Part shown: piece by piece, positions 1-64,000 of the stretch | Layout of the letters: every line of letters begins with the position of its first letter | Numbering within the stretch: the stretch's first letter is position 1 | Assembly: GCA_009991965.1 (NCBI GenBank) | Contig: JAACWQ010000003.1 | Span: 15,274-79,273 of the forward strand | DNA from: Minisyncoccota bacterium | GTDB lineage: Bacteria; Patescibacteriota; Microgenomatia; UBA1400; PJMF01 | Reading direction: 5' to 3' | Length of the DNA stretch: 64,000 nucleotides | Notes under the pieces: model-generated | Seen by the model: only the letters and a program-made list of their open reading frames with translations | Told to the model about the DNA's origin: nothing | Database searches by the model: none | Translations under genes and position numbers: made by a program

Positions 1-1
1 C

Positions 2-799
2 TATCTCAACTTTGGCCTGTTGTACAACTTTAAGTACGCGGGATCCTGGCAGCTCTCATTCACCAGTCCAGTAGTATTATTCTTCTTTACACTCCAGGGT
101 AAGGCGCTCGTACTTGGCGGTATGTTACTGCTCTTGCTTGGTCTTAATCGAAAACTGTCGCCAGTAACGCAATTTTCGCTCGCTTGGTTTTGGCTTGCAT
201 TGTTTGCCAGCTTACTTTCTAACCGACCATACCCGCACTATTTTCTACAAGTTATTCCACCCGCAGCCATACTAGTCGCACTCTTTTTTACTCGAGAGCG
301 AGGACTAGCTCTAATTAGTGGTAGTTTGACAGTTTTACTAGCTGTACTTGTCTTACTCCACGTAGGTTTATATAGTACTGGCGCATACTACAAAAATTGG
401 CTGAAATATCTCACCAAACAATATACCCGACAAGAGTATTTTCAAACGTTTGACTCACTCATGAACGATAACTACGCAGCAGCGAAACTTATCACAACGA
501 CGAGTAGCAAACCAAGTCTTTTCATTTGGGGAACAGATCCAATGCTATATGCGCTCACCAAAGCAGTGCCACCAACGCGCTTTACCGTCTCATTTCATAT
601 TGCGGATCTCAACGTCTACGAACAGACAATGAAAGATGTCAATGCTGCTCGGCCCGAATATATTGTGGTCATGAATGACGAGACTCGAGAGCTACCAGGT
701 CTAAATCAGCTGCTCTTTGACGAGTACACAATAAATACACAGTACGATAAATTCGCGCTTTGGAAACGTCTACCAAACGCGGCCGGCCTGCTATACTAG
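2..799 (+). CDS. Polytopic membrane protein with a C-terminal soluble domain, probably the C-terminal part of a GT-C/GT39-like glycosyltransferase; the frame is open to the window edge, so it may be 5'-truncated (the alternative start is TTG at 20)
   Basis: The ORF has no stop upstream of position 20. It has several hydrophobic helices followed by a roughly 130 aa hydrophilic C-terminal domain. The context is a glycosylation cluster with a paralogous GT39-like gene at 3189-4457. Confidence 0.4.
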   Translation, partial: YLNFGLLYNFKYAGSWQLSFTSPVVLFFFTLQGKALVLGGMLLLLLGLNRKLSPVTQFSLAWFWLALFASLLSNRPYPHYFLQVIPPAAILVALFFTRERGLALISGSLTVLLAVLVLLHVGLYSTGAYYKNWLKYLTKQYTRQEYFQTFDSLMNDNYAAAKLITTTSSKPSLFIWGTDPMLYALTKAVPPTRFTVSFHIADLNVYEQTMKDVNAARPEYIVVMNDETRELPGLNQLLFDEYTINTQYDKFALWKRLPNAAGLLY

Positions 800-802
800 G
801 CT

Positions 803-1159
803 ATGGCAGATTCTCAGTTGTCTATTGCGGATGTTTTTAAGCAATTTCGCGCACCGTTCATTGGTAATATTTTGATCATTTTGCTCCAAGTTAGCATTGC
901 TGTAGTCGCGATCAATATACTTCAGCCTGTCGTGCCTCTGTTTAATAATCAACTACTCGCAACTAACACCCTGATGCCAAAAATTTGGCTCGCACTCCTA
1001 CCAGCTCTATCGCTCATCTTTAGTCTCTTCAGCCTGCTGTTGATGTTATTCTCCCGCTCACTTGGCTCCACAATTCTCAATATTTTTGCTTGGAGCAGCA
1101 CAACGATCAACGGCATTCTATTACTCTCACTAGTACGAATAGTTCTTTTGGTAAAATAA
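803..1159 (+). CDS. Small 3-4 TM membrane protein; possibly a GtrA-like lipid-linked sugar translocase (weak)
   Basis: It is 118 aa and almost entirely hydrophobic helices. It lies between glycosyltransferase genes with 3 nt spacing. Confidence 0.3.
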   Translation: MADSQLSIADVFKQFRAPFIGNILIILLQVSIAVVAINILQPVVPLFNNQLLATNTLMPKIWLALLPALSLIFSLFSLLLMLFSRSLGSTILNIFAWSSTTINGILLLSLVRIVLLVK

Positions 1160-1161
1160 CT

Positions 1162-2217
1162 ATGCTTTTTTTTCTCAGTTTTTTGCTGGCATTCTTAATC
1201 ACACCAATGGTGATTAAATTGTATAAAAAACATGGCTGGCTTGATGATCCAAAAAAACAAGTACATGCCAAAAAAACACATAAGATAGCGGTGCCGCGCG
1301 GTGGTGGGATTGTCGTGTTCTTTGCTATTCTCGTGTGTAGTCTTTTATTTTTACAATTTGATCAATACTTGCTTGCTATCTTGGCTGGTGCTGGCATTTT
1401 GGCGATAGTTGGTTTTCTTGATGATATCTACGATTTGCACCCCTTCCCCCGCCTACTTGCAAACGGTTTTGCCGCACTACTCGTTGTGGGATCTGGAATT
1501 GGTATCGCGTACGTCAGCAACCCGTTTGGTCCTGGCGTGATACATCTTGATCAGCCACAAATATCCTTTGCTTTTTTTGGTGAGATACGGAATATCTGGC
1601 TGCTTGCCGATCTGTTTGCAGTGCTGTTTATTATCTGGAACATAAACATTGTGAATTGGTCAAAAGGAGTTGATGGACAATTGCCAGGTTTTGCGGCCGC
1701 GGCGCTTGTATTTATTGGTTTGCTTTCAAGCAAGTTTGTTGGCGACCCCACCTCATTTAACACCGCACAACTCGCATTTATTGTGGCAGGCGCTTTCACC
1801 GGTCTCTTACTCTGGAACTGGTACCCGCAACGGATTATGCCGGGCTATGGGGCAGGATCACTAGCCGGTTTTTTCTTGGGTGTACTTGCTATTCTATCTG
1901 GCGCAAAACTAGCAACGACTCTGATGGTTCTCGCTATCCCAACTGCCGACGCAATTTTTACCATAGGCAGAAGGTTGTATGCAGGAAAATCACCATTCTG
2001 GGGTGACCGCGGTCACTTACATCATAAATTATTTGACACATTTGGATGGAGCAGACAAAAAATTGCAATCTTTTATAGTTTCTCGAGTATCGCGCTTGGT
2101 ACGCTCTCTCTCTATTTGAACACTATCGGAAAATTGCTTACAATTGCGATAACCATGAGCCTCGTGTTTGGTGTATTATTCTGGGTAAAGATCAAAAAAA
2201 GTACTCAAAAAAAATGA
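1162..2217 (+). CDS. Glycosyltransferase family 4 polyprenyl-phosphate N-acetylhexosamine-1-phosphate transferase (WecA/MraY superfamily)
   Basis: The DDxxD-like motif 'LDDIYDLHP' is present, the protein has multiple TM helices, and the conserved His is near the C-terminus (HLHHKL). The ATG at 1162 immediately follows the upstream stop. Confidence 0.75.
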   Translation: MLFFLSFLLAFLITPMVIKLYKKHGWLDDPKKQVHAKKTHKIAVPRGGGIVVFFAILVCSLLFLQFDQYLLAILAGAGILAIVGFLDDIYDLHPFPRLLANGFAALLVVGSGIGIAYVSNPFGPGVIHLDQPQISFAFFGEIRNIWLLADLFAVLFIIWNINIVNWSKGVDGQLPGFAAAALVFIGLLSSKFVGDPTSFNTAQLAFIVAGAFTGLLLWNWYPQRIMPGYGAGSLAGFFLGVLAILSGAKLATTLMVLAIPTADAIFTIGRRLYAGKSPFWGDRGHLHHKLFDTFGWSRQKIAIFYSFSSIALGTLSLYLNTIGKLLTIAITMSLVFGVLFWVKIKKSTQKK

Positions 2218-3185
2218 TGAAGAAATCCCCACTAATTCTGCTTTTTTTACTCATAAAATCTGCTCGTCCAAGACAATGGGTCAAAAATTTCTCGCTCTTT
2301 GCCGCACTCGTGTTTTCTGGCTTTTTGTTTTATGACCCAATTGACGCTCCTTCATATTTTTGGACGGTAACGCTTGCTGCTATCACTTTCACACTGGTTA
2401 CCTCTGCAATTTACATTGCCAACGATATTATTGACAAGGATGCCGATGCACAACATCCGTTTAAGAATAAACGACCAATTGCTTCTGGAGCACTTCCAGT
2501 TTCTTTGGCCAAAATAGCAGTCGTCGCACTGCTTGCCATTGCGGGATTTTTTACCCTCTACTTCTCACTCTTCTTTAAGCTGCTTATTTTGCTCTACGTT
2601 GTGTTGCAAATTGCCTACTCGAAAAAACTCAAACATATCCCCATTCTGGATGTTGCATCAATCGCACTTGGGTTTTTGATTCGTATTTATGCTGGATCCG
2701 TAGTTGTTGATTTGCACATGAGTGTTTGGTTCTTACTCACGGTGATATCCGCATCACTCTTTCTTGCGGTTGGGAAACGGCAGAGCGAGCGAACACTGCT
2801 GCTAGGAAATCCCGATGTCTCTGTAGGCTCCACTCGCAAAATTCTCAAACGATACAGCGAGCGTTTGCTTGACCAATATACTGCCATGTTTGCTACCGCT
2901 ACCTGGCTGACGTATGCAATTTTCACCTTCCAGAATGAAGTCGTTGTCCCGCAATCTGAATTTGCAACGCTCTTTCAACTTTTGCCAAAAACCCTGCATA
3001 CCCAAAAGTGGCTGATGATCTCAGTGCCGTTTGTGATTTTTGGAGTCATGAGATATTTGCAGTTAGTCTATGAGAAAAATCAGGGAGAATCACCAGAGCG
3101 CGTATTATTTAATGATAAGCCGTTATTGATTACACTCTTTCTCTTTGGCGTCAGCGTCATCTTTATCCTCTACCTACTCGCATAA
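2214..3185 (+). CDS. UbiA-family prenyltransferase, decaprenyl-phosphate 5-phosphoribosyltransferase (DPPR synthase)-like
   Basis: The N-terminal 'ARPRQWVKN' motif, the UbiA motif 'NDIIDKDADAQHP' and polytopic membrane topology are present. Its ATGA start overlaps the stop of the upstream gene. Confidence 0.65.
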   Translation: MMKKSPLILLFLLIKSARPRQWVKNFSLFAALVFSGFLFYDPIDAPSYFWTVTLAAITFTLVTSAIYIANDIIDKDADAQHPFKNKRPIASGALPVSLAKIAVVALLAIAGFFTLYFSLFFKLLILLYVVLQIAYSKKLKHIPILDVASIALGFLIRIYAGSVVVDLHMSVWFLLTVISASLFLAVGKRQSERTLLLGNPDVSVGSTRKILKRYSERLLDQYTAMFATATWLTYAIFTFQNEVVVPQSEFATLFQLLPKTLHTQKWLMISVPFVIFGVMRYLQLVYEKNQGESPERVLFNDKPLLITLFLFGVSVIFILYLLA

Positions 3186-3188
3186 CTT

Positions 3189-4457
3189 ATGCAGCGATTT
3201 GTAGAACGTTACTACAGCCCACTACTTGTATTGCTCATTGCTATTGCTTTTTTTTCGCGCCTCTACCGCGTACATATTCCAGAGAAATATATGTTTGATG
3301 AGGTATATCACGCCTCTACAGCAAAGTTGATTGCCCACAATGATCCACGAGCTTACGAGTGGAACGCCAAGTCTGATGAGAAGGATACCGCCATAGATTG
3401 GCTACATCCCCCTGGAGCTAAATTACTACAGGCAGGTAGTATGTTTTTGCTTGGAGAAACAAGCTTCGCATGGCGACTGAGCTCGGTGGTATTTGGCACA
3501 CTTGTCATACTAACGACTGTGTGGCTTGCGCAAGCGTTGTTTGAGGACAAACGCCTCTCACTGCTGGCTGGCGTGTTTGCTGCAAGCGATGGTTTGTTAC
3601 TCGTACAGTCGCGTATTGCGATGAATGATATTCATGTAACTTTTTTTATTTTGCAGACGCTCTTGTGGTATTGGTTATATCGCAAGAAAAAACTTCGTAA
3701 ATACTTTGTGGCAGCTGCAGTCATGGCTGGCTGCGCAATTGCGAGTAAATGGTCTGGAGTGTTCGCAATTGGTGTGGTTGGTTTGTTTGAAGTTGCTAGC
3801 GTGCAAATTACACAACATCGAATCAAAAACCTACGGCGAATTTTGCCCAACCTTGGTTTGTTGCTTTTGATTCCAGCAGCTCTATACCTAGCGAGCTACG
3901 GTCAAATGTGGCTGCAAGGTAAGCCATTGAGTCATTTTGTCGAACTACACAAACAAATCTGGGCCTATCAAACTACGCTAACTGCAACTCATCCCTATCA
4001 ATCGACCGCTCTGCAATGGTTTTTTAACATACGGCCAGTTTGGGTTGCAGTTGAATATGGAGTTGGCACGAGAGCAGACATATACGCTTTTGGTAATCCA
4101 GCACTGTTTGTTTGGGGAGCTATCGCGGTTATTTTGACAGCTGGAGTACTTGTATGGAAATTTAAAAAATCATCGCCCGCACTTCTGTTTCTGTTTGTTA
4201 GCTATCTTGTTGTTTGGGCACCCTGGGCATTCTCACCCAGAGTAATGTTTTTTTACCACTACGCACCAGCTGTTCCACTCCTCAGTATTATCCTGGCCTA
4301 TTGGGTGATGAAGCTAAAAAAGAAACGTGTTGTTATCAGCTGTATCAGCGGGAGCATCATACTTGCTGCTGTAGTTTGGTACCCGCACTGGACATTATTG
4401 CCTGTCTCAAATGCATTTGCAGACCAAGTGTACTTTCACTTTACAACGTGGAAGTAG
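3189..4457 (+). CDS. GT-C fold membrane glycosyltransferase, family 39 (PMT/ArnT-like)
   Basis: The N-terminal loop motif 'FDEVYHA' is present. The protein has 10 or more TM helices and a short C-terminal periplasmic region. Confidence 0.7.
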   Translation: MQRFVERYYSPLLVLLIAIAFFSRLYRVHIPEKYMFDEVYHASTAKLIAHNDPRAYEWNAKSDEKDTAIDWLHPPGAKLLQAGSMFLLGETSFAWRLSSVVFGTLVILTTVWLAQALFEDKRLSLLAGVFAASDGLLLVQSRIAMNDIHVTFFILQTLLWYWLYRKKKLRKYFVAAAVMAGCAIASKWSGVFAIGVVGLFEVASVQITQHRIKNLRRILPNLGLLLLIPAALYLASYGQMWLQGKPLSHFVELHKQIWAYQTTLTATHPYQSTALQWFFNIRPVWVAVEYGVGTRADIYAFGNPALFVWGAIAVILTAGVLVWKFKKSSPALLFLFVSYLVVWAPWAFSPRVMFFYHYAPAVPLLSIILAYWVMKLKKKRVVISCISGSIILAAVVWYPHWTLLPVSNAFADQVYFHFTTWK

Positions 4458-7454
4458 TTACAACTCCAAAAATTGCAAATTACGAATTTCTGCCATAACA
4501 GTTTTGATTAATTCTGAAAGATCTGCGACAGCAGAATCAGTCAGCTCAAAAGAGCGGGTAACAATTTTGCCACTCTCACGATGAGGTTCGACAAACTCAA
4601 ACACACCTTCTGTAACGACAGGTCGAAAGGAAGGATCTAGATCGGCTAGTAATTTGTAAAATAATAACTGTCTTTTGTACGGTCCGCGAATACTTTCGGG
4701 TAACGCCTGTTCTCGCTCAGAAAGTCCAGCTGCCTGTGTTGTACCCTCAATATCTCCGATGCTCCGCTGTCTACCAGTTTTATAGTCAATAACACGAACA
4801 AGTTTTTCTTTCTTATCAATCCAATCCACTCGATCAATACGCCCACTTAGTGCAATATCATCGAGCATGGTGGTAGAAAAGCCTGAGCCAAAAAATCGCT
4901 CAATAAAAACTGGCTCAGCCACAAATCTTTCAGGCTCCTGGTAGTAAGCTGCTAGGAGCCTCTCTCCAGAAGCAACTCTACGCTCCAACTCATCTGTAAT
5001 CAACAATTCTCTTTGCAGCGCTTCGACGAATACTTGTTGTGCTGCCGCAAGACTCGGCTGCGTTCCACTGTCAGATATTTCTCGAAAGACAAACTCCAGT
5101 GCTTTGTGTACTGCAGAGCCAAACGCCATCGGAGCAGGCTTTGCTTGTGGCAAACGTAGCAGTACGTCTTGAATAAAGTCCTTTGGATCGTGCAAGTACT
5201 TATTGAGCGACGTAACAGAGAGTCGAAAATCTGTGAGCAGTGAAGAAAGATACTCTTTCTCTGTCGGAGAATAAGTGCTCGATAATTTTGGCAAAACAGA
5301 AGACTCAAGAAACTTTTCCTTCTCAGCTTCATCAAGCTCGACTTTCACTTCTGTTTCGGAAAGTGCATTCATCTCTGCCAAAAACTGTGTTGGTATGGCG
5401 GCTTTTTCTTTACCAGACTGCAAAATAGTTTTCGAGTATGTTGCTGTAAACTGTTTTTTTGCTCTAGTGAGTGCTACATAAAACAACCTACGATCTTCTG
5501 CTAATCGCTCTGTGCTATCACCCACGCTGGTGAACCGGAGTACTGAGTCAGGCAGTGTCAATAATTGTGGTTTGCGCGCATTGCCCCAAACCCCGTCTAG
5601 GCTGTGTACTAAAAATACATACTCCCATTCACGACCCTTGGCCTTATGCCCAGTTGTAACTTCAATTGCTTGTGTTTCTGTTTGCAAGTACGCTGCCTCA
5701 AGACGAATAGTGCGCTCTTGCATGATTGATACCGCACGTACAAACTCTCGCAGGCCAAATGTATGGTCGCTATAACTGAGTTGTTTTGCAGTCTCACTCA
5801 GCGCTTGAATTTCTGCCAAATAGGTATATTTCTCTGGTTGTTTGAGCAGCCAATCGAGATATCCTGTATCAGTGAGAAGAGTAGTGAACCAATCGGGAAA
5901 TGAGAGTTGGCGCTCTGTCACGCCGAGCTCTTTCAACTTAGAAAGTGCTGCAAGAATAGGTTCTGACACCGAATTTTCTGACTTAGAAAGCAGCTCAAAA
6001 AGAGTGATGCCTTCTTTGCCAGCTTGGCGAGCGAGCGTCCAAAGCTCCACACGCGATAAGTCAAGCCACGGAGCACTCAATACAGTAAAGAGCTCGTGTC
6101 CATCACCTCCCGATCGTAACTCTAAAATAGTTTGCAAAAAAGCCAAAACACCAAGAATATGTGTTTTTTCTAACACGCTCGTACCACCAGAAACACTACA
6201 CATAATACCTTGTGCCAGCAACACTTCGGCCACCGCATGAACTTCGCTATTTTTGCGACACAAAACGACTATTTCTTCCGGTAGAACTCCTTGTGAAAGC
6301 AACTCTCGTAATCGCTTTGCTAGGAAAATGTGCTCCAACTGCTGGGTATCTGCAACGACCGTCTGCGCTCCGTCTTTTTCTTTTGAAACTGCTAGCAATT
6401 GCGTACTCAGACCTTCGCGTAAATGCGCTGGCAATGACTCCGGCAAACTCGTATGCGTTGTCAACGAAAATGCAGCGTCGTACAAAAATTGTGGACAACG
6501 ATATCCTGTCTTGAGCGTGACCAACGTAGCAGCGGGGTACAGTTCCAGAAACCTGTAGGTATTTTCGAGTGACGCACCTTGAAAACGATAGATAGCTTGG
6601 TGCGGATCACCCACTACAAACACATTTGCATCTGCTCCCCAAAACGCCGCCAATTGCTCCACAAGCGAGTTTTGGGCCGTATTCGTATCCTGATATTCAT
6701 CGACCATAACGTACAAAAATCGCTCCTGACAAATCGTCAAAAAGTCAGGAAATTCTGCAAATGCACGTAGCACAAATAGAATCATGTCTTCAAAATCAAA
6801 ACGAAGTTTTTCTCGCAAGGCCAATTCATAAGCAGTGAAAACTTTGAGCAACTCCTGATTCTTCTCTTTGTTGCGTGCGAATTTGATCTTACCCGCCTTT
6901 GTTGTTGGCTCGGCATCTGGCGCAAATGATCGATCGATAATTTCTGCAAATGCAGCTGGTTCAATACCTTCTCGCTTGAGATCGCTAATTGCCTTCATTG
7001 CAGACGGCACATACAACATTGACTGATTAAGCGGTTTGAGAATATCGAGTGGCAACGTCTCAAACAATGAGTGCAAAATTTCTGAACGCTCAAGTTCAGT
7101 CAGCGGCTCACTTTCTTTTGCAATCGGGAAATACTCGGGATACTCTTTGATGAGTGCTGTGCAGAAGGCATGAAAGGTCGTAATGGGCACACCATATCCA
7201 GCTGCGCCAATCAGTGAAATTAATCTAGTACGCATCTCGGTGGCTGCTGCGTCAGTAAATGTCAGCGCCAAAATACTCGACGGAGGTGTATCCGTTTGTT
7301 CCAAGATCCGCGCAATTCTAAGCGAAAGCACCTGCGTCTTGCCCGTACCTGGACCAGCCAGAACCATAACTGGGCCGTCAATCGTATCGACTGCAAGTTT
7401 TTGGTCTTCGTTTAGTTGCTGGTAGGCGGTGGAAAAGGATTGCGGTGCGGACAC
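4458..7454 (-). CDS. UvrD/PcrA/AddA-type SF1 helicase with a C-terminal RecB-family PD-(D/E)xK nuclease domain
   Basis: Motifs present: Walker A 'AGPGTGKTQVL', 'VDEYQDTN', 'VGDPHQAIYRFQGA', and helicase motif VI 'TGHKAKGREWEYVFLV'. The C-terminal nuclease has 'RIDRVDW...VIDYKTGR' and 'QLLFY'. There are no Cys-rich Fe-S motifs. The start codon is GTG. Confidence 0.8.
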   Translation of the reverse strand: MSAPQSFSTAYQQLNEDQKLAVDTIDGPVMVLAGPGTGKTQVLSLRIARILEQTDTPPSSILALTFTDAAATEMRTRLISLIGAAGYGVPITTFHAFCTALIKEYPEYFPIAKESEPLTELERSEILHSLFETLPLDILKPLNQSMLYVPSAMKAISDLKREGIEPAAFAEIIDRSFAPDAEPTTKAGKIKFARNKEKNQELLKVFTAYELALREKLRFDFEDMILFVLRAFAEFPDFLTICQERFLYVMVDEYQDTNTAQNSLVEQLAAFWGADANVFVVGDPHQAIYRFQGASLENTYRFLELYPAATLVTLKTGYRCPQFLYDAAFSLTTHTSLPESLPAHLREGLSTQLLAVSKEKDGAQTVVADTQQLEHIFLAKRLRELLSQGVLPEEIVVLCRKNSEVHAVAEVLLAQGIMCSVSGGTSVLEKTHILGVLAFLQTILELRSGGDGHELFTVLSAPWLDLSRVELWTLARQAGKEGITLFELLSKSENSVSEPILAALSKLKELGVTERQLSFPDWFTTLLTDTGYLDWLLKQPEKYTYLAEIQALSETAKQLSYSDHTFGLREFVRAVSIMQERTIRLEAAYLQTETQAIEVTTGHKAKGREWEYVFLVHSLDGVWGNARKPQLLTLPDSVLRFTSVGDSTERLAEDRRLFYVALTRAKKQFTATYSKTILQSGKEKAAIPTQFLAEMNALSETEVKVELDEAEKEKFLESSVLPKLSSTYSPTEKEYLSSLLTDFRLSVTSLNKYLHDPKDFIQDVLLRLPQAKPAPMAFGSAVHKALEFVFREISDSGTQPSLAAAQQVFVEALQRELLITDELERRVASGERLLAAYYQEPERFVAEPVFIERFFGSGFSTTMLDDIALSGRIDRVDWIDKKEKLVRVIDYKTGRQRSIGDIEGTTQAAGLSEREQALPESIRGPYKRQLLFYKLLADLDPSFRPVVTEGVFEFVEPHRESGKIVTRSFELTDSAVADLSELIKTVMAEIRNLQFLEL

Positions 7455-7466
7455 GTTTGTATGATA

Positions 7467-8501
7467 TCAGACTGTAAAACCCATCGTTTTCATCAGAGAA
7501 ATAAGAGCAGCTTTCTCACCTTGCTGTGATACAAAATTTTCGACTGTTTCTCTCATTGATTGTGCGCGAACCATACTCGCACGAATATTGTTCTCAAACT
7601 GACAAAAATGTAGACGCATTTTATCTATTTCAGACTGACTAAGTTCGTTTTTCTCATTAAGTCGGTACATAAGTTTTTCAAATCGTAACGCTTGCCAAGC
7701 TACAAAACCTGGTTGGCCATCTAACCAATTCAACAACATATTTTTTACTTTAATACACTCAATTTCACTAATTGTTTCCAATCGCTTGGGATCCCGAAGA
7801 TTCTCATGTAATTCTCGACACTCCGCATCTCCTTCATTAAAAAAATCGCTTGCACTCTCCATCCCAGAAGTTGCTAGATCAGCTACTGCCATAATCAATG
7901 CGGGGCGAGGTATTTTATTTTCAGCTTCCAAAGCTTCATCAAAATGCGGTTGGGTAATGTACAACTCATCTCTGGTGCCACCTTCCCTCATTTCTCCGAT
8001 AGCTGCAATGAGTTTGGGATTATTTTCAAGTGCCTGTGCATAATATGGATAATCTGCAAACTTTGCCAACTTAAATTCTGGAAAAGTGAACTCAATCGCC
8101 AAAGTCACTACTCGTATGTCATCTTCTGTAAAGATTTCTACTTGTTTGTTGGCGTCACGCATGTGTTGTGCGACTGCCCGAGCACTTTGAGCCTCACTTC
8201 CTTCACTACCACTTGGCAAATCACTTGCTCGTGCCCCGCGGAAACGAGAAATTTGTTCTAATAATTCGCCTGAACTGGCATGCTGATACGACAACACTTT
8301 GTCGTGCCAAGCGATTGCAATCAAAGTCAAATATTGATCCTTGGACGAAACATCAATCGCTATAAGGATTTTCTCCATATGATGCACCACAGTGTCGAGA
8401 TGCAATGATTCATGATACTGTTTCGGATCTATTCCTCCCTCATCATGCTCCTCGCCGTGAATTTTAAATCCCGCCGCAATGATTCCTTCCGCTGTTGTCA
8501 T
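7467..8501 (-). CDS. Acidic hypothetical protein with a possible N-terminal HD-domain (H...HD) phosphohydrolase signature
   Basis: 'HLDTVVHHMEKIL' followed by '...IAIAWHDKV' fits the H / HD spacing of HD domains. It lies 12 nt upstream of the helicase-nuclease gene on the same strand. Confidence 0.3.
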   Translation of the reverse strand: MTTAEGIIAAGFKIHGEEHDEGGIDPKQYHESLHLDTVVHHMEKILIAIDVSSKDQYLTLIAIAWHDKVLSYQHASSGELLEQISRFRGARASDLPSGSEGSEAQSARAVAQHMRDANKQVEIFTEDDIRVVTLAIEFTFPEFKLAKFADYPYYAQALENNPKLIAAIGEMREGGTRDELYITQPHFDEALEAENKIPRPALIMAVADLATSGMESASDFFNEGDAECRELHENLRDPKRLETISEIECIKVKNMLLNWLDGQPGFVAWQALRFEKLMYRLNEKNELSQSEIDKMRLHFCQFENNIRASMVRAQSMRETVENFVSQQGEKAALISLMKTMGFTV

Positions 8502-8615
8502 AAACAGATTGGAAACTGCTTTATTCTCAGGTGCTAATAATTCAGTGATTGGTTCAGGCGTAGTAGGTATCCTTTATCAAAAGTATTGATTAGTCAATTA
8601 TTATCATAGCGGGAA

Positions 8616-8822
8616 TTATCGCCCTGATTTTATCTCTTGTTGCAAACGATCAATCTGCCGAGCTGCTCGCTCGCCGTCTTGTTTAAATCTGCTAGACAAT
8701 GGATCGGCACTGGCAAACTCTGCACGAGCCAATTGGCGGCGCTTGGCAATGGCGGATTTGAGGCGGGCTTCAAGGGCTTCTGCGCGGTGTTGGCCAAAGG
8801 TAGTGGGAGTAGAATCTGACAT
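8616..8822 (-). CDS. Small helical/coiled-coil hypothetical protein, GC-rich
   Basis: This is a 68 aa ORF starting at the internal Met (MSDSTPTT...). It lies immediately downstream of the HicA-like gene. Its composition is distinct from the AT-rich islet. Confidence 0.3.
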   Translation of the reverse strand: MSDSTPTTFGQHRAEALEARLKSAIAKRRQLARAEFASADPLSSRFKQDGERAARQIDRLQQEIKSGR

Positions 8823-8823
8823 T

Positions 8824-9078
8824 TCAACAACAATCTTTAATCTCTTTTTTACTAAAACCAAAACACATCAGCTCTCTCTCAATAATTTGATGCAAATTTC
8901 CATGTTCAAAATCATGGCGAGGAACCATAATAAATGGTCTCTGATTATCTACAATCGGCACTCTGCTTGGATGCCGATATTTATAATGACCACCCCGACC
9001 AGTCCCCACATCTAAAACAAAACCAAGACACTCAAGCACAGCCAATATCTTCTTTCTTTTTCTGGGAAGATTGCCCAT
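8824..9078 (-). CDS. HicA-family (YcfA-like) mRNA interferase toxin-like protein
   Basis: The pattern 'KILAVLECLGF...GRGGHYKYRHPS...IMVPRHD...GNLHQII' matches the HicA consensus (GSHH..HP...VPxH...GTL..I). It is 84 aa. Confidence 0.55.
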   Translation of the reverse strand: MGNLPRKRKKILAVLECLGFVLDVGTGRGGHYKYRHPSRVPIVDNQRPFIMVPRHDFEHGNLHQIIERELMCFGFSKKEIKDCC

Positions 9079-9084
9079 GAGATT

Positions 9085-9435
9085 CTAGGCGAAAGCCAAT
9101 CCTTTGGGATACACAAACTGTGTTTTTTTGCCTGGCTTCATGTTTCTTGGAAAAAAATGGTTTTCTGTATTCTTCGCTATATACCTCGGCACATCAAAAT
9201 AGGTGAAAATTGCGTCATTTACCAAATCTATAGTTGTCTGTTCATCATTAAGCGGAGCTATAACATATAAACCAGGATATTCTGCGGAGTTTATTAAAAA
9301 AGTTTTATTTTTTTTATCAATTTTTGTATCAAAATCTATACTACGCGGTAAAGGAAAGCTATATTTGGCACGCAAAATCTTGTACTGAATGTATTGCACA
9401 AATTCTGCTAGGTGTTCTTGAATTAAAATTAGCAT
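9085..9435 (-). CDS. Hypothetical cytoplasmic protein (islet gene)
   Basis: This is a 116 aa low-GC ORF with no recognisable motif. It lies 6 nt upstream of the HicA-like gene. Confidence 0.35.
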   Translation of the reverse strand: MLILIQEHLAEFVQYIQYKILRAKYSFPLPRSIDFDTKIDKKNKTFLINSAEYPGLYVIAPLNDEQTTIDLVNDAIFTYFDVPRYIAKNTENHFFPRNMKPGKKTQFVYPKGLAFA

Positions 9436-9512
9436 AAGTGGATTGTAACAAAATATTGGTTGTTTTAATACAAAGCAGAAGATTAGAGGCTGGGTGCTTA
9501 ATAAATAGAATT

Positions 9513-10109
9513 CTAGCGACCTCTGATATAGAGAATTATCCGCACAATAGTGCCAGAGATTTGCTCGTCACCAGCTTGTATCTGCAGTTTTTCTTGTGGA
9601 ATTTGGAAGGCATCGATCGCATATTTTCTAGAATCAGTATCAACAGCGGACCAATTCATGCCTCTACCTACTAAGCTATAGTCTCTGTTCGTATCATTAT
9701 ATTTTTGACCATTTACCACAAGCCTTCCCTGAGTATATTGGCCAAGTATCAGATATAAACTATACCAGTCATTTGAAAACTCATACTCAATTTTTGCTTG
9801 GTCACTTGGCCAGTTTGCTCGTAATTCATCAATCGTTCTGTTACTTTGAAAAACAGTTACGATCCCACAACGGGCATTGAACCACTCCCAACATTCTATA
9901 TTTTCGCCAGTGCCATATATTTTTTTTGACCCCAATGCTTCACGCAACAATATAACTTTTTGCTGCTCAGCTGTATGAAAGTTCATCCATAACTTACTTG
10001 GATTAGCAGGATAAGCAAATATATATACGCCTGCAACAAAAACCGCAAATAAAATTGCGGCTAAACAGCTAATACCTAGTATCAGTGTTACTTTTGATAG
10101 TAATTTCAT
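9513..10109 (-). CDS. Membrane-anchored (N-terminal TM) extracytoplasmic hypothetical protein
   Basis: It starts at 'MKLLSKVTLILGISCLAAILFAVFV', has a single N-terminal TM helix, then a Trp/Tyr-rich domain of about 170 aa. The gene is low GC. The ORF extends to 10154. Confidence 0.4.
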   Translation of the reverse strand: MKLLSKVTLILGISCLAAILFAVFVAGVYIFAYPANPSKLWMNFHTAEQQKVILLREALGSKKIYGTGENIECWEWFNARCGIVTVFQSNRTIDELRANWPSDQAKIEYEFSNDWYSLYLILGQYTQGRLVVNGQKYNDTNRDYSLVGRGMNWSAVDTDSRKYAIDAFQIPQEKLQIQAGDEQISGTIVRIILYIRGR

Positions 10110-10446
10110 TTGTCGGTGTTGTGAAATGAAATCATAACTGATATTCAGATACAAAAGCCTATAGCTTTAGACAGTGCTGATATAACCAAATTTAGTTTAA
10201 CTTAATTTTGAAAAATTGGAATAGTTAGTAAAATCCAATTGTTACCAAAATAGTCTTTAAAACCAAGTATCTAAATCAAAACGCTACTAACCTCAACTGA
10301 TATGTGAGCTTTTGACCTCCTTTTTTACTTTTTTTATACATTGTCTGTTCTGATAAAATTATTGACTTGATTTTCTATTTCTATAACTGTGCAAATGTAA
10401 GTATCCCAAAATTCTAAGTGCAAAACAAGTTGAATAATAAGCCTTG

Positions 10447-10520
10447 TCGGGGTGACAGGACTCGAACCTGCGATCTCGCGACCCCCAGCCGCGCATTCTA
10501 GCCATCTGAACTACACCCCG
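10447..10520 (-). tRNA. tRNA-Pro (anticodon GGG)
   Basis: Manual fold of the reverse complement: acceptor CGGGGUG/CACCCCG, D-arm GUUC..GAAU, anticodon stem CGCGG/UCGCG with loop CUGGGGG, T-arm GCAGG-UUCGAGU-CCUGU, discriminator A. CCA is not encoded. Confidence 0.85.
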
Positions 10521-10564
10521 TTTTGACCCGTTGCACAATTCTACACTTTACGTAAGAGTTGGAA

Positions 10565-10585
10565 TGTACTATACATCCTAGTACA
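10565..10585 (+). promoter_or_regulatory. Perfect inverted repeat TGTAC-N11-GTACA in the recA upstream region (candidate operator overlapping putative promoter elements)
   Basis: It sits about 55-75 nt upstream of the recA ATG, with a TATACA/TATAGT -10-like hexamer nearby. There is a GGAAC Shine-Dalgarno sequence before the ATG. Confidence 0.3.
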
Positions 10586-10640
10586 AAGTAATTATAGTAA
10601 AAAAACCCAAAAGTCACGCCTGCCAAGCAAAGGAACTATT

Positions 10641-11687
10641 ATGACAAAACTACCAATCAAAAAAGAAACTGTAGAAGCACCTGTAAGCGACGAACAGGCC
10701 GCAAAAAGACAGGCCGTTTCTATCGCTATGCAGCAAATTGAGAAAGAGTTTGGCAAAGGCTCGATTATGAAAATGGGCGACTCTCTCAAACACATGGCAA
10801 CCATGCCAGTGATCTCTTCTGGCTCCTTAGCACTCAACTTGGCCTTGGGTGTTGGTGGCTATCCCAAAGGCAGAATTATTGAAGTATATGGTCCAGAGGC
10901 ATCGGGCAAAACCACACTTTGTCTGCATGCAATTGCAGCTGTGCAAAAGCAAGGTGGCACCGCAGCCTTTGTAGACGTAGAGCACGCGCTTGATCCACAG
11001 CGCGCAAGAAGGATTGGCGTCAATCTTGATGAATTATTGATTTCACAACCAGACTATGGAGAACAAGCACTCGAGATTGCTGAGACGTTAATTCGCTCTG
11101 GAGGTGTGGATATTGTTGTTATCGACTCTGTCGCAGCCCTGGTGCCAAAATCAGAGATTGAGGGAGAAATGGGCGATGCCCAAATGGGCGTGCAAGCGCG
11201 ACTTATGTCTCAGGCTATGCGTAAATTGACCGCTGCTATCAGCAGAACCAATACACTGGTGATGTTTACCAATCAAATTCGGATGAAAATTGGTGTCATG
11301 TTTGGCAGTCCAGAAACAACCACTGGTGGTAATGCACTCAAATTTTATGCCACACAACGATTAGACATTCGCAAAATCGGCAACATCCAAGAAGGTGAAA
11401 AAGTCGTCGGCAGTCGTCACCGTGTTCGAGTTAAGAAAAATAAGGTTGCACCGCCATTCCAAGTGGCCGAGTTTGACATGGACGAAAATGGTATTTCCAT
11501 GACCGGAGATACAGTAGACATCGGTGCGCTAGAAAATGTTATAGAAAAGAGTGGCAGTTTCTATAAGTATGGTGGCGAGGTGCTTGCGCAAGGTCGTGAA
11601 GCGACCAAAGCATACCTGGCTGAACACCCAGATTTACTCAAGAAAATACAAAAAGAAATCTGGCAAAAAATTAAGCAGTCTGATTGA
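10641..11687 (+). CDS. recA: Recombinase RecA
   Basis: Walker A '[10 protein letters not shown]', '[10 protein letters not shown]' and '[21 protein letters not shown]' match RecA over its full length. Confidence 0.95.
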
Positions 11688-11896
11688 CTCGCTGCCACTT
11701 TGGCAGTACAATCGGAGGCACATTCCTACAAGAACGTAGAGAAAGTAAAAGTAAAAATTGTCCTTATGAATCAATACTTTGTGCCTATTCAACCCGCGCT
11801 AACCAAGTAACGTTCAGTCGTACTGCGCATTGATTCTCAATCTACTTTTATTTTTTCCTCTTGAGGTTTGTTATAGAAACACAGACAAGGAGTCTT

Positions 11897-13429
11897 ATGT
11901 CATTATTTAGTAATCTCTCGTCCCTCTTCGGGCCTCAGACGCAGCAGCAGCAAAATTTGAAAAAGCCAGCGGTGTCGGTGCCCCCAGTAACACCACTTGC
12001 ACGAAAGAAACAACAGCCAGCCCCCCAAGTAGACCGCAATTCACAAGATAAAGCTCGTGAGATCATCGTCGAAGCCAAAGCAGAAGCACTCGCTATTCGT
12101 AGCAAAGCTGAGCGCGATACACAAGAAAGTGCCAGAAATCTCGAAGATCAACAACGACAACTCAATCAGAAACTAGACCGCATTGACGAACGTCTCTCCA
12201 GTATGGACAAGCGAGAGCGTGATCTCGAAAAAAGTCGAGCGGATTTAGACACAGCGGCGCAGGATCTGAAACTCGAGCGCGATAAACTCACAAAAAAATT
12301 GGAGAGCGTTGCAGAATTAACCAGAGAAGAAGCACGTAAGTCGCTCTTCGCTGATCTCGATGAGCAGCTCAGCAAAGAGAAAGCTCGTTTTGTTCGACAA
12401 AAAGAAGAAGAGGCCAAAGAAGAAGCAGAAGGAAAGGTGCAAGAGATTTTGATCGATGCCATGAAACATGGCGCTACCGATTATGTGCCAGAGTACACCA
12501 TCTCCGTTGTCCAACTACCTTCCGAAGAAATCAAAGGCAAGATCATTGGCAAGTCCGGTCGAAACATCAATGCCTTCGAACACGAGACTGGCGTCGATGT
12601 CGACCTCGATACTTCACCAACCGAAGTTCGCCTCTCTTGTTTTGATCCCGTCCGAAGAGAAATTGCGCGCATTACCCTCGAGCGATTAATCAAAGATGGC
12701 CGTATCCAACCGACACGTATCGAAGAAGTGGTTGCAAAAGTACGACAAGAAATCGACAAAGTTACCTTTGAAGCTGGCAAAAAACTTTGCCACGATCTTG
12801 GCGTATATAACTTGCCAGTCGATCTTATGCGCATGTTGGGTAAGTTCAAGTTCCGATTCTCATACGGTCAAAATATGATTGCTCATACACTTGAAGAAAC
12901 AAAAATCGGTGTCAAGCTCGCGAGCGAACTTGGACTCGACGTCAACACCGTCAAACTCGGTTGTTTGCTGCACGACATTGGTAAAGTTTCAGAAGAGTCT
13001 GAAGGTAGTCACGTAGAGCTCGGTGTCAAAATTGCCGAACAATTCAAATTGCCACAGGCAGTGATTGATGGTATTGCGCAACACCATGAAGACGAGCCGT
13101 TCTCTGGTCCAGAGCAAGTACTTGTCTACATCGCTGATGCGATCTCTGGCGCCCGACCAGGCGCTCGCTACGAAAACTACGATGCATACGTCAAACGCTT
13201 ACAGCAGCTTGAGGAAATTGCGACCCAATACCCACAAGTTAAGCAGGCATACGCAATCCAAGCAGGGCGAGAGGTCCGCGTCATACTCATGCCAGAACAA
13301 TCGAAAGATGATGACGTGACTGTTCTGAGTTCAAAAATTCGAGATGAGATCAAGGCTAGCATGACTTATCCAGGTACTGTGACCGTTTCTGTTATCAGAG
13401 AAGTCAGAGGGCAAGCAGTCGCAACCTAA
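11897..13429 (+). CDS. rny: Ribonuclease Y
   Basis: It has an N-terminal TM/coiled-coil region, a KH domain (IIGKSGRNINAFE) and an HD domain (LLHDIGK). The AGGAG RBS before the ATG at 11897 is preferred over the ORF start at 11861. Confidence 0.9.
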   Translation: MSLFSNLSSLFGPQTQQQQNLKKPAVSVPPVTPLARKKQQPAPQVDRNSQDKAREIIVEAKAEALAIRSKAERDTQESARNLEDQQRQLNQKLDRIDERLSSMDKRERDLEKSRADLDTAAQDLKLERDKLTKKLESVAELTREEARKSLFADLDEQLSKEKARFVRQKEEEAKEEAEGKVQEILIDAMKHGATDYVPEYTISVVQLPSEEIKGKIIGKSGRNINAFEHETGVDVDLDTSPTEVRLSCFDPVRREIARITLERLIKDGRIQPTRIEEVVAKVRQEIDKVTFEAGKKLCHDLGVYNLPVDLMRMLGKFKFRFSYGQNMIAHTLEETKIGVKLASELGLDVNTVKLGCLLHDIGKVSEESEGSHVELGVKIAEQFKLPQAVIDGIAQHHEDEPFSGPEQVLVYIADAISGARPGARYENYDAYVKRLQQLEEIATQYPQVKQAYAIQAGREVRVILMPEQSKDDDVTVLSSKIRDEIKASMTYPGTVTVSVIREVRGQAVAT

Positions 13430-13458
13430 GCGTTGTGCGCTATACTAGAAAGTAGGGT

Positions 13459-13677
13459 ATGAAAGAATTTTGGCTCGCACTACAAGTAGTTGTTTCAATC
13501 TTTTTGATTGCAGCAATCCTCTTGCAAGCCCAAGACTCTGGTCTCGGAGCAACTTGGGGTGGCGGTGGTGAAACCTACCATACACGCAGGGGGTTGGAAA
13601 AAGTTCTGTTTTACCTGACAATAGCTGGAGTGGTTCTTTTTATTACCGCAGCCCTCGGGGTTGTATCCACTCGTTAG
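13459..13677 (+). CDS. secG: Preprotein translocase subunit SecG
   Basis: It is 72 aa with two TM helices and the 'LLQAQDSGLGATWGGGG' glycine-rich loop typical of SecG. Confidence 0.7.
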   Translation: MKEFWLALQVVVSIFLIAAILLQAQDSGLGATWGGGGETYHTRRGLEKVLFYLTIAGVVLFITAALGVVSTR

Positions 13678-13683
13678 ACATTT

Positions 13684-15087
13684 ATGCGCAAAGCGTACTG
13701 GTATTTGAGCGCGTACATCCGTAAACGCGGATTAATGGTTGTTGCTTCACTCGCGATAGCTATCGGATTTTTTTCTTTTGTCGTCCCTACCATCGCTACT
13801 CGACTAGAAAAGCGAGAACAATTTTATATTGGCATTATCGGTCAATACACCATTTATTCTTTGCCAGACATAGTAACTGATCAACTGAGTGTAGGACTCA
13901 CCGCCATAACCGGAAATGGTGGCGTGGTTCCCGTTTTAGCTAAACGCTGGGCAGTTGAACAAGGCGGGAAAACATACCGTTTTGTTCTCAAGGATGATCT
14001 CAAGTGGAGTGATGGAAGCAAGATCAAGCCAGAAGAAATTCAATTTAACCTCAAAGATACTACCGTTGCTACGACTGCGAATGATCTTATTTTCCAACTA
14101 CCTGCAGAATTTTCTCCCTTTCCTAGCCTGGTCGCGAAACCATTGCTGAAAATGTCGGAACAAAAAGTACCGTTTGCACGCAACAGACCACTCCCCGTTG
14201 GCATCGGCTCATATCGAATAAGTGATTACCATACACACAATAATCAACTCAAAGAGCTCGTCATTGATAGTGAAAAAGAACGATACATTTATCGTTTCTA
14301 CCAAACTGAGGAAGACGCAGAGACAGCGTTTAAACAGGGAAAAATTGACCTTTTGTTAGACTTGGTTCGGAAACATGAGATCTACGAGTGGCCAACCACA
14401 ACAACAACCAAGCGATTGAACGATAATCAATATGTTGCGCTCTTTTTTAATATGCAAGATCCACTGATGGCAAAAAATACTCGCCAAGTACTATCGTATA
14501 TAACAAGCAAACCAAGCGATGCTTCTCGAGCAATTGGGCCCATCAGTTCTAATTCTTGGGCATATCTATCGGGAGGAAAAGATTACGAAAAAGATTGGGA
14601 TCGAGCAGTCGAACGTTTGTTTGATGACGCCCCACAACTACCACTTATTTTTACCCTTACGACCACACAAACCTTTGCCGAACGAGCCGAGAGTATAAAA
14701 ACAGAATGGGAAGAATTTGGCGTCTACGCAGAGGAACAATGTGCGTCGGCAAAAGCAATAGAAAACAAAGACTTGTGCGCAAATATGCGCATCAAAGTAA
14801 CGCTAAAAATTTCTAACTTTCCCGACACCAATGACTTCCAACTGCTCCTCATCGGCCAAGAATCTCCTCCCGACCCTGACCAATATCATCTGTGGCACTC
14901 TGACCAAAACACCAACTTTACCCACTATAAAAATACGCGCATCGACAACTTGCTGGAAAAAGGCCGACAAACTTTTGAAGAGTCAGAGAGAAAACAAATC
15001 TATCAAGAATTTCAACAATTTATTCTCGAAGATCCTCCGGCAATTTTCTTGGAGCACTTGCTTACCTACGACGTCAGTCGTAAATAA
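13684..15087 (+). CDS. ABC transporter substrate-binding protein, family 5 (Opp/Dpp-like), membrane-anchored
   Basis: It has an N-terminal TM anchor. The family-5 SBP pattern 'GLTAITGNGGVVPVLAKRWAVEQGGKTYRFVLKDDLKWSDG' is present. Confidence 0.6.
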   Translation: MRKAYWYLSAYIRKRGLMVVASLAIAIGFFSFVVPTIATRLEKREQFYIGIIGQYTIYSLPDIVTDQLSVGLTAITGNGGVVPVLAKRWAVEQGGKTYRFVLKDDLKWSDGSKIKPEEIQFNLKDTTVATTANDLIFQLPAEFSPFPSLVAKPLLKMSEQKVPFARNRPLPVGIGSYRISDYHTHNNQLKELVIDSEKERYIYRFYQTEEDAETAFKQGKIDLLLDLVRKHEIYEWPTTTTTKRLNDNQYVALFFNMQDPLMAKNTRQVLSYITSKPSDASRAIGPISSNSWAYLSGGKDYEKDWDRAVERLFDDAPQLPLIFTLTTTQTFAERAESIKTEWEEFGVYAEEQCASAKAIENKDLCANMRIKVTLKISNFPDTNDFQLLLIGQESPPDPDQYHLWHSDQNTNFTHYKNTRIDNLLEKGRQTFEESERKQIYQEFQQFILEDPPAIFLEHLLTYDVSRK

Positions 15088-17340
15088 TCAGAGATGTCTG
15101 CGCCATTTGCGGAAAAGCTCAAACGCACGCGTCATCCAATACCATTGTGTCAGCGGAATATCTTGTGCTTCTAGGTACTGTACTTCTCTGCCCCCAAATC
15201 CGCGCTTGAAGAGCGATACGCCTGCAAAACGATGCGCATCCATACCTGGAGGCGCCACGCCCCACAGATTGTAACTCGTACAACCAGCTTGTTGTGCTTC
15301 AGCAATCACGCGCCACTGTACTGCGTACGCACCAGGCAACTTGCCATTTTCTGGTGTCGAAATACCATAGTGGTACACCGCCTGCTTGTGATACGTCAGC
15401 ACAAATGCGGTCGCCAACAATTGTGTGCCCTGATATGCAGAAACCAAGAAGGCCTGATTTTCTTGTGCAAAAATCTGGAACTGTTCAAATAAAAATTTGT
15501 AACTAAACGGCACAAAGTGATGTCGCTCTGCCACCAATCGCTGTTGTTCATAAAAATTTTGAATGTCCTTGGGATCGCGCGAAACTTCTGTTCGAATACC
15601 TTCGCCCTCCGTCTTTCTAATTGCTGAGCGAGTATTTTTCCGCATGCCTGCCAGAAGCTGCTCCTCACTTTGAGTAATATCTATTTCAATTGTCCGATCA
15701 GCCGTTACATGCATAGCTGCTTTGAGCGTGCCGAGCCGCGCGACTTCTGCGCGAGCTATTTCGTCGTCTACCAGCTGTGGACGAAAACGAATAAATGAGC
15801 AGTGTTGCTGCCGGACAATAGTTTTTATCTCAGAAAACATTGCTGCTACTGCCCGAGGTTCATCCCAATCGAGCACCGGACCACCAGGAAAGCTGCAGTA
15901 CGAGCCACGCCGAGCACGCTCAAAAATGCCGAGTGCTACTCCAGTCAACGATCCATTTCGATATAACCCAAGGCGAATAATTTTATTCCCCAGCCGTTCT
16001 TGAAATACCCCCCAATGCCAAGATTGTAGAAAGTTTGCCTCTGGACGATCAGCAATCCAGTTCTCCCAGATCTCTTTGTCGATAACTTCTTGAACCATGT
16101 ATTCAGGTGCTTTCTCGAGCAATTGCAGAATAGTTGTGGCCAATCGAACCGCGGTTGCCACACTCACTTGCGCATGAGTTGGAAGGGTGAAAACTGAGCG
16201 AGCAAGTTTCTCTGCTTGTGAACACGAACCAGAGTGATAGGCAGAATCCCAAACCACACTCCCACTATCAACTGCTGCGCGATACCAGCGGTCAGTGAGA
16301 TAAAAGTTGCTCTTTTTCAGATCAGCCGCTAATTGATCTGGATCTTGGACCACCAGCGGAACACGCAGAAGTGAATAAGGGCTTGTTTGCAAATCTGGAG
16401 CGAGTAAGTATTTTTTGAGTAGGCGAGCGTACACCGTCGCAATCAATGTCCGATGGTTCAACTGAGACGGCAAACGCCCCAACTGTTCCAAAACTAATTT
16501 TGCCTGGCCAACTGAGAGCTTTTCCAACACTAGAGTCATGCGGAGCACGGGGGTTGTGATAATACCGAGCTTCTGCGCTCCACGCTGCAGTACTTTACCT
16601 ATACCGAGTGAAAACGTTGCGCGAATAGAAACAGTTAGTAGCGGATACACAGCCTGTCGCCAAGTACTTCGTGAGCGTAATTGTTGCGGAGCTCGTTCAG
16701 TAGCAAGTAAACCCTGACGAAAAAGGCAGCAACCGCCAGCAACCGCATCAATTATTTTGTCTCGCCCAAATGATGTAACTAGTACATGGCCAAAACTTCC
16801 AAGCCGCCCGCCCGACGGCGCTACGCCACCAAACGCTTGCGCCAAATCTTCTATGAGCAGGAGACCGCGTTCGTCACACCAAGTGCGAATTGCTGCGACA
16901 TCAGCGGGATATCCTAACAAATGTTGGACCAAAACGACTTTTGCTTCTGGATTTTTTTCATATGCAGTTTGTAGTGTTGTGACATCTAGGTTGGGCGAAT
17001 GCTCACCGATATCGACAAATGCGGGCAGCATGTTGGCACCAATGATCGCCTCTTCTATTGCTGCACAGCTGAATGCTTGAGTCAGTACTTTCGTTCCTGG
17101 AGTGATCGGCAAGTTCTGCAGTGCAAATTGGATTGCATCTCTCCCCGTTGCAAAAAAATGGGGTTTAGAAAAATCAGGAAAGATCTCTTGTAACTTCTCG
17201 GCTAGCAAAGCTTGTGTTTCGGCACTATTAGGAGGAAATACGTACCACCAGAGTGTCTGACATGCGAACGTAAAAGAGTAGTTGGAGCCAAGACTGCCAA
17301 ACACTGGCTTGTTTTTTTTCATAGTATCTTTACTAGCCAC
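15088..17340 (-). CDS. Bifunctional protein: N-terminal DegT/DnrJ/EryC1-type PLP aminotransferase domain fused to a C-terminal FemAB-family (aminoacyl-tRNA-dependent) transferase domain
   Basis: The N-terminal roughly 330 aa match the DegT pattern (GRDAIQFAL...AFVDIG...LIEDLAQAFGG...VTSFGRDKII, with the Lys). The C-terminal roughly 420 aa match FemAB ('FLQSWHWGVFQE', 'GMRKNTRSAIRK', 'AYAVQWRVIAEAQQAGCTSYNLWGV'). Confidence 0.7.
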   Translation of the reverse strand: MASKDTMKKNKPVFGSLGSNYSFTFACQTLWWYVFPPNSAETQALLAEKLQEIFPDFSKPHFFATGRDAIQFALQNLPITPGTKVLTQAFSCAAIEEAIIGANMLPAFVDIGEHSPNLDVTTLQTAYEKNPEAKVVLVQHLLGYPADVAAIRTWCDERGLLLIEDLAQAFGGVAPSGGRLGSFGHVLVTSFGRDKIIDAVAGGCCLFRQGLLATERAPQQLRSRSTWRQAVYPLLTVSIRATFSLGIGKVLQRGAQKLGIITTPVLRMTLVLEKLSVGQAKLVLEQLGRLPSQLNHRTLIATVYARLLKKYLLAPDLQTSPYSLLRVPLVVQDPDQLAADLKKSNFYLTDRWYRAAVDSGSVVWDSAYHSGSCSQAEKLARSVFTLPTHAQVSVATAVRLATTILQLLEKAPEYMVQEVIDKEIWENWIADRPEANFLQSWHWGVFQERLGNKIIRLGLYRNGSLTGVALGIFERARRGSYCSFPGGPVLDWDEPRAVAAMFSEIKTIVRQQHCSFIRFRPQLVDDEIARAEVARLGTLKAAMHVTADRTIEIDITQSEEQLLAGMRKNTRSAIRKTEGEGIRTEVSRDPKDIQNFYEQQRLVAERHHFVPFSYKFLFEQFQIFAQENQAFLVSAYQGTQLLATAFVLTYHKQAVYHYGISTPENGKLPGAYAVQWRVIAEAQQAGCTSYNLWGVAPPGMDAHRFAGVSLFKRGFGGREVQYLEAQDIPLTQWYWMTRAFELFRKWRRHL

Positions 17341-18728
17341 TGTGGCATCCGCCCTTCAACTAATACTACCGTGTCTGCAGAAAGTGTCTGTATTCGCTGC
17401 AGTATTTCTGCTCTACTCGCAAACAATGTTGTAGCGAATTGTTTTGCAAATGCTTGTTTGCCAGCTTCCCCAAGATACCAAACTTCGCTGACATAGGCCG
17501 TAGCTTCGTGCGCCAGCTTGGTGTGCACTTTTCCTGATTCTGTTCCCAAGTCGATAATACCAGAGGTAAGTAAGATTTTTCTTGGAGCGACTTGCTGTCC
17601 AAGCAACTGCAATGCAGCCGAAAAACCATCTGGATTGCTCGTGCCCCCATCATCGATAATACGTGTGCCCGATTTTGTTGTACGCGTACGGATCCATTTT
17701 TCAGTGGGGACAAATGACTCCAGGCGAGTAGTAATTTGCTTCTCAGACAGGCCAAAATTTTGTGCTACAGCACGTACCGCCCGTATTGTATTTCCATAGT
17801 GATCACCAATGATTGCTGTTGTCACCTTTGGACCCTTGGCCAACCAAGTTTTTTCTACCTGCAGGGAGGCATGATTTTTAACCGCAGCAACAATCTTCAA
17901 AGCAGATTCATTGACACAATATACTTTCGCTTTTTCTGGCAGTGCTTCAAGCAACTCAGCTTTTGCCTGTGCAATTCTTTCTTGTGATCCAAAAAGCTCA
18001 AGATGTTGTTTTCCTAGCCCCGTCAGAATCGCAAGATCTGGTGGCAATACTGCAGTTAATCGAGCAATTTCTCCCGGACAATACGCTGCGTACTCCAAGA
18101 CCAATGTCTTAGCTGTTCCCAAATTTTTTAGTAAATAACGTGCAATTCCCAGTGCGGTATTGACTGATCCAGGCGTCGTACAAACACTCCCTCGCTCAGC
18201 TAAAACATGAGCCAACAATTGTTTGGTTGTTGTTTTACCGAAACTGCCAGTAATTCCAATTATGAAAACTTTTTTTGCGCGCAACAGATCCCGTACGCGA
18301 TGAAGATAATACGTCGTGAGTAACCAAACGACCCCATTCATGGCAATCGCCAAAAACAACAAAACTACCGGTGTGAAGAAATAGAGCAACACAGGTAATA
18401 CAAATAAACGACCTACTACCAAGGCTGGCACCGCAGTCAGCCAAGGGATTAACAGGTAGATGCTCAAAGTAACAAACAATAAACAGGAAACCAGCAGAAG
18501 CTTGACCCGCAGCGTTTTTACCGGACGCTTAAAAGTCATTGGTCGAACGAGGGCTAGAGAAGGCAGCAAATGTAAAATAACTTGACGACCAGAGAGTGAG
18601 TTCAGGTGTGCGTGCAGACGATCAAGTCGATACTCTTTTTGTTGTAGCAAACCAGACCACCATAGTAGCCCTGCGAAAAAATGTATCGACCAGCCAAACA
18701 AATAAAAAAGAAAAATTACGCTAAGCAT
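17319..18728 (-). CDS. MurF-like Mur-ligase (central and C-terminal domains) with an N-terminal polytopic membrane domain in place of the UDP-binding domain
   Basis: 'IIGITGSFGKTTTKQLLA', 'NTALGIA', 'DDGGTSNPDGF' (MurF-type DDSYNAN region) and 'LVEGRM' are present. The first roughly 150 aa contain 4-5 predicted TM helices. Confidence 0.7.
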   Translation of the reverse strand: MLSVIFLFYLFGWSIHFFAGLLWWSGLLQQKEYRLDRLHAHLNSLSGRQVILHLLPSLALVRPMTFKRPVKTLRVKLLLVSCLLFVTLSIYLLIPWLTAVPALVVGRLFVLPVLLYFFTPVVLLFLAIAMNGVVWLLTTYYLHRVRDLLRAKKVFIIGITGSFGKTTTKQLLAHVLAERGSVCTTPGSVNTALGIARYLLKNLGTAKTLVLEYAAYCPGEIARLTAVLPPDLAILTGLGKQHLELFGSQERIAQAKAELLEALPEKAKVYCVNESALKIVAAVKNHASLQVEKTWLAKGPKVTTAIIGDHYGNTIRAVRAVAQNFGLSEKQITTRLESFVPTEKWIRTRTTKSGTRIIDDGGTSNPDGFSAALQLLGQQVAPRKILLTSGIIDLGTESGKVHTKLAHEATAYVSEVWYLGEAGKQAFAKQFATTLFASRAEILQRIQTLSADTVVLVEGRMPQWLVKIL

Positions 18729-19467
18729 GTACTGCCTCTAGGATAAGCGCAGCGACTTTTTCTGGGTGGGTAAATGGCGACCCGTGTCTCGCGCCTGTAA
18801 TTAGTTGCAGCTTAGCATTTGGGATCCCCGCAAGCAGCCGATCGGCAAACTCCATCGGAGTAATGTTGTCATTTTCTCCCCAGATTACGGTGGTCGGAGC
18901 AACAATGTTTTTGAGCTCAGAATCGACCTCATGCTCGATCACTCTACGCATCGTTTCACGCATCATCGTATTTGCTTCTAGGTAATCTCGCTCGCCCGCC
19001 ATTCTATGTAGTAGCTGGCGTAGTGTGCCAGAAGTTGACAGTTTCTTTCCAAGTTTTGCCAAATGATAAAAGCCGTTTCGTTTTAATCGAGCAGAGAGGC
19101 TGTGGGAGCGAAAACCAGCGCTAGAGATTAAAATTAATGTTTGCACTTGCTGAGGAAAACGTGCGGCGTATGTAGTAGCCAGGTGTCCACCAAATGAGTG
19201 ACCAACGAGAACAAAATTTTGCTTGCCAACCAGCTGCTGCAAAAGCCACTGGACATATTCATCAACTCCCCAGGGCTGCTCGAGCGGTAATTCAAAACCA
19301 GGTAGTTTTAAAACAGATGCACGGACACCAGCCTCCTGTAGTAACCGAACTACTGGCTGCCACTTGGCGCTGGGAGCTGCGTCTCTTGACCATCCGTGGA
19401 GAATAATGACTTCTGGCGCTGTACTCGACATACCACCATTATACGCACCTCTAGAGCAAAAACGCAC
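18721..19467 (-). CDS. Alpha/beta-fold hydrolase
   Basis: The nucleophile elbow 'VGHSFGGH' is present. The His is in the C-terminal 'GARHGSP'. It overlaps the MurF-like start by 8 nt. Confidence 0.6.
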   Translation of the reverse strand: MRFCSRGAYNGGMSSTAPEVIILHGWSRDAAPSAKWQPVVRLLQEAGVRASVLKLPGFELPLEQPWGVDEYVQWLLQQLVGKQNFVLVGHSFGGHLATTYAARFPQQVQTLILISSAGFRSHSLSARLKRNGFYHLAKLGKKLSTSGTLRQLLHRMAGERDYLEANTMMRETMRRVIEHEVDSELKNIVAPTTVIWGENDNITPMEFADRLLAGIPNAKLQLITGARHGSPFTHPEKVAALILEAVHA

Positions 19468-19502
19468 CTTGTGTCAACCACAATATTTCGTATACTAGGC
19501 CG

Positions 19503-20171
19503 ATGAAAGCTAAAGTACTTCTGACCATTATAGTAAGCTCTGTTATCTTGTTTTCTGCCTGCACACCACCGGTACCAAGTAAACCGCCAATCAAAATCAA
19601 CACTCCTGCCGATCAAGCTACAAATACTACTAACCAAGCGCCACCGCTTGAAAATCAAAAGGAAACTATGCCACCAAACGGAAAAATAGAAAAGACGCTC
19701 TCAGATTTTGGCGAGATTAACGGAAAAATCGTCACCCTCACTACTACTAAAGGACCGATCGTTATTGAACTCTATCGAGAACAAGCACCGCTCACTACTG
19801 CCAACTTTCTCTCGCTAGTGAATAGTGGTTTTTACAACGGCATCGTCTTTCACCGAGTCATCGCAGATTTTATGGCTCAGGTTGGCGATCCATTGACTAA
19901 AGATCCGGGTAAAGAGTCGATGTGGGGAACTGGTGGTCCTGGTTACACAATTGCAGATGAGTTTGGACCTGGCCTGACACACAGCGGTCCAGGCATAGTT
20001 TCCATGGCAAACTCTGGGCCAAATACTGGCGGCAGTCAATTCTTCATCACGTACGCCGCAACCGATTGGCTCGATGGCAAACATGCTATTTTTGGTCATG
20101 TGACCCAAGGCATGGATGTAGTTAATCAGATTGTGGTTGGTGATTCGATTGTGTCGGTAAAGGTGGAGTAG
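19503..20171 (+). CDS. Peptidyl-prolyl cis-trans isomerase, cyclophilin type, lipoprotein
   Basis: The lipobox is 'LFSAC'. The cyclophilin motifs are 'FHRVIADFMAQVGD' and 'GSQFFITYAATDWLDGKHAIFG'. Confidence 0.85.
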   Translation: MKAKVLLTIIVSSVILFSACTPPVPSKPPIKINTPADQATNTTNQAPPLENQKETMPPNGKIEKTLSDFGEINGKIVTLTTTKGPIVIELYREQAPLTTANFLSLVNSGFYNGIVFHRVIADFMAQVGDPLTKDPGKESMWGTGGPGYTIADEFGPGLTHSGPGIVSMANSGPNTGGSQFFITYAATDWLDGKHAIFGHVTQGMDVVNQIVVGDSIVSVKVE

Positions 20172-20250
20172 TAGCTTACTCCATATCTAAGGAGTCAAAA
20201 AAATTAAATTAACAGAACATTGTGGTGTTCTTGCTACTTGCGGTCCAGAT

Positions 20251-22308
20251 GTGAGTCCAGCAGATTTCGCTGCAGGCTGGTGGCGCTTGCGACATCGTGG
20301 TGATGATGCCTGGGGATTGCTTACAAGGTCTGGTCAAATCACCCAACTTGAGCACGTACAAGCGTCAAATGGTAGCAGTCCCATACACGATCTAAGAAAC
20401 ATCCATACAGCTGCTAACTTGCGCGTCGCTCATGATCGCTACGTGACGAGTGGTCCACGTAGACCAGAAAATGCCCAACCATTTTTCCTTTCCGACGGAG
20501 CATTCACGTTGGGACTGGCACACAATGGAAATCTCCCAGTTGCAGTTGTTCAGCGCCTGCGCGAGCTACTGCACAAACCGTTGCCAGTTATCGCCAGCGA
20601 CTCTTGGGTGATGACCCAGTTTCTTCTCGAGTCGAGACAGAAGTATAAAACGTGGGAGGAGACATTTGTTGCCATGTTGCCACTCTTGCAAGGGGCATTT
20701 TCTTTGGCTTGCTTGACGGATGAAAATGTCATCTACGCCATCCGTGACCCTTGGGAAATCCGCCCACTCTGCCTAGGCAGGAAAAATGAAACTTGGGTCG
20801 TAGCGTCAGAAAGCGTAGCACTTGCCAATATGGGAGCCCAGTACGTTCGTGAGGTAGAACCTGGCGAAATAGTCCGACTAAATCCAGATGGGAGCAGCGG
20901 ATCGACGCTGTATGCCCAAGCCGACGAGCGACGCTGCGTGTTGGAAACAATTTACTTTTCGAAAAATGAGAGTGTTCATGACGGACAGACTATTCGAGAG
21001 CAGCGCAGGCGACTGGGAGAACTAGTCGGAGCTCGATTTAAAGAGAAAAAAATTGCCATTGATTGTGTGATTCCCATCTTAAACTCTGGCAAGCAAATGT
21101 CGATTGGGGTATCACACGCCCTAGAGATGGATAATACAGAAGCCATTAGTATTGCAACAGAGCTACGCTCATTTATTCAAAATACTCCCACCGCAAGAAC
21201 AGAAATAGTCAATCAAAAACATGTCGTTGATGGTGGTTATATCCAAGGCAAACGTATTCTCCTCTGTGACGACTCGCTGGTACGCGGAACCTCGCTAAGC
21301 GCTCTATTGGCAAAAATTCGTGAGCATAATCCAGCAGAGATTCACATTGTGCTTGGATCAGAACCAGTGGTAGACATCTGCGAATGGGGTATTGATTTGC
21401 CAACACGCGAAGAGCTTTTTGTTTTTCAGCTGCTGCAAACAAGACCTGACTGGAACAATACTGAAGAATACGAGGCATGGCTCTCCAAAGTAGAGCATCT
21501 GGTTGCAAAAAAACTCGGAGTAGATTCAGTGACCTACCTTGATAGAACCTCAGTCAATAAAGCACTCAAACGATCGGAAAATCAGCTCTGCCGACACTGC
21601 TTTGGTGGATCAGATCCTATCGAAAATAATCCCCCAACATATCGAGTGGAGCACTTGGAAGCTTTACGCAAGCAAAAAGTGCTGTTTTTTGCATCCGGTA
21701 GTGGCACCAACGTCGAGAATGTTTTGCAGCAGATGCAGGACGGGAAAATTCTTGCCAAACCAATTGGGGTAGTAACCAATAAACGGGACGGCGGAGTGAT
21801 GGATAGGGCCAGAGCATTTGGAGTCGAAACAACAGTTTTTTCTGCCAAGACATACGAACTAGATATTCTTTCATTTATAGTTTCACACCCAGAGGGGATT
21901 CCTGACGTAATCGTGCTAGCCGGATGGATGCGCATACTGTCTGATGAATTTCTCGAAAAGATAGAAAAACTTGGCGTGACAATCGTCAACCTGCATCCAG
22001 CACTCCTCTCTGGAAAAGGAGCGGGTTTTGTTGCTACCGCAGCAGGACGCGTGCCCGAACTACGAGGGGCCGATGTTATAGAACAAGCGCATCAAAAACC
22101 TCTTGCAGAAATGCCAGTTACGGGCGCAACGGTACATCAGGTGCTTCCAGCCCACAAGGTTGATACGGGCAGAGTTATTATCAAAGAGGAAGTAGCACGT
22201 CGTGAGGATGAAACGTTAGCTGAGCTTACGGCTCGAATACACAAGGCTGAGTATCGTATACTGCCAATTGCAATACAACGGATATTGCTAGAACGTTTGA
22301 AAGTATGA
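20251..22308 (+). CDS. Fusion of amidophosphoribosyltransferase (PurF: Ntn glutaminase + PRTase) with phosphoribosylglycinamide formyltransferase (PurN-like). The annotated GTG start is probably downstream of the true N-terminus.
   Basis: PurF motifs: 'LRHRGDDAWGL', 'QPFFLSDGAFTLGLAHNGNL', 'WVVASESVAL', 'LLCDDSLVRGTS'. PurN motifs: 'VLFFASGSGTNVENVL', 'VIVLAGWMRILS', 'NLHPALL'. The in-frame upstream extension encodes 'HCGVLATCG', which matches the PurF N-terminal catalytic Cys. Confidence 0.75.
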   Translation: MSPADFAAGWWRLRHRGDDAWGLLTRSGQITQLEHVQASNGSSPIHDLRNIHTAANLRVAHDRYVTSGPRRPENAQPFFLSDGAFTLGLAHNGNLPVAVVQRLRELLHKPLPVIASDSWVMTQFLLESRQKYKTWEETFVAMLPLLQGAFSLACLTDENVIYAIRDPWEIRPLCLGRKNETWVVASESVALANMGAQYVREVEPGEIVRLNPDGSSGSTLYAQADERRCVLETIYFSKNESVHDGQTIREQRRRLGELVGARFKEKKIAIDCVIPILNSGKQMSIGVSHALEMDNTEAISIATELRSFIQNTPTARTEIVNQKHVVDGGYIQGKRILLCDDSLVRGTSLSALLAKIREHNPAEIHIVLGSEPVVDICEWGIDLPTREELFVFQLLQTRPDWNNTEEYEAWLSKVEHLVAKKLGVDSVTYLDRTSVNKALKRSENQLCRHCFGGSDPIENNPPTYRVEHLEALRKQKVLFFASGSGTNVENVLQQMQDGKILAKPIGVVTNKRDGGVMDRARAFGVETTVFSAKTYELDILSFIVSHPEGIPDVIVLAGWMRILSDEFLEKIEKLGVTIVNLHPALLSGKGAGFVATAAGRVPELRGADVIEQAHQKPLAEMPVTGATVHQVLPAHKVDTGRVIIKEEVARREDETLAELTARIHKAEYRILPIAIQRILLERLKV

Positions 22309-23885
22309 CAAAACACCAAAAACTCAGCCTTCTTTTTGCAGCCATCGGCCTCCTCTGCCTCACCTTCGCCTTTGGCATTTTGCTGAGCGCCAATGCCTAT
22401 CACCTTTTGCGTAGTGGTAAGTATGAGCAGTCGCTCAAAAACGCACGCCAAGCGTTGCCAATTGCGAGATTGGTGAATAAAACATGGGTAAGCGGCCTAA
22501 AAACAATTGTAGCTGCAAACACAACCCTGCTTTCACTGCAAAAAATTCAAGAGAATGTTGATAACGGCGAAACACCAAACATCACAGAATTTGCGGGTAA
22601 TTTAAAAGAGCTTGAAGTCAGCGCGCAAGCCGTATCTGTGAATATTGAAAATTCGAAATTTCTCACTCGTTTACTCGGCTCAAAACTAGGCAAACTAGAT
22701 ACAGCAATAGAAACGCTAACTCACGTTGTGCCGCTTGCACAGTACTTTACCGAAGGAGAGAAAACGCTCCTTGTTCTCTTGCAAAACTCCGATGAGTTGC
22801 GTGCAACTGGCGGTTTCATGGGCTCGTATGCATTGCTGCATTTCAATTCAGGTAGTTTGAGCGAGATCCTAGTTGAAGATATTTACGACGCAGATGGACA
22901 AGTTCAGGAATACTTTGAACCACCAAAAGGTGTAGCTGAGTTCTTGAGCGGAGGCAAGGGTTGGCGTCTGCCCGATGCCAATTGGAATCCTGACTTTGCG
23001 CTGAGTTCACAAGATACCCTGCGCTTTTTTGCTCTGGCCAGTCGCAATCATATTGATGGTGTTGTGGCGATCAATTTACCAGTCGTCCAATCTCTGCTTG
23101 CTATCACTGGCCCTATCACACTTTCTGACCAAGATATTGTTTTGAGTGAAACGAATGTCGATCAAGTACTTAGAGCAGACAGAGACGCGTTTTTTGCTGG
23201 AAGTACTGCGAAAAAAGACATTATAGCGCTGGCCACTACACAACTAAAATTGGCGGTGGCGAAACTAAACACCGAAGAAAAAAAACAAATCATAGAACAA
23301 TTTCGACAACAGATTTTGCGTGGGAATGTACTAGTCTATTTCCCCAATCAAGAATTGGAAAAGCAAGCCCAAGCACTTGGCCTGTCTGGTTCGCTCGGTC
23401 CTCAAACACTACAGTCCAATACACTTTTTTATTATCCACTTGAATCAAACGTAGGCATCAACAAAGTAAATGCGGCTGTCACCCGTGAGTTTGTCATGAC
23501 GACCTCGGACACCCTGACAGAACTTGGCATCAGTTTGCACAACAACAGCACGCAGGATGGATATGTGAATTATCAGCGACTGCTCTTTAGCCCCGGCCAA
23601 GACATAGAACAAATTGTTGTCAACGGTGAACAGGTATCGGAGTTTGATCGAGAAACAGTCACCAGCAGCACTGGCCAGCAATATGACCAGATTGGGTTTC
23701 TTGTCACCACCCTGCCAAATAATATAACGCGCATTGCTCTTACCTTGACTCACTCTGCGGATTTTTTAAACATACTGCTGCAAAAACAACCAGGAACTGC
23801 CGACACAACACTCACGAGCATCACGCAAAATGGTGCCAAAACACACCAGCTCGATCAATCTTTTCTCGAGTACATGATAGAATGA
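22305..23885 (+). CDS. Membrane-anchored extracytoplasmic protein, DUF4012-like (family assignment tentative)
   Basis: It has an N-terminal TM helix. '[20 protein letters not shown]' resembles the conserved core of DUF4012 proteins that are common next to cell-wall genes in CPR genomes. It overlaps the purFN stop by 4 nt. Confidence 0.4.
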
Positions 23886-24967
23886 TCGATATGTCAGACA
23901 TTAAAAAAGCAAGTGCTCTCCTCGAAGAATTAGGGATTTCGACGCTACAGGCGAATCATCAAGCACTCGAAGCGAAAACGCTCACGCCTGAATTCTGGCA
24001 GCAGGCAGACGCACAAGAAATCCTCAGCCAACTCAATTTTGCACAAGAACAATTGAACATGGCAACTGAGTTGGAGGCTGCGCTGACAGACATGGAGTTA
24101 TTACAAACTTTACTTGCATCTGCGACCGAAGGCAGCGATGACTATCTAGACCTCGAGCAACAGTTGGCAAACAGCAATAAGAAACTGGACAAACTTGTTC
24201 GCAAAGTCACTCTACGACAGTACTTAAGCGGATCGTATGACAGTTTTGGCGCCATTATTTCCATTCACTCCGGACAAGGCGGCACCGAAGCAATGGATTG
24301 GGCTGATATGTTGCGACGCATGTATGTGCGTTACTTTGAGCGAAAAAACTGGAAATTTGAGTTGCTCAGCGAATCTCGAGGGGAAGAAGCAGGCATCAAA
24401 AGTGCAGAGTACGAAGTCCATGGACCGTTTGTGTACGGCTATCTCAAGCATGAACGTGGCACACACCGACTTGTACGTCAGAGTCCGTTTAATGCCGATG
24501 GTTTGCGCCAAACTTCGTTTGCCCTACTCTCTGTCTTACCACTTATTCCAGAAAGTGAAAAATCTGTGGTTATCGAAGATGGAGATCTGGAGTGGCAATT
24601 CTCACGTGCTGGTGGTGCTGGCGGACAAAATGTTAACAAGGTAAGTAGCGCGGTAGAACTCACACACAAACCAACCGGCATTGTCGTTCGTTGCAGAGAA
24701 GAACGCTCTCAGGTGCAAAACAAAGAGCGTGCAATGCAAAAGCTTCGGGCCGAGCTTGCGTTCCGCGAAGAAACTGCCCGAGAAGAATCACTGGCAAAAG
24801 AAAAAGGTGCGCACACTCATGCCAGCTGGGGTAACCAAATCCGCAACTACGTCTTGCATCCGTACAAGCAAATCAAAGATGTGCGAACAGCAGTCGTACG
24901 CACCGATGTACAGGCTGTGCTCGATGGCGACCTGGATGAGTTTGTGGAAGCGGAACTCAGCCTCTAG
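23882..24967 (+). CDS. prfB: Peptide chain release factor 2
   Basis: The 'SPF' motif (RQSPFNADG), the GGQ motif ([12 protein letters not shown]) and 'SGQGGTEA' are present. It is a single continuous ORF with no +1 frameshift. Confidence 0.9.
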
Positions 24968-25014
24968 CCTATGCTCAAGCCCATCTGCTATACTAAATTT
25001 CTATCAAAAAACCC

Positions 25015-25608
25015 ATGCACAAGCTAGATCTCACCGCGCCACAAACACCTATTATAGAATCTACCGAAACTGCAGTTGACGAACTTCCACCCGCAAGCAA
25101 TAATCGAGACTTCACGCCAGAACGTACTAGCGCACAAATAACAAACAAAAACTCCATGAAGAAGAAAAATGTTGTACTAGGATTCTGTGTAGCAGCTATT
25201 TTGGCTGGAACCGCTACTGGATACGGTAGCTACCGCTTATACGCGGGCAACACCAAATCTGCCGACTCGAACACCGAATCAGCAGCAGTTATGTCTAAGA
25301 TTGCAGGCGACAATGTCAAAGCTGGCGATGTTTTTGGCAGCTCAGATACCGCAGCCTTCAATGACCCCGCTACTGGCTACCTCGAAGCTGGCGGCATCAA
25401 TGGCGAAGGTTCACACAAGCTACTCCGTCCAGGTGGCGATTCGCAAACGGTCTACCTCACTTCGTCCGTAACTGACCTCGATAAATTGACCGGTATGGAA
25501 GTCAAAGTCTGGGGCGAAACCTTCAAGGCACAACGAGCAGGTTGGTTGATGGATGTCGGCAGAGTCGAAGTTATCGATGTCGATGGCCAAGCACCCGTTG
25601 CCAAGTAA
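25015..25608 (+). CDS. Hypothetical membrane-anchored protein (the alternative start is Met at 25156)
   Basis: A TM helix 'VVLGFCVAAILAGTATGY' is followed by a Gly/Asp-rich extracytoplasmic domain of about 130 aa. No catalytic motifs were recognised. Confidence 0.35.
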   Translation: MHKLDLTAPQTPIIESTETAVDELPPASNNRDFTPERTSAQITNKNSMKKKNVVLGFCVAAILAGTATGYGSYRLYAGNTKSADSNTESAAVMSKIAGDNVKAGDVFGSSDTAAFNDPATGYLEAGGINGEGSHKLLRPGGDSQTVYLTSSVTDLDKLTGMEVKVWGETFKAQRAGWLMDVGRVEVIDVDGQAPVAK

Positions 25609-25631
25609 CTCCCTTTTCTCTACACTAAGCA

Positions 25632-26561
25632 GTGTTTATGATTCGATTTCAAGACGTCTCGAAAGAGTTCTCGCCTAACAAGTTTGGTGTCAAGCAAATT
25701 AGCTTCGCTGTCGACAATGGTGAGTTTGTTTTTATTACTGGAACATCGGGTAGTGGCAAAACTACGCTCATGCGTCTCATCATCCGTGAGTACGCGCCTA
25801 CCTCTGGAGAGGTATCACTGTTCAATGAGCAGTTGGCAACAATGTCACAAAAAAAAGTGTCAGAACTACGTCGTAAAATTGGTGTGGTATTTCAAGATTA
25901 CAAATTGCTGCCAGAATTAAACGTCTGGGAAAACATCGCACTTCCCCTCGAAATTGTTGGACAACCGCAGGCAGAAATTGAAAGCCGCGTAACCGATTTA
26001 CTAAAGCTGATTGGTTTGATTGAAAAACCCTACCTCTTCCCTTCTCAACTTTCTGGCGGCGAAGCGCAACGAGTTGGTATTGCTCGAGCGCTTGCACTTG
26101 GACCTGAGCTTATTTTTGCTGATGAGCCAACAGGCAACCTTGACGCCGAAAACACCCAGGCTATTGTCGATTTATTAAAGAAAATAAATCAGCTGGGCAC
26201 CACAGTTTTGTTTGCTACACACGACCTGAGTTTAACCAAAGCAGGACAAATCAGAATCCTTAATCTTGATGCCGGCTCGCTCATCCACGACTCAAAACCA
26301 AAAAGCACGGCTACTCCAGCCGTCAAAAAAGTTGTCACGCCACCAGAAAGTAAACCCACGATTACAGCTAAAAAGAAAAGTTGGCTTGGAAAGCTCTTTA
26401 CAAAACCGGAACAAACAACAAAAAAACCAGTTGAGAATCCAGTCGAAAAACCAGAAAACCAACCAAGGAAAAAGAAGGAAGAGAAAAAATCAAAAAAAGA
26501 AAAAGCCACGAGTAAAAAAGTCACCAAACAAGTAGTAACTTCACAGGAAGCCCTGGAGTAA
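25632..26561 (+). CDS. ftsE: Cell-division ABC ATPase FtsE with a roughly 90 aa Lys/Pro/Glu-rich C-terminal tail
   Basis: Walker A '[11 protein letters not shown]', signature '[15 protein letters not shown]' and Walker B '[11 protein letters not shown]' are present. It is immediately followed by ftsX. Confidence 0.85.
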
Positions 26562-26564
26562 CCT

Positions 26565-27437
26565 ATGCAATCTTTTGCCAATGCCCTTACCACCATGCGA
26601 CGGACACCCTACCAGTCGCTCGCGGCCTTATTGATGGTCTCAGTTACTTTTTTTGTCGGATACCGCCTCTCGTTCGTTCTGTCTGGTGCGCATCTTGTGC
26701 TGTCGCATTTTGAATCATCCCCACAGGTGATCGCTTTTTTTAAACTCGATACTGACAAACAAGCAATGGAAACGCTCTCAAAATCTCTCACGAGCACAGA
26801 AAATGTCAGCGACGTACGTCTGATTACCCAAGAGCAAGCGTTGAAAGATTATGCAAAAGAGTATGACGACTCACCACTCTTGCTAGAGCTCGTAACGGCA
26901 GACATTTTGCCTGCAAGTGTCGAAGTCTCAGCAAGTAACGTAGAAACGCTCACCAAACTTGCAGAAGATCTCAAGAAAGAAAAAATCATCGAAGATGTTG
27001 TGTTTCAACAAGATATTGTCGAACAACTGAGCAACTGGACCAAAGCCTTACGAATTGCCGGTCTTGTCGACGTTGGCATTCTCAGTTTTGCATCATTTTT
27101 AACCATCACCATTATCATTACGCTCAAAGCCGCAAACAAAAAATATTCTGTCACTATCATGCGTCTTATCGGCGCCTCCAACTGGTATATCAACAAACCA
27201 TTTATAGTCGAAGGTATTCTCTATGGGGCACTCGGCGCATTGCTCGGTTGGATTGCGATCACGGTCATTCTGCTCTATCTCACACCAACGCTGACCACCT
27301 TTTTCTCGGGCATCATTGCATTTCCTATCCCGCTCGAGTTCTTGCTCCTACAACTGGGAGCGGGCATGCTTGTCGGCGCTCTCCTCGGGGGGTTTGCGAG
27401 CTTTGTCGCTACCAACAGATTTGCAGCGCGTGCGTAA
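26565..27437 (+). CDS. ftsX: Cell-division permease-like protein FtsX
   Basis: It has 4 TM helices with a large first extracytoplasmic loop. It lies 3 nt after ftsE, and its N-terminal 'ALTTMRRTPYQSLAALLMV' is FtsX-like. Confidence 0.8.
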   Translation: MQSFANALTTMRRTPYQSLAALLMVSVTFFVGYRLSFVLSGAHLVLSHFESSPQVIAFFKLDTDKQAMETLSKSLTSTENVSDVRLITQEQALKDYAKEYDDSPLLLELVTADILPASVEVSASNVETLTKLAEDLKKEKIIEDVVFQQDIVEQLSNWTKALRIAGLVDVGILSFASFLTITIIITLKAANKKYSVTIMRLIGASNWYINKPFIVEGILYGALGALLGWIAITVILLYLTPTLTTFFSGIIAFPIPLEFLLLQLGAGMLVGALLGGFASFVATNRFAARA

Positions 27438-27447
27438 GTTTTTAGCT

Positions 27448-28626
27448 ATGAAATTTTTCTTTCTAACCTGGCTACTCTGGTTCGCTTTTGGCACGACGCC
27501 TGTGTATGCACTCAGTTGCGAAGAGTTTGTTTGTAGTGACACAAATGATGTTGATTGCTTAAAGGACAAGCGGAGTTGTCTGGAATCCAAACTCAACGAA
27601 ACAAAAGATCAACGCGTAACACTTACCAACACGATTAGCATCATCAATGGCAAAGTTCAAATTCAAGAAGTTCAGATCCAGCAAACAGAGGCAGAACTTT
27701 CATTGCTTGAAGCACAAATTGGTGATCTCAGCCAGCGGATTGGCGGACTCAACTTATCACTGGACCGCTTGACCACTCTCTTGGTTGAACGGATTCAAGC
27801 AGAGTACAAACAAACACGAATTAATTCGAATCTACTCTTTTTAAAAACAAGCTCTGCCACAAACTTCTTTTCTCAATTGCAATATCTCAAAGAAGCCAGA
27901 CTGCAAACAGCGGTCGCAATGCAGCGCGCAGAAGCTCAACGACTTGAATTTGATCAGCAAAAATCTACCAAGGAAGAGAAACAAAAAGAAATTGAAGTCG
28001 TCCAAACACGACTTGAGCGCGAACAAAATGTTTTAGCAAAACAACGAAACGAACAACAGTACTTGCTCAAAGAAACCAAAAGCAATGAGACTGCATATCA
28101 GGCAGAGCTCGCAAAAACACTTGCTGAACTTTCTGCCATCCAATCGATTATCGCTGGTAAAGGAAGCGAGACTGAGGTTGGTTCGGTAAATACTGGAGAT
28201 ACTATTGCAAGCATTATCAGTGGCGCGAGCGTCTGCTCGACTGGTAGCCATTTGCACTTCGAGGTTGCCAAAGATGGTGTAACACGTGACCCAGCGTCAT
28301 ACCTCAGCTCAATTTCTCCTGTTTGGAATAACGAACCAGATAGTCCATTTGGGTTTGGTGGCAACTGGGACTGGCCGGTTTTCAACGCCGCTCGCATTAC
28401 CCAAGGTTTTGGCATGACCTACTACGCACGCGTGCGACGAGCGTACGGTGGATCTCCGCATACTGGCATCGACATGCTCAGCACGTCTAGAGACTCGCGT
28501 GTCCGCGCAGTGCAACCAGGCAAACTCTATCGTGGCAGCATTGCCTGCGGTGGTGGCAACCTACGCTATGTTCGAGTTGAGCAGAGTGATGGGATTAGCA
28601 CGTATTATTTGCATGTGAATTATTAG
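27448..28626 (+). CDS. EnvC-like coiled-coil protein with a non-canonical/permuted peptidase M23 (LytM) region
   Basis: It has a signal/TM N-terminus, a long coiled coil, then 'GSHLHFEV' (the M23 HxH half) upstream of 'SPHTGIDM' (the HxxxD half). The Met at 27448 is preferred over the ORF start at 27316 because of the overlap with ftsX. Confidence 0.6.
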   Translation: MKFFFLTWLLWFAFGTTPVYALSCEEFVCSDTNDVDCLKDKRSCLESKLNETKDQRVTLTNTISIINGKVQIQEVQIQQTEAELSLLEAQIGDLSQRIGGLNLSLDRLTTLLVERIQAEYKQTRINSNLLFLKTSSATNFFSQLQYLKEARLQTAVAMQRAEAQRLEFDQQKSTKEEKQKEIEVVQTRLEREQNVLAKQRNEQQYLLKETKSNETAYQAELAKTLAELSAIQSIIAGKGSETEVGSVNTGDTIASIISGASVCSTGSHLHFEVAKDGVTRDPASYLSSISPVWNNEPDSPFGFGGNWDWPVFNAARITQGFGMTYYARVRRAYGGSPHTGIDMLSTSRDSRVRAVQPGKLYRGSIACGGGNLRYVRVEQSDGISTYYLHVNY

Positions 28627-28674
28627 ATTTATCTCGCTACACTTCCCGTCATCTTCGGCACATAAACTCAATGT

Positions 28675-29814
28675 GTGCGAAGGATTTTTATACAAATCAC
28701 ATTTCTAGTACTATTGAGCTTGTCGCCCGTTGAAATTCTGGCGCAAACAAATGTTGTTGTCTCCGAAGTCTTTCCAGCTCCAGACACAGGGGGAAATGAA
28801 TGGGTAGAGATATATAACCAGGCCTCTAGTTCTGCCTACCTCAGCAACTGGACCCTTTCAGACACACTGAGTTCGCCCAGTATCTTGCACCAATTTGTTG
28901 ATTTTGTTTTGGGTCCCTATGAAGTTTTTGTGCTCAACCTCAGTGGCAGCAAACTAAATAATACTGGCGACACTGTTGTTCTGAGTGACCCGAGCGCGAC
29001 TTATTCCGCGACCCTCACCTACCCAAATGCTACCAAAGGATTGTCTTGGCATCTCAACCTCACCACAAACGAAGTATATGAAGCAACGCCAAGCGCAGGA
29101 GTAGTGGCCACGGTTAGTGCGGTTGTTGCTCCAACACCAACTCCTTCTCCTACAGTCACGCCAATTCCAACGCCGACCGCTACTCCAGCAACCATCCTCA
29201 CAAAGCCAGAAGTGAGTCTCTCTGAGATTATGGCCTGCCCAATCTCAGGTCAACCAGAATGGATCAAGTTGTTCAACTCTGGTGAAGCTCTAGAGATTAT
29301 AAATTGGGTTGCAACAGATAGTACAGGCAACACACGCAGATTCTCTGGTGTACTACCCAAGGATAATTACACAATTTTTAGCTGGACAAGTAGTATGCTC
29401 AATAACACAGGGGATAGTATAAAAATCACCACAGATTCCGGCATAGTTGTCGATCAGGCAAGTTACAGCGAGTGCGTTAGTGGCAAAAGCCTCAGTCTCC
29501 TCGGGGAAGTCTGGCAGCCACCACAGCCAACCCCGACTCCAGGAGTTGCTAGCGTTTTATCTACTCTGAACACAACGGCAACACCTGCAGAAACTGGAGA
29601 AGTATTGGGCAGCACAACACGACAAACACCATATCCATACTCGCTCAGAGAATTTGCAATTAGTCATACAGCATCAAGCGCTGGATTACCAACAAAGCAA
29701 TATACTCGAATAACAACTCCACCGAAACAAATACCTTCTTCCTCCAGTGGTATACTGGGAGGTCTACTTTTAATCATAAGCAGTTTGTATGCCCGAGGAA
29801 AATCTTTCATCTAA
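28675..29814 (+). CDS. Cell-surface protein with two lamin-tail-domain (LTD)-like repeats, a Pro/Thr-rich linker and a C-terminal TM anchor
   Basis: It has a GTG start and the signal peptide 'MRRIFIQITFLVLLSLSPVEILA'. The LTD motifs 'NEWVEIYN...NNTGDTVVLSD' and 'PEWIKLFN...NNTGDSIKITTD' are present, plus the 'PTPTPSPTVTPIPTPTATP' linker and a terminal hydrophobic segment. Confidence 0.55.
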   Translation: MRRIFIQITFLVLLSLSPVEILAQTNVVVSEVFPAPDTGGNEWVEIYNQASSSAYLSNWTLSDTLSSPSILHQFVDFVLGPYEVFVLNLSGSKLNNTGDTVVLSDPSATYSATLTYPNATKGLSWHLNLTTNEVYEATPSAGVVATVSAVVAPTPTPSPTVTPIPTPTATPATILTKPEVSLSEIMACPISGQPEWIKLFNSGEALEIINWVATDSTGNTRRFSGVLPKDNYTIFSWTSSMLNNTGDSIKITTDSGIVVDQASYSECVSGKSLSLLGEVWQPPQPTPTPGVASVLSTLNTTATPAETGEVLGSTTRQTPYPYSLREFAISHTASSAGLPTKQYTRITTPPKQIPSSSSGILGGLLLIISSLYARGKSFI

Positions 29815-30190
29815 TATCCGCTTAGCCCTACTTTTACGCGCGTATCTCCCCGTGGTATTTTGGGCTGGATTCATTTTCTATCTCTCGAGCCAACCTATTT
29901 TGCCAGGTTTCTCTGTAGATACCTACGATTTTATTTTCAAAAAAATGGCTCATATCACCGTATATGCGATACTCTATTTCCTGTTCTATAGATCCCAAAA
30001 AATAACAAGTACTGCAGCCGCAGCGGACAAGAGAATTTGGCTGCTGCCATTTTTACTTGTACTCCTCTATGCCGTCAGCGACGAATTACACCAACAGTTT
30101 GTGATGGGTAGATTCGGCACAGCACGCGATGTTGGCTTTGATTTTCTTGGCGCTGGCCTGGCATTTTTAAAACTATACCGATACATCTAG
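29789..30190 (+). CDS. VanZ-family membrane protein
   Basis: It has 4 TM helices with 'SDELHQQFVMGRFGTARDVGFDFLG', which is typical of VanZ-like proteins. It overlaps the LTD gene by 26 nt. Confidence 0.55.
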   Translation: MPEENLSSNIRLALLLRAYLPVVFWAGFIFYLSSQPILPGFSVDTYDFIFKKMAHITVYAILYFLFYRSQKITSTAAAADKRIWLLPFLLVLLYAVSDELHQQFVMGRFGTARDVGFDFLGAGLAFLKLYRYI

Positions 30191-30291
30191 CAAATTGTTT
30201 ACCTACTTGACTTGCCACTTGCTTCCAGTACACTTGGCTTTGTAAGGCTGCTTGTAGTAAATCATGTGCTGAAAATGAAAGGAAGTATCCT

Positions 30292-30567
30292 ATGACAAAA
30301 TCACAGATCATTGCGATTGTTGCCAAAAAGGCACATCTTACTAAAAAAGCATCTTCCGATGCAATTGAAGCGCTATTCGATGAGGTCACACGCTCTCTCA
30401 AAAAGGGTGAGAAGGTTGTTATTTCAGGATTCGGCACTATCTACGTCAGTACAGTAAATGATAAGCAAGTTGTTCCATTTGGCAATGAAGCAAAACGTCA
30501 GACCATCAAATCACATCGTGTGGTAAACCTCAAAGTAGGTAAGCCGCTCAAAAAAGCTGTTTGGTAA
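30292..30567 (+). CDS. hup: Nucleoid DNA-binding protein HU
   Basis: 'ISGFGTIYV' (GFGxF arm) and 'NLKVGKPLKKAV' are present in a 91 aa protein. There is a GGAAG RBS. Confidence 0.85.
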   Translation: MTKSQIIAIVAKKAHLTKKASSDAIEALFDEVTRSLKKGEKVVISGFGTIYVSTVNDKQVVPFGNEAKRQTIKSHRVVNLKVGKPLKKAVW

Positions 30568-30594
30568 ACGACAGATTAAGATTGAACAAAAAAA

Positions 30595-30619
30595 ACACCC
30601 TTGAAAAAGGGTGTTTTTG
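30595..30619 (+). terminator. Rho-independent terminator after hup
   Basis: The stem is ACACCCTT/AAGGGTGT with a GAAA loop, followed by TTTTT. Confidence 0.6.
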
Positions 30620-30631
30620 GTTATACAAAAA

Positions 30632-31447
30632 ATGAATCGCATCGCACAACAATCTAACTTTTACTCTAAAGTTATTCGCTTCAAGTTTATTAAAGCACTT
30701 CAGTGGCGAACTGAAATGATCCTCTGGATTTTGCTCGACATTTTCCCATTTATTATTTTGCTTTTCATTTGGCAATCAGTACTATCACTTTCTGCCTCGC
30801 CAAGTATTTCCCTTCCAGAGCTAACGGTCTTTTACTACTTAGTCATTCTTGTTCAAGGTTTTACTGTCACGCACTTCGAGGAGTATAGGCCAGAAGAAAT
30901 TCGAATGGGGAAAATTGACTTTTTTTTAATCAAACCATATAGCTTCATCCAAGAAATTATTCTCAATGATATCGCCGGCAAACTACTCTACATTCTGATG
31001 ATCTCGCCCTTTCTTGCTCTTCTCGGTTATATCCTGTGGCATCTCGGACTCTTTGCCATACCAGCATTAACCACAATTCATGTTTTGGTTTTTGTCTGTC
31101 TACTCTTGCTTGCGTACATATTACAGTTCTGTCTTTCGTTACTCATAACGATGACAGCATTTTGGTTTGAAGAAGCGCAAGGTCTATCAAACCTGAAAAT
31201 ACTCGTCATTTCTTTATTTAGCGGCACACTCATCCCCTTTGCACTTTTACCAGAGTGGCTACAGAAAGTTACCAACGCACAACCACTCAAGTTTTTGTTT
31301 GCCGTTCCCATTCGTCTCATTCAAGAACAGGCGTTACCTACTGCACAGGACTGGAGCATGTTGTTTGGCACCCTAGCTTTCTTGATTGGGACAATCTTTC
31401 TTTTGTGGCAACGAGGTATTCAGAAATATAGTTCGGCAGGAGGGTAG
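30632..31447 (+). CDS. ABC-2 family transporter permease (type A)
   Basis: It has 6 TM helices and is paralogous to 33255-34046. The start was moved to the ATG at 30632 because the ORF start at 30611 lies inside the hup terminator. Confidence 0.55.
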   Translation: MNRIAQQSNFYSKVIRFKFIKALQWRTEMILWILLDIFPFIILLFIWQSVLSLSASPSISLPELTVFYYLVILVQGFTVTHFEEYRPEEIRMGKIDFFLIKPYSFIQEIILNDIAGKLLYILMISPFLALLGYILWHLGLFAIPALTTIHVLVFVCLLLLAYILQFCLSLLITMTAFWFEEAQGLSNLKILVISLFSGTLIPFALLPEWLQKVTNAQPLKFLFAVPIRLIQEQALPTAQDWSMLFGTLAFLIGTIFLLWQRGIQKYSSAGG

Positions 31448-32244
31448 TGCAAGCGTTTAAAAAATACTGGAAGATATTCTGGCGTTTCCGCAAACTTGAG
31501 TTGATGCGAATGATGGAGTACCGTGGCGACTTTTTGTTTTGGGCGCTTGTTTCTATATTATGGACCGGATTTAATTTCTTCTTTTTTTCACTTATTCTCC
31601 GAGTGTCAGATACCGTGGCAGGCTGGACAGCAGATGAAATGTATCTGCTGCTCGGCACGTTTACCCTACTTGACGCATTTACCTGGACATTCTTCTACCA
31701 AAACATGCAACGATATACCAGACATGTATTTACTGGCAGCCTCACTATGCTGCTCACCAAACCCATCAGCACAATCTTTCTATTAACTACAAGCTCAAAT
31801 AGTTTTAATAATATTTTCCGCTTCTTGATTGGCTGTGCAGCCATCGTTATTTCACTTCATCGAATGGAAATCACGCCATCGATTAGCAGCGTAGTGCTCT
31901 ATTTCTTCGCGCTCATGGCTGCGGCTCTCTTTATTTACGCCATTTGGTTTATGGCTTCGACACTCTCATTTTGGATTGAAAAATTAGACAACATTAATGA
32001 GATCATTCCAGGACTTCGTCGAGTTATGCAGGTTCCTCGAGGCGTGTTTGCTGGAGCTGCGTCAGTGCTCTTTACTGTACTCCTTCCAATCTCATTGGTA
32101 GCGAGTGTACCGAGTGAAATCCTCTTACAAAAAGCAGAGACAAAATGGGTAGTCTGGCTGTTTGTCAGTAGTTTTCTCTCACTCTTGCTTGCTCGAAAAT
32201 TCTTTTACTTCGCAATCAAAAGGTATAGTAGTGTCGGCAACTAA
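31447..32244 (+). CDS. ABC-2 family transporter permease (type B)
   Basis: It has a GTG start overlapping the upstream stop, and 6 TM helices. It is homologous to the fragments at 34043-34442. Confidence 0.55.
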   Translation: MQAFKKYWKIFWRFRKLELMRMMEYRGDFLFWALVSILWTGFNFFFFSLILRVSDTVAGWTADEMYLLLGTFTLLDAFTWTFFYQNMQRYTRHVFTGSLTMLLTKPISTIFLLTTSSNSFNNIFRFLIGCAAIVISLHRMEITPSISSVVLYFFALMAAALFIYAIWFMASTLSFWIEKLDNINEIIPGLRRVMQVPRGVFAGAASVLFTVLLPISLVASVPSEILLQKAETKWVVWLFVSSFLSLLLARKFFYFAIKRYSSVGN

Positions 32245-32265
32245 GCCAGGTATAATAAGGAATCT

Positions 32266-33258
32266 ATGTCACAACCAGTCATCACTGTCTCAAATCTAAA
32301 AAAGCATTTTACTGTCTATAAAAAGCAACCTGGACTACTCGGATCAATCCGATCGCTCTGGCATCGTGAGTACGAAACTGTTGCGGCGGTAGATGATATT
32401 TCGTTCACTATCAATCAAGGTGAAATCGTCGGTTTCATTGGACAAAATGGTGCAGGCAAAACCACGACACTCAAGATGTTATCGGGGCTTCTGTATCCTA
32501 CCAGCGGTTCGGTCTCAGTCCTTGGATACAATCCCTGGAATCGCAAGAGCGCATTTCAAAAACAATTCTCTCTTGTGCTTGGGCAAAAAAATCAGCTGTG
32601 GTGGGATCTTCCAGCCATAGAAACATTCTTACTCAACCAAGCAATCTATGATATTCCCGAGGCACAATTTCGCAAAACGCTCAACAAATTAGTGAACCTT
32701 CTTGATGTCAAAGACAGTATTCAAATCCAAGTGAGAAAACTATCACTCGGCCAACGCATGAAGTGTGAGTTGATTGCGGCGCTCCTTCACAATCCAAAAG
32801 TACTCTTCTTAGATGAGCCGACAATTGGACTCGACGTTGTCATGCAAAAGACACTCAGGGATTTTATTTCTGAGTACAATCGTGAGTTTGGGGCCACTGT
32901 TATTTTGACTAGTCACTACATGGACGATGTCAAAGAACTTTGTAAACGAGTCATCATGATCGACCACGGTAAGAAAATTTATGATGGTCTCCTCAGTAAT
33001 ATCATTAGTAAATACGCGCGAAACAAAACACTTTCGCTCGTATTTAGTGAATCTGTCACAAAGAAATCACTCACTGAGTTTGGCACGGTCAAAAATTGGA
33101 ATGGATCTTCTGCCACACTCCTTGTTTCGCGCAAAGAAGCAACTAAAATTGCTGCTCGCTTACTAGAGTCACTCCCCGTACAAGATCTCAACATTGAAGA
33201 AGCACCACTTGAAGCAATTATTAGAGAAGTGTTTGGCAACAAAGCAAAATCAGCGTGA
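32266..33258 (+). CDS. ABC transporter ATP-binding protein
   Basis: Walker A 'GQNGAGKTTTL', signature 'LSLGQRMKCELIAAL' and Walker B 'LFLDEPTIGLD' are present. Confidence 0.9.
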   Translation: MSQPVITVSNLKKHFTVYKKQPGLLGSIRSLWHREYETVAAVDDISFTINQGEIVGFIGQNGAGKTTTLKMLSGLLYPTSGSVSVLGYNPWNRKSAFQKQFSLVLGQKNQLWWDLPAIETFLLNQAIYDIPEAQFRKTLNKLVNLLDVKDSIQIQVRKLSLGQRMKCELIAALLHNPKVLFLDEPTIGLDVVMQKTLRDFISEYNREFGATVILTSHYMDDVKELCKRVIMIDHGKKIYDGLLSNIISKYARNKTLSLVFSESVTKKSLTEFGTVKNWNGSSATLLVSRKEATKIAARLLESLPVQDLNIEEAPLEAIIREVFGNKAKSA

Positions 33259-34046
33259 ACTCATACTTGAGACTCCTGTCTCTCTCCTGGCAAAATGGGC
33301 TCGTTTATAGAGCGAACCTACTTATGTGGCGGTTCCGTCAGTTTTTGGGCAGCGTCATGTCACTTTCTGTTTGGAGTGTACTCTTTACAAGCCAAACTGA
33401 CCTCTTTGGTTATAACCGATCAGAAATGATTAGCTATATTTTCGTCGCAGCACTTTTGCAGGGTCTCATCCTTGCCTCAGCCCTGCACGGCTTGGCCCAA
33501 AGAATTTATTCTGGGGAAATTAGTACTCTGCTTCTAAAACCAATATCTCTTTTTTCATATTTCGCGGTAGAAGAAATTGCAGACAAAGCGCGAAATGTAT
33601 TCTTTACGATTATTGAAAGTGGCATACTCATCGTGTTGTTTCAGCCTCAAATCATCCTGCCCCCGTCCGAAGTATTCGCCCTCTTTCTTTTATGGGCGCT
33701 CGGTGGAGTGCTTCTCAACTTTTTATTTTCGCTGCTCTTTGGCACACTTGGTTTTTGGAGCCCAGAAACTTGGGGGCCCAAGTTCTTATTTTTTATTTTT
33801 GTTGATTTCTCTGCTGGCAAATTATTTCCACTTAATATTCTTCCGGACTGGCTGCAAAGTATCTTGTTTTTTACGCCGTTTCCCTACCTTACGTTTATGC
33901 AAACACAATTATTTCTGGGCAAGATTCCAGTAGATGAGATTGCTTTTCACTCTACCATCCTACTCATTTGGATTATTTTATTCACTATTGCAAATAAATA
34001 TTTATGGCAAAAGGGCTTGCGTAGCTACGCGGCACAAGGACAATGA
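33255..34046 (+). CDS. ABC-2 family transporter permease (type A paralog)
   Basis: It has a GTG start overlapping the ATPase stop. Its length and TM pattern are similar to 30632-31447. Confidence 0.55.
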   Translation: MNSYLRLLSLSWQNGLVYRANLLMWRFRQFLGSVMSLSVWSVLFTSQTDLFGYNRSEMISYIFVAALLQGLILASALHGLAQRIYSGEISTLLLKPISLFSYFAVEEIADKARNVFFTIIESGILIVLFQPQIILPPSEVFALFLLWALGGVLLNFLFSLLFGTLGFWSPETWGPKFLFFIFVDFSAGKLFPLNILPDWLQSILFFTPFPYLTFMQTQLFLGKIPVDEIAFHSTILLIWIILFTIANKYLWQKGLRSYAAQGQ

Positions 34047-34442
34047 CGCGATTTGCAACCTACTGGCGCGTTTGGCGGCTAACTGCAGCCAACGCACTAC
34101 AAATTGCCTTTGTAAATAGAGGAACAAACCTCTTCTTTCTGCTTGGCAAAGCATTTCGTTTTTTCATGGGTTTGCTCTTTTTATTATTGATCAAGCGAAC
34201 AGTCTCAACGGTCGGCGGCTACTCAAGCGATGAGAGTGACGATCTATAATGAATCAGTACGACTTGTGCTCTTTTTTCTACTTCCCATTGGACTCATGCT
34301 CACTGTGCCCGCTCAGGTATTACTCAACACAGAAGTCAGCGTAACCCTACCTGTCGTATTTGCAATAACTACGACACTGCTGTTCTTGAGTCTAAAATTG
34401 TGGAGATACAGCCTGAAAAAATATTCCAGCGCCAGTAGCTAA
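34043..34442 (+). pseudogene. Remnant of a type-B ABC-2 permease: N-terminal 68 aa and C-terminal 70 aa in different frames, with about 130 codons deleted
   Basis: ORF 34043-34249 aligns to residues 1-60 of the 31447-32244 product (YW..W..., TVGGYSSDE vs TVAGWTADE). ORF 34230-34442 aligns to its last 70 residues (LLPIGL...KKYSSASS vs LLPISL...KRYSSVGN). The frames differ. Confidence 0.6.
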
Positions 34443-34951
34443 CGACGTGGCGATTGGCGAGAACGACGGGCTTTTCCACCCATGCCAATTTTTCTGGTTT
34501 CTTTCATACGATCATCTCGTGTGAGCAAACCAGCTTGCTTTAACAATGTGTGAAATTCGGAATTTTGTTTGTCGATTGCGCGTGACAAACCATGCACTAC
34601 TGCGTCCAATTGTGCTCTGATGCCTGAACCAGAAACTCTGGCCGAAACAGCTATTGCTGCATCTGTGCCTGTGACAGTGAGAGGAAGAGAGAATAATTTT
34701 ACTGCGTGTGCGATGGAAGCAAAGTAGTCTTTTGCCAAAATACCATTGACAGTGAAGTCACCTGCTTTAGAAAAAAGTCGTACTCGAGCAGTTGCTACTT
34801 TTCTTCGACCAATACCTTCGACATACACACCAGTTGGTGCTGGGATAACTGTTTTTTCGGTAACACCGCCAACAGTCTTTTTTTTCTGAGGAATAATACG
34901 CTTCACTACCCGCTGTGCTTGACCTTTTTTCTTTGCTAAACGTAATGCCAT
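34439..34951 (-). CDS. rpsI: 30S ribosomal protein S9 with an N-terminal extension of about 40 aa
   Basis: 'GIGRRKVATARVRL' and the C-terminal 'GGKARRSRQSPRR' are present. Confidence 0.85.
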   Translation of the reverse strand: MALRLAKKKGQAQRVVKRIIPQKKKTVGGVTEKTVIPAPTGVYVEGIGRRKVATARVRLFSKAGDFTVNGILAKDYFASIAHAVKLFSLPLTVTGTDAAIAVSARVSGSGIRAQLDAVVHGLSRAIDKQNSEFHTLLKQAGLLTRDDRMKETRKIGMGGKARRSRQSPRR

Positions 34952-34954
34952 GAC

Positions 34955-35380
34955 TTACTCCTTTGTTGCCAATTGACTCTGATGCGTGTGCTCTGCACCT
35001 GCAAAAATTTTGAGTCGCTTCATTCTCATACTACGTAATTTATTTTTTGGTAACATATTGAAAACTGCTTTTTCAATAATTCGCTCAGGAAACTTGGCCT
35101 GTAGATCTGCAAATTTGATGCTACGGAATCCACCCGGATAGTTAGAGTGAGTGTAATACATCTTCTGTTGTGCTTTATTGCGAGTAACTACGACTTCTGC
35201 AGCGTTGGTCACAACGACAAAGTCGCCCATATCTACATTTGGTGTGTACTCTTTCTTTTGCTTGCCGACCAACAGTTTTGCAATCTGAGTTGCGGATCGA
35301 CCAAGCACAGTTTTGGAAACATCAACAATATGCCACGCACGCGTGACATCTTCTGATTTGGTGATAAATGATTTTTGCAT
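34955..35380 (-). CDS. rplM: 50S ribosomal protein L13
   Basis: 'WHIVDVSKTVLGR' and 'PERIIEKAVFNMLPKNKL' are present. Confidence 0.9.
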   Translation of the reverse strand: MQKSFITKSEDVTRAWHIVDVSKTVLGRSATQIAKLLVGKQKKEYTPNVDMGDFVVVTNAAEVVVTRNKAQQKMYYTHSNYPGGFRSIKFADLQAKFPERIIEKAVFNMLPKNKLRSMRMKRLKIFAGAEHTHQSQLATKE

Positions 35381-35381
35381 A

Positions 35382-35810
35382 CTACTTCTTTACTGTCTTT
35401 TTTACAGGCGCAATCTTTTTTGGTACCTCTGGTTTAAACGTACCTAATCGCTCACGTTGCTCCATCAGACTTACTTTGAATAGAGGTGTTGCGTCTCCAC
35501 GACGAATACCTACTGGCTCAATTGTCGTAAAACCTGAATCACGTTTTGTAAACGTAGGAGCGATCGCGTCAACTAAAGTGTTTACCACATCGTGTTTACC
35601 AAAGGTTTTGTGCAACTCTCTTCTGCTCGCAACTGTGTTCGTTTTTGATTTGATCACGATAGAATCAACTTGACGTTTCAGCTCTTTTGCTTTTGCCTGA
35701 GTGGTTGTGATTGCACCATGCAGAAACAATTGACGCAACAAGTTCTTAAGGAGCGCTTCCCTATGCTTGGTATCTCGATTCAGCTTGCGTTTTGCTACTC
35801 TATGTCTCAT
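35382..35810 (-). CDS. rplQ: 50S ribosomal protein L17
   Basis: The N-terminus 'MRHRVAKRKLNRDTKHREALLKNL' matches L17. Confidence 0.9.
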   Translation of the reverse strand: MRHRVAKRKLNRDTKHREALLKNLLRQLFLHGAITTTQAKAKELKRQVDSIVIKSKTNTVASRRELHKTFGKHDVVNTLVDAIAPTFTKRDSGFTTIEPVGIRRGDATPLFKVSLMEQRERLGTFKPEVPKKIAPVKKTVKK

Positions 35811-35813
35811 GAA

Positions 35814-36788
35814 TTACTCGCCTAAACTGACGCCCTTTTTGATTAATGCCCCATCAACTACAACGACACTCTTTTCGCCGAGGTTTTTGACCTTAGCGAT
35901 AATGTTTTTTGACGTTCCAACTAAGTCACCAACAGTGGCAAATCCACCTTTGCGTAATGCATTTGCGATACGAGTTGGCAAGTCGAGCTCTTCTACGGTC
36001 AGGCGAAGTACTTCTGCTTCTTCTGGACTGAGCATAGTTTCTGGCTCTACAACAGCCTGAGCAGTTGGATTGGTGATTTGTGTAAACTGACGAGAAAGAA
36101 TCTGTGCCGCTTGTTTGACTGCATCAAGAGGGGCAATCGAACCATCGGTGGCAACAGTCATGATTAGTTTATCAAAATCTGTTCTGCGACCGACACGTGT
36201 TGCTTCCACTTTGTATGAAACACTGACAACTGGGGAAAAAAGTGCATCAAGCATAACGTCTCCAACACCAGTACTCTGTGTTTCATCGGAAACCTGATAA
36301 CCAGTGCCAGTACTTGCAGTCATTTCCAAATCGACTGATCCAGTAGCGGCAATTGTCATGATATGTTGATCACCATTTGCAATAGAGAAACCTGCTTCGC
36401 AATCAATATCTTTTGCAGTAACTACTTTTGGACCCTTGGCTGAAAGTCTGAGCACGCCGGTTCCACTGTTTTCTGCAATTACTCGAACGAGCTTGAGGTT
36501 AAGACCAATCTCGAGCACATCTTCGGTAACACCGGGAATAGCACTAAATTGATGATCTACACCTTGTACGCGCAATTGTGTGATGGCTGCACCTGGCAAA
36601 GAGGAAAGGAGTACTCGTCGCATTGCGTTGCCGAGTGTGTGACCATATCCCTGCTCTAAAGGATCGATCGTAATAACCGAAAGTTGGTCATTCTCAGCTA
36701 CTTCACTCAACTCAAAAGTTGGGTTCATCACTGGGTATTGTGTAACATCTTGTAACATAGGTCTCCTTTTCGTTTCTTCTCCTCTCAT
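35814..36788 (-). CDS. rpoA: DNA-directed RNA polymerase subunit alpha
   Basis: The N-terminal domain and the C-terminal 'RLTVEELDLPTRIANALRKGG' (alpha-CTD) are present. Confidence 0.95.
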   Translation of the reverse strand: MRGEETKRRPMLQDVTQYPVMNPTFELSEVAENDQLSVITIDPLEQGYGHTLGNAMRRVLLSSLPGAAITQLRVQGVDHQFSAIPGVTEDVLEIGLNLKLVRVIAENSGTGVLRLSAKGPKVVTAKDIDCEAGFSIANGDQHIMTIAATGSVDLEMTASTGTGYQVSDETQSTGVGDVMLDALFSPVVSVSYKVEATRVGRRTDFDKLIMTVATDGSIAPLDAVKQAAQILSRQFTQITNPTAQAVVEPETMLSPEEAEVLRLTVEELDLPTRIANALRKGGFATVGDLVGTSKNIIAKVKNLGEKSVVVVDGALIKKGVSLGE

Positions 36789-36823
36789 TTGAGAGAATCC
36801 GTTTCTTGAATTTATACTTTTAC

Positions 36824-37429
36824 TTATCTACTGTAGTACTCCACTACCAACTGTTCTTCTACTGGCTCAATTACGTCGGTGCGAACTGGTAAGCGGGTTA
36901 CTTTTGCAGCAATCTGCTTTTTCTCCAACCATTCTGGCTGAGTAGCTTCAGACTCCAGCATATCTTTGATAGCTGGGATCTTGGTTGCTTTTGCGCCCAA
37001 TACAAAGGTGTCGTTTGTTTGTACTTGGTACGAAGAAATATTGTGTCGTTTGCCATTCAGTAAAACGTGATAATGACCCACGAGTTGTCGAGCTGCTGCT
37101 CGTGTTGGTGCCCAACCCAAGCGGAAGACAACATTATCCAATCTGCGTTCGAGCAAAGAGATTAACGTCGAACCAGTAGCCAATTGGCTTGCAGTAGCTT
37201 GTTGATAAAGCTTGCGCAGTTGTTTCTCGGTGATGCCGTAAATATAACGAATCTTTTGCTTTTCTCGCAATTGAATACCAAAATCTGAAAGCTTGCGACG
37301 TCGTTTTGCACCGTGTTGACCTGGACGAATGTTTATCCGTTTTCCAACCTTCAGTGCATTGGATTTAAGAGATAAATCTTCACCAATTTGGCGTGCTAGT
37401 TTGTTTCGTGGGCCGATATGTCTTGACAT
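36824..37429 (-). CDS. rpsD: 30S ribosomal protein S4
   Basis: 'RLDNVVFRLGWAPTRAAARQLVGHYHVLLNGKR' is present. Confidence 0.95.
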   Translation of the reverse strand: MSRHIGPRNKLARQIGEDLSLKSNALKVGKRINIRPGQHGAKRRRKLSDFGIQLREKQKIRYIYGITEKQLRKLYQQATASQLATGSTLISLLERRLDNVVFRLGWAPTRAAARQLVGHYHVLLNGKRHNISSYQVQTNDTFVLGAKATKIPAIKDMLESEATQPEWLEKKQIAAKVTRLPVRTDVIEPVEEQLVVEYYSR

Positions 37430-37431
37430 AA

Positions 37432-37827
37432 TTATTTGTTGTGTTTCGCTTTCCGTGGTCGAGTACCATTGTGTGGAGACGGTGTCATATCTGCAATCAG
37501 ACTAATCCGGATACCTTGTGCTTTCAATACGCGCAATGCAACATCTCTACCTGGACCTGGACCTTTGATAAACAAGTCCATGTTTTGCATGCCAAAAGCG
37601 CGAGCTTTATTGACGGCATTTTCTAGGGTAATCGTTGCAGCGTATGGGGTTGATTTGCGGGAACCAGTGAAACCTGCTTCTCCAGCTGATGACCAACAAA
37701 GTACATTGCCTTGCTCGTCGGTGATGCTCACAAGGGTAGTGTTGAATGTCGCAGTAACATACATGCGACCACTCGAAACCAATCGCGCTTTTTTCTTACT
37801 TACTGATGATTTTGTTGTAGTTGCCAT
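37432..37827 (-). CDS. rpsK: 30S ribosomal protein S11
   Basis: 'FNNTLVSITDEQGNVLCWSSAG...FTGSRKSTPYAA' is present. Confidence 0.95.
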   Translation of the reverse strand: MATTTKSSVSKKKARLVSSGRMYVTATFNTTLVSITDEQGNVLCWSSAGEAGFTGSRKSTPYAATITLENAVNKARAFGMQNMDLFIKGPGPGRDVALRVLKAQGIRISLIADMTPSPHNGTRPRKAKHNK

Positions 37828-37830
37828 ACG

Positions 37831-38238
37831 TTATTTTTTTGAAGTATCTTCTAGTTTCGCTACCATTTCTTTGCTCAGTGAGCCAACAGTCTTTCGCTTA
37901 CCACCGCCACGAGCACTTCGTGAGTTAGTGCGTGTTCGTTGACCACGTACTGGTAAGTGTGCAATATGACGCAATCCACGGTATGCGCGGGTGCGTTTCA
38001 ACCGATCGATATTATCGTTGATCTCTCTTCGCAAATTTCCTTCAGTCTGATATCTATCGAGAGCTCGCTGAATTCTATTTACTTCATCGGTAGTAAGATC
38101 TCTGGTTCGTTTGTTTTCATCGACATGGGCTTCTGCCAAAATGCTCTGGGAACGATTGTCTCCGATTCCAAAAATGCTACGCAATGCATAGCGTATTTTT
38201 TTGTGTTCTGGTAGATCGATTCCAACAATACGAATCAT
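37831..38238 (-). CDS. rpsM: 30S ribosomal protein S13
   Basis: 'MIRIVGIDLPEHKKIRYALRSIFGIG' is present. Confidence 0.95.
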   Translation of the reverse strand: MIRIVGIDLPEHKKIRYALRSIFGIGDNRSQSILAEAHVDENKRTRDLTTDEVNRIQRALDRYQTEGNLRREINDNIDRLKRTRAYRGLRHIAHLPVRGQRTRTNSRSARGGGKRKTVGSLSKEMVAKLEDTSKK

Positions 38239-38241
38239 AAA

Positions 38242-38358
38242 TTAGCTCTGTCTTTGCTTATGCTTTGCATTTGTCTTACACACTACTCGTACTACACCCT
38301 TACGACGAATAAACGTGCATCCGCTGCAGATTTTTTTTAGTGATGTACGTACTTTCAT
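38242..38358 (-). CDS. rpmJ: 50S ribosomal protein L36
   Basis: This gene is not in the supplied ORF track. The reverse-strand translation is [38 protein letters not shown], which matches the L36 consensus. Confidence 0.85.
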
Positions 38359-38412
38359 CTTTGTTCCTCAAGAGAGGTGAACTATACCAGGTGTGCTCTC
38401 ATTTGAAAAGGC

Positions 38413-38742
38413 TTAAATTGACTGCGTGTCCTTTTGTGTTGATCTAAAGGTAATTTTCATCTTTTTGAGGTCATATTTTGATACGTATCCCTTAACTAAA
38501 TCTCCAGGCAGAACGCGAATTCTAAAAAGTCGCATCTTTCCTACTAAAGTACCAAGAAGTGTTCGACCAATCATCTGTGGGTACTGAGACTGAGTAATCG
38601 AGACATAAAACATAGTATTTGGCAAACATTGAGCAACTTCACCCTCGACTTCAAACCGATCGATCGCAGCAGATTTCTGTCGCGTTGGATCGACCTGTCG
38701 TTTTCCTTTTGCTGATCGCTTGTGATCTTGTACTTTTCCCAT
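38413..38742 (-). CDS. infA: Translation initiation factor IF-1 with a basic N-terminal extension
   Basis: The S1-like core 'EVEGEVAQCLPNTMFYV...GKMRLFRIRVLPGDLV...YDL' is present. Confidence 0.8.
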   Translation of the reverse strand: MGKVQDHKRSAKGKRQVDPTRQKSAAIDRFEVEGEVAQCLPNTMFYVSITQSQYPQMIGRTLLGTLVGKMRLFRIRVLPGDLVKGYVSKYDLKKMKITFRSTQKDTQSI

Positions 38743-38763
38743 AGAACCCTTGATTGTACCAAA

Positions 38764-39519
38764 TTATAGGCTTTTTGTCAGGACTTCATGCCCGGTATCT
38801 GTTACAAGCACGGTTTCTTCAAACATTCCAGCAAGTGAGCCATCTTTTGTTCTGTAAGTCCATTCATCGGAGTCAACCATAAGCTCTGGGTTGCCAGCAG
38901 TGTACATGACCTCAATAGCCACAGTTTGGCCTGCTGAAAGTAAAATTCGCTTATCAGCTTTGTCTGCCGCAACTGGGATACTTGGATCCATATGCAGCTG
39001 CACACCAATCCCGTGACCAGTCAATTGATACACCACACCAAAGCCGTGCGCATCCAAAACCTTCTCCATAGCTTTACTTATCGTATAGACCGAAACACCT
39101 GGCTTGACCTTAGCAATAGCTGCTTGCAGGCTTTTTTTACCGATTGCCAAGAACTCTCTCACTTTGGCTGTAGCATCGCCGACTGCAAAGCTAACCGTCG
39201 TATCAAGATGATATCCATCGGAAAGCAAACCTACGTCAATAGTGACAAGATCGCCGTTGCTCACTACACCATTTTGGGGAATACCGTGACAGAGTGCATC
39301 ATTGAGCATAATGCAGGTTGCCCAGCTATAGCCAGGAACAGTCGAAAAACTGGCTGAAACATGATGTTCGCGGAGCAACTTTTGTGCCCAAGATTCGATC
39401 TCCTCAAAGGTAGTGCCGACAACAGTACGACGCGCCAGTTCATCCCGGATTTGGGCCAAAATACGACCACCTCGACGCATTGCTGTGATCTTAAGCTTCG
39501 ATGGCTGCGATGATTGCAT
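38764..39519 (-). CDS. map: Methionine aminopeptidase type I
   Basis: 'ITAMRRGGRILAQI' and the metal-ligand regions 'DLVTIDVG', 'HGIGVQLH' and 'EVMYT' are present. Confidence 0.9.
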   Translation of the reverse strand: MQSSQPSKLKITAMRRGGRILAQIRDELARRTVVGTTFEEIESWAQKLLREHHVSASFSTVPGYSWATCIMLNDALCHGIPQNGVVSNGDLVTIDVGLLSDGYHLDTTVSFAVGDATAKVREFLAIGKKSLQAAIAKVKPGVSVYTISKAMEKVLDAHGFGVVYQLTGHGIGVQLHMDPSIPVAADKADKRILLSAGQTVAIEVMYTAGNPELMVDSDEWTYRTKDGSLAGMFEETVLVTDTGHEVLTKSL

Positions 39520-40027
39520 CTGATACTTTTTCTATTGAAACCTCACCATCGACAGATCGCAACTTACCTTTTTGGCGATAGTACTCGATCACCGGGGTAG
39601 TTACACCATGAAATAATGAAATTCTCTTCCGAATTGCTGACAGAGTTTCATCTTCTCGCTCAGCAACTCGACCAGAAATTCTCCAAAGTGCTTCTTTGTC
39701 TGAGACATCAATATATATAACATGATCGATTGAACCATTGAATGCTTCTGCCTGCGCTACTGTGCGAGGAAAACCATCTAGTACGAAACCATCCTTGTAC
39801 TCAGGCTTTTTCAGGTAGGTAAGCACTACTTCGAGCGTCGTGTCATCTGGAACAAGCGCTCCGGAGTTGAGTAGTTCTTTGAGCCAACGACCGAGCTTCG
39901 TCTTCTCTTTTGCCATTTCTCTAAAAATATGTCCTGAAGAAAGGTAAGGAATATTGTACTTCTCTGAGAGCATGCTACCCTGTGTCGATTTGCCTGCGCC
40001 TTGAATGCCGATGAGAACTATTTTCAT
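39491..40027 (-). CDS. adk: Adenylate kinase
   Basis: The P-loop 'GIQGAGKSTQG' and 'DGFPRTVAQAEA' are present. Confidence 0.9.
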   Translation of the reverse strand: MKIVLIGIQGAGKSTQGSMLSEKYNIPYLSSGHIFREMAKEKTKLGRWLKELLNSGALVPDDTTLEVVLTYLKKPEYKDGFVLDGFPRTVAQAEAFNGSIDHVIYIDVSDKEALWRISGRVAEREDETLSAIRKRISLFHGVTTPVIEYYRQKGKLRSVDGEVSIEKVSDAIIAAIEA

Positions 40028-40054
40028 AGTTTGCCTTTATATGCTATTACTGCT

Positions 40055-41338
40055 TTATGTGTAGCGTTCGTAGTTTTGCTCTACCACCATACTTTCTGCT
40101 TGCTTGGTAGTTTCTAAGATAACTGAAACGACAATAAGCACTCCAGTACCACCGATTGCAAGTGATTGTATATTTGTTAGTAACTGTGCGAGTGAAGGCA
40201 ATATGGCGATAAAGCCAAGAAATAATGCACCAGCGAAAGTGATGCGAGAAACAACAAATTCAAGATATTTTTTGGTAGGAGTACCAGGTCGAATTCCAGG
40301 TAAAAATGCACCGCTCTTTTTTAGTTCAGATGAAATATCTTCGGCATTAAAGAAAATAAGTGCAGAGAAAAAAGTGAAAATCAAAACGATCACGAAGTAC
40401 ACAATCATGTAAATGTAAGAGGTTTGTGCAAACCAAATGCTAATATTTTGCCCCAATGCAACCCATTGTTCTTTGCCAGAAGAAGTGAGAATTCCAGCTA
40501 AAAATGATGGTACGAGCATAAGTGAAACAGCAAAAATAATTGGCAACACACCGGTGACATTTACTCGAATAGGTAAGTGAGTGGTTTGACCACCATATAC
40601 TTTGCTCCCGCGCGTTCGTTTTGCATACTGGATTTGTACCTTACGAACGGCCTCATTCATGTAAACAATCAGAGCGATAACCAAGAGAAAAAGTGTGACA
40701 AAGATCGCAACGGTCATCAGTTGATCAGCAGTGGTGAGTGACCAGACCTGTGCAATAGCAGTCGGCAATTGACTGATGATGCCAGCAAACAAGATCATAG
40801 AAATACCATTGCCCAGACCGTACAGTGTAATGAGTTCACCCAGCCACATGACAATCAGAGAGCCAGTGATAAGCGAGAGAATTATTGCGCCCAAGATGAC
40901 TGGATCAGATGCGAGCAACAAATCTTGCGAACGAAGCAAGGCAAGCACAGAAATACTCTGGACGATACCGAGCGGAACTGACAGCAATCGAGTATATTGA
41001 TTAACTTTTTCTCGACCACTTTCACCCTCTTTTTGCATTTCCTTGAGTTTTGGAATGACCATACCTGCAAGCTGCATCACAATCGAAGCGGTGATATAGG
41101 GATTGATTCCAACTGCTGCAATCGAAAACCGAGCGAGCGTACCACCAGAAAAAACATTGAGTAAACTCAAAAATTGACTGCCATTAAATAACTGCTCTAA
41201 GCGAGTGATATCTACACCAGGGAGTGGTATATGGGCCAAAACACGAAACACCAAAAAGACTCCTGCAGTGAAGAGGAGCTTTTTTCTCAGTTGTGGGGCG
41301 GACGCTATTTTTTGGAAGAGGGTTAAAAATCTCTGCAC
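40055..41338 (-). CDS. secY: Preprotein translocase subunit SecY
   Basis: It has 10 TM helices. '[10 protein letters not shown]' and its position between rplO and adk support the call. Confidence 0.95.
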
Positions 41339-41346
41339 GATGTAGG

Positions 41347-41796
41347 TTATGTACTCTGCGTAATACTACCACCTGCTGCTACAATTTTTTTCTGGGCACC
41401 TGGAGTTACTACCAAACCAATCAGTGTTAATTTCTTGGTAATTTCTCCCGTACTAATGACTTTTACACCCTGTGCTCGTGAGCCAATGATCTTTTCTAAT
41501 TTCAATGTTTGGAGCGTTACTTCGGTCGCTGTTATTCTGTTTAACTCAGTCAGTGTGAGCTCAACTCGCTTGCCAAAAGAAACAAACTTACCCTTACCAC
41601 GCAGCATTGGCATACGCTTGATAAGCGGAAGCTGTCCGCCTTCAAACCACAATGGAACCGTGCTACCCGATCGAGATTTTTGTCCTTTTTGTCCTCTACC
41701 AACAGTGTGACCACCTACTCCAGATCCATAACCACGACCAAGACGCTTGCGTTGTTTGGCTGAAGTTGCGAGTAATTTAGAGAGTAAACTTGGCAT
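41347..41796 (-). CDS. rplO: 50S ribosomal protein L15
   Basis: '[27 protein letters not shown]' is present. Confidence 0.9.
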
Positions 41797-41801
41797 GGAA
41801 C

Positions 41802-42443
41802 TTATTTTTTCTTAGCTGGTTTTTTTGCTACAATCACTTTTTTCTTTTTTGCAACCGGCTTTACTTCTTTTTTGACTTCTACCGCTGTTTCTTTCTTTAC
41901 TTCGCTCAATCGTTTTTGCTCTTCTTTTACCTTAACAACTTCTTCTGATTCTACTTGAGCGATAGATTTGAGGGTGATGCCCTTCAATTTCACTATCTGT
42001 GAAATCTGTGTCAATGCAGCAAAAGTTGTGTACACATTTGAGGCTTGGTTTTGTGTTCCCAAAATTTTACTCGAAATGTCTCGAATACCAGCTGCTTCGA
42101 CTACGGCACGAACTGGACCACCAGCAATAACTCCTGATCCCTTTGGCGCTGGTTTCAGCAAGACTTGGCCTGCACCTTTTTTCATAACAATTCGGAATGG
42201 AATAGTGGTGCCATCGATAGGAACAGTGATCATATGTTTCTTGGCTTTTTTGATGCCTTTTTGAATAGCGGTAACCACATCTTTTGCTTTACCAAGACCG
42301 ACGCCGACTTTGCCTTTTCGATCACCAACAACCATGAGTACGGAAAAGCCTACCTTACTGCCACCCTTTGTCTTTTTTGAAACACGGGAAATCTGGATAA
42401 CCTTCTCATCGAACTCTGATACTTGATTGTACTGATCTGCCAT
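41802..42443 (-). CDS. rpsE: 30S ribosomal protein S5 with a Lys-rich C-terminal tail
   Basis: '[34 protein letters not shown]' is present. The Met at 42443 is preferred over the ORF start at 42488 to avoid overlap with rplR. Confidence 0.9.
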
Positions 42444-42450
42444 AAGAATC

Positions 42451-42813
42451 CTATATTGTAATGCCTTCTGTACGTAATGTCTGGACAAACTCGCGGATTC
42501 TGCCTAAATAAGGATATTGGCCGCGATCAAAAATTGCTGCTGGAATTTTTCGATTCTTCAGCTCTGCAGCAACTGCTACCGCAAGCTTGTTGGAAAGCTG
42601 GGTTTTTGTCGCTGGCTCTTTTGCAGAGCGTTGTGTTTTTGAGTGCAAGCCAAACAATGTTTTTTGTGCTTCATCGTCGATCACCTGTACCTGAAAATTC
42701 TTGTTTGAGCGAAGAACAGAAATACGAGGTCTACCTGCAGTACCGCATAATTTGGCGCGAACTCTGCGTTGGCGAATTTGATTTCTAGTAAGTTGGTGAA
42801 ATGCTTGCGTCAT
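42451..42813 (-). CDS. rplR: 50S ribosomal protein L18
   Basis: 'RPRISVLRSNKNFQVQVIDD' and 'FDRGQYPYLGRIREF' are present. Confidence 0.9.
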   Translation of the reverse strand: MTQAFHQLTRNQIRQRRVRAKLCGTAGRPRISVLRSNKNFQVQVIDDEAQKTLFGLHSKTQRSAKEPATKTQLSNKLAVAVAAELKNRKIPAAIFDRGQYPYLGRIREFVQTLRTEGITI

Positions 42814-42830
42814 GATTGTTCTTGCAGCTT

Positions 42831-43370
42831 TTATGCAGCAGCAGCTTTACCTTGTTTACGTTTGACTACTTCTCCCTCATATCGCACACCCTTGCCTTTA
42901 TATGGCTCTGGTGGTCTCATGGCTCTGATTTCTGCAGCGATTTGGCCCACTCGTTGTTTGTCGATTCCAGTGATGATGATTGTTTCTGTATCTGGTACTG
43001 AGAATGTAATTCCAGTAACTGCTGGCTGGATGATCGGGTGCGAATAACCAAGTGCGAGCGAAATTCCTGATCCTTTTGCCTGAGCTCTATATCCTGTACC
43101 AACCAATTTTAATGTTTTTGTGAATCCTGCGCTTACGCCAACAGTTGCATTCTGTAGCAAACTGCGGATAAGTCCGTGATTCGCCTTGCTCTGTCGAGTA
43201 TCGTTGGATCGAGTTACACTAACTTCCTCCGCTGTTTGAGTAAAAGAAATACCGTTGAGCAATGTAACGGATAGTTCTCCCTTCGAACCCTTCACGACAG
43301 CCACTCGGCCAGTTTGTGTGAGCGTTACTCCAGATGGAATGCTAATGGGGGTGCGTCCAATTTTTGACAT
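42831..43370 (-). CDS. rplF: 50S ribosomal protein L6
   Basis: 'MSKIGRTPISIPSGVT' and two alpha-beta repeats are present. Confidence 0.9.
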   Translation of the reverse strand: MSKIGRTPISIPSGVTLTQTGRVAVVKGSKGELSVTLLNGISFTQTAEEVSVTRSNDTRQSKANHGLIRSLLQNATVGVSAGFTKTLKLVGTGYRAQAKGSGISLALGYSHPIIQPAVTGITFSVPDTETIIITGIDKQRVGQIAAEIRAMRPPEPYKGKGVRYEGEVVKRKQGKAAAA

Positions 43371-43373
43371 GTG

Positions 43374-43763
43374 TTACCAAATCTGACAAAGGAGCTCTCC
43401 GCCCACTTTGCGCTTTCGCGCTTCTTTATCTGATAATAATCCTTGATTCGTTGACAAGATTGTGATGCCGTAGCCACCGAGTGCTCGAGGAATTTTGTTT
43501 GCAGGTGCATATACTCTGCGGCCTGGTTTTGAGAGTCTCTTGACATCATTTACTACCGATACCCGATTGTTGTACTTCAATTTCACGACTAAGGTTGGAA
43601 ATTGGCCAGTCGTAACTTGCTCAATTTTGGTAATGTAGCCTTCCCGCACTAAAATTTCACCAAGTGAGTGTCGCATCTTTGAGTACGGCAGCTCCACAAT
43701 GTCGTGATGTGCTCGAAGTGCGTTTTTGATTCTGATGATAAAATCTGCTATTGGATCTGTCAT
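43374..43763 (-). CDS. rpsH: 30S ribosomal protein S8
   Basis: 'MTDPIADFIIRIKNA' is present. Confidence 0.9.
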   Translation of the reverse strand: MTDPIADFIIRIKNALRAHHDIVELPYSKMRHSLGEILVREGYITKIEQVTTGQFPTLVVKLKYNNRVSVVNDVKRLSKPGRRVYAPANKIPRALGGYGITILSTNQGLLSDKEARKRKVGGELLCQIW

Positions 43764-43764
43764 G

Positions 43765-43995
43765 TTACTTACTTGCCTTTACGACACCAGGTAATTCGCC
43801 CTTGAGTGCTAATTCTCTAAAGGTTAAGCGACTCAACCCAAAGAAGCGCATATACGCCTTTGGTCGGCCGGTTATTTTACATCGGTTTACTCCTCGAGTC
43901 GAGACTCGATTGTACTTCTTCTCACCAGAGAGACGTAGTGCCTCACGCTTCATGAGCAATTTTGATGATTTAGCGATTTTAGATTTCTTTGCCAT
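43765..43995 (-). CDS. rpsN: 30S ribosomal protein S14
   Basis: '[38 protein letters not shown]' is present. Confidence 0.85.
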
Positions 43996-44001
43996 ACTCC
44001 A

Positions 44002-44571
44002 TTACTTTCTTGTAGTACCTGCTTCTTTGACAAACGGCATTCCGAGTAAAGTGAACAATCGCAATGCGTTCTCATTGTTCTCAGCCGTTGTAACAAACAC
44101 TGCCTGGAAGCTTCTGATTTTCTCTACCATATCATAGCTTACCTCTGGAAAAATGATTTGCTCTTCAATTCCCAAACTGTAATTTCCATTGCCATCGAAA
44201 CCAGTATTTGAGACACCTTGAAAATCTTTTACCCGAGGAAGGGCAACAGTGAGCAACTTTTCGAAGAACTGCCACATTCGTTTGCCACGCAGCGTAACTC
44301 TCACTCCAAGTGGGTCGCCTGCACGTAGTTTAAAGGTAGCAATAGATTTGCGTGCAAGCGTGATATTTGGCTTCTGACCAGTCATTGCCATAAATTGTAG
44401 GGCAATATTTTCGAGCACTGGTTTACGAGCACGAGGATCTTGTGGATCACTCACACCCATATTTACCACGATTTTGAGTAATCTTGGCACTGCAAATGCG
44501 CTCTTCACGCCCATCTCTTTTTTGAGCGCTGGCACGACGGTGTCTTGGTAGTGTTGTTGTAAGGCTGTCAT
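44002..44571 (-). CDS. rplE: 50S ribosomal protein L5
   Basis: 'GIEEQIIFPEV' and 'FVTTAENNENALRLF' are present. Confidence 0.9.
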   Translation of the reverse strand: MTALQQHYQDTVVPALKKEMGVKSAFAVPRLLKIVVNMGVSDPQDPRARKPVLENIALQFMAMTGQKPNITLARKSIATFKLRAGDPLGVRVTLRGKRMWQFFEKLLTVALPRVKDFQGVSNTGFDGNGNYSLGIEEQIIFPEVSYDMVEKIRSFQAVFVTTAENNENALRLFTLLGMPFVKEAGTTRK

Positions 44572-44897
44572 TATTTCTTCTTTGCAACTTTCGCTACTGG
44601 AGCTATTGCGCCAGATTTCTTAAAAATTCTCGTTTTTGTTCCACCTTTGATCTCAAAACCAATTCTATCTTGTTTGCCTTTTTCGTTGAGCACTGCGATC
44701 TTGCTCATAGGTAGTGGCCGTTCAACTTTGCGAATCTCACCAGGTTGACCATCTCTTGGCTTAACGTGACGAGAGTACATATTTGCTCCTGGAACCACGA
44801 CTTTCTGTTCCTTTGGAAAAATCTTAAAGATCTCTCCAGTCATACCTTTATCTCTGCCAGAGGTAACAAGCACTTTATCGCCGACGAATACTTTCAT
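44571..44897 (-). CDS. rplX: 50S ribosomal protein L24
   Basis: The KOW motif 'GDKVLVTSGRDKGMTGEI' is present. Confidence 0.9.
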   Translation of the reverse strand: MKVFVGDKVLVTSGRDKGMTGEIFKIFPKEQKVVVPGANMYSRHVKPRDGQPGEIRKVERPLPMSKIAVLNEKGKQDRIGFEIKGGTKTRIFKKSGAIAPVAKVAKKK

Positions 44898-44899
44898 AG

Positions 44900-45274
44900 T
44901 TATAATACCTCTGGTGCTAAACTCGCGATTTTTGCAAATCCTCTATTCTTTACTTCTCGGGCTACTGGGCCAAAAACACGGGTGCCAACTGGAATTGTGT
45001 TTTTTACAGACTCAATAATAACTGCAGCATTGTCATCAAATCGAATATATGTGCCATTGCTTCTGCGAAGCTCTTTTCTGGTACGCACAATCACAGCTTT
45101 AACTTTGTCACCTTTGCGGATTGCAGATTGAGGATCTGCGGCAAGCACTGATGCTGCCACAATATCACCAATGTGACCAAAGCGTCGTTTCGAGCCACCA
45201 TGCACTTGGATAACTCTTAGGCGTTTTGGGCCACTGTTATCACAGACAGCTAGTACGGTTCTTAGTTGAATCAT
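44900..45274 (-). CDS. rplN: 50S ribosomal protein L14
   Basis: '[24 protein letters not shown]' is present. Confidence 0.95.
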
Positions 45275-45519
45275 GCTACCTTTGTCACTTTCGGTACAAT
45301 CTGGATAACTTTAAATCGTTTTGTTCTACTCATCGGTCGGCAAGATTCGATAATGACCTCATTGCCTTCTTCGAGTTTCAGCTCAGTGTAATGACAAGCA
45401 TATCTCTTAGTTCTCATAACTGACTTGCCGTAAATAGGATGCTTCCACTGTCGAGCAACCGTCACCTGTGCAGTCTGTGGTGTTTTGAGTGTGGTTACGA
45501 TACCTTGTAGCTGTTTCAT
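45271..45519 (-). CDS. rpsQ: 30S ribosomal protein S17
   Basis: '[18 protein letters not shown]...HPIYGK' is present. Confidence 0.9.
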
Positions 45520-45725
45520 GCTGTTGCTGCCTTCATTTTTTCTGTTAGAACCGTCTGTACACGCGCGATATCTTTTGCCAAGTGAGTGACTTGAGCAACG
45601 TTGGCTAACTTGCTTGCAAATTTTTGCATTCTGAGTGAAACAAAAGAAAGTCGCAGTTCTGTGAGCTTTTGCGTCAGCTCTGCTGTTTCTAGTTCATGTA
45701 GTTTGCGAATATCGTTTTGTTTCAT
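45516..45725 (-). CDS. rpmC: 50S ribosomal protein L29
   Basis: It is 69 aa and helical. 'LRKLHELETAELTQKLTELR' is present. Confidence 0.85.
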   Translation of the reverse strand: MKQNDIRKLHELETAELTQKLTELRLSFVSLRMQKFASKLANVAQVTHLAKDIARVQTVLTEKMKAATA

Positions 45726-45727
45726 AT

Positions 45728-46132
45728 TTATTTCTTCAAAAAAGCTGTTTTAACAGATAGCTTATGTCCTGCTTTAGCAAATGCAATTCGTGCCGTTTCT
45801 TCTGTTACTCCTGAGAGTTCAAATAAAACTGAACCTGGTCTCACTACTGCTACATGCTCCTCTATCGCTCCTTTACCCGAACCCATTTTGACTCCAACTG
45901 GCTTTTTGGTAATTGGCTTGTGTGGAAACACACGAATCCAATATTTACCAGCCCGTTTGGTCATAAACGTAATTTTTTTACGTGCTGCCTCAATCTGTCG
46001 ACCAGATACCCAGCCGCTCGTTGTAGCTTGGAGACCAAAATCTCCAAAAGCAACATCGACACCTCTGGTAGCAACACCTCGGCGTTTGCCTCTAAATTGC
46101 TTGCGGAATTTTTCTTTCCTTGGCTGCAGCAT
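45728..46132 (-). CDS. rplP: 50S ribosomal protein L16
   Basis: 'MLQPRKEKFRKQFRGKRRG' is present. Confidence 0.95.
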   Translation of the reverse strand: MLQPRKEKFRKQFRGKRRGVATRGVDVAFGDFGLQATTSGWVSGRQIEAARKKITFMTKRAGKYWIRVFPHKPITKKPVGVKMGSGKGAIEEHVAVVRPGSVLFELSGVTEETARIAFAKAGHKLSVKTAFLKK

Positions 46133-46134
46133 GA

Positions 46135-46785
46135 TTAGAGTACCTCTCCCTTATAGATCCAAACCTTGATGCCGACGAATCCTGAACGAGTTCGCGCGGC
46201 CTCTTCAAAGTAATCTATATTTGCACGCAATGTCTGTGTTGGCACACTACCCTTTGAGTATTTTTCATTGCGGCCAATTTCTGCTCCACCAATTCTTCCC
46301 GAAAGTTCAATCTTTACCCCGAGTGCACCTGCTTGCATCACTCGCTCGATAGCTTGTTGAACAGCTCTGCGATGTGGATATCGCTTGAGAAGTTGATTTT
46401 GAATTCTCTCAACAACTAATTTTGCACTCAGATCTGGTTTATTGACTTCTTCTACGCGTAAATCAATTTTAACTCGATCTTTCTTGAGTTTTGAGACATT
46501 GAGTAAACGCTCGACATCTTTTTTTACTTCTTCAAGATTTGCGCCACCTCGACCGATTACAACGCCTGGTCGGGAGACAAATAAAACAATTTTAATGATC
46601 GTTAAAGAGCGTTCGATATCTACTTGCACCACACCTGCTGTTAGCAACTTCTTCTTCAGGTGCTCACGTAATCGATAATCTTCGATCACGGTGTCGCTAT
46701 ATTCTGCTGGTTCAGCAAACCAGCGCGACTTCCAACCGAAAGTATTGCCGACACGAAAACCAGTTGGATGTACTTTTTGTCCCAT
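46135..46785 (-). CDS. rpsC: 30S ribosomal protein S3
   Basis: 'MGQKVHPTGFRVG' and the KH domain are present. Confidence 0.95.
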   Translation of the reverse strand: MGQKVHPTGFRVGNTFGWKSRWFAEPAEYSDTVIEDYRLREHLKKKLLTAGVVQVDIERSLTIIKIVLFVSRPGVVIGRGGANLEEVKKDVERLLNVSKLKKDRVKIDLRVEEVNKPDLSAKLVVERIQNQLLKRYPHRRAVQQAIERVMQAGALGVKIELSGRIGGAEIGRNEKYSKGSVPTQTLRANIDYFEEAARTRSGFVGIKVWIYKGEVL

Positions 46786-46819
46786 ATTTTTTACCAGAGG
46801 GGTATTGTACTACACTCTC

Positions 46820-47203
46820 CTACTTTTTACTCGGCTTTTTTGTACTTACTACTACTTTTTTTGGCTTTGTTGCAACCTCTTCGAGCTCCAAAATTACATG
46901 ACTCGCCAATTTAACGATGCTGTGGGCTCGTCCTCGACTGACTGCACGAAATCGCTTATAGCGAGCTCCCTCGTTTACTTGAATTGATTTAATCTGTAAT
47001 TGATCTACTGAAAGATTGTGATTGTGTTGCGCATTTGCCAATGCTTGACGAAACACCTTCAGCAACACAAGTGCCGAGCGTCGTTCGATAACGGCAAGCT
47101 GCTTGAGCGCGTTTTCGACCGAAAGACTGCGAACGGCATCAGCCGCAAAGCGAATTTTTCTTGGTGTTTGTCTGGTATTTTTTTGAACTACTCTAATGGT
47201 CAT
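46820..47203 (-). CDS. rplV: 50S ribosomal protein L22
   Basis: 'RKIRFAADAVRSLSVENALKQL' is present. Confidence 0.9.
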   Translation of the reverse strand: MTIRVVQKNTRQTPRKIRFAADAVRSLSVENALKQLAVIERRSALVLLKVFRQALANAQHNHNLSVDQLQIKSIQVNEGARYKRFRAVSRGRAHSIVKLASHVILELEEVATKPKKVVVSTKKPSKK

Positions 47204-47208
47204 ATAGT

Positions 47209-47493
47209 TTAGGTCTTAGTAAGTACTCGCTTTACAATTCTGCCGTGACCGCGGAAGGTTCTGGTTGGAGCAAACTCTCCCAACTTATGACCAACCATGG
47301 CTTCACTAATAAAGACTTCGACAAATACCTTGCCTTGATGGACGAGGAACGTGTGTCCCACAAAATCAGGACTGATCACAGAGTGTCGGCTCCAAGTCTT
47401 GATAGCAGTTTTGTCACCACTCTGCTTCTGCTTCATCACCTTGATGAGCAATTTTGGTTCTACGAATGGTCCTTTTTTACTTGATCTAGACAT
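47209..47493 (-). CDS. rpsS: 30S ribosomal protein S19
   Basis: '[11 protein letters not shown]' and '[16 protein letters not shown]' are present. Confidence 0.95.
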
Positions 47494-47495
47494 GA

Positions 47496-48332
47496 TTATT
47501 TTTTGCTCCGTCTATCACGTACGATAAATTTTTTACTTGTCTTTCGCTTACTACGAGTCTTCGTACCAAATGCATGTTTGCCCCATGGTGTCTTTGGATA
47601 CTTCATACCAACACCACTTCGACCCTCACCACCTCCATGTGGATGACTACCAGGGTGTTGTGCGGTCCCACGAACAGTTGGGCGAATACCGAGTAATCGT
47701 TTTCTGCCAGCTTTACCAAGCTTGCGACCCTTCCACTCTTGATTACCAACCTGGCCGATTGTAGCGATACAATCGAGCTTTAGCAATCGAAGTTCTTTTG
47801 AAGGCAGTAAAACTGTAGCGAACTTACCCTCTTTTGATTGAATAAGCGCTCCTGTACCAGCACCACGAACGATTTGGGCACCCTTGCCTGGAGTAACTTC
47901 TAGGTTGTGAATAATGACGCCAATAGGGATATTTGCCAGTGGTAATGCATTGCCGGGGCGAATCTCAGCAGTTGTACCTGCCATGATTGTATCGTTTGGC
48001 TCCAAACCTTCTGGGCAAAGTTGATAGGTTTTTTCGCCATCTGGATATTGAATGAGTGCAATATGTGCACTGCGCATGGGATCGTACTCAATTCGTTGTA
48101 CAACACCTGCAATATCACGTTTACTACGCTTCCAATCAATTACGCGTAAACGCTTTTTGACGCCGCCGCCGCGATGACGAACAGTGATGTGTCCTCGAAA
48201 ACCCCTTCCCTGTCGTTTTATGTGACCTGAAACGAGAAGTGATTTTTCTGGAGCTCCCTTGTGTAAGAGGGAACGGTCAATTACAACTTGATTTCTTCTA
48301 CCTGCGCTGGTTGGTTTGCGTGCTATTAACAT
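47496..48332 (-). CDS. rplB: 50S ribosomal protein L2
   Basis: '[16 protein letters not shown]'-type '[17 protein letters not shown]' and '[10 protein letters not shown]' are present. Confidence 0.95.
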
Positions 48333-48335
48333 AGT

Positions 48336-48644
48336 TTATGCCGTTTTTTCTTCTGATCCTAAATTGAATAAGTCAATGCTATCGCCTGCCTTTAGTGTGA
48401 CAAGCGCTCGTTTAACTTTTATCTTTTTGGAGAGCAAGCGTTTTTTGCCAACTCTTTTACTATGCGACGCGTACATAAGTGTGCGGACGGCCAAAACAGA
48501 AACAGAGAAGATCGTTTCAATTGCTTCTTTTACCTGATTTTTAGTAGCCGTAGTAGCTACTTCAAAAGTATATGCATTTTCAGTCGAAGCCAAATGGTAC
48601 GTCTTTTCGGTAATGATTGGTTTTTTAATTGCGAATGTTTGCAT
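48336..48644 (-). CDS. rplW: 50S ribosomal protein L23
   Basis: 'IKKPIITEKT' and 'YTFEVATTATKNQVKEAIE' are present. Confidence 0.9.
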   Translation of the reverse strand: MQTFAIKKPIITEKTYHLASTENAYTFEVATTATKNQVKEAIETIFSVSVLAVRTLMYASHSKRVGKKRLLSKKIKVKRALVTLKAGDSIDLFNLGSEEKTA

Positions 48645-49358
48645 TTATGCCTTCTTTGCTTTCGCTTTTGAAGCTGGTGCTTTTTTTGTCACTTTTGCTG
48701 CGGCTGCTTTGGCCACTTTCTTAACTGCTGGTTTTTTAACCACTGGTTTCTTAACCAAAGCTTTTTTAGCTACTGGTTTCAGCTCCAAAACTGGGGCTGG
48801 TTTACCAGCAATGCGAGCATCAACAAGTGCTCGCGAGTTTGCAGTAAATAAAATTGTGTCTGCTTGCACGACGTGGAGTGCATTGAGCTGCGCTGCCAAA
48901 ACTGGAGTTACTCTAGAAATATTTCGCAAGGAACGAAGCTGCATTGGATCCGCTTGCTCCATAACTATGCAAATGTTTTTGGCTGTTGGTGCAACTTTTT
49001 TGAGCAGTTGGTCAGCCATCTTTGTCTTACCAGTTAATGTAGCAATTTCTGGAACAACTGAAATCACCGCAGACTGCATAGTTAGGGCACTCGACAACGC
49101 TTGTCGCTTCATGGCTGGTGGTAATGATCGAGACCAATTGGCATTGCCGTTTGGACCGTGCGCAACTCCACCGCCAACAAAAATTGGTGCTGATTTTGCT
49201 CCATGTCGGGCTCCACCAGTACCTTTTTGCTTGTAGATTTTCTTCTTGGAAAGCGAAACTTCTGCGCGAGTTTTTGTCTTGCTTGTCCCTTGTCGCTTGT
49301 TTGAAAGTGCGATGGCAACCGCCTGGGAAACTAGTTTTTTATTGATGAGTTTTTTCAT
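48645..49358 (-). CDS. rplD: 50S ribosomal protein L4 with a Lys/Ala-rich C-terminal extension
   Basis: 'KGTGGARHGAKSAPIFVGGGVAHGP' is present. The tail is 'KKPVVKKPAVKKVAKAAAAKVTKKAPASKAKAKKA'. Confidence 0.9.
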   Translation of the reverse strand: MKKLINKKLVSQAVAIALSNKRQGTSKTKTRAEVSLSKKKIYKQKGTGGARHGAKSAPIFVGGGVAHGPNGNANWSRSLPPAMKRQALSSALTMQSAVISVVPEIATLTGKTKMADQLLKKVAPTAKNICIVMEQADPMQLRSLRNISRVTPVLAAQLNALHVVQADTILFTANSRALVDARIAGKPAPVLELKPVAKKALVKKPVVKKPAVKKVAKAAAAKVTKKAPASKAKAKKA

Positions 49359-49359
49359 G

Positions 49360-50091
49360 TTATTCTGTCACCTCTGTTGGTTCTGGCTCCACCGTTTCTG
49401 CTGCTGGCTCTTTGATACCAGACGATGCAAAATCGAGTGCTACATCTTTTTGCTTACCCTGTTTGCGGATGCGCAGTGACGAACTGATTGAACCTGGTAC
49501 CGGACCACCAATCCAGATCTCTTGTTCTATAGGATCAACATGTACTATGACGAGTCCCGTGACGGTGACTGTATCGACACCAAAGTGTCCAGGCATTCGC
49601 TTGCCCTTATATACTCTACCTGGAGTCGTACCTGCGCCAATTGAACCGATAGCACGAGTACGATCAGATTGACCATGTGTCTTTGGACCACCTTTGAAAC
49701 CATAGCGTTTCACACCACCAGCAAAACCTCGACCTTTTGATGTGCCTTGCACTTTGACTACATCTCCAACTGAGAGTACATCGAGTGCTGAGACAGTGCT
49801 GCCAACAGCTGGAGCCGTCGTTTCATCAGTTGCGACAAACTTAGTACCGCGTAAAAAACGCGCGCCAACAGCAAAACCGCTCTGAGCAAGCTGAGAGCGG
49901 ACGGGTTTCTTCATGTTTTTGAGGTTTTTTTTGCCATATCCAAGCGTAAGTGCAAAGGTACCTGCAGTATCTGATTCTTTTGAACTTACGACTAAATTCG
50001 GTGCGGTTTTACAACGAGTGACAGCAATACGCTTCCCGGCTGTATTCCAGGCTTGTGTCATGCCAATTTTGGTCACAAATATATCTTGCAT
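49360..50091 (-). CDS. rplC: 50S ribosomal protein L3
   Basis: 'KIGMTQAW' and 'GKGFAGGVKRYGF' are present. Confidence 0.9.
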   Translation of the reverse strand: MQDIFVTKIGMTQAWNTAGKRIAVTRCKTAPNLVVSSKESDTAGTFALTLGYGKKNLKNMKKPVRSQLAQSGFAVGARFLRGTKFVATDETTAPAVGSTVSALDVLSVGDVVKVQGTSKGRGFAGGVKRYGFKGGPKTHGQSDRTRAIGSIGAGTTPGRVYKGKRMPGHFGVDTVTVTGLVIVHVDPIEQEIWIGGPVPGSISSSLRIRKQGKQKDVALDFASSGIKEPAAETVEPEPTEVTE

Positions 50092-50127
50092 ACGTTTTAT
50101 TATCTTTATTTGCCTGGCGCATTCAGC

Positions 50128-50460
50128 TTACATCTTTATTTGAATTGATACTCCGGCTGGTAACTCTAGATGCATTAATGAATCTATAGTCTTACTTGTT
50201 GGGTTAACGATATCGAGCATGCGTTTGTGTGTTCTGATCTCAAAATGCTCTTGGGCATTCTTGTCTGAGTGTGGCGAGGTCAAAACGGTGAATTCGCGAA
50301 TGTTCGTTGGCAAAGGGACTGGGCCTACCACCTGTGCGCCAGTAGAAAGGGTTGTTTCAAGGATTTTCTTACTTGCTTCATCAATTACTCGATGGTCGTA
50401 AGACTTGAGACGGACTCTGATCTTGTTAACTGGTGCCGCTGTTTTATCTTGTTTTGCCAT
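50128..50460 (-). CDS. rpsJ: 30S ribosomal protein S10
   Basis: '[17 protein letters not shown]' is present. Homology favours the start at MAKQDK (50460) over the upstream Met at 50499. Confidence 0.85.
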
Positions 50461-50552
50461 GTATCTTTCTTGACCAAATCGTAGGGTGCGATTATACAAA
50501 CATTTTCTCGAGAAGTAAACCCCGTCACTCGAGATTGAGTTGTATGATCGGC

Positions 50553-50588
50553 AGAAAAAAGAAGCGCCCGAGGTTTCCTCGAGCGCTA
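50553..50588 (-). terminator. Rho-independent terminator downstream of tuf
   Basis: On the minus strand: AGCGCUCGAGG-AAA-CCUCGGGCGCU hairpin (one mismatch) followed by UUUUUU. Confidence 0.55.
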
Positions 50589-50607
50589 CCCAATTCTTTT
50601 CTTTGTT

Positions 50608-51804
50608 TTACTTCAGGATTTTGGTTATTGCTCCTGCACCAATAGTGTGTCCGCCTTCACGAATTGCAAAACGCAATCCCTCGTGTAGAGCTACTGGCAC
50701 TATCAATTTTACAGTCATCTTGGCATTATCGCCAGGAATTACCATTTCTACACCTTCTGGCAAAGAGATCTCGCCAGTTACATCTGTGGTTCTGATGTAG
50801 AACTGTGGTCGGTAACCTGTGAAGAATGGTTTGTGACGACCACCCTCTTCTTTGGTAAGAATGTATACCTCTGCCTCAAAATCGGTGTGTGGCTTTGCTG
50901 TTCCTGGTTTTGCAAGAACTTGTCCGCGCTCAACATCATCTTTGCCGACACCGCGCAAGAGAATTCCGACGTTATCGCCAGCTTCACCTTGATCGAGCAT
51001 CTTTCGGAACATTTCAACACCAGTAACGGTTGTTTTCTGTGCCTTGTGCAAACCGACGATTTCAATTTCTTCGCCAACTTTGACAATACCGGTTGCGATT
51101 CTGCCAGTGACAACAGTGCCTCTTCCTTTGATAGAGAAGACATCTTCGATAGGCATAGAGAATGGTTTGTCAAGTTCTCGAACTGGATCTGGAATATACG
51201 AGTCAACAGTGTCCATGAGCTCCATGATTTTATCTTGAGCCGCTGAATCACCCTCGAGAGCCTTAAGTGCACTAACGCGAACAATCGGAGTCTTGTCACC
51301 ATCATAACCATATTTAGTGAGCAATTCGCGAACTTCCATTTCGACCAAGTCGAGCAACTCTGCGTCGTCAACCATATCACACTTGTTCAGTGCGACCACA
51401 ATTTGTGGAACGTTCACCTGCTTGGCCAAGAGAATGTGCTCTCTTGTTTGTGGCATAGGACCATCGGTAGCTGCGACAACCAAAATTGCACCGTCCATCT
51501 GAGCGGCACCAGTGATCATGTTTTTGATGTAGTCAGCATGTCCTGGAGCATCGATGTGTGCGTAGTGACGCTTTGCTGTTTCGTACTCTATGTGAGAAAT
51601 GTTAATCGTAACACCACGAGCAGCCTCTTCTGGAGCATTGTCAATATCGCCATAACCCATGGCTTTATTAATATCTGAGGGTACTCTTGCAGCTAGCGTT
51701 GTGGTAATTGCTGCTGAGAGTGTTGTTTTACCGTGATCAACGTGACCGATTGTCCCGATGTTTACGTGTTGTTTGTTGCGAACAAATTTTTTTGCGTCTG
51801 CCAT
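50608..51804 (-). CDS. tuf: Elongation factor Tu
   Basis: '[10 protein letters not shown]', 'DAPGHADY', 'NKCD' and full-length EF-Tu similarity support the call. Confidence 0.97.
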
Positions 51805-51837
51805 TGTGCCTCCGTTTTTTATACTTTCAAACTACTA

Positions 51838-53964
51838 CTATTTTTGTCGTTCTGCGATAATTTTTTCTGTAATTGATTGCGGTACGATCTCATAATGACT
51901 TGGAAGCATCACTGAAGACGCTCTACCTTGAGTCATGCTTCTGAGGATTGTAACATAGCCCTGCATCTCTGCCAATGGCGCGAGTGCGGTGATGATGGTT
52001 GTTGCACCTCGAGTTGCGGTGCCTTGAATTTGCGCTCTACGTGAGCCTAAATCTCCGATAACATCTCCCATAAAGTCATCTGGGGTAGAAACCTCAAGTT
52101 TCATGATTGGCTCGAGCAAAACCATACCAGCAGTCTTGACACCTTCGCGCATACCGAGGGATCCGGCCATCTTAAATGACAACTCACTTGAGTCAACGTC
52201 GTGATATGAACCATCGTACAAGGCAACTGCGATATCGGTCATTGGGTAGCCAGCAAGAAATCCGCGCTCGAGTGATTCTTGGATACCCTTGTTTGCAGGT
52301 TCTATGTACTCTCTGGGAACTGAGCCACCAGTAACTTCATTTTTGAATTCGTAACCAGTACCTCTGTCTTTTGGTTCCAGACGAAGTAGTACGTGACCAT
52401 ATTGTCCGCGACCACCGCTCTGCTTAATATATTTACCTTCTGCCTCGACAACTTTGGTAATTGTTTCTTTATATGCAACTTGTGGTTTTCCAACATCGGC
52501 ATCGACACCAAACTCACGCTTCATACGATCGACAATGATTTCAAGATGTAACTCACCCATGCCACCGATGATTGTCTGGCCAGTGTCCACATTTGAACTG
52601 ATTTTGAATGTTGGATCTTCTTCGCCGAGCTTGGCCAAAGCCATACCCATTTTTTCTTGATCAGACTTGGTTCGTGGTTCGATAGCAAGTGAGATAACAG
52701 GTTCGGAGAAGGTGATACCTTCAAGAATGATTGGATTTGCTTCGTCACAGAGTGTGTCGCCCGTCTTAGTTTCTTTGAGACCAACAATTGCAACGATCTC
52801 GCCCGCGCGCGCTTCGGTGATTTCTTCGCGCTGATTTGCATGCATGAGGAGCAAGCGTCCGACACGTTCTTTCTTTTTTCGGGTGGAGTTATAGGTGTAG
52901 GTGCCTGATTGTAAAACACCAGAATACACTCGACAGTAGGTGAGCTTACCAACGTGTGGGTCTGTCTGGATTTTGAACGCCAACAAACTCAATTTTTCTT
53001 CTGGAACAAGCTTGCGTACTACTTCTTCGTCAGTCTTCGGGTTGGTGCCAGTAATGTGATCAATGTCTGTTGGTGATGGCAAGTACTCTACAACTGCATC
53101 AAGTACGGGTTGAACACCGGTATTTTTGAGTGAAGAACCAGCAAAAACAGGAACTAGTTTGTATGCGATAACAGCACGTCGCAGCGCAGCTTTTAACTCT
53201 TCTACAGTTATTTCTTCTTCTGCAAAAAACTTTTCGAGCAATGCGTCGTCAGTCTCAGCAATCGCCTCTACAAGCACTGCGCGCATTTTCTCTACTTCTT
53301 CTTTGTATTTTTCTGGAACTTCTTTGACTTCTGGTTCTGTAGCTGCTGCAGAGTCATGCCAGTACAACGCCTTACGCTCAATCAGTTGGATGACACCTTC
53401 AAAGTCATTTTCTGCACCCATTGGCAAAACCATAACCGCAGGAATAACTCCAAATTTTACTCTGATATCTTCGACTGTAGCCATAAAATCCGCACCAAGT
53501 TTGTCCATTTTATTGACAAAACAAATTCGTGGTACATTGTATTTATCTGCTTGGCGCCAAACGGTTTCGGATTGTGACTGCACGCCCTCACTGGCATCCA
53601 GCACAGTCACGCCGCCATCAAGCACGCGAAGGCTGCGTTCTACTTCAGCAGTAAAATCGACATGCCCTGGGGTGTCAATAATGTTGAGTCGATATGGCGC
53701 TTTGACTAAATTTGTCTCGAGATATGGTGTCCAAAACGTCGTGGTTGCAGCGGAAACAATCGTGATGCCTCGCTCTTGCTCTTGTGCCATCCAGTCCATA
53801 GTTGCAGCACCTTCGTGAACCTCACCAATTTTGTATGTTTTTCCGGTAAAAAATAGAATACGCTCTGTAGTTGTGGTTTTACCTGCATCAATATGAGCAA
53901 TAATGCCGATATTACGAATGCGGGTTAAAGGAACTTGCTGGGATTTTGGAGACGGGGTAGCCAT
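51838..53964 (-). CDS. fusA: Elongation factor G
   Basis: '[15 protein letters not shown]', 'DTPGHVDF' and 'NKMDK' are present. It is 708 aa. Confidence 0.97.
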
Positions 53965-53973
53965 AGGAATCGC

Positions 53974-54450
53974 TTACCAACGGAAATGAGCAAATGCTTT
54001 ATTGGCCTCAGCCATACGGTGCGCTGTCTGCTTGCGATTAATTGTGCCACCAGTGTTATCGAGTGCATCAAGCATTTCTGCGGCCAACTTTTCACCAAAT
54101 GAGTGAAACTGCTTGCTTGGTCGTTTGTTAGATTCTTGCACTAACCAACGCAAAGCAAGTGCCTCACTACGACGAGGTCGTACTGGCATTGGCACCTGAT
54201 ATGCGGCGCCGCCAACACGACGAGAGCGAACTTCCATCTGTGGGGTAACTGCAACCAGGACAGTGTTGAGTAGATCAATTGGTTTCAGCTTAGATTTTGT
54301 GGCGGCGAGTTCGAGTGCGTTGTAGACTTGTTTCTTTGCCACACTCTGTTTGCCGTCTTTCATGACGTAGTTAATCAGACGAGCAACAACGATTGAATCG
54401 TATTTGCCATCTGGAGCAACTGTTCTAACTGGAGGTCGTTTTGATCGCAT
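53974..54450 (-). CDS. rpsG: 30S ribosomal protein S7
   Basis: 'VAVTPQMEVRSRRVGGAAYQVP' is present. Confidence 0.95.
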   Translation of the reverse strand: MRSKRPPVRTVAPDGKYDSIVVARLINYVMKDGKQSVAKKQVYNALELAATKSKLKPIDLLNTVLVAVTPQMEVRSRRVGGAAYQVPMPVRPRRSEALALRWLVQESNKRPSKQFHSFGEKLAAEMLDALDNTGGTINRKQTAHRMAEANKAFAHFRW

Positions 54451-54466
54451 AATTCTTTAACGGGGA

Positions 54467-54874
54467 TTAGCCACGCTTCACACCATATTTACTACGACTG
54501 GTCTTGCGTCCATCTACGCCAGTGGCATCAAACTTACCACGCACGATGTGATACTTCACACCAGGTAAATCTTTGACACGACCACCGCGGACTAGCACAA
54601 TACTATGCTCTGCTAGAGAGTGACCCTCGCCCATGATGTAGGCGGTGACCTCCATCTTGTTGGACAAACGAACACGAGCAACTTTACGCAATGCAGAGTT
54701 AGGTTTCTTTGGCGTCATCGTCTTGACGACAGTACAAACACCACGTTTTTGTGGATTATTTGTCTTGACTGGACGACCCGTATTTGAGTTGAAACTGCGA
54801 CGCAATGCACTTGCTTTAATCGTAGCTGGTTTGCTTCTGCGGCCTTTGCGAACTAGTTGATTTATTGTTGGCAT
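54467..54874 (-). CDS. rpsL: 30S ribosomal protein S12
   Basis: '[12 protein letters not shown]' and '[16 protein letters not shown]' are present. Confidence 0.97.
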
Positions 54875-54937
54875 ATATTTCTCTCTTCGAGATTCATGAT
54901 TTTATCACATCCCCTGCCTGAGTGCAGAGGTAAACCA

Positions 54938-57900
54938 TTAAATTCTTGCTCGCTCCTCACTTGTCGGGATTAAGCGACCAATAATAACGTTCTCTTTGAG
55001 TCCTTGCAGTTCGTCGACAGCTCCAATACTCGCAGCGTCGGTGAGGATGTGTTTCGTATGCTGGAATGATGCAGCAGAGAGCCATGAGTCTGTGTACAAC
55101 GAAGAGCGAGTTATGCCAAGGAATAGTACCTTTGCAGTTGCAGGCTCACCACCAGCAGCGATTGTCTCTTCATTGATCTGACTAAAGCGACTGCGTTGTG
55201 CAATTTCTCCTGCCAAGAATGAGGTGTCGCCTGATGCTTCGATCTGCAATTTGTCGCTCATCTTGCGCACAATCACTTCAAAATGCTTGTCGTGAATTGG
55301 AATACCTTGTGATTCGTATACACGTTGCACTTCTCGAACCAAATGCTGTTGCACCGGCAAGAGTCCCTGCAATTGCAGCATCTCGCGTAGGTTAATCGAA
55401 CCAGCAGTAAGCTGCTGACCGATGTGAACCAAGTCACCGTCTTCGACGATTATTGGTGTGCGAGACGAGATTGTGTACTCGACTTTATCCGTGGTTCCAA
55501 TCGTAATAATTGTTTCATCGTCTTTGGTTTTGATCTTCACCTTACCCGCAACTTCGGCAATTAATGCCTGATTTTTGGGAATACGTGCCTCGAGTAATTC
55601 TTCGACCCGTGGCAAACCCTGAGTAACATCAAGACCGAGAATACCACCTGAGTGCTTCACACGCATAGTCAGCTGTGTACCCGGTTCACCAATAGATTGT
55701 GCTGCGACAATACCGACTGGAACACCGAGTTGCACCATGTCGTGGGTGGAAAAATCCCAACCATAACACTGTGAGCACATACCCTTGATCGCTTGACAAG
55801 CAAGTGGGGATCGAACAAATACTGGACTGATATTTGCATCGGCAATTTCTTGAGACAAAACTGGAGTAATAATTTCTCCCTGTTTGACCAAGGTTTTTTT
55901 GCCAAACTTGATGTCTTGCGCAGCAATGCGACCCATGATTCTGGTGGCATAAATATCTGGTCGATCTGCTTGAACGACTTCGATGCCTTCCGTTGCACCA
56001 CAGTCTTCGAGTCTGATGATAACGTCATGCGCTACATCACACAAACGACGAGTGAGATATCCTGCATCCGCAGTTTTAATAGCAGAGTCAGTCAAACCTT
56101 TTCTCGAACCACGTGCAGAGGTCACATACTCAAAGATAGAAAGGCCTTCGCGGAAATTGGACTTCGTCGGCATTTCCACAATGTTACCTAATGGATCTAC
56201 AACCAAGCCCCGCATAGCAGCGAGCTGTTTGACCTGATCCTTGGAAGCACGAGTACCTCCGGAGTTAATCATAACTTTGACCGCATTGGTCTCTGCATAT
56301 GAATTCCAGGTTTTCTCTGCAACAGTGTCAGTGGTCTTAATCCATACATCGAATGCAAGGCGTTTGCGCTCATCAGCAGAGATGCTTCCCTCAAGGTATT
56401 CCTCTTGGATTGTCTCTACCTGTTTATTTGCTAACTCAACAATGTCATTTTTCTCTGGAATCATGGCGCAGTCAGTCACTGAAACTGAAAGTCCAGAATC
56501 TGTCGCTGCGCGGAATCCGAGATCTTTGATGTCATCGATAAGAGCAGAAACTTCATCGCGTTCGTGCACTTGAATCGCTCGAGTCACAATTTGCTTAATG
56601 CGCTGGGCATTGACTGGCTCATTGATAAACTCGAAGGAGTCTGGCAAAACTGCGTTGAACATCAATCGTCCGACTGTGGTTTCGAGTCGCTCAAACTTAC
56701 CCGCTATTTCCAAACGAACAGTGATCAATTGACGACGAGTGATATGACCTGTCTGGAATGCGAACAAAGCTTCTTGCGTGTTTGCAAATACCTTTGGGAA
56801 TGCTGGCTTATCTTCATTAGCAATGGTGAGGTAGTAAATACCCATAGCCATCTCTTTGTTTGGCACTGTGATAGGTTCACCATTTGCTGGCTTCAACAAA
56901 TTATGTGTTGCAAGCATAAGACTACTTGCCTCGGCTTGTGCCTCAACAGTCAGTGGTACGTGCACAGCCATCTGGTCACCGTCAAAATCAGCGTTATAAC
57001 CTGAACACACACAAGGATGCAGGCGGATCGCATTTCCCTCAATCAAAATTGGGAAAAATGACTGCATACCTAGTTTATGCAAAGTTGGCGCACGGTTCAA
57101 AATAACTGGATGATTGGTGGTGACTTGCTCAAGAATGTCGTACACCATAGGCTCTCGACGCTCAATAAGTTGTCGCGCACTCTTAACGTTTGGCGCAACT
57201 CCTTGCACGATCAACTCGCGCAAAACATATGGCTTAAAGATCTCAAGCGCCATGTCTTTTGGAATACCGCACTCATTGAGTTTTAGTTCTGGACCAACAA
57301 CGATAACTGATCTTCCAGAGTAGTCAACCCGTTTGCCCAACAAATTTTGTCGGAAACGACCTTGTTTGCCACGCAACATTTCACTGAGTGATTTGAGTGG
57401 TCTACGAGTCGCTCTTCGTCGAGATTGACGCGCTTGTGTGCCATCAATCAGCGAGTCTACTGCTTCTTGCAACATACGTTTTTCATTACGCAAAATGATT
57501 TCTGGTGCACCAAGATCAAGCAAGTGCTTCAGACGGTTGTTACGGTTAATTACTCGACGATACAGGTCATTAAGATCTGAAGTAGCAAATCTACCGCCAC
57601 TGAGCTGGACCATAGGTCGCAAATCTGGAGGGATAACTGGCAATATGTTGAGGAACATCCAGGTTGGATCGATCTGAGCCTTCTGCATGCCCTCGATTAC
57701 TCGAAGTCGTTTGGTGGCTTTGATTCGTCTTGCACCCTTACTCTCATTCATTTCTATGCGTAACTTCTCTACCAAGTCGTCGAGCTTCAGTTCTTGTACG
57801 AGCTCGAGCAGACTCTCGGCACCCATACCAACGCGCAAGTGAGAAGCAACGTCGTACTCTTCAATCTTGAGGTACTCATCTTCGGAAAGAATCACACCGA

Positions 57901-58615
57901 GGTTGATTTTCTTTACCATTGACTTCAGCGCTTTGTAAATCTCTTCTGTCTGAACAGTTTGGCTGTCGAGCTGCTTCTTGAGTGAAGCAATCTTATTTTT
58001 TGCTTTAAGCTGTAACTCAGAAACTTTGAGTTGCAATGTCTCTTTGTTGGTGACTTTTTCTTTGAGACTAACGAGATTTGTTTTGAGCGCTTCTGTTACT
58101 TTTTCCATCTCTGTTTTGGCAACATCTTTTAGCTCGTCCACTGCAGCGACCAAGTCGACATCCATTTTTTCGAGATTTTGTACTTTTTCGTCGTTATCTA
58201 TCTCGAGCACAATGTATTTTGAAAAATACACGAGGGCATTAATATTTCTTGGCGAGATATCGAGCAACAATGAAAGCTTAGAAGGAGCTCCTTTGAAAAA
58301 CCAAATGTGTGAAACAGGTGCGGCCAAACTAATGTGGCCCATACGCTCTCGACGAACTTTTGCCTGGGTAACTTCGACACCACACTTATCGCAAATAATA
58401 CCGCGATACCGGATTCGTTTGTACTTACCACAGTAACACTCATAATCCTTCATTGGGCCAAAGATTTTCTCGTCAAAAAGACCATCTTTTTCTGCTCGAA
58501 GCGAGCGGTAGTTGATGGTTTCTGGCTTACGAACCTCGCCGAACGACCAAGACTTAATCACTTCTGGTGAAGCAATTCTAATTTCAAGAGCGGTAAAATC
58601 GATCATGTTTTTCAT
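54938..58615 (-). CDS. rpoC: DNA-directed RNA polymerase subunit beta'
   Basis: The zinc-finger 'CYCGKYKRIRYRGIICDKCGVEV', the catalytic 'NADFDGDQMAVHVP' motif and the 1225 aa length support the call. Confidence 0.97.
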   Translation of the reverse strand: MKNMIDFTALEIRIASPEVIKSWSFGEVRKPETINYRSLRAEKDGLFDEKIFGPMKDYECYCGKYKRIRYRGIICDKCGVEVTQAKVRRERMGHISLAAPVSHIWFFKGAPSKLSLLLDISPRNINALVYFSKYIVLEIDNDEKVQNLEKMDVDLVAAVDELKDVAKTEMEKVTEALKTNLVSLKEKVTNKETLQLKVSELQLKAKNKIASLKKQLDSQTVQTEEIYKALKSMVKKINLGVILSEDEYLKIEEYDVASHLRVGMGAESLLELVQELKLDDLVEKLRIEMNESKGARRIKATKRLRVIEGMQKAQIDPTWMFLNILPVIPPDLRPMVQLSGGRFATSDLNDLYRRVINRNNRLKHLLDLGAPEIILRNEKRMLQEAVDSLIDGTQARQSRRRATRRPLKSLSEMLRGKQGRFRQNLLGKRVDYSGRSVIVVGPELKLNECGIPKDMALEIFKPYVLRELIVQGVAPNVKSARQLIERREPMVYDILEQVTTNHPVILNRAPTLHKLGMQSFFPILIEGNAIRLHPCVCSGYNADFDGDQMAVHVPLTVEAQAEASSLMLATHNLLKPANGEPITVPNKEMAMGIYYLTIANEDKPAFPKVFANTQEALFAFQTGHITRRQLITVRLEIAGKFERLETTVGRLMFNAVLPDSFEFINEPVNAQRIKQIVTRAIQVHERDEVSALIDDIKDLGFRAATDSGLSVSVTDCAMIPEKNDIVELANKQVETIQEEYLEGSISADERKRLAFDVWIKTTDTVAEKTWNSYAETNAVKVMINSGGTRASKDQVKQLAAMRGLVVDPLGNIVEMPTKSNFREGLSIFEYVTSARGSRKGLTDSAIKTADAGYLTRRLCDVAHDVIIRLEDCGATEGIEVVQADRPDIYATRIMGRIAAQDIKFGKKTLVKQGEIITPVLSQEIADANISPVFVRSPLACQAIKGMCSQCYGWDFSTHDMVQLGVPVGIVAAQSIGEPGTQLTMRVKHSGGILGLDVTQGLPRVEELLEARIPKNQALIAEVAGKVKIKTKDDETIITIGTTDKVEYTISSRTPIIVEDGDLVHIGQQLTAGSINLREMLQLQGLLPVQQHLVREVQRVYESQGIPIHDKHFEVIVRKMSDKLQIEASGDTSFLAGEIAQRSRFSQINEETIAAGGEPATAKVLFLGITRSSLYTDSWLSAASFQHTKHILTDAASIGAVDELQGLKENVIIGRLIPTSEERARI

Positions 58616-58623
58616 ATGCTCCT

Positions 58624-61600
58624 TTAGTTTTCTTCAGTCACTACTGCTTCTGTATCATCGTCGTCATCTGTTTTCAACAACTCGTCTTCTGAGACCTCTT
58701 CGTCCTCAGCAGGCTCTTCCTCGTCGCCTGTCTCAGGTTCAGTCTCTTCGACGTCATCAACCATATCTGGCTCATCACTATCGAGTTTCAAAACCACTGT
58801 TTCTTCTTCCACTTCTTCTACACCATGTGGTACGACATCTAATCCAAGTGAGTTAAGCTCTCGCATCAGTACTCGGAATGACTCTGGCACAGTTGGTGCT
58901 GGAATCACTTCGCCCTTGACGATGGCTTCGAATGCTTTGGATCGACCCATGACATCATCTGACTTGATCGTCAACATCTCTTGCAGGGTATGTGCTGCGC
59001 GATGTGCTTCGAGTGCCCAGACTTCCATTTCTCCCAAACGCTGGCCGCCCATTTGTGCTTTACCACCCAAAGGTTGCTGCGTGACGAGTGAGTATGGTCC
59101 TGTCGAACGTGCGTGCATCTTGTCTTCAACCATGTGTGAAAGTTTCAAAATATACCCGATACCGACAGTACTTGGCTCACCATAGGTTTCACCAGTGCGA
59201 CCATCAAACAATTGTGCTTTGCCACTGACTGGCAAACCAGCTCGCTCTAATTCTTTCCAAATTTTGTCTTCTTTGAATCGTTCAAAGGCTGGTACTGCGA
59301 TGGTGTAACCAAGTTTCTTGGCTGCCCAACCTGCATGTGCCTCGAGTAATTGACCCAAGTTCATACGAGCAAGTACTGAGAGCGGGGAAATGATGACATC
59401 AACTGGCGTGCCATCTTCTAGATGTGGCATGTCTGCGGTTGGAACGATCTTCGAGATAACACCTTTGTTACCATGTCGACCGGCGAGTTTGTCACCAACG
59501 GTGATTTTTCGCAGTTGTGCAACACGCACTGTTACTTCTTGTAGCGTACCAGGATCGAGTTCATCGCCAGATTCTGAGTTGAGCACCTGTACATCAATGA
59601 CTGTACCGGACTCACCATGTGGCATACGCAGTGAGGTATCACGTACTTCTCGAGATTTTTCTCCAAAAATTGCACGCAATAATCGCTCTTCTGGGGTTAA
59701 TTCTGTTTCACCTTTTGGCGCAATTTTTCCAACTAAGATATCGCCAGAACTTACCACACTACCAACACGGACAACACCTTCTTCTGTCAGATTACTCAGG
59801 AAAATCTCAGCAACATTTGGAATGTCGCTCGTGAGTTCTTCCGGGCCAAGTTTTGTATCCATTACTTTTGCTTTGAACTCATTGATTTGAATTGAAGTCA
59901 AAACATCCTCACGAACTAATCGCTCAGAGATAACAATGGCGTCTTCGTACCCCAAACCGTCAAATGAGGTGTAGGCAATCACGACATTACTGCCGAGAGC
60001 CAACTCACCATGATCGGAAGCAGGGCCATCAATAATGACGTCGCCAGCGGTAATTTTTTGTCCAACAGTAACAATAGGGGTCTGTGAGTAACAAGTACTC
60101 TGTGACGTACGAACAAATTTTTCTACCAAGTAAGTCTCGATATCACCCTTCAGGAAAGTTGTTTCGTCATTGAGTGAAAGATCAACTTTTGCTGCATCTG
60201 CTTTGGAAAGCTTGATCTGCACCTTGGTACCATCGACACTTGCGACTACGCCGCTGTTTCGAGCTTTGACAGAACGATGCATAGCAGTTGCGACCTCAGT
60301 CTCCATGCCAGTACCAACAATTGGCGCCTGCGGCTTGATCAGCGGAACAGCCTGACACTGCATATGTGTACCCATCAGTGCTCTATTTGCTTCGTCATGT
60401 GCGATAAATGGAATCAGTGAGGCCGAAGTACCGACAACTTGTCGAGGTACAACGTCGATGTACTGAACATCAGTTACTGGACCTTCAATAAAGGTGTTCA
60501 TGTAACGGATAGGCACCCACTCATCGACAATATTGTTATCTTTGTCTAGATCAATACTACGGTGAGTAATCTTGTAATCTTCTTCTTCGTCTGCAGAAAG
60601 GTAAATTATTTCATCTGAAACGTGCATTTTCGAACCAGCTTTTTTCACTGGCTGATACGGAGCTTCGAGAAAGCCGAAATTATTTACTCGAGCGTACAGC
60701 GATAAATAGGTTACCAAACCAATGTTTGGACCTTCAGGTGAACGTACGGGGTCAATTCTCGAGTACTGTGAAGCATTGATATCACGCATCGAAAATGAAG
60801 CGCGCTCACGAGTAACTCCACCAGTGCCCATGACGGACAAACGGCGAAGGTTATCAATTTCAGAAAGTGGATTTGTTTGATCGAGAATAGTCGACAAACG
60901 ATTACGACGGAAAAATTCGGAAATAGTTGCGATGAGTGGACGGGCATTGACCAAACTTGCTGGACTGAGTAATTCATCAGTTTTGGTCAGAGACATCTTC
61001 TCTCGAATAGAGCGCTCAAGGCGAATCAGACCAATGCGGAAGGCTGACTCTTGTACCAGCTCACCAATTTGGCGAACTCGGCGGTTACTTAAGTGATCAA
61101 TATCATCGGTCTTGCCAATACCATTTTGCAGCAAGATCAAGTACTTCACAGCAGAAATAATATCTTCTGGAGTCAAAATAGTTGTGTCTTTGTCAGTTTT
61201 GAGAGACAAACGTCGGTTGAGTTTATAACGACCAACTTTGCCAAGATCATAACGTCTGCGATCGAAGAACAATTGGGTGAGATATTCTTTGGCAGTTTCT
61301 ACAACAGCTGGTTCGCCAGGACGCATTTTTTCATAAATCTCAATGAGTGCCTCTGCTTGTGAGCGCGTAGTATCTTTGGTGAGGGTGGTTTGGACAAGAT
61401 CAAATTCATCTTGACCGATTTCATTACGGAGTAATTCGGTAATTTCTTCGTCTGAACTGTAACCAAGAGCGCGCAAAAGTGTCGTGGCAGGAATTTTTCG
61501 TCTTCGGTCAATTTTGACAGTGATGACATTTTTCTTACCAACAGTCAATTCAAGCCAAGAACCACGCTTTGGACGAAGTTCTGCGGTGAACAATTGCTTG

Positions 61601-62052
61601 CCTGTAACAGGATCTGTTTCGCCAGAGAAAAAGACGCCCGGAGAACGGACGAGTTGGGTAACAACCGCACGCTCAATACCGTTAATAATAAAGGTACCGA
61701 TGTTAGTCATCTTTGGGATATCGCCCAAGAAAACATCTTGTGTTTGCACATCACCCGTGCGTTTGTTGGTCAATTTTGCCGAAACATACAGCGGCATGTC
61801 GTAGGAGACACCCTTCTGTTTTGCCTCTGTAATGGTGTATTTTTGTTTGCCGAAGTAGTGCTCGCCAAAGTTGAGCGACCAGTTTTTGCCAGTGTAATCT
61901 TCTACGCCCTCGTCGGCATAGATCTCTGCGATTGTGTCACGAATACCTGTATCAAGAAAAATGCGATAGCTCTCAATCTGCAAACCAACCAAATCTAATT
62001 TTGGTAAAGTTGTTTGAACAAGACCCCAATTTTGTCGATCAAGTTGTGACAT
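58624..62052 (-). CDS. rpoB: DNA-directed RNA polymerase subunit beta, with an acidic C-terminal tail
   Basis: Full-length beta similarity ('GRHGNKGV', 'NLGQ..E' and related motifs) supports the call. There is an AGGAG RBS. The C-terminal 60 aa are Asp/Glu-rich. Confidence 0.97.
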   Translation of the reverse strand: MSQLDRQNWGLVQTTLPKLDLVGLQIESYRIFLDTGIRDTIAEIYADEGVEDYTGKNWSLNFGEHYFGKQKYTITEAKQKGVSYDMPLYVSAKLTNKRTGDVQTQDVFLGDIPKMTNIGTFIINGIERAVVTQLVRSPGVFFSGETDPVTGKQLFTAELRPKRGSWLELTVGKKNVITVKIDRRRKIPATTLLRALGYSSDEEITELLRNEIGQDEFDLVQTTLTKDTTRSQAEALIEIYEKMRPGEPAVVETAKEYLTQLFFDRRRYDLGKVGRYKLNRRLSLKTDKDTTILTPEDIISAVKYLILLQNGIGKTDDIDHLSNRRVRQIGELVQESAFRIGLIRLERSIREKMSLTKTDELLSPASLVNARPLIATISEFFRRNRLSTILDQTNPLSEIDNLRRLSVMGTGGVTRERASFSMRDINASQYSRIDPVRSPEGPNIGLVTYLSLYARVNNFGFLEAPYQPVKKAGSKMHVSDEIIYLSADEEEDYKITHRSIDLDKDNNIVDEWVPIRYMNTFIEGPVTDVQYIDVVPRQVVGTSASLIPFIAHDEANRALMGTHMQCQAVPLIKPQAPIVGTGMETEVATAMHRSVKARNSGVVASVDGTKVQIKLSKADAAKVDLSLNDETTFLKGDIETYLVEKFVRTSQSTCYSQTPIVTVGQKITAGDVIIDGPASDHGELALGSNVVIAYTSFDGLGYEDAIVISERLVREDVLTSIQINEFKAKVMDTKLGPEELTSDIPNVAEIFLSNLTEEGVVRVGSVVSSGDILVGKIAPKGETELTPEERLLRAIFGEKSREVRDTSLRMPHGESGTVIDVQVLNSESGDELDPGTLQEVTVRVAQLRKITVGDKLAGRHGNKGVISKIVPTADMPHLEDGTPVDVIISPLSVLARMNLGQLLEAHAGWAAKKLGYTIAVPAFERFKEDKIWKELERAGLPVSGKAQLFDGRTGETYGEPSTVGIGYILKLSHMVEDKMHARSTGPYSLVTQQPLGGKAQMGGQRLGEMEVWALEAHRAAHTLQEMLTIKSDDVMGRSKAFEAIVKGEVIPAPTVPESFRVLMRELNSLGLDVVPHGVEEVEEETVVLKLDSDEPDMVDDVEETEPETGDEEEPAEDEEVSEDELLKTDDDDDTEAVVTEEN

Positions 62053-62099
62053 AGTCTCTCCTTTGCGTTAGTAACTCTGGTAGTAGTGATGATGATTGA

Positions 62100-62130
62100 G
62101 CAACAAAAACACAACCACGACGATGTCGTG
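62100..62130 (-). terminator. Possible terminator/attenuator hairpin between mltG and rpoB
   Basis: On the minus strand, the CACGAC-AUC-GUCGUG hairpin is followed by GUUGUGUUUUUGUUG. Confidence 0.3.
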
Positions 62131-62255
62131 TTTGCGTACACTTTACTCACTGACCAAAAAACGATGCGTTGCGGTCTTCAAGAAAATCACCCCTACTTAT
62201 TTGTTTCCTAATATTTCCTAATAGCTGAACTCAGGATTTTAACACGATCAAGATC

Positions 62256-63239
62256 TCACTGCAAGTAGCGTGCTACGTTGACAAGGTGACTTTCGTAGGT
62301 TTCTGCGTAGTAAATCTCACCCGTTGGGGCGTGAAGATAGAAAAAGTCGTCGCTTTCCAGAGGTGTGTGCACTGCTTGCAATGCAGAAAGACCTGGATTC
62401 GCAATTGGGTGTGGTGGTAAACCAGGGTTGCGATACGTATTGAATGGCGATTTCAATTCTTTATCTGCTGCGCGTGGCGGCGCCCACCACTCTCCAGCAA
62501 CATTGCCGCGAACGTACTGCAAAGTTGCATCTATTTCTAGGGCCATGTTAATTTTAAGACGATTCTCAAGAATACCAGCCACATGCCGCATCTGTTCACT
62601 CCCCCGTGCTTCGCGCTCTACCAAGGATGCGAGAATAACCAAACGCTTTGCTTCAGCATCTGTGAAATCACCCACTGTTGCTAACTTTTTTTCGAAAGTT
62701 GTCGTGAAGAGGTTGACAAGTGCGGTCGTCGTAATTTCTTTTGGTACCAAATAGGTATCTGGGAATAAATATCCTTCACTCGTAGCAGTCAGCTCGAGAA
62801 ATTTTGCTTTGTCGAACTCGGACAGATCTATGGTTTCTAAATACTCTGCAATTTCTTCTCTGCGCCAGCCTTCGAGCAGCGTGATCCAGACGTCCTCCGT
62901 ACCCTCGGTTAAAGTCTGCGCTATATCTGGCGTACTTTGGGTCGGGCTGAGCGTGAACGAGCCTGCTTGGATTTTGGTATCGAGCTTATTGAGCTGCACA
63001 TACAAACGAAAAGCGTATTTTGAACGAATGAGCTTGGCTTCTTCTAGCTTGGCGCCGATAGCTGCAATCCCCTGGCCTTTGGAGACAACAAACCGTACTT
63101 CATTGCCAGCATTTGCAGCTGGGGCAAGGAGGTATTTTGCTCCACAATAAATGGTTGCGAGTACCAAAGCTAAAAAGGCTAGGCTGGCTACAATAAGAAT
63201 TCGAGTTTTTTGCACGATTGATAGTATAGCTGTAGTCAA
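62256..63239 (-). CDS. mltG: Endolytic murein transglycosylase MltG (YceG-like)
   Basis: It has an N-terminal TM helix. The YceG core 'LASLVEREARG...AGILENRL' is present. Confidence 0.8.
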   Translation of the reverse strand: MTTAILSIVQKTRILIVASLAFLALVLATIYCGAKYLLAPAANAGNEVRFVVSKGQGIAAIGAKLEEAKLIRSKYAFRLYVQLNKLDTKIQAGSFTLSPTQSTPDIAQTLTEGTEDVWITLLEGWRREEIAEYLETIDLSEFDKAKFLELTATSEGYLFPDTYLVPKEITTTALVNLFTTTFEKKLATVGDFTDAEAKRLVILASLVEREARGSEQMRHVAGILENRLKINMALEIDATLQYVRGNVAGEWWAPPRAADKELKSPFNTYRNPGLPPHPIANPGLSALQAVHTPLESDDFFYLHAPTGEIYYAETYESHLVNVARYLQ

Positions 63240-63605
63240 TTACTCTGTAACTTCCAAAATATTTCCGTCTGGGTCTTTAAAATAAGCAACCGTTTGTCCC
63301 CAAGGCATTTGCTTGGGACCCTCAAAAATATCAATACCTTTGTTCTGCAGTTCTTGACATGCTGTCTCTACATCCGCCACCGGAAACGCAATCACGCACC
63401 CTCCACCAGATTTCATATGGGATTTTGGAAACATTGCCACAGCCTCATCTTTTTGGAAAATCGCCAAAAGTGTCTCACCAAGTTTGAAATCTGTGTAGTT
63501 GGTATCCTGAGAATTGAGCTTGAGATCCAGAGTATCTCTGTAAAAAGCCAACGATTTTTCGTAGTCTTCGACGAGCAGACAAAGAGCGTAGAGTTTGTTA
63601 AACAT
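63240..63605 (-). CDS. VOC/glyoxalase-bleomycin resistance family protein
   Basis: It is 121 aa. 'LYALCLLVEDYEKSLAFYRDTLDL' and 'GNILEVTE' give the beta-alpha-beta-beta-beta VOC pattern. Confidence 0.7.
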   Translation of the reverse strand: MFNKLYALCLLVEDYEKSLAFYRDTLDLKLNSQDTNYTDFKLGETLLAIFQKDEAVAMFPKSHMKSGGGCVIAFPVADVETACQELQNKGIDIFEGPKQMPWGQTVAYFKDPDGNILEVTE

Positions 63606-63629
63606 ATTTTACATTGAGTAATCTCAAAT

Positions 63630-63950
63630 TTACTTTTCTAGTAAATCGAGAACTGCGATCCTCCTCCACTCCAATTCTGAAGTGCCTTTTTCATCTTGTT
63701 CTAATCTAAATTCAATGAGTGCCTCAAGTTGGGCAAGTTGGGTCCTCAATTCTGGCTCTGTCATCTGCTTGAGTTCAGACAAAAATTCTGTTCTTCGCTC
63801 TACATTTTCTCCATCCGTCATGCCCGTAGGTGGAGTTTTCATCTCACTGAGCGAGCGACCCTCTCCCAAAAGTTTTTTACCCTCACGCGCCCTCTCTCTA
63901 TGATTTTTTGCACCTAAAACAGAATTTCTAAATGTGTTTAATTCTGTCAT
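63630..63950 (-). CDS. Hypothetical charged helical protein
   Basis: This is a 106 aa ORF with no recognisable motifs. Confidence 0.3.
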   Translation of the reverse strand: MTELNTFRNSVLGAKNHRERAREGKKLLGEGRSLSEMKTPPTGMTDGENVERRTEFLSELKQMTEPELRTQLAQLEALIEFRLEQDEKGTSELEWRRIAVLDLLEK

Positions 63951-64000
63951 AAAAACTTACTATAAACCACAAAATCTACTTTCAAATAATGTTTTGTCAG

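Follow-up and report, generated by a model that had tools for sequence, protein, structure and literature searches.

A probable HicBA-like toxin–antitoxin pair beside a variable slot at the 3′ end of tRNA-Pro(GGG) in a Pacebacteria genome

RESULTS

Small genes of low GC content next to tRNA-Pro(GGG)

The DNA analysed here (the window) is a 64-kb stretch from a member of the Pacebacteria, a candidate-phyla-radiation (CPR) bacterium. Next to an intact tRNA-Pro(GGG) gene it carries a string of small genes, and because the tRNA gene lies on the minus strand its 3′ end abuts a non-coding tract (Table 1). A previous reading of the letters and open reading frames (the sequence-only reading) had described the region beside tRNA-Pro as AT-rich, and this was confirmed: GC content is 0.346 in 8824–10446 and 0.445 on average in the window (standard deviation 0.021 for windows of 1623 nt; z = −4.8). 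It is the lowest-GC stretch of 1623 nt in the 64 kb, with 0.04% of windows equally low. The values for the individual features (Table 1) compare with 0.46 for recA and 0.45 for the helicase gene in the flanks, and GC at third codon positions is 0.28–0.32 in the genes of the stretch versus 0.40–0.44 in the flanking genes. Another low-GC patch of the window, at about 30 kb, contains ordinary small genes. A scan for promoters and terminators gave a result at or below chance.

The sequence-only reading treated the stretch as a minus-strand operon of three genes. While three minus-strand open reading frames are indeed present, the single unit did not hold up, as a sister species, also of the Pacebacteria, has the pair formed by the 116-aa and 84-aa genes without the gene for the membrane protein. 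Moreover, the gene string extends past position 8824, because a fourth minus-strand gene that had been left out, encoding 68 aa, starts 2 nt after the stop codon of the hicA-like gene. A homolog of the 68-aa protein with 85% amino acid identity (tblastn, local, 61 residues) was detected only in loci L094–L097 and L099; it has no copy beside the pair in L098, and elsewhere it does not belong to the pair. The gene is under purifying selection (dN/dS 0.11), and its product has no family match in Pfam, NCBIfam, PHROG or PADLOC. Single-sequence searches of a 344-aa protein against Pfam, NCBIfam, PHROGs and PADLOC likewise returned nothing usable.

At the other end of the string, the open reading frame of the membrane protein can be read from a TTG codon (9513–10154, 213 aa), while gene callers choose the ATG at 10109. 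The non-coding tract is accordingly 291 nt long (10155–10445) with the TTG start and 336 nt with the ATG start; the former agrees with the AT-rich tract of about 290 bp that had been reported to abut tRNA-Pro.

Table 1. Features at the tRNA-Pro(GGG) locus, in window coordinates.
Feature	Positions	Strand	GC	Basis and remarks
68-aa helical protein gene	8616–8822	−	0.53	ORF; sister-species conservation
hicA-like gene (putative toxin), 84 aa	8824–9078	−	0.38	Pfam/PHROG matches, fold, motif; starts 6 nt past the hicB-like stop
hicB-like gene (putative antitoxin), 116 aa	9085–9435	−	0.33	Family profile, PDB profile matches, AF2 fold
TGTTACAAT (candidate extended −10 element)	9442–9450	−		Upstream alignment; kept in sister species, 6 nt before the hicB-like ATG
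ORFan membrane-anchored protein gene, 198 aa	9513–10109	−	0.38	ORF; gene callers; current slot cargo
AT-rich non-coding tract	10110–10445	−	0.28	Composition; part of the genome-specific slot
tRNA-Pro(GGG), intact	10446–10520	−		ARAGORN; Rfam tRNA 56.8 bits

The 84-aa protein resembles HicA toxins

Profile, fold and motif evidence all place the 84-aa protein, which had been called HicA-like, among HicA-like proteins and make it a putative toxin. It matches PF07927 (HicA_toxin) with 23.4 bits (E 6.6e-5), under the gathering score of 27, and phrog_353 (‘toxin’) with E 1.8e-4. Precomputed annotation assigns PF07927 to homologs at 73–90% identity, one of which is called YcfA/HicA-like by JGI. Across 8 homologs the residues G27, R28, G29, H31, P53 and H55 are invariant, defining a G-R-G-x-H motif and an equally invariant P-R-H motif. 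When the profile of these 8 homologs was compared with the PDB, 1whz ranked first and Streptococcus pneumoniae HicA (5yrz_B) second, with H31 aligned to the histidine of G-G-H in 1whz and of G-S-H in 5yrz_B. The latter is the experimentally validated catalytic His36 of S. pneumoniae HicA, one of the HicA histidines (His36, His24, His23) with a described catalytic role (PMC11594946).

The AF2 model (pLDDT 84) has an alpha-beta-beta-beta-alpha (dsRBD-like) fold, with helices at residues 8–17 and 62–72 and strands at 21–22, 31–35 and 50–53. Foldseek returned 5yrz_B as the top and sole confident match (probability 0.99, TMt 0.71, E 0.04). The gene is under strong purifying selection relative to the sister species (dN/dS 0.051). 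A match to GluRS obtained with phmmer against the PDB was rejected as a chance match, and an apparent loss of hicA in L008 and L009 proved to be a difference in gene calling, the DNA being identical.

The 116-aa protein is a probable, divergent relative of HicB antitoxins

In public records both the 116-aa product of the window and an 84%-identical relative are listed as ‘hypothetical protein’, and the 116-aa protein alone has no match in Pfam, including PF15919 and PF21748. A profile built from its family recovered 45 proteins at E ≤ 0.001, of which 43 are small (92–145 aa). PF15919 (HicB_lk_antitox) is matched by 17 of the 47 aligned family sequences (best E 4.4e-6), and one member is named HicB family antitoxin by NCBI. 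Two giant matches from the representative search, P0014 and P0022, were set aside as repeat-driven artefacts.

Against the PDB, the family profile found Escherichia coli HicB (E 0.003), Burkholderia pseudomallei HicB and TTHA1013; the E. coli and B. pseudomallei matches (E 0.003–0.11) run over the beta2-beta3-alpha1 core (‘xPDxPGxxTxxxxxxExxxxxxDAIxxxF’). An hhalign comparison of the close family with a single, approximate E. coli HicB sequence (residues 12–48 confirmed) gave E 0.033 and a probability of 1.5%, and was set aside as too weak. The AF2 model (pLDDT 83) has a helix at the N-terminus followed by a partial RNase-H-like beta-beta-beta-alpha-beta domain (strands 32–40, 45–50, 57–61 and 104–108; helix 65–79), for which HicB chains were the highest-probability Foldseek matches (6u0i_B, 0.84; 6g1c_V, 0.63) at E values of about 0.4. 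The hicB-like gene is also under purifying selection relative to the sister species (dN/dS 0.085).

Taken together, the profile and fold relations suggest that the HicA-like protein has a divergent, HicB-like partner in the 116-aa protein, whose gene is followed by a HicA-like open reading frame across metagenomes. The sequence-only reading had stated that no recognisable HicB partner is present, which these results contradict. It had also stated that neither the membrane protein nor the 116-aa protein has recognisable homology, and this survives only for the former.

A DNA-binding domain is absent from the 116-aa protein and its family, as judged by Pfam, the family alignment and the AF2 model. 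Because HicB proteins of this type are common (PMC11594946), its absence rules out the canonical, autoregulating subtype while leaving membership of the HicB family untouched; the operon is therefore probably not autoregulated. The upstream element TGTTACAAT may be an extended −10 element, in which case the transcript would be leaderless or nearly so.

The pair is conserved as a unit and may have been exchanged

The two genes are ordered antitoxin first (hicBA), separated by 6 nt in the window. The sequence reaches far enough beyond the hicB-like gene in 26 loci, of which 24 have a HicA-like open reading frame directly downstream on the same strand (27 pairs; about 12 distinct contexts), with locus L104 carrying two pairs; L105 and L123 are the loci without one. 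The downstream frames encode 76–89 aa, and all gaps but one, of +100 nt, lie between −14 and +12 nt. The first HicA-like frame of L104 has no clear G-x-H motif. No relatives were found in viral contigs.

The 116+84 pair occupies the same position in the sister species, as does the 68-aa gene, between recA/tRNA-Pro and a UvrD-like helicase gene, with DNA identities of 83% and 79%. The pattern that the sequence-only reading had taken as the mark of a core locus, with gene content and position shared by relatives and composition similar, is thus found for the pair and not for the membrane protein. This shared position, the strong purifying selection on the pair and the 68-aa gene, and the absence of mobility genes would fit an ordinary vertically inherited core locus, with a low GC content that is usual for small or weakly expressed genes and spacers. 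However, the pair is missing in L014–L016, which retain tRNA-Pro/recA, and in L098 it occurs among unrelated genes, at 69% DNA identity. In all three backgrounds it is low in GC relative to its host (0.30–0.38 versus 0.41–0.47). Its dS of about 0.9–1.0 is roughly half that of recA (1.9), while the helicase gene and rny are saturated, and this lower dS suggests recent exchange. With the adjoining slot also differing between strains that are 99% identical (see below), we consider simple vertical inheritance of a core locus rather unlikely.

A variable slot begins at the last base of tRNA-Pro(GGG)

In blastn comparisons, homology to the sister species breaks off at 10446/10444, exactly at the 3′ end of tRNA-Pro(GGG), and resumes at 9452, 17 nt before the hicB-like ATG. 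The genome-specific portion consists only of the membrane-protein ORFan and the AT-rich tract (9453–10445, 993 bp). Position 10446 is the fixed boundary of this variable slot, in agreement with the earlier claim that the tRNA 3′ end marks an edge, and the genes of relatives beyond it differ. The divergent tRNA-Pro(GGG)/recA arrangement is conserved in L014–L016 and L095; the farther relatives L014–L016 (RecA 73–81% identical) each have unrelated genes after the tRNA.

Three different cargos were observed at the same junction: the ORFan membrane protein, a 135-aa gene, and a HinfI-like restriction-modification system. Between two strains with 99% identity the difference falls exactly at the slot, one having the 135-aa gene and the other a methyltransferase with a HinfI-like endonuclease. 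A NUDIX gene sits between the slot cassette and the hicBA pair in the sister species. One of the variant contigs, L094, is a possible assembly chimera: its sequence parts from that of L096 in the final 4 nt of the tRNA and continues as unusual DNA of low complexity. For this reason the SMODS/MmeI-like ‘defence island’ that this contig has upstream of the pair was not counted as evidence.

The cargo of the window could not be related to known sequences. The membrane protein has a single hydrophobic anchor at its N-terminus and no match in Pfam, NCBIfam, PHROG or PADLOC; its sole match in a set of 5.8 billion protein clusters was itself, and by tblastn it is absent from all fetched loci of other species or lineages (L014–L126). 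The AT-rich tract matches no Rfam family at E ≤ 1, tRNA apart, and has no homology to L095 or L096.

Consistent with the sequence-only reading, which had noted neither an integrase nor a direct repeat of the tRNA end, no model of a tyrosine or serine integrase/recombinase matched the genes between 4458 and 10154. The 22-nt tRNA 3′ end occurs once in the 64-kb window even when 3 mismatches are allowed, leaving no attL/attR-like copy, and repeats flanking the stretch were not meaningful.

These breakpoints bear directly on the proposal that the membrane protein, the 116-aa protein and the HicA-like protein together form one degraded mobile islet integrated at the 3′ side of tRNA-Pro. In its favour, the three genes share one strand with short gaps, the stretch is uniformly AT-rich and starts right at the 3′ end of the tRNA, and relatives with RecA identities of 73–81% lack the pair. 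Nevertheless, the sister species has the pair at this locus without the membrane protein, homology resumes just before the hicB-like start, and the membrane protein, itself without a homologue, never accompanies the pair in 28 other loci. Together with the absence of an integrase and of an att repeat, this makes a single islet improbable, and the homology breakpoints already largely refute it.

DISCUSSION

In summary, the locus probably contains a type II toxin–antitoxin (TA) pair of the HicAB kind, in hicBA order, beside a slot whose content changes between genomes. It is very improbable that the two small proteins are instead non-toxic RNA-binding or regulatory proteins with HicA-like and HicB-like folds, or that the toxin is inactive: all matches do lie under curated thresholds, the antitoxin lacks a DNA-binding domain and one HicA-like frame in L104 has no clear motif, but none of the 8 homologs departs from the catalytic-type His31 or from the P-R-H motif, tight bicistronic coupling is held across very divergent members, and the best structural and profile matches are HicA and HicB of solved TA complexes.

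The 84-aa protein would be expected to act as a small ribosome-independent RNase using His31 of its G-R-G-G-H motif, while the 116-aa protein would bind it through the partial RNase-H-like domain, cover His31 and hold the toxin inactive. RNase activity, toxicity and neutralisation are predicted properties of the pair. The slot, which separates the last base of tRNA-Pro(GGG) from the hicB-like start, varies between strains and species.

A bolder possibility, to which we give a small chance, is that, in these Pacebacteria, the DNA 3′ of tRNA-Pro(GGG) is a hot spot for cassette exchange that operates free of integrase and att sites, and that a CPR-type hicBA subfamily may mark, stabilise or defend such spots. 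Unrelated cargos would be swapped for one another at the final tRNA base, and the inner edge of the slot would be the hicB-like start in this genome and the NUDIX gene just before the pair in the sister species. The subfamily would be characterised by a HicB with an N-terminal helix extension and without a DNA-binding domain. In 4 of about 12 contexts its members lie less than 1 kb from tRNA genes (tRNA-Pro, Val, Trp, His/Arg). The pair may also contribute to phage defence or help to keep the spot stable.

Looking forward, the analysis offers a correction to annotation, in that the 116-aa ‘hypothetical protein’ is a predicted HicB-like partner of a HicA-like toxin, and a compact profile (alignments A4/A5) for a CPR HicB subfamily that Pfam and NCBIfam models miss. 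It also shows a very small CPR genome retaining a tRNA-adjacent slot in which strains swap cargo, restriction-modification genes included, and so bears on how CPR episymbionts gain defence genes. Specialists in TA systems or genomic islands will find no surprise in any of this; the hicBA order and HicB proteins without DNA-binding domains are both known and described as common (PMC11594946).

Among characterised systems, HicBA of S. pneumoniae (PDB 5YRZ; PMC6159526) shares the antitoxin-first order with the pair in the window. Its HicA fold is the best structural match to the HicA-like protein, and the N-terminal domain of its HicB has a partial RNase-H-like fold, as in the 116-aa protein. In contrast, S. 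pneumoniae HicB carries a C-terminal RHH DNA-binding/dimerisation domain, in place of which the 116-aa protein has a helix of about 20 residues at its N-terminus. The two HicA proteins are about 20% identical, that of the window being longer (84 aa) with an extra inter-strand loop and an extra C-terminal helix.

The HicAB systems of E. coli (6HPB/6U0I) and B. pseudomallei (6G1C/6G1N/6G26) provide the best profile and Foldseek matches of the 116-aa family. Unlike the pair described here, their operons are toxin-first (hicAB), and their antitoxins bind DNA, through HTH and RHH domains respectively, and autoregulate (PMC11594946). Similar in size and architecture are the single-domain HicB-like/UPF0150 proteins (PF15919, PF21748; TTHA1013, 1WV8) and their YcfA/HicA neighbours (TTHA1913, 1WHZ): they are small, have no DNA-binding domain and are encoded beside a HicA-like gene, and 1wv8 and 1whz are among the few PDB profile matches of the window pair. 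The 116-aa protein differs from them in having a helix at its N-terminus and a tail of about 30 residues at its C-terminus; its nearest relatives are annotated as hypothetical.

The slot itself invites comparison with tRNA-associated genomic islands. It differs from them in having no integrase, direct repeat of the tRNA end or second boundary repeat, and in a size of just 0.4–2.1 kb; it is like them in a boundary placed exactly at the tRNA 3′ end, in atypical composition, and in cargo that differs between close strains and includes a restriction-modification system.

Composition and gene layout

The sequence is matched by a contig in GCA_002772675.1 (Candidatus Pacebacteria, candidate phyla radiation, a metagenome-assembled genome), and identical contigs occur in several groundwater metagenomes. 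A sequence-only reading had described an AT-rich islet of three minus-strand genes at the 3' side of tRNA-Pro(GGG). Its statement on composition was correct and the signal is strong: positions 8824-10446 are the lowest-GC stretch of their size in the 64 kb (GC 0.346 versus 0.445 for the window; z = -4.8 against same-size windows), and GC3 is 0.28-0.32 in the three genes versus 0.40-0.44 in recA, rny and the helicase gene. The three genes are as described, while a further gene of 68 codons, directly after the hicA-like gene, had been overlooked. Within the AT-rich non-coding tract there is a strong Shine-Dalgarno-like GGAGGT (10315-10320, minus strand); the 12 nt that follow it contain no start codon.

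Features of the tRNA-Pro(GGG) region (window positions)
Feature	Position	Strand	Remarks
recA	10641-11687		divergent from tRNA-Pro(GGG)
tRNA-Pro(GGG)	10446-10520	-	divergent from recA
non-coding tract			291-336 nt, between tRNA-Pro(GGG) and 198-aa gene
198-aa protein gene	9513-10109	-	one N-terminal hydrophobic anchor; TTG-start ORF extends to 10154
116-aa gene (hicB-like)	9085-9435	-
84-aa gene (hicA-like)	8824-9078	-	6-nt gap after 116-aa gene
68-aa gene	8616-8822	-	2-nt gap after 84-aa gene stop
344-aa gene	7467-8501	-	next after 68-aa gene
UvrD/PD-(D/E)XK helicase gene			beyond 344-aa gene

A HicA-like protein and its HicB-like partner

The proposal that the 84-aa protein is HicA-like was borne out, and we accept it on the basis of profile matches and a predicted fold. 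The protein matches Pfam HicA_toxin (E 6.6e-5; 23.4 bits, under the gathering score of 27) and PHROG 353 'toxin', and five of its seven cluster relatives (60-90% identity) carry a precomputed PF07927 annotation. Across the eight aligned sequences G27, R28, G29, H31, P53 and H55 are invariant. A PDB search with this eight-sequence profile ranked T. thermophilus TTHA1913 (1whz) first and S. pneumoniae HicA (5yrz_B) second, with weak E values (0.12 and 0.25), and H31 aligns to the His of G-G-H in the former and of G-S-H in the latter. The HicAB review PMC11594946 gives this histidine as the validated catalytic residue, which is His36 of the S. pneumoniae protein, His24 of the B. pseudomallei one and His23 of the E. 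coli one. AlphaFold2 (pLDDT 84) predicts an alpha-beta-beta-beta-alpha core followed by a short C-terminal helix, and the sole confident Foldseek match of this model in the PDB was 5yrz_B (probability 0.99, TMt 0.71).

The sequence-only reading had stated that there is no recognisable HicB partner. This holds for single-sequence recognition, as the 116-aa protein alone gave no match in the family and sequence searches run, but it fails as biology, because a family profile and the predicted fold both reach HicB. A profile built from five sequences (the protein has four close relatives) was searched against 1.8 billion representative proteins (E <= 0.001) and retrieved 45, of which 43 are small (92-145 aa); the other two are giant proteins, rejected as repeat-driven artefacts. 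The aligned family shares the core 'LPxxI ... SPDYPGLxTxA ... ELxxxxNDAIxTYFDVPR'. Pfam PF15919 HicB_lk_antitox is matched by 17 of the 47 aligned sequences (best E 4.4e-6) and DUF1902 or UPF0150 by a few others; one member bears the NCBI name 'HicB family antitoxin [Patescibacteria group bacterium]'. PDB matches of the profile are HicB of E. coli (6hpb_B and 6u0i_A, E 0.003), HicB of B. pseudomallei (6g1c and 6g1n) and TTHA1013 (1wv8). In the AlphaFold2 model (pLDDT 83) an N-terminal helix (2-20) precedes three strands, two helices (the first long, the second short) and a last strand, the partial RNase-H-like arrangement of the HicB N-domain (PMC11594946), and the Foldseek matches of highest probability are HicB chains (6u0i_B, 0.84; 6g1c_V, 0.63; E about 0.4). 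The 116-aa protein lacks any HTH or RHH domain. Profile and model are evidence that it belongs to a HicB-like family.

Scanning metagenomes with a narrower alignment of this family gave 28 loci, 26 of them informative (two are cut by contig ends). In 24 of the 26 (27 pairs, L104 having two; exceptions L105 and L123), the HicB-like ORF is directly followed by a same-strand ORF of 76-89 aa, at a gap of -14 to +12 nt with a single exception of +100 nt. These downstream ORFs carry the motif '...LxKLGf...G.kH...iPRH...', and six of ten sampled have sub-threshold PF07927 matches. Pair-bearing loci collapse to about 12 distinct sequence groups. At locus L098, a homologue of the 116-aa protein (54% identity) and its 84-aa partner have very different neighbours, among them two-component kinases, ThiF and an aromatic lyase. 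Together the hicB-like and hicA-like genes make up a conserved module.

Two units at the tRNA-Pro 3' end

Divergent tRNA-Pro(GGG) and recA are kept in three relatives (L014, L015 and L016; RecA 73-81% identical), where the genes after the tRNA 3' end are unrelated in each and the pair is absent. In a sister species (Pacebacteria RIFCSPHIGHO2-type, loci L094-L097) recA is followed, in this order, by tRNA-Pro, a variable segment, the hicB-like and hicA-like genes, a 69-aa gene, an HhH-GPD glycosylase gene and the helicase gene. By blastn, homology with this species spans recA through the final tRNA base (window 10446/10444) and is absent across 9453-10445; a further homologous stretch, 83.4% identical, opens 17 nt ahead of the hicB-like ATG, at 9452, and extends to 8820. 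Two 99%-identical strains of the sister species diverge exactly at the tRNA end, one with a 135-aa gene and the other with a methyltransferase and HinfI-like endonuclease. The 198-aa membrane protein is an ORFan that matched only itself in a search of 5.8 billion protein clusters, and it was never found beside the pair at other loci. The breakpoints, strain differences and ORFan together lead us to divide 8824-10446 into two units, a variable slot abutting the tRNA (9453-10445), with content specific to this genome, and the hicBA pair, which lies at the same place in the sister species. The islet reading is therefore supported in its atypical composition and tRNA 3' boundary, but not as a single unit, since the sister species has the pair without the membrane protein. 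Both genes of the pair are functional coding genes, given dN/dS against the sister species of 0.085 (hicB-like) and 0.051 (hicA-like).

Other differences were seen nearby. The 68-aa gene is also covered by blastn (79% identity), and its conservation is limited to the sister species (85% amino acid identity by local tblastn over 61 residues; dN/dS 0.11), where 67 nt separate its homologue from hicA versus 2 nt here; its helical product has no family match, and its GC is 0.53 amid low-GC genes. A second replaced segment (about 7441-8625), beside the UvrD-like helicase gene, holds the 344-aa gene, without blastn homology in the sister species or a family match for its product, in place of the HhH-GPD gene; homology, at about 70%, restarts within the helicase gene. 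Sister locus L094 (6790-7006), elsewhere identical to L096, parts from it inside the final 4 nt of tRNA-Pro and passes into G/C-run low-complexity DNA with SMODS, MmeI-like and HTH genes upstream; either a chimeric assembly or a genuine, larger defence insertion could explain this.

Signs of mobility

As had been noted, integrase and tRNA-end repeat are missing: the tRNA is intact, its 3'-end 22 nt have no repeat elsewhere in the window even at three mismatches, there are no meaningful flanking repeats, and no integrase-like protein was found among the genes searched against family models. For the pair itself, GC is 0.30-0.38 versus a background of 0.41-0.47, low in all three hosts examined. 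Between the window (8824-9435) and the sister species (L095, 10001-10612) its dS is about 0.9-1.0 (pS about 0.54); that of recA is 1.9, about twice as high, and helicase and rny are saturated (pS about 0.77). The lower dS fits, and hints at, more recent exchange between the two species, although codon constraints in short AT-rich genes could also produce it. In other lineages the pair lies near tRNA-Val (L102/L103), near tRNA-Trp (L104) and between tRNA-His and tRNA-Arg (L120/L122); viral contigs yielded no relatives. Low GC, lower dS and tRNA proximity elsewhere are signs of a mobile history for the pair.

Two of these loci have further features. Immediately after tRNA-Trp, L104 (2811-6000), another groundwater contig, has two tandem hicB-like/hicA-like pairs flanking a Fic-motif protein (HPFTDGNGRTAR), with HNH-like and PD-(D/E)XK-like ORFs upstream, a small toxin-rich islet. 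In L120/L122 (2551-4804) a Xer-like tyrosine recombinase gene adjoins tRNA-Arg.

Proposed mechanism and relation to known systems

By analogy with the family, the HicA-like protein would cleave RNA independently of the ribosome via His31, and the HicB-like protein would bind it and mask this residue; in the HicAB structures that have been solved, the interface with HicB buries the catalytic His (PMC11594946). Because it has no DNA-binding domain, the HicB-like antitoxin is unlikely to repress its own promoter. Upstream of its gene, which has no Shine-Dalgarno sequence before the ATG, the sole sequence common to the window and the sister species is TGTTACAAT (9442-9450, minus strand, 6 nt before the ATG); we speculate that it is a putative extended -10 box giving a leaderless transcript. 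Given the restriction-modification cargo in relatives, it is plausible that the pair stabilises the adjacent slot or acts in phage defence.

Overall, the observation behind the islet proposal was confirmed and its interpretation supported in part. In its behaviour the slot resembles a small integration hot spot; it differs from a classical tRNA island in having neither the integrase nor the att features that define one. The pair itself represents a new, highly divergent hicBA system of a kind already known, with a HicB that has no DNA-binding domain; such HicBs, and the hicBA gene order, are common (PMC11594946).

Follow-up and report, generated by a model that had tools for sequence, protein, structure and literature searches.

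An operon for a membrane-anchored MurF-type ligase, an alpha/beta hydrolase, and a DegT::Fem fusion in Patescibacteria

Known relatives of the encoded enzymes

Canonical MurF, the UDP-MurNAc-tripeptide:D-Ala-D-Ala ligase (e.g., E. coli 1GG4, T. maritima 3ZL8, and A. baumannii 4QF5) has a soluble N-terminal domain of ~80 amino acids, which binds the UDP end, followed by a central ATP-binding and a C-terminal domain. The Patescibacteria ligase described here has the latter two domains in common with these enzymes, including the P-loop, the conserved His/Glu/Lys, and the DDxxxxNP motif, and its orthologs share the genomic slot upstream of mraY. Its N-terminal part, however, is a domain of 150-200 amino acids with three transmembrane (TM) helices (or larger) and with invariant motifs of its own. 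It also differs in failing the curated murF score and in its near-constant coupling to the gene of an alpha/beta hydrolase (ABH). MurT/GatD, the lipid II isoglutaminyl synthase, is similar in having an N-domain-less Mur-family ligase, an adjacent hydrolase-type partner, and membrane-stage action; MurT accepts only bactoprenol-bound precursors and refuses UDP-MurNAc-pentapeptide (PMC3266927). MurT is soluble, however, and has a DUF1727 C-domain, while its partner GatD is a glutaminase and not an alpha/beta hydrolase.

FemX of Weissella viridescens (UDP-MurNAc-pentapeptide:L-Ala transferase) has the same fold as the Fem protein of this locus, ~335-340 amino acids, and no coiled-coil insert. The FemAB motifs are common to this enzyme, to FemX, FemA, and FemB of S. 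aureus, and to the Fem described here, which is encoded with peptidoglycan genes. The identity of the Fem domain to FemX is only ~17%, and it differs from FemX, FemA, and FemB in always accompanying a DegT-type PLP enzyme. To our knowledge, no characterized Fem transferase is fused to DegT. A Fem-like fold is also found in the aminoacyl-tRNA-dependent amide synthases of the Sbb17/Orf11 type (streptothricin class, PDB 9WQW-9WQY), which aminoacylate the amine of an amino sugar and match CPR Fem proteins at E = 3.5e-8 to 4e-5. These enzymes are a precedent for the logic in which DegT makes an amine and Fem acylates it. They come from secondary-metabolite clusters of Actinobacteria, whereas the genes described here form an apparently housekeeping operon, embedded in dcw clusters in relatives and free of streptothricin-type genes. 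The sugar aminotransferases ArnB, PglE, PseC, perosamine synthase, and WbpE have the fold-type I PLP fold, the SFxxxK Lys, and the EDxAQ Asp in common with the DegT domain. DegT-family enzymes normally require a keto-sugar provided by a dehydratase or dehydrogenase, and we know of no peptidoglycan pathway in which one is used.

Gene order and distribution of the module

Patescibacteria (CPR) are very abundant and little studied. The locus described here was found in one of their genomes, a Candidatus Pacebacteria MAG, in a stretch of 64,000 nucleotides (the window), where three overlapping minus-strand genes encode ABH, the ligase, and a DegT::Fem fusion (Table 1). The original prediction of a co-transcribed envelope operon is supported. 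All three ORFs are present at the stated positions, the catalytic motifs are intact in all three proteins, and inside the operon neither promoter nor terminator signals exceed the chance level. The predicted 8-nt overlap of the hydrolase and ligase genes is also correct and is read directly from the sequence. The 22-nt overlap given for the ligase and fusion genes, however, follows from the maximal ORF. A likely ATG six codons inside its GTG start reduces the overlap to 4 nt (ATGA), a junction predicted from the sequence to couple the translation of the two genes. The same 4-nt overlap exists in three homologous loci. The fusion product is 744 amino acids in the NCBI annotation, compared with 750 for the maximal ORF, and the hydrolase may start at the ATG at 19431, which would give a product of 236 amino acids.

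Table 1. Positions in the window of the operon genes, their junctions, and their domains
Feature	Position	Strand	Details
ABH (alpha/beta-fold serine hydrolase)	18721..19467	minus	operon gene 1
MurF-type ligase ORF	17319-18728	minus	Mur_ligase_M + Mur_ligase_C; product 469 aa
DegT::FemAB fusion ORF	15088-17340	minus	maximal ORF (GTG start); DegT_DnrJ_EryC1 + FemAB
ATGCTTAG junction, ligase start/hydrolase stop	18721..18728	minus	8-nt overlap, direct sequence reading
ATGA junction, ligase stop/DegT::Fem start	17319..17322	minus	4-nt overlap, direct sequence reading
Ligase membrane N-domain, residues 1-152	18273..18728	minus	AlphaFold, hydropathy
QQKEYRLDR motif, residues 29-37, directly after TM1	18618..18644	minus	family signature, from alignments
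MurF-type ATP-dependent ligase body	17319..18272	minus	P-loop GITGSFGKTTTK central domain; DDGGTSNP C-terminal domain
DegT/DnrJ/EryC1-type PLP domain, residues 1-402 of the 744-aa product	16117..17322	minus	PF01041
FemAB/FemX-type aminoacyl-tRNA-dependent transferase domain, residues ~408-744 + stop	15088..16101	minus	PF02388, PF13480

The pattern Q[QVI]KE[YW]R[LI]DR, taken from the N-domain of the ligase, was searched against GTDB genomes and identified loci in 39 Patescibacteria species. Of these, 32 have the full order ABH, membrane MurF, DegT, Fem, and four more loci end at contig edges with a consistent order. The same order is also found in Peregrinibacteria (Peribacter), Parcubacteria (Colwellbacteria), and Anaerolineae, among unrelated flanking genes. 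The gene order is far beyond chance, with more than 40 independent loci sharing it, and is conserved across related genomes. The ligase gene is nearly always translationally coupled to ABH, and in the loci examined DegT and Fem never occur without each other. Their fusion, which is found in 13 protein clusters (35-100% identity), is a local trait within one Pacebacteria subclade; outside it the two are separate adjacent genes. A literature search found no described pathway joining ABH, membrane MurF, DegT, and Fem, as the original prediction had supposed.

Domains and conserved residues

The three domain assignments made from the sequence were confirmed by Pfam and NCBIfam searches. For the ligase, PF08245 scores 90 bits (cut-off 24) and PF02875 scores 40.3 bits (cut-off 28.4). 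Among the NCBIfam models, murF (TIGR01143) is the best at 173.8 bits, compared with 61 for murD, 46 for murC, 34 for murE, and 15-19 for MurT; the ligase is closer to MurF than to MurC, MurD, MurE, MurT, Mpl, CphA, or FolC. MurF structures lead the PDB sequence matches (phmmer; 3zl8, 2.7e-27) and account for all of the best 10 Foldseek matches, and several members of the ligase family are named MurF by PGAP and JGI. The score is below the curated murF cut-off of 288.6 bits, as are the scores of the dcw-resident orthologs (228-232 bits). A two-component amidoligase of the MurT/GatD type was rejected as an assignment: the MurT models stay far below their cut-off of 800 bits, the partner is no class-I glutaminase, and the likeness is architectural only.

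The original prediction also held that a membrane domain replaces the UDP-binding N-domain. No Pfam or NCBIfam model, including PF01225, matches residues 1-152; the TIGR01143 alignment begins at profile position 72, and alignments with MurF structures begin at the P-loop. The replacement thus stands, although AlphaFold (pLDDT 90.4, pTM 0.86) and hydropathy give three TM helices and not the four or five first suggested. TM1 (residues 2-30) is followed by a cytoplasmic loop with the conserved motifs QQKEYRLDR and KRPxxTxR, TM2 (73-97), and TM3 (101 to ~126), which runs on as a stalk to residue 152 and into the P-loop domain. Q29, R37, and T72 are invariant, and E32, R34, D36, P69, and P120 are at least 90% conserved. 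In a profile search, the domain was found in 916 clusters (50% identity), always N-terminal and in proteins of 460-550 amino acids. It is a new conserved domain with one architecture only across these clusters, and this single architecture, together with the invariant polar residues, indicates that the domain is functional.

The hydrolase matches Abhydrolase_1 (70.7 bits) and Abhydrolase_6 (67.8 bits) above their cut-offs, and the predicted GHSFGG motif is present with the nucleophile Ser91 (codon 19195-19197). The Ser91/Asp200/His228 triad and the HGW oxyanion motif are at least 95% conserved among 42 orthologs. The nearest solved relative is a metagenomic carboxylesterase (5jd6, E = 3e-21); none of the specific NCBIfam subfamily models reached its cut-off.

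In the fusion, DegT_DnrJ_EryC1 (PF01041) covers residues 65-401 at 119.5 bits (cut-off 19.8) and the FemAB domain begins at residue 422, with 113 bits for PF02388 (cut-off 24) and 50.4 bits for PF13480. Both domains of the single polypeptide are therefore as predicted, and the PLP Lys is intact. This Lys, K195 (750-aa numbering; codon 16756-16758), lies in SFGRDK and aligns, together with D165 of ED165xAQA, with the solved DegT enzymes 4qgr and 2oga. SFGRDK and E164-D165 are at least 95% conserved in 41 orthologs; K195 and D165 are at least 95% conserved or invariant in 41-44. Foldseek matches include ArnB-like enzymes, PglE, KabA, and perosamine synthase. The DegT domain is nevertheless far from the characterized sugar aminotransferases. 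None of the PseC, LegC, RfbH, WecE, ArnB, and DesI subfamily cut-offs is reached (the best is PseC, 77.4 vs 423.5 bits), the family has invariant residues of its own (R61, C86, D104, R291, Y298, DRWY, and LPTH), and its C-terminal half has diverged and carries ~55 inserted amino acids. Its context is that of murF and mraY rather than a polysaccharide locus, and within 8-10 kb on either side no keto-sugar-forming enzyme (4,6-dehydratase or 3-dehydrogenase) recurs in 48 loci.

The Fem domain has PDB matches to FemX (6snr and the Weissella enzyme) and FemA (1lrz). Its double-GNAT fold superimposes on Weissella FemX with a TM-score of 0.81 (rmsd 3.3 A) and on S. aureus FemX with 0.72, and it has the motifs MRKNTR and FKxGFGG, both conserved among 39 orthologs. 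The score against the model of characterized FemX (NF047883) is 45.6 bits, below the cut-off of 500, and the similarity is too low for the acceptor-binding residues of FemX to be compared one by one. A stand-alone CPR Fem protein matches FemX (E = 1.2e-9) and Sbb17 (3.5e-8) almost equally. The structure model of the whole fusion has a pTM of 0.88 and a linker of ~5 residues. All enzymes of the module look active, because the triad, the PLP Lys and Asp, and the Fem motifs are conserved.

Position among peptidoglycan genes and proposed route

In four dcw clusters (L040, L046, L047, and L052), an ortholog with the same N-domain motif is found directly upstream of mraY. In the window, unlike in these clusters, the ligase gene is outside the dcw cluster. 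Orthologs adjoin FtsI, MurA, MraY, or MurG in five other loci. None of these clusters has another MurF in the ~20 kb covered per genome. In L047 and L052, all four genes exist between the glmU/glmS/murA genes and mraY. L040 and L046, which are Levybacteria-like, have the membrane MurF at a locus without ABH, DegT, and Fem; MurF function itself therefore does not require these three. The original prediction had implied that the ligase is an unusual enzyme additional to a canonical cytoplasmic MurF. Position is decisive here: with orthologs of related Patescibacteria filling the place of murF in the dcw cluster, and no second MurF in that cluster, the membrane ligase is instead most likely this lineage's housekeeping MurF, an ortholog of MurF rather than a paralog.

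The locus is thus probably, with moderate confidence, the version of the murF locus that Patescibacteria have, an operon with four functions in making a peptidoglycan precursor between MurE and MraY. It implies that a modified peptidoglycan precursor is made by an undescribed route in Patescibacteria, of which we infer the substrates and the order of steps as follows. The central and C-terminal domains of the ligase would use ATP to extend the stem tripeptide by a C-terminal dipeptide, presumably D-Ala-D-Ala. An alphaproteobacterial locus has a Ddl-family gene directly before the ABH and ligase genes, which fits D-Ala-D-Ala as the substrate of the ligase. The basic loop of the N-domain is predicted to lie at the membrane surface on the side of the catalytic domains, so that the MurF reaction would be tethered next to MraY; the loop may plausibly assume the binding of the substrate's diphosphate end. 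The serine hydrolase, its activity predicted from the conserved triad, would be an active enzyme that partners the membrane MurF and, like DegT, may tailor the precursor. Fem would acylate a free amine of the precursor from aminoacyl-tRNA, most simply that of the diamino acid at position 3, giving a branched precursor. DegT may act on the amino groups of this precursor, by making the amine for Fem to acylate or by converting the free alpha-amine of the residue attached by Fem.

The murF/mraY context favors a peptidoglycan precursor as the probable acceptor of Fem, but a sugar could be the acceptor instead; the original prediction had named an amino sugar as well as a branched stem peptide. DegT would then aminate a nucleotide-linked keto sugar and Fem would at once aminoacylate this amine, so that a UDP-(aminoacyl)amino sugar is formed for a modified peptidoglycan sugar or another wall glycopolymer, with MurF and ABH as co-regulated neighbors working on other molecules. 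All characterized DegT relatives act on sugar or inositol carbons, and making an amine before acylating it is the simplest logic for the DegT-to-Fem order of the fusion. Sbb17, whose match to CPR Fem is near that of FemX, is a solved Fem-like aminoacyl-tRNA-dependent precedent that acylates the amino sugar streptothrisamine. However, no 4,6-dehydratase or dehydrogenase that makes a keto sugar recurs near the module in the 48 loci, the Fem agrees with Weissella FemX in size and fold, and an unrelated glycopolymer hardly accounts for a module that takes the place of murF in dcw clusters, between murA/glmU and mraY. Synthesis of such a sugar is rather unlikely.

The loss of the UDP-binding domain in favor of a membrane domain also suggests that the ligase could use MurNAc-tripeptide on undecaprenyl (lipid I or II) in place of UDP-MurNAc-tripeptide, with the last peptide steps taking place at the membrane in parallel to MurT/GatD. 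The conserved Arg/Lys motifs in the predicted cytoplasmic loop at the membrane surface are consistent with this, as is the restriction of the N-domain-less MurT to bactoprenol-bound precursors (PMC3266927), and MurE of the Levybacteria-like dcw clusters is also without a UDP-binding N-domain. MurC of these clusters keeps its normal N-domain, though, the ligase gene precedes mraY as in the canonical pathway, and tethering alone (channeling to MraY) accounts equally well for the anchor; completion on the lipid carrier is very unlikely. A broader rewiring of peptidoglycan synthesis in Patescibacteria and some Chloroflexi and Alphaproteobacteria is distinctly unlikely. There, the N-domain of the membrane MurF would recognize lipid-diphosphate-linked MurNAc-tripeptide and the stem peptide would be completed on the lipid carrier with the serine-hydrolase partner, after which DegT-Fem would install an amine and aminoacylate it from tRNA. 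If true, this would be a chemically new, lineage-wide modification of peptidoglycan.

It is highly improbable that the ligase is a second MurF-like enzyme, paired with a hydrolase as in GatD/MurT, which attaches a different amine or peptide to some component of the wall or membrane, or has a role in precursor repair or recycling, while a canonical MurF exists elsewhere. The score below the murF cut-off points in this direction, and the hydrolase-type partner of an N-domain-less Mur ligase resembles GatD/MurT, but the MurT models match only at 15-19 bits. In at least four Patescibacteria dcw clusters the ligase has the exact murF slot with no other MurF, and genomes of ~1 Mb have little space for redundancy. 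Alphaproteobacteria, whose genomes normally encode a canonical MurF, have the pair of ABH and ligase as well. The pair probably coexists with canonical MurF there and, if so, the ligase family can also be a paralog.

The operon and its membrane-type ligase

The three minus-strand genes are present where the original prediction placed them (coordinates of all features are collected in the table below). The 248-aa product with the GHSFGG motif matches alpha/beta hydrolases (ABH), and the 750-aa ORF does carry both proposed domains on one polypeptide (DegT_DnrJ_EryC1, 119.5 bits; FemAB, 113 bits). Of the Mur-ligase domains, the 469-aa product retains only the middle and the C-terminal one, in agreement with the proposed replacement of its N-domain. 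The 8-nt overlap ATGCTTAG between the hydrolase and ligase genes is found as described, while the 22-nt overlap holds only for the maximal GTG ORF. An ATG six codons downstream of this GTG gives the 744-aa DegT::Fem product of the NCBI annotation and a classical ATGA overlap. The overlapping genes and their conserved order support an envelope operon, and no promoter-like or terminator-like signal inside it exceeds shuffled expectation. The ABH gene may start instead at ATG 19431, which is preceded by a perfect TATAAT within the 36-72-bp divergent intergenic region common to the operon and a cyclophilin gene. The operon transcript may be leaderless. A consensus scan reported no full sigma-70 promoter at this site. 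No further Mur ligase, DegT, or Fem turned up when all six-frame ORFs of the window were compared by phmmer. The Glycos_transf_4 gene at 1090-2217 was considered as MraY and rejected, as its product is WecA-like. It is therefore uninformative on a relocated murF in this genome.

MurF, an antibiotic target, is known from textbooks as a soluble enzyme of the cytoplasm. The best family match of the ligase is murF (TIGR01143, 173.8 bits, from profile position 72), with murD, C, E, and T far behind. Alignment to solved MurF structures begins only at the P-loop, and by fold the protein outside its N-domain is MurF, with MurF as all ten best PDB matches. Residues 1-152 form a membrane domain that is real and a domain in its own right. 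Hydropathy and a confident AlphaFold model (pLDDT 90.4, pTM 0.86) agree on three long hydrophobic helices (2-30, 73-97, and 101-~126), the third of which runs on without interruption to residue 152, forming a stalk that leads into the first strand of the ATP-binding domain. The first two helices are separated by a 40-residue loop with the motifs QQKEYRLDR and KRPxxTxR. Because it is strongly basic, the positive-inside rule places it in the cytoplasm, on the same side as the catalytic domains. In alignments across Pacebacteria, Parcubacteria, Peregrinibacteria, and one Anaerolineae member, Q29, R37, and T72 are invariant and E32, R34, D36, P69, and P120 nearly so. A profile of the N-domain alone matches 916 clusters at 50% identity in a set of 1.84 billion representatives, and in every case the domain is N-terminal in a protein of 460-550 aa. 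No Pfam or NCBIfam model covers it.

Gene order and the position of the ligase in dcw clusters

The order ABH-ligase-DegT-Fem is found with different flanks in Microgenomates, one Peribacter genome, one Colwellbacteria genome, and an Anaerolineae contig. Its retention amid wholly different flanks (Peribacter, Colwellbacteria, Anaerolineae, and Levybacteria) rules out chance or inherited synteny alone. A scan of GTDB species representatives for the N-domain motif identified 39 loci in Patescibacteria, 32 with the complete four-gene order and four cut by contig ends and consistent with it. One has no hydrolase and two have the ligase alone. DegT and Fem are both present or both absent in every locus. 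They are much more commonly encoded by separate adjacent genes (~415 and ~340 aa) than fused. The fusion is found in one subclade; its occurrence in 13 independent clusters rules out an assembly or frameshift artefact. The fusion protein, which has a 100% identical counterpart in a Candidatus Pacebacteria MAG, is modeled as a single compact unit (pLDDT 92.7, pTM 0.88), its two domains joined by ~5 residues. The Staskawiczbacteria locus (L043) has a variant order with two Fem genes, which would be expected for the building of a longer side chain. In two other loci (L003 and L007) small ORFs lie inside the module.

Beyond Patescibacteria, the smallest conserved unit is the pair of ABH and ligase. 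Two alphaproteobacterial relatives (L010 and L011) keep the hydrolase partner and lack DegT and Fem. In one alphaproteobacterial locus the operon is Ddl-like-ABH-ligase, with the Ddl-family gene (222 bits) just below cut-off, which fits a ligase using D-Ala-D-Ala. In the other, the pair adjoins murC and murB.

The position of the ligase in division/cell-wall (dcw) clusters, first of all in the two ligase-alone loci (L040 and L046), is decisive for its identity. In these two loci a membrane-type ligase with the WQ[VI]KEYRLDR motif is part of a textbook dcw cluster, FtsI-MurE-(PgeF)-MurC-MurA-NTP transferase-(GNAT)-ligase-MraY-FtsW-MurG-FtsA-FtsZ, in the exact murF position. In a Levybacteria locus (L047) the whole module fills this slot (MurA-NTP transferase-LbH acetyltransferase-ABH-ligase-DegT-Fem-MraY), and its MraY shares 97% identity with a Levybacteria protein. 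Another Levybacteria genome (L052, a 431-kb contig) has MurB-MurA-GlmU-x-GlmS-ABH-ligase-DegT-Fem-MraY-FtsW-MurG-x-FtsA-FtsZ. One Parcubacteria contig begins with Fem, directly followed by MraY, and in four further loci (L023, L034, L043, and L051, including WWE3 and Staskawiczbacteria) the module adjoins FtsI, MurA, MraY, or MurG. None of these clusters contains another MurF. Since the murF slot is occupied and no other MurF is found in the clusters, the most suitable view, as judged within the dcw stretches, is that the ligase represents the MurF ortholog in these lineages and not an exotic extra enzyme. The module of the window itself has moved away from dcw and sits in a synteny block specific to Microgenomates, flanked by PPIase, DUF4012, and RF and, at the opposite end, by SBP_bac_5, SecG, RNase Y, and RecA. 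Among the MraY homologs searched, none was located on the long contigs that carry such a relocated module.

The loci without partners (L040 and L046) and those with all three (L047 and L052) are about equally related (MraY 64-74%, MurA 55-63% identity). Therefore ABH, DegT, and Fem come and go together while the membrane MurF stays constant, a pattern typical of tailoring and not of core ligation.

Partner enzymes and their possible role

Comparison with solved structures shows the Schiff-base Lys (SFGRDK) and PLP-binding Asp (EDxAQA) of DegT in place, and the Fem half aligns with FemX and FemA. In ~40 orthologs the ABH triad (S91, D200, and H228) and HGW motif, the SFGRDK and ED motifs of DegT, and the MRKNTR and FKxGFGG motifs of Fem are at least 95% conserved. 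Judging from these motifs, all enzymes of the module are expected to be active, and degenerate, non-catalytic scaffold proteins are ruled out. The closest solved relatives of ABH are generic esterases and C-C hydrolases only, and are uninformative. In size and fold the Fem domain matches Weissella FemX (TM 0.81), with similarity too low for the acceptor-binding residues of FemX to be reliably aligned onto it.

In the proposed mechanism, the ligase would work at the membrane beside MraY, extending the stem tripeptide by the terminal dipeptide with the assistance of the hydrolase. Fem would take an amino acid from tRNA and attach it to a free amine on the precursor, and DegT would perform amino-group chemistry on that same molecule. 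One possibility is the classical branch at position 3, in which the free alpha-amine of the residue added by Fem would be the target of DegT. Another is that DegT makes an amino sugar that Fem then acylates. Such acylation has a precedent in the Fem-like Sbb17, which acylates streptothrisamine. However, the recurrent neighbors of the module are lineage-specific synteny and dcw genes only, with no dehydratase or dehydrogenase to feed a keto sugar to DegT.

The substrate of the ligase may also be lipid-linked instead of UDP-linked, an alternative to be taken seriously. MurT, which has no N-domain, acts strictly on bactoprenol-bound precursors (PMC3266927), and the short MurE of Levybacteria clusters also lacks the N-terminal UDP-binding domain (the murE profile matches from ~69), yet passes the cut-off for DAP-type MurE. 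Plain tethering beside MraY is nevertheless the more economical reading of the membrane anchor.

Each component is a member of a known superfamily. What we rate as new is a domain on the substrate side of MurF, together with an unexplained PLP enzyme among those that make peptidoglycan precursors. DegT-type PLP enzymes are not known to have a role in peptidoglycan synthesis. We found no description in the literature of a membrane-anchored MurF or its N-domain, of an association of DegT, Fem, and hydrolase with murF, or of DegT and Fem in CPR cell walls. Transmembrane forms go unmentioned in a 2023 survey of Mur chimeras, and CPR genome papers state only that the peptidoglycan genes are complete. 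Database labels are generic ("Mur ligase family protein" or "MurF"; "DegT... aminotransferase" or "perosamine synthetase"; "FemA/FemB family"). A whole bacterial radiation, which makes up a substantial fraction of bacterial diversity, appears to use a MurF whose substrate-recognition head has been exchanged for a conserved membrane domain and which is tied to three further enzymes. The feature is lineage-wide, concerns an essential, drug-targeted pathway, and yields concrete, testable predictions on the little-known wall chemistry of Patescibacteria. If confirmed, it predicts a specific, testable cell-wall modification and gives a function to about 900 protein clusters labeled "hypothetical" or "Mur ligase family". 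It would also correct annotations such as "perosamine synthetase" that are read as evidence of amino-sugar pathways, and would bear on how epibiotic ultra-small bacteria build or protect their wall on a host.

Neighboring and related genes

Coordinates of features in the window and in homologous loci of other genomes (L numbers)
Locus	Coordinates	Strand	Feature
Window	15088-19467	-	Module: ABH, membrane-type ligase, DegT::FemAB fusion
Window	19431-19445	-	TATAAT 6 nt upstream of ATG 19431
Window	1090-4457	+	Consecutive WecA-like GT4 phospho-sugar transferase, UbiA-family gene, PMT-like GT-C glycosyltransferase
Window	20251-22308	+	685-aa fusion of PurF-like glutamine amidotransferase/phosphoribosyltransferase and PurN-like formyltransferase domain
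Window	25632-29814	+	FtsE, FtsX, M23 peptidase, lamin-tail-domain protein, after DUF4012 and release factor
L003	7792-8001		69-aa ORF in module, no family match
L007	12895-13323		142-aa ORF in module, no family match
L007	3923-6590		MurL (UDP-MurNAc-L-Ala-L-Glu epimerase) and MurD-type ligase (Peribacter), 3 kb upstream of module
L010	8001-11668		Alphaproteobacterial relative
L011	1-5448		Alphaproteobacterial relative
L023	~11900-14100		725-aa Glycos_transf_4-cluster protein after Fem
L043	~6250-12390		ABH-Fem-ligase-DegT-x-Fem
L040	3251-4453		Short MurE, Levybacteria-like dcw cluster
L046	1932-3170		Short MurE, Levybacteria-like dcw cluster
L047	1240-2445		Short MurE, Levybacteria-like dcw cluster
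L046	6661-7864		GlmU-like functions in dcw cluster, split (NTP transferase and GNAT)
L047	5875-7252		GlmU-like functions in dcw cluster, split (NTP transferase and separate LbH protein)
L052	1755-3008		GlmU-like functions in dcw cluster, fused

The UbiA-family gene of the window encodes a decaprenyl-phosphate phosphoribosyltransferase (above the NF008978 cut-off). Together with the gene on either side of it, it resembles a cassette for a lipid-linked glycopolymer of arabinan/DPA type, here in a Pacebacterium. The PurF-like/PurN-like fusion is unusual, placing the first and third steps of purine synthesis on one protein. The FtsE-FtsX block, related to cell division and wall hydrolysis, is syntenic across Microgenomates.

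Among the other genomes, the short MurE proteins have 400-412 aa, and that of L047 has EDPR at the position where DNPR is expected. The MurL and MurD-type pair of Peribacter suggests a route to D-Glu in which L-Glu is added and then epimerized. The 725-aa protein of L023 is about twice the length of MraY and may be MraY fused to another dcw protein.

Follow-up and report, generated by a model that had tools for sequence, protein, structure and literature searches.

Members of the Patescibacteria (CPR) account for a large share of bacterial diversity and retain peptidoglycan synthesis in tiny genomes, and to our knowledge their wall chemistry has hardly been studied. Two kinds of described systems offer partial precedents for the protein considered here. 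Bougioukou et al. are said to have found in 2013 that the N-terminal domain of DhpH, an enzyme of dehydrophos biosynthesis in Streptomyces luridus, is PLP dependent and supplies the Ala(P) amine. The C-terminal FemX-like domain of DhpH acylates the amine of Ala(P) using Leu-tRNA (PMC12945691). Orf11 of the BD-12 pathway and Sbb17 resemble FemX and use aminoacyl-tRNA to acylate an amino sugar on its amino group (PMC12945691), and Sbb17 has been solved bound to streptothrisamine (PDB 9WQX). The catalytic lysine of FemX (Lys305) and of DhpH-C (Lys329) lies in an F-K motif (PMC12945691). A literature search on FemAB and DegT together returned no relevant paper; the original prediction that a fusion of these two families has no characterized example holds for the DegT-FemAB combination itself, but it overlooked Orf11/Sbb17 and DhpH as related precedents.

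We analyzed such a fusion in the window, by which we mean the whole 64,000-nucleotide stretch of DNA, where it is encoded in a three-gene unit with the following features:

18721..19431, minus strand: cytoplasmic alpha/beta-fold serine hydrolase, 236 aa, with a GHSFG nucleophile motif
17319..18728, minus strand: MurF-like Mur ligase, 469 aa (profile and PDB matches)
15088..17322, minus strand: fusion gene, 744 codons plus a TGA stop, starting with the ATG at 17322
16117..17304, minus strand: DegT/DnrJ/EryC1/StrS-family PLP domain, aa ~7 to 402 (Pfam and Foldseek)
16846-16848, minus strand: Asp159, within LIEDLAQ (aligns to the catalytic residue of 4qgr and 2oga)
16756-16758, minus strand: Schiff-base Lys189, within SFGRDK (aligns to the catalytic residue of 4qgr and 2oga)
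16102..16116, minus strand: junction, residues 403 to 407 (EKAPE; alignment to standalone homologs)
15091..16101, minus strand: putative FemX-type aminoacyl-tRNA-dependent transferase domain, aa 408 to 744 (Pfam and Foldseek)
aa 560 to 565: basic helix MRKNTR (alignment, invariant residues)
15205-15207, minus strand: Lys706, in the FKRGFGG motif (aligns with FemA and Sbb17)

The hydrolase gene leads this unit, with an 8-nt overlap between its stop and the start of the ligase gene; the ligase stop in turn shares 4 nt (ATGA) with the ATG of the fusion. A promoter and terminator scan of positions 14800 to 19700 gave matches no more numerous than in shuffled sequence, and so no sign of signals inside the unit.

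The mechanical open reading frame runs without interruption from 15088 to 17340 on the minus strand (750 aa from a GTG at 17340), and gene callers in four assemblies chose the ATG at 17322, giving 744 aa. That a DegT-family and a FemAB-family enzyme share a single polypeptide, as the original prediction claimed, is borne out by this uninterrupted frame and by matches of both Pfam families to the one protein. The prediction had itself named a merger of two genes through assembly or frameshift error as the outcome to look for, and we regard this as next to impossible: no stop or frameshift lies between the halves, the reading frame continues across the junction, which is conserved within its clade, and the 744-aa protein is identical in JGI 3300004210, ENA ERZ27293386, JGI 3300025150, and NCBI GCA_002772675.1, which are independent assemblies from different samples and pipelines. 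Fused orthologs also span 28 to 76% identity, with 13 fused clusters at 90% identity and 28 distinct fused representatives of 703 to 885 aa at 50% identity. The fusion is a genuine covalent, bifunctional protein encoded by a real gene.

The join between the halves lies near residue 405, about 70 residues downstream of the boundary near residue 330 that had been proposed. The peptide quoted as the start of the FemAB-like half, VRLATTILQLLEKAPEYMVQEV, was given with the right letters, but it begins at residue 392 (744-aa numbering; 398 in the 750-aa numbering). Standalone DegT homologs stop at about residue 402 and standalone FemX homologs start at 403 to 408, and the EKAPE junction marks the former site of the ancestral DegT stop and FemX start. 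There is practically no linker between the halves in the lineage of the window; other fused lineages have low-complexity linkers of 10 to 35 aa.

The N-terminal half has the fold-type-I PLP fold and belongs to the DegT family by its score against Pfam DegT_DnrJ_EryC1 (PF01041; E value of 2.6e-34, 119.5 bits against a cutoff of 19.8, aa 65 to 401 in the 750-aa numbering) and by its structural matches, with Foldseek TM scores of 0.74 to 0.79 to ArnB-like, PseC, and DesV structures (4LC3, 4QGR, 2FN6, and 2OGA). It shares this fold with the nucleotide-sugar aminotransferases (PseC, ArnB, DesV, WbpE, and perosamine synthase), together with the Schiff-base Lys, the Asp at the pyridine nitrogen, the stacking Phe, and the SF...K and EDxAQ motifs, and both Lys189 and Asp159 are invariant in the 13 fusions. 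The half nevertheless forms a clade apart from these enzymes, with bit scores dropping from 204 through 142 and 124 to 66 outside the module family. It carries motifs of its own (the N-terminal SLGSNY, which is specific to this DegT-like family, and DRWYR), GRDA in place of G(T/S)xA, and an insertion of about 35 residues after the lysine strand. All NCBIfam sugar-aminotransferase equivalogs (PseC, LegC, WecE, ArnB, DesI, and RfbH) scored far below their cutoffs, the best being PseC with 77 bits against 423.5.

The C-terminal half is a double GNAT without the coiled-coil insert, matched by Pfam FemAB (PF02388; E value of 2e-32, 113 bits against a curated cutoff of 24), and Acetyltransf_6 also matches the fusion polypeptide (E value of 3.3e-13). 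In the AlphaFold2 (AF2) model this half has TM scores of 0.81 to 0.82 to FemX (1NE9 and 4II9; rmsd of ~3.1 Å) and 0.80 to Sbb17 (9WQX). F705-K706 in AGVSLFKRGFGG aligns to FKKG of FemA and FKLGFGG of Sbb17 and shows no variation across 13 fusions and 42 FemX halves; by way of FemA and the published review (PMC12945691), Lys706 would be the equivalent of FemX Lys305. An invariant basic helix (M560-R561-K562-x-T-R565) aligns with the tRNA-binding region of FemX and lends indirect support to an aminoacyl-tRNA as the probable donor. With catalytic residues invariant in both halves, both active sites look intact. The acceptor side differs from that of the peptidoglycan enzymes, since by alignment the residues of Weissella FemX that bind UDP-MurNAc-pentapeptide are absent (K36 is Q or H, and R211 is an invariant F) and D108 is replaced by an invariant R. 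The FemX equivalog NF047883 (UDP-MurNAc-pentapeptide-lysine N6-alanyltransferase) gave only 45.6 bits against a cutoff of 500.

The hydrolase, the MurF-like ligase, and the DegT-like and FemX-like proteins form a conserved module in Patescibacteria, which we examined in 80 GTDB loci probed solely with the four module proteins and eight Escherichia coli dcw proteins. In 67 of 77 classified loci the DegT-like and FemX-like genes are separate, most with a stop-to-start spacing of -4, -19, or 1 to 15 nt (66 of 72 fall within ±32 nt), and in most Patescibacteria the halves are translationally coupled neighboring genes. Readthrough of an in-frame stop in the split loci was considered and rejected, as only 12 of 72 split pairs share a frame, fewer than the one-third expected by chance. 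Simple neighbor-joining trees of each half, built without support values, agreed on two fused clades, both of which have split-gene sisters, while a third fused lineage (L087) stands apart; this topology indicates at least two independent fusions, which appear to have joined end to end two neighboring genes that most Patescibacteria keep apart. In some lineages another FemX-like gene follows immediately downstream, resembling the series of Fem enzymes that builds interpeptide bridges. MurL-MurD, apparent MraY-FtsW, and PurF-PurN-like fusions occur in the same gene clusters, and the MurL-MurD fusion adjoins the module in two loci (L064 and L072).

These genomes are compact, and because gene pairs in them overlap or abut, loss of a stop codon easily fuses genes. 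The halves could on this account be two independent, co-transcribed envelope enzymes that gained nothing but co-expression from their union, a reading with which the other fusions just listed are compatible. We consider it a long shot, given that nearly all of the ~80 species loci have the two genes side by side in an unchanged order despite two module arrangements and varied flanking genes, that fusion arose at least twice, and that the AF2 model (pLDDT of 95.7 and pTM of 0.93 across both domains) predicts a rigid, fixed arrangement of the two domains. The universal adjacency, the recurrent independent fusion, and the confident two-domain model together strongly imply functional coupling of the halves; channeling of substrate between them, which the original prediction had read from the fusion, is plausible.

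The central domain of the ligase is clearly MurF-like, with the P-loop GITGSFGKTTTK, and 8 of its 9 PDB matches are MurF, query residue 154 aligning to about MurF residue 82. The first ~145 residues form 3 or 4 hydrophobic segments in place of the N-terminal UDP-binding domain of MurF; among the module ligases, type I has transmembrane segments in place of this domain and type II lacks it, with the P-loop at about aa 37. The window ligase scores 174 bits against the TIGR01143 murF model (cutoff of 288.6), and MurF orthology of the module ligases is assigned from synteny and sub-threshold scores of 100 to 174 bits against that cutoff. The DegT-like module gene is always accompanied by a MurF-like ligase and a hydrolase, and where upstream sequence is available, the hydrolase gene nearly always adjoins the DegT/FemX pair. 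Hydrolase matches were limited to generic carboxylesterases and C-C hydrolases and gave no functional clue.

In some genomes the dcw cluster itself houses the module, which sits between murE and mraY. One locus (L032) reads murE-hyd-murF-like-degT-femX-mraY/ftsW-murG on one strand, placing the ligase at the murF position of the dcw order, and another (L080) reads hyd-lig-degT-femX-murD-(murC)-mraY-murE, where the module ligase is the sole MurF-like ligase; murC, murD, murE, or mraY adjoins the module in four more (L070, L064, L062, and L071). The module of the window itself lies outside any dcw cluster, and no further Mur ligase was found within the 64 kb besides that of the module.

This context bears directly on the pathway originally predicted, in which the DegT half converts an NDP-4-keto sugar to an NDP-4-amino sugar that is then acylated. 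More broadly, an NDP-4-keto (or 3-keto) sugar would be aminated by the DegT half and N-aminoacylated from aminoacyl-tRNA by the Fem half, for a surface glycan or S-layer glycoprotein. The likeness of the DegT half to nucleotide-sugar aminotransferases in sequence and fold speaks for such a role, as do the activity of Orf11/Sbb17 on an amino sugar, with an FK.GFGG motif almost exactly shared, and an acceptor pocket unlike that of the peptidoglycan Fem enzymes. Against it, no sugar 4,6-dehydratase, oxidoreductase, nucleotidyltransferase, or glycosyltransferase was found beside the pair in the loci with annotated neighbors, which sets the module gene apart from the sugar aminotransferases; a canonical relative (L096) has all four, and a distant canonical relative (P0110) sits in a glycan cluster with dehydratase/oxidoreductase and glycosyltransferase neighbors. 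With a MurF-like ligase, a hydrolase, and mur/dcw genes as neighbors instead, and with every sugar-aminotransferase equivalog far under its cutoff, the amino-sugar pathway is poorly supported and we judge it unlikely. The context is that of peptidoglycan-precursor synthesis rather than glycan synthesis, and the database names "FemA/FemB family protein," "perosamine synthetase," and "dTDP-4-amino-4,6-dideoxygalactose transaminase" are probably misleading for the module DegT-like/FemX-like family.

We consider it slightly better than an even bet that the fusion is a bifunctional tailoring enzyme of cytoplasmic peptidoglycan-precursor synthesis, performing PLP chemistry and tRNA-dependent aminoacylation consecutively. 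The PLP half would make or process a primary amine on a precursor or peptide building block, most simply by transamination of a carbonyl, and the Fem half would next acylate an amine with an amino acid from aminoacyl-tRNA, so that the stem peptide would be branched or lengthened ahead of the transfer of the precursor to the lipid carrier by MraY. With both domains in one protein and held in a fixed arrangement, the consecutive steps would stay together. This proposal is supported by the MurF identity of the solved relatives of the ligase and by the dcw neighbors in the six loci named above; counting against it, we know of no evident carbonyl substrate for transamination among the known peptidoglycan precursors. 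The identity of the substrate, the order of the two reactions, and channeling, if any, are our inferences. Because the Fem half lacks the equivalents of K36, R211, and D108 and the ligase lacks the UDP-binding N-domain, the substrate may not be a UDP-MurNAc-peptide at all.

That double absence is also compatible with a different division of labor, in which an amino acid, such as a D-amino acid formed from a 2-oxo acid, is the product of the PLP half, the Fem half joins an aminoacyl-tRNA-derived residue to it, and the MurF-like ligase adds the resulting dipeptide to the stem, a tRNA-dependent counterpart of Alr plus Ddl plus MurF. No partner of the pair is more tightly linked or better conserved than the MurF-like ligase, an enzyme type that normally takes a dipeptide as co-substrate; the invariant Arg that replaces the "DP" Asp in the Fem acceptor pocket could bind a carboxylate; and DhpH-C accepts a free amino-acid analog. 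A probe with E. coli DdlB found no Ddl homolog in 93 loci, weak evidence in that each locus spans only ±7 to 10 kb and says nothing on whole genomes, and a literature search on alr and ddl in CPR found nothing. Because tRNA carries L-amino acids or glycine, stem position 4 would receive an L residue under this scheme, an outcome incompatible with DD-transpeptidation unless the residue is epimerized, and we know of no DegT-family enzyme with a free amino acid as its product; the scheme strikes us as rather improbable.

A bolder version, which we offer as a speculation with a small chance of being right, is that the module draws on tRNA, with the help of PLP chemistry, to build part of the stem peptide or invert its stereochemistry and functionally replaces Alr/Ddl-type D-amino-acid supply in reduced genomes. 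Once the Fem half had brought in an L-amino acid from tRNA, its free alpha-amino group would undergo epimerization or transamination by the PLP half, on the aminoacyl ester or just after transfer, and the MurF-like ligase without its N-domain would then install the product. If true, it would introduce the first DegT-family enzyme whose target is a peptidyl or aminoacyl amine, as well as the first step in which tRNA contributes to the core of the stem peptide and not to a side branch.

Returning to the tailoring enzyme that we favor, the analysis defines a conserved four-gene module that is tied to murF and sometimes embedded in dcw, whose PLP-dependent and putatively tRNA-dependent enzymes have repeatedly fused, and in which neither the Fem nor the MurF-like member has the elements that usually recognize UDP-MurNAc. 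The module points to peptidoglycan chemistry in these bacteria that has yet to be described. As a single polypeptide, the protein in the window is a handy entry point to what may be a new peptidoglycan modification or precursor route, and it could reveal a new type of reaction for the DegT family.

Set against known systems, the fusion is an uncharacterized variant of known enzyme kinds. The Fem half shares with Weissella viridescens FemX (UDP-MurNAc-pentapeptide:L-alanine transferase) and Staphylococcus aureus FmhB/FemA the double GNAT without coiled coil, the FK(R/K)G catalytic-lysine motif, the basic tRNA-binding helix, and a cytoplasmic peptidoglycan-precursor gene context next to MurF; it differs in being fused or coupled to a PLP enzyme, in the Arg at the conserved "DP" Asp108, and in overall sequence, with only ~17% identity. 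Orf11/Sbb17 have a nearly identical AG..FK.GFGG motif, but they are standalone antibiotic-pathway enzymes without a fused aminotransferase, and the Fem half is more weakly related to them in sequence (E value of 1e-12) than to Fem proteins (1e-17 to 1e-22). The NCBIfam models for MurF-Alr and MurC-Ddl, and MurL with MurD, are precedents for consecutive stem-peptide steps on one polypeptide, although they combine other enzyme families of known chemistry, with neither tRNA nor a DegT-type PLP enzyme. An analog in architecture, likened by description and not by sequence comparison, is DhpH, a two-domain protein with a C-terminal FemX-like domain whose catalytic F-K pair matches the FK motif. DhpH acts on a small phosphonate in an actinomycete secondary-metabolite pathway and its N-terminal domain is probably not of the DegT family, but the action of DhpH-C on Ala(P) offers by analogy an earlier case of a FemX-like domain that is passed an amine.

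A single uninterrupted reading frame encodes both transferase-type domains, as the original prediction held, and it belongs to a three-gene unit (hydrolase, MurF-like ligase, fusion) joined by 8- and 4-nt overlaps:

18721-19431, alpha/beta-hydrolase
17319-18728, minus strand, MurF-like ligase
15088-17340, minus strand, mechanical fusion ORF, uninterrupted, 750 aa from a GTG
17322 (ATG), minus strand, called start of the fusion gene, used by gene callers in four assemblies and giving 744 aa

This ATG shares bases with the TGA of the upstream gene in an ATGA overlap. At the other end no intergenic base is left at 15085-15090, where the TAA of a convergent SBP_bac_5 gene (15085-15087) abuts the minus-strand TGA of the fusion (15088-15090); a scan of this region for terminator-like sites found no excess over shuffled sequence. 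Pfam recovered DegT_DnrJ_EryC1 (E 2.6e-34), FemAB (E 2e-32) and the related Acetyltransf_6 (E 3.3e-13) on the ORF, and NCBIfam gave sub-threshold matches only, the top sugar aminotransferase being PseC (77 bits, cut-off 423) and FemX reaching 45.6 bits (cut-off 500). The joint had been placed near residue 330; the peptide quoted for it is correct but starts at residue 392, and standalone relatives, in which DegT ends at about residue 402 and FemX begins at residues 403 to 408, move the joint to about 402-408. In the window's lineage it is almost without a linker (LL-EKAPEY-MVQEV), while other fused lineages have low-complexity linkers of 10 to 35 residues.

The chance that two genes were joined artefactually is close to nil. 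An assembly or frameshift error is ruled out by the occurrence of the identical protein in four assemblies (two JGI metagenomes, one ENA assembly, and NCBI MAG GCA_002772675.1, "Candidatus Pacebacteria") together with other fused relatives: a word-indexed search recovered 13 fused clusters (35 to 100% identity), and a phmmer search, exhaustive over 1.84 billion representatives, held at least 28 fused 50%-identity representatives (703 to 885 aa, 28 to 65% identity) among its best 150 matches.

Both halves retain core features of their families. In the DegT half, alignment puts Lys189 (SFGRDK) in the place of the Schiff-base lysine of solved DegT enzymes and Asp159 (IEDLAQ) in that of their cofactor aspartate; both are invariant in 13 fusions, as are the family-specific motifs SLGSNY, GR(D/E)A, DRWYR and LPTH. 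Foldseek matched the DegT half to ArnB-like, PseC and DesV aminotransferases (TM 0.74 to 0.79) and the Fem half to Weissella FemX (TM 0.82, rmsd 3.1 A) and to Sbb17 bound to streptothrisamine (TM 0.80). An AlphaFold2 model spans both domains with a mean pLDDT of 95.7 and a pTM of 0.93.

Nearly all of 80 GTDB species loci show the gene order Hyd-(Lig)-DegT-FemX, and 10 of the 80 carry a single fused ORF. In the relatives P0016, P0026 and P0104 a DegT-like gene of ~415 aa is directly followed by a FemX-like gene of ~340 aa; stop-to-start spacing lies within +/-32 nt in 66 of 72 split loci, mostly as a -4 or -19 nt overlap or a 1-15 nt gap. Neighbor-joining trees of each half yielded the same two fused clades, one containing the window (L001/L014/L015/L005) and nested among split forms, the other (L009/L024-L027) sister to split Levy-/Daviesbacteria-type forms, with fused L087 apart from both. 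Judged from these matching sequence trees, the halves appear to co-evolve and to have fused at least twice.

The module occurs in two arrangements, type I (Hyd-Lig-DegT-FemX, ligase of ~480 aa; L011-L019, L028-L052 and others) and type II (Lig'-Hyd-DegT-FemX, ligase of ~420 aa; L009, L021, L053-L093). The top match of both ligases is MurF, below cut-off, and for the window ligase nearly every relative with a solved structure is a MurF. Both lack the N-terminal UDP-binding domain of MurF; the type II P-loop lies at about residue 37, and at least two hydrophobic segments precede the P-loop in 45 of 47 type I loci. In type I the domain is replaced by 2 to 4 such segments, probably transmembrane.

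In locus L032 the genes run murE-hyd-lig-degT-femX-(mraY+ftsW ORF)-murG along a single strand; this matches the canonical order of a dcw cluster, the module being placed around murF. Locus L080 reads hyd-lig-degT-femX-murD-(murC)-mraY-murE, and murC, murD, murE or mraY lie near the module in L070, L064, L072, L062 and L071. By this synteny the module's ligase may be the cell's only MurF despite its missing N-domain. P0110, a distant canonical DegT, lies among genes for 4,6-dehydratase/epimerase, UDP-sugar dehydrogenase and glycosyltransferase functions, and P0105, the out-group closest to the DegT of the module, again adjoins a Mur ligase. Two further fusions occur in these neighborhoods:

L032:9389-11575, plus strand, apparent MraY-FtsW fusion, stop-free 729-aa ORF immediately following the FemX-like gene (matched by E. 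coli MraY at 150 bits and by FtsW at 196 bits)
L064:2084-4408 and L072:2740-5079, both minus strand, MurL-like plus MurD protein of 775-780 aa

In the latter, MurD (313 bits, above cut-off) is preceded by an N-terminal region resembling MurL, the UDP-MurNAc-L-Ala-L-Glu epimerase (251 bits, short of its cut-off), suggesting that Daviesbacteria-type genomes have fused the addition of L-Glu to its subsequent epimerisation.

We lean toward reading the fusion as a bifunctional tailoring enzyme in the cytoplasmic synthesis of peptidoglycan precursors, where PLP chemistry and aminoacylation from tRNA would be consecutive steps. The originally proposed amination of an NDP-keto-sugar followed by acylation is unlikely. 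A tRNA-dependent supply of dipeptides or building blocks to the adjacent MurF-like ligase seems rather improbable, and mere co-expression of two metabolically uncoupled halves quite improbable.

Other genes in the window were as follows:

1090-4457, plus strand, three co-directional membrane enzymes: Glycos_transf_4 (MraY/WecA-type), UbiA-family prenyltransferase, PMT-type (dolichyl-phosphate-mannose-like) glycosyltransferase
20251-22308, plus strand, PurF-like plus PurN-like protein, 685 aa, with class-II glutamine amidotransferase, phosphoribosyltransferase and C-terminal formyltransferase domains
22305-24967, plus strand, DUF4012 protein, release factor 2 and cyclophilin PPIase, also in L005, L007 and L011-L013

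The membrane enzymes may form a lipid-linked glycosylation unit, and the 685-aa protein is kept in sister assemblies L001-L004. Throughout type I lineages the last group keeps its synteny with the module, but P0013-type loci lack it, a pattern that looks like vertical synteny rather than module membership. Many MAGs with the Patescibacteria-type module and synteny (L016, L021, L033, L036, L040, L045-L050 and others) have record titles that read "uncultured Pseudomonadales/Gammaproteobacteria," "Methylococcaceae" or "Limisphaerales," and one bears the isolate name HK-STAS-PATE-15; the record-level taxonomy of such MAGs looks unreliable.

A literature search found no paper joining FemAB and DegT in this manner and none that deals with the module in Patescibacteria; the proteins are already public in databases under generic or probably misleading names. 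Residues F705-K706 in AGVSLFKRGFGG line up with FKKG of FemA and FKLGFGG of Sbb17 and correspond to the catalytic F-K pair that has been described in FemX and DhpH-C; the basic helix MRKNTR is invariant. When the Fem-half profile was aligned to Weissella FemX, however, the acceptor site differed: K36 is replaced by Q/H, R211 (also Arg in FmhB) by an invariant Phe, and Asp108 of the "DP" motif common to FemX, FmhB and FemA by an invariant Arg. Together with a ligase lacking the N-domain, these replacements suggest that the acceptor is held otherwise than UDP-MurNAc-pentapeptide. MurE proteins near the module score best against DAP-adding MurE, and one possible acceptor would be the D-centre of DAP, with its amine beside a carboxylate, which an Arg could bind. 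A second FemX-like paralogue ~1 kb downstream of the first (split DegT in L067, L076 and L091; fused in L087 and L090) recalls the FemX/FemA/FemB series that builds multi-residue interpeptide bridges. For the fusion itself, the partial precedents are DhpH, which has a tRNA-dependent FemX-like domain, and Orf11 and Sbb17, tRNA-dependent FemX-like enzymes of antibiotic pathways.

Follow-up and report, generated by a model that had tools for sequence, protein, structure and literature searches.

MurF is the UDP-MurNAc-tripeptide:D-Ala-D-Ala ligase, an essential enzyme of cell-wall synthesis and an antibiotic target, described in textbooks as soluble. Its relatives include MurT/GatD, the lipid II isoglutaminyl synthase, which acts at the membrane on a lipid-linked precursor, and PgsB/CapB, the poly-gamma-glutamate synthetase, a member of the Mur-ligase family with an N-terminal membrane anchor that works in a membrane complex. 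In MurD, MurE, and MurF a Lys occupies the carbamyl-lysine position 14 residues past the catalytic His, and the residues invariant among Mur ligases are reported by Bouhss et al. (1999) to comprise the P-loop Lys, a Glu, a His, two Asn, an Arg, and an Asp. From another pathway, that of dehydrophos biosynthesis, DhpH is a PLP enzyme fused to a FemX-like aminoacyl-tRNA transferase. Mur enzymes tethered to membrane proteins also exist as natural chimeras, MurD-FtsW and MraY-MurG (Shirakawa et al. 2023, PMC10214165). The same 2023 survey, which covers only proteins longer than 600 aa and in whose text the words "transmembrane" and "hydrolase" are absent, shows the N-terminal region of MurF to be a variable interaction surface and still describes MurC to MurF as soluble cytoplasmic enzymes (PMC10214165). 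A full-text literature search of incomplete coverage returned no description of a membrane-embedded MurF or of a hydrolase partner, which is absence of evidence only.

In the 64-kb stretch of DNA analysed here (the window), a MurF-like gene is flanked by two overlapping genes on the same strand:

15088..17340, minus strand: fusion of a DegT-type PLP aminotransferase with a FemAB-type aminoacyl-tRNA transferase, 750 aa, assigned by Pfam; overlaps the ligase stop
17319..18728, minus strand: predicted membrane-embedded MurF-class ligase, complete gene (open reading frame with an ATG start, 469 aa; stop codon 17319-17321)
18721..19467, minus strand: predicted cytoplasmic alpha/beta serine hydrolase, the upstream partner (Abhydrolase_1 and Abhydrolase_6; likely start M13, at 19431)

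The end of the hydrolase gene and the start of the ligase gene share 8 nt (ATGCTTAG), GAGG is located 6 nt ahead of the ligase ATG, and counts of operon-internal promoters and terminators were at or below shuffle expectation. On the evidence of the DNA sequence, the ligase gene is translationally coupled to both the upstream hydrolase and the downstream DegT-FemAB fusion.

The part of the protein that resembles MurF was delimited as follows:

17322..18272, minus strand: MurF-type ligase domains, central and C-terminal, residues 153-469 (residues mapped onto E. coli MurF)
18231..18257, minus strand: P-loop G158-I-T-G-S-F-G-K165-T166 (read from sequence; invariant in A1)

Pfam placed Mur_ligase_M (PF08245) at residues 159-288 (90 bits, cutoff 24) and Mur_ligase_C (PF02875) at residues 351-459 (40.3 bits, cutoff 28.4), and found nothing besides these in the ligase. 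The murF model TIGR01143 scored 173.8 bits, compared with at most 61 bits for the MurD, MurC, and MurE models, and it matched over profile positions 72-405 only; the canonical N-domain is therefore missing. A search of the A1 profile against PDB chains gave 165-200 bits for MurF and no more than 77 bits for every other Mur ligase, and the top 10 Foldseek matches in the PDB were all MurF (E = 1e-20 to 1e-16). With MurF ranking first in NCBIfam, in the PDB-sequence profile search, and in Foldseek, both sequence and predicted structure establish residues 153-469 as a MurF-class ATP-dependent ligase, as the earlier note had proposed. Set against the MurF, MurT, and CapB/PgsB branches of the family, the ligase likewise falls with MurF. 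The MurT models NF052464 and NF045635 reached 18.6 and 15.1 bits, where the cutoff for each is 800, and the partner is not a glutaminase. Membership of PgsB/CapB was also rejected; no such model appeared among the 22 NCBIfam matches at E <= 0.01, and the neighbours are the hydrolase and the DegT-FemAB fusion.

Residue mapping revealed that K165, the Mg-binding catalytic E212, the catalytic H242, K256, D359/D360, and N365 are kept. The P-loop Lys is preserved in all 87 of the 87 family members, and K256, at H242 + 14, aligns with the carbamyl-lysine position and is at least 90% conserved in A1. The protein thus shares with canonical MurF (TIGR01143; PDB: 1GG4, 4CVK, 3ZL8) the central ATP-binding and C-terminal domains, in sequence and predicted fold, as well as the P-loop, the Glu, the His, the Lys at the carbamyl-lysine position, and the DDxxxxN motif. 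The asparagines of HNxxN are replaced by Y311 and T314, and W345 occupies the position of an Arg, equivalent to E. coli MurF R316, that is otherwise invariant in Mur ligases.

The region preceding the ligase domains is of a different nature:

18273..18728, minus strand: N-terminal membrane domain, residues 1-152, in place of the canonical MurF N-domain (hydropathy, homologue conservation)
18645..18725, minus strand: predicted TM helix 1, residues about 2-28, outside to inside (Kyte-Doolittle peak 1.96; AF2 helix 2-30; N-tail without Lys or Arg)
18501..18644, minus strand: basic cytoplasmic loop, residues 29-76, with family motifs (conserved columns in A1 and A2; Lys + Arg count)
18438..18500, minus strand: predicted TM helix 2, residues 77-97 (Kyte-Doolittle peak 2.52; AF2 helix 73-98)
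18273..18428, minus strand: predicted TM helix 3 and stalk, residues 101-152, with invariant P120 (AF2 helix 101-152 in both models)

The earlier note had drawn attention to the interval 18278-18728, which encodes ligase residues 1-150, and had described it as at least four hydrophobic helices standing where the substrate-binding domain should be, followed by the ATP-binding motif. All the strings that it quoted were located in the ligase: MLSVIFLFYLFGWSIHFFAGLLWW spans residues 1-24, LLLVSCLLFVTLSIYLLIPWL residues 77-97, and VVLLFLAIAMNGVVWLLTTYY residues 121-141, while the P-loop string GITGSFGKTTTK covers residues 158-169, after the hydrophobic region. Kyte-Doolittle 19-residue means in this region peak at 1.96, 2.52, and 2.60 (the usual TM threshold being 1.6), and of the 120 homologues listed, which share 25-97% identity, essentially all have the hydrophobic N-region. 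Hydropathy and conservation therefore uphold a membrane domain, and the restricted TIGR01143 match agrees with its replacing the canonical N-domain. The count of four spans did not hold, since the fourth hydrophobic stretch (125-141) continues helix 3 within the AF2 helix 101-152, and a four-TM topology was set aside for three spans on the AF2 helices and the charge counts. Across the family, loop 1 contains on average 10.3 Lys + Arg, loop 2 has 0.1, and the segment after helix 3 has 3.5; this distribution puts loop 1 and the ATP-using ligase domain in the cytoplasm and hence calls for an odd number of spans. The topology is best read as three predicted spans (about 2-28, 77-97, and 101-124), N-out and C-in. 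In the AF2 model (pLDDT 93, pTM 0.89) a single continuous helix runs from the last membrane span to the ligase domain, where the third membrane helix, prolonged as a rigid stalk, leads into the first strand of the ATP-binding domain.

Two motifs in the basic loop, Q29-Q30-K31-E32-Y33-R34-x-D36-R37 and K67-R68-P69-x-x-T72-x-R74, are invariant or near-invariant in A1 and A2, and their equivalents were found across phyla. The membrane domain matched no Pfam family and no fold in the PDB (best E = 5.4). A profile of the N-domain alone recovered at least 1,337 representative protein clusters in which the domain is always fused to the ligase; full-length matches measured 407-599 aa and carried it at the N-terminus. 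Variants lacking the TM helices, in some Parcubacteria (L063, L075), keep the loop motifs as well as the hydrolase partner. Because of these variants, and because the invariant motifs are polar and lie at the cytoplasmic face, we argue that the membrane domain probably does more than anchoring.

This architecture departs from each of the described systems. In canonical MurF the domain holding the UDP end is soluble and has about 70 residues, whereas here a membrane domain of 150-200 residues with motifs of its own takes its place. MurT is likewise a Mur-ligase homologue without the canonical N-domain, and its separately encoded partner also has a hydrolase-type catalytic triad; in contrast to our ligase, it is soluble, carries a Cys4 insertion and a DUF1727 C-terminal domain, is partnered by a glutaminase, and amidates the stem peptide instead of extending it. 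PgsB/CapB differs in having a single anchor helix, no conserved polytopic domain with motifs, PgsC and PgsA as partners, and a location outside peptidoglycan clusters. The Mur chimeras resemble our ligase in that a gene fusion brings a cytoplasmic pathway step to the membrane, but they join two known, complete enzymes (PMC10214165), whereas here a novel domain replaces part of MurF.

A further difference from canonical MurF is the alpha/beta-hydrolase partner, which did not figure in the earlier note. It matched Abhydrolase_1 with 70.7 bits and has a nucleophile elbow of the GxSxG type, G-H-S91-F-G-G. Of 74 partner genes, 71-74 conserve the Ser91/Asp200/His228 triad and an HGW oxyanion motif, with each triad residue kept in 74/74, and judged by these residues the partner hydrolase is catalytically intact. 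Searches of NCBIfam and the PDB with the hydrolase disclosed only relatives of a generic kind (esterases, BioH, and meta-cleavage hydrolases), all of which scored far under the cutoffs. Its gene abuts or overlaps the ligase gene upstream in 72-77 of 80 species loci from many phyla.

On the downstream side, Pfam assigned DegT_DnrJ_EryC1, FemAB, and Acetyltransf_6 to the fusion protein. The domain logic is that of DhpH, which offers a precedent for joining PLP chemistry to tRNA-dependent peptide-bond formation; the two are likened by description, for a neighbouring gene only, and they differ in pathway and in PLP family. In CPR loci, DegT and FemAB functions, fused or separate, follow the ligase. 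Two subtypes of the membrane ligase can be distinguished on this basis, one linked to Ddl and a CPR subtype, including the gene in the window, in which DegT and FemAB replace Ddl. Ddl was found within 3.5 kb in 46 of the 80 family loci, but near none of 21 DegT/FemAB-linked loci and nowhere in the 64-kb window. The Ddl-linked subtype keeps all the Mur-ligase invariants checked. Specifically, the Arg equivalent to R316 is present in 57/57 Ddl-linked and 38/38 soluble proteins and is missing in 38/38 that are DegT/FemAB-linked. Since the DegT/FemAB subtype has neither the Arg nor a Ddl neighbour, its chemistry may differ from D-Ala-D-Ala addition. Both the membership of this subtype and the lost Arg had been passed over in the earlier note.

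The hydrolase-ligase pair is carried by, among others, CPR, Chloroflexota, gut Clostridia, Muribaculaceae, Bdellovibrionota, and Micavibrio, and in lineages other than that of the window it occupies the murF position of dcw clusters. In a Poribacteria locus (L085) the order is rsmH-ftsI-murE-hydrolase-TM-MurF-ddl-mraY-murD-ftsW-murG-murC, and in Chloroflexota (L061, L069) mraY directly follows TM-MurF. Three Microgenomates loci (L020, L048, L049) read murC/murD-hydrolase-TM-MurF-DegT-FemAB-mraY-ftsW-murG, and five more (L092, L134, L143, L151, L169) have the same cassette between murC/murD and mraY; none of these eight loci contains a second MurF-like gene. An alphaproteobacterial MAG (L029), a Pseudobdellovibrionaceae (L052), and a Micavibrio (L072) lack murF between murE and mraY in their dcw clusters, next to which TM-MurF is found; the ORF of 152-156 aa found in the murF place of L029 and L072 has no Pfam match. 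A second MurF-like gene was found in 0 of 80 GTDB loci. Among 80 CPR dcw loci, soluble MurF occurs in 44, the TM cassette in 9 (plus 6 truncated), and a third ligase type in 3, while 9 have no ligase upstream of mraY. TM and soluble MurF occur together in 0 of 56 informative CPR dcw loci, an exclusivity that applies to the dcw slot, with about 10 kb on each side of the match. No dcw genes were found in the 64-kb window, and the cassette of its lineage stands away from any dcw cluster. Neither the murF-slot placement nor the wide spread outside CPR was considered in the earlier note.

Taken with the residue and structure comparisons, these neighbourhoods suggest, with a probability of roughly 0.6, that the ligase is an alternative, membrane-embedded form of the enzyme for the MurF step of peptidoglycan precursor synthesis. 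It would convert the C-terminal carboxylate of the MurNAc-tripeptide precursor to an activated acyl phosphate and then add the last stem-peptide residue or residues at the inner membrane face, next to MraY. The basic and aromatic QQKEYRxDR and KRPxxTxR motifs at the cytoplasmic face may have assumed the role of the lost N-domain, holding the carrier end of the substrate, with UDP still the carrier in the reading that we prefer. The hydrolase would be a stoichiometric partner of the membrane domain. Like canonical murF, the genes of the family are found in the murF slot of dcw clusters and have ddl as a neighbour except in the CPR subtype; there, DegT and FemAB would stand in for Ddl, and the added unit may therefore not be a Ddl-made D-Ala-D-Ala. 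Several observations fit this assignment poorly: the TIGR01143 score is below the trusted cutoff of 288.6, the cassette in the lineage of the window is outside any dcw cluster, the window subtype has neither the Arg nor a Ddl neighbour, and the textbook MurF reaction leaves no room for a constant hydrolase partner.

If correct, the assignment to the MurF step would mean that in a large share of bacteria the final Mur-ligase reaction is carried out by an integral membrane protein; among these bacteria are CPR, Chloroflexota, the predatory Bdellovibrionota and Micavibrio, and, in the gut, the highly abundant Clostridia and Muribaculaceae. The enzyme would have a different substrate-holding domain and would need, or at least always keep, a serine hydrolase. 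It would change the picture of how the precursor is handed over to MraY, offer a new lineage-selective surface for drugs and probes, and give a handle on stem-peptide completion in CPR without an adjacent Ddl. Automatic "MurF" annotations would then conceal no fewer than three architectures. The membrane domain and the hydrolase represent two uncharacterised families in a clear, testable context.

The strongest competitor, and the main idea of the earlier note, is that the same peptidoglycan ligase works on a lipid-linked precursor, so that the stem would be completed on lipid I or II after MraY and the basic interfacial motifs would bind the pyrophosphate. We regard this as unlikely. In its favour, the UDP-binding N-domain is gone, and a membrane domain with conserved Arg/Lys-rich motifs at the cytoplasmic interface has come in; the stalk helix keeps the ligase domain near the bilayer, at the usual site of the N-domain. 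MurT, whose PDB chains are among the Foldseek relatives, provides a precedent for an enzyme without the canonical N-domain that uses lipid II, and the FemAB family represented in the cassette includes members that act on lipid II. Against it, L063 and L075 retain motifs and hydrolase without TM helices, which means that the family can do without bilayer embedding; the invariant Gln and Tyr would be typical of uracil recognition and unneeded for a polyprenyl pyrophosphate; and the ligase precedes mraY in gene order, as in the canonical pathway.

Less probable again is an accessory role of the cassette in the window, building or decorating something besides the standard stem peptide, such as an aminoacylated amino-sugar on a wall glycopolymer or a branched peptide, while soluble MurF and Ddl encoded elsewhere do the housekeeping. 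The position outside a dcw cluster and the missing Arg would suit such a role, as would the normal function of DegT-family enzymes (Pfam and NCBIfam matches), namely making amino sugars, and the prevalence of soluble MurF and Ddl in related CPR (44/56 informative dcw loci). However, the identical cassette is the only MurF-like provision between murC/murD and mraY in the eight Microgenomates loci, and cassette and soluble MurF are mutually exclusive in the dcw slot. The nine CPR dcw loci with no ligase upstream of mraY also speak against it, as they indicate that dispersed mur genes are normal in CPR.

A more specific proposal for the CPR subtype, slightly more doubtful still, is that hydrolase, Arg-less membrane ligase, PLP aminotransferase, and FemAB together replace Ddl and MurF in a Ddl-independent, partly tRNA-dependent, possibly lipid-linked stem completion at the membrane. 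Such a four-enzyme route, if true, would re-order and chemically change the last step of one of the most highly conserved pathways in bacteria.

The last possibility, a membrane-protein ORF joined to a truncated murF by frameshift or misassembly, was ruled out by the conservation data and is negligible, because the same architecture recurs in over 1,300 representative clusters and in thousands of proteins from gut bacteria, start position and length are conserved among homologues, the N-domain is never an independent full-length protein (the short matches are truncated fragments), and AF2 predicts an unbroken helix over the domain junction, all of which supports a genuine gene model. The final 25 or so residues of that helix align with the helix before the P-loop strand in T. 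maritima MurF.

The ligase is the middle member of an operon of three overlapping genes, in which no internal promoter or terminator signals above expectation were detected:

18721-19467, minus strand, alpha/beta hydrolase (upstream gene)
17319-18728, minus strand, membrane-embedded ligase (middle gene; 469 aa, ATG start)
15088-17340, minus strand, DegT aminotransferase fused to a FemAB transferase (downstream gene)

The ligase ATG overlaps the stop of the hydrolase gene by 8 nt (ATGCTTAG), and a GAGG lies 6 nt ahead of it. The interval 18278-18728 on the minus strand encodes residues 1-150, for which the earlier note had proposed a membrane domain in place of the MurF N-domain; all of the peptide strings it quoted are found in this protein. 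Hydropathy in the N-terminal region (Kyte-Doolittle, 19-residue window) peaks at 1.96, 2.52 and 2.60, each above the usual transmembrane (TM) threshold of 1.6, and the P-loop GITGSFGKTTTK, read from the sequence, follows at residues 158-169. Pfam recognized two domains only, Mur_ligase_M at residues 159-288 and Mur_ligase_C at residues 351-459. Against TIGR01143, the NCBIfam model for murF, the protein scored 173.8 bits (cutoff 288.6) and aligned at model positions 72-405 only, from which it follows that the canonical N-domain is missing; with a hydrophobic region in its place, the proposed replacement is borne out.

An AlphaFold2 (AF2) model built from a 43-sequence alignment (pLDDT 93, pTM 0.89) assigned the following helices to the N-terminal region:

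residues 2-30, TM1 helix
residues 35-61, three short helices
residues 73-98, TM2 helix
residues 101-152, long helix comprising TM3 and a stalk

The last helix runs continuously from the final membrane span to strand 1 of the ATP-binding domain. Nearly all of the best 120 homologues (25-97% identity, coverage mostly 94-100%) carry two to five hydrophobic segments ahead of the P-loop. This conserved architecture, together with the helix across the junction, rules out a gene model fused artificially by a frameshift, an origin the earlier note had left open. The claim of at least four hydrophobic helices stands as to their character and falls as to their number, the supposed fourth (~121-141) being a continuation of helix 3 in the model. 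Averaged across the family of membrane-embedded MurF-class ligases (TM-MurF), Lys plus Arg counts are 10.3 in loop 1, 0.1 in the four-residue loop 2 and 3.5 in the linker after helix 3. Since these charges are high in loop 1 and almost nil in loop 2, the predicted topology has three spans and an external N-terminus; loop 1 is then cytoplasmic, and so is the ligase domain, as it must be in an ATP-dependent enzyme. Larger homologues have one extra helical hairpin, giving about five spans with unchanged sidedness.

Comparison with the Mur, MurT and CapB/PgsB branches placed the ligase part with MurF. NCBIfam scores were 174 bits for murF, 61 for murD, 46 for murC, 34 for murE and 15-19 for the MurT models, with no match to the PgsB model. 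Searched against PDB sequences, the family profile gave 165-200 bits for seven MurF sequences and 131 bits for the MurF portion of the fusion protein 8f5d, ahead of MurD, MurE and MurT at no more than 77 bits. The ten top Foldseek matches in the PDB were all MurF (E = 8e-20 to 2e-16), ahead of pMurE, MurT, cyanophycin synthetase and MurE/C/D (E >= 2e-13). Only the final part of helix 3 aligns with MurF, as the helix before the P-loop strand (T. maritima MurF from residue 66). Sequence and model thus agree on a MurF-class ligase.

The membrane domain itself appears to be new: it had no significant fold match in the PDB (best E = 5.4) and no consistent Pfam match among 28 members. A profile of this domain alone, searched against 1.84 billion representatives, retrieved 1,337 proteins at E <= 1e-3, of which 420 reach E <= 1e-10. 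Among those of the top 150 matches that were new, full-length proteins (407-599 aa) all carry the domain at residues 1 to ~150-200, fused to the ligase, and short ones are fragments ending within the TM or ligase region; the domain is therefore found only as part of TM-MurF. Conservation in the CPR alignment is complete, or 90% or higher, at Q29, K31, E32, Y33, R34, D36, R37, R68, P69, T72 and P120. Three motifs are common to all phyla, all on the cytoplasmic face: Q-[QLI]-x-x-Y-x-x-x-R directly after TM1, K-K/R-x-x-x-x-T-x-R directly ahead of the next hairpin, and P-x-E/D where the last span reaches the cytoplasm. Two parcubacterial loci (L063, L075) encode N-domains of ~100 aa with no strongly hydrophobic segment that retain these motifs (LQQEEYDLDRF, K..WTPKA, P-L-D) and the upstream hydrolase gene. 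Because these TM-less forms keep both, the conserved core would be the motifs rather than membrane embedding, which speaks against a purely anchoring domain.

A GTDB scan with one genome per species yielded 80 TM-MurF loci, annotated with phmmer using the window genes and the E. coli division/cell-wall (dcw) cluster as seeds. In 72 of the 80, the ligase is preceded on its own strand by a hydrolase ORF whose end is no more than 450 nt away (77 within ~1 kb), and the two genes abut or overlap nearly everywhere by stop-to-stop spacing. In 46 loci Ddl is found no farther than 3.5 kb away, and in 21 DegT plus FemAB are nearby; a second MurF-like gene was found in none of the 80. Ser91, Asp200 and His228 are each present in 74/74 aligned hydrolases and the HGW oxyanion motif in 71-74, so conserved that the partner is probably an active enzyme, resembling generic esterases only. 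The hydrolase-ligase-DegT-FemAB cassette persists in relatives to ~30% identity, whether or not its DegT and FemAB are fused. The window fusion (750 aa) combines a DegT-type PLP aminotransferase with a FemAB-type aminoacyl-tRNA transferase, which are separate genes in most relatives.

The TM-MurF pair occupies the murF position of dcw clusters. A poribacterial locus (L085) reads rsmH-ftsI-murE-hydrolase-ligase-ddl-mraY-murD-ftsW-murG-murC; on two Chloroflexota chromosomes (L061, L069) mraY directly follows the ligase; and three Microgenomates loci (L020, L048, L049) read murC/murD-hydrolase-ligase-DegT-FemAB-mraY-ftsW-murG, with murA, murB and murE also in the L049 run. TM-MurF adjoins the dcw cluster in an alphaproteobacterial MAG (L029), Pseudobdellovibrionaceae (L052) and Micavibrio (L072), none of which has a murF between murE and mraY. 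In L029 (9474-9932) and L072 (18962-19432) a single ORF of 152-156 aa without a Pfam match sits between murE and mraY, the usual place of murF.

Displacement was assessed by scanning metagenome contigs with CPR MraY sequences. Upstream of mraY, 44 of 80 loci had a short soluble MurF (22 with Ddl, none with the hydrolase), nine had TM-MurF plus hydrolase, six were truncated with DegT/FemAB beside mraY, three had a third ligase type followed by hydrolase-DegT-FemAB, nine had no ligase and nine were too short to tell. The TM and soluble forms never occurred together in these 80 CPR loci and thus represent alternatives in one slot, the pattern that a shared function would produce. The third type (L100 1538-2794, L129 1167-2441, L153 2440-3714; 418-424 aa) has its P-loop at ~residue 36, with nothing but an aromatic/hydrophobic helix (MFQKLKYFFYFPIAWYFRFFAAI) ahead of it, and retains the PGR motif; hydrolase-DegT-FemAB-mraY follows. 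In many CPR Microgenomates, the "ordinary" soluble MurF (355-430 aa; many loci of L097-L168, e.g., L135 8604-9866) has its P-loop at ~residue 58-82 versus 107 in E. coli, so its N-domain is also reduced.

Mapped onto E. coli MurF, equivalents of the P-loop Lys, E158 and H188 are universal in the family (K165, E212 and H242 in the window ligase), and K256, which occupies the carbamyl-lysine position, reaches 90% or higher conservation among the aligned CPR members. The equivalent of R316, which we take to correspond to MurC R327 and to be one of the Mur-ligase invariants, lies in the motif P-H/G-R-L-E. This Arg is present in 57/57 Ddl-linked TM-MurFs, 38/38 soluble CPR MurF-slot ligases and 0/38 TM-MurFs followed by DegT/FemAB. 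The window ligase has W345 (about 17694-17696) at this position and Y311/T314 where the HNxxN asparagines stand. Since Parcubacteria contain both subtypes, phylogeny alone does not account for the split. The window ligase thus belongs to a CPR-restricted subtype with an active site and supply genes unlike those of canonical MurF. In CPR, DegT and FemAB occupy the place that Ddl has beside the membrane MurF in other phyla, raising the possibility that they supply the unit added by the ligase.

We favor, at a probability of roughly 0.6, an enzyme of the MurF step that is embedded in the membrane and acts at its inner face, next to MraY. Its cytoplasmic motifs would take over from the missing N-domain, binding the substrate at the carrier end, and the enzyme would have the hydrolase as a fixed partner. 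The main idea of the earlier note, a lipid-linked precursor as substrate, has a precedent in MurT, a Mur-ligase homologue that lacks the N-domain and acts on lipid II; we consider it improbable, leaning toward a UDP-linked substrate because of the invariant Gln and Tyr, which suggest uracil recognition, the TM-less variants and the unchanged gene order, though none of these points is decisive. Within the window's own lineage, no dcw genes lie near the cassette in the loci covered. This favors an accessory-pathway role in this particular genome, a reading that seems less probable still, the pair occupying the murF position elsewhere. None of these readings accounts for the hydrolase, for which the textbook MurF reaction has no step. 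TM-MurF proteins are already in databases, named MurF, and no description of a membrane-embedded MurF, its N-domain or the hydrolase pairing was found in the literature searched. A 2023 survey of Mur architectures (PMC10214165) covers only proteins >600 aa and calls MurC-F cytoplasmic.

Outside CPR, the GTDB scan placed the hydrolase-ligase pair in Chloroflexota/Anaerolineae, Poribacteria, Omnitrophota, Acidobacteriota, Actinomycetota, Bdellovibrionales, Micavibrio and other Alphaproteobacteria. TM-MurF is very abundant in gut Clostridia and Muribaculaceae/Bacteroidales, where more than 7,900 of 8,000 scored candidates in each pass E <= 1e-10; among the matches listed, proteins are ~500-550 aa and the named ones are annotated "MurF". 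The gut hydrolase-ligase-Ddl contexts are ordinary housekeeping, for example with CotJ spore-coat genes in one context and IleRS/LspA in another. Eight loci (L010, L012, L013, L015, L018, L033, L043, L048) titled "uncultured Pseudomonadales" or "uncultured Gammaproteobacteria" carry a CPR-type cassette at CPR-like GC content, and these labels look wrong.

Elsewhere in the window, 20251-22308 (+) encodes a PurF-like protein of 685 aa (glutamine amidotransferase plus phosphoribosyltransferase) with a C-terminal formyltransferase domain; the syntenic gene in locus L001 encodes 481 aa with no formyltransferase Pfam match. Genes for three membrane enzymes in a row at 1090-4457 (+), a GT4 (MraY/WecA family), a UbiA prenyltransferase and a PMT/GT39 glycosyltransferase, suggest a polyprenyl-linked glycan or protein-glycosylation pathway. 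At 25632-29814 (+), an FtsE-FtsX-M23 peptidase run followed by a Lamin-tail-domain protein resembles a patescibacterial ABC/LTD operon that the Lipocone preprint mentions.
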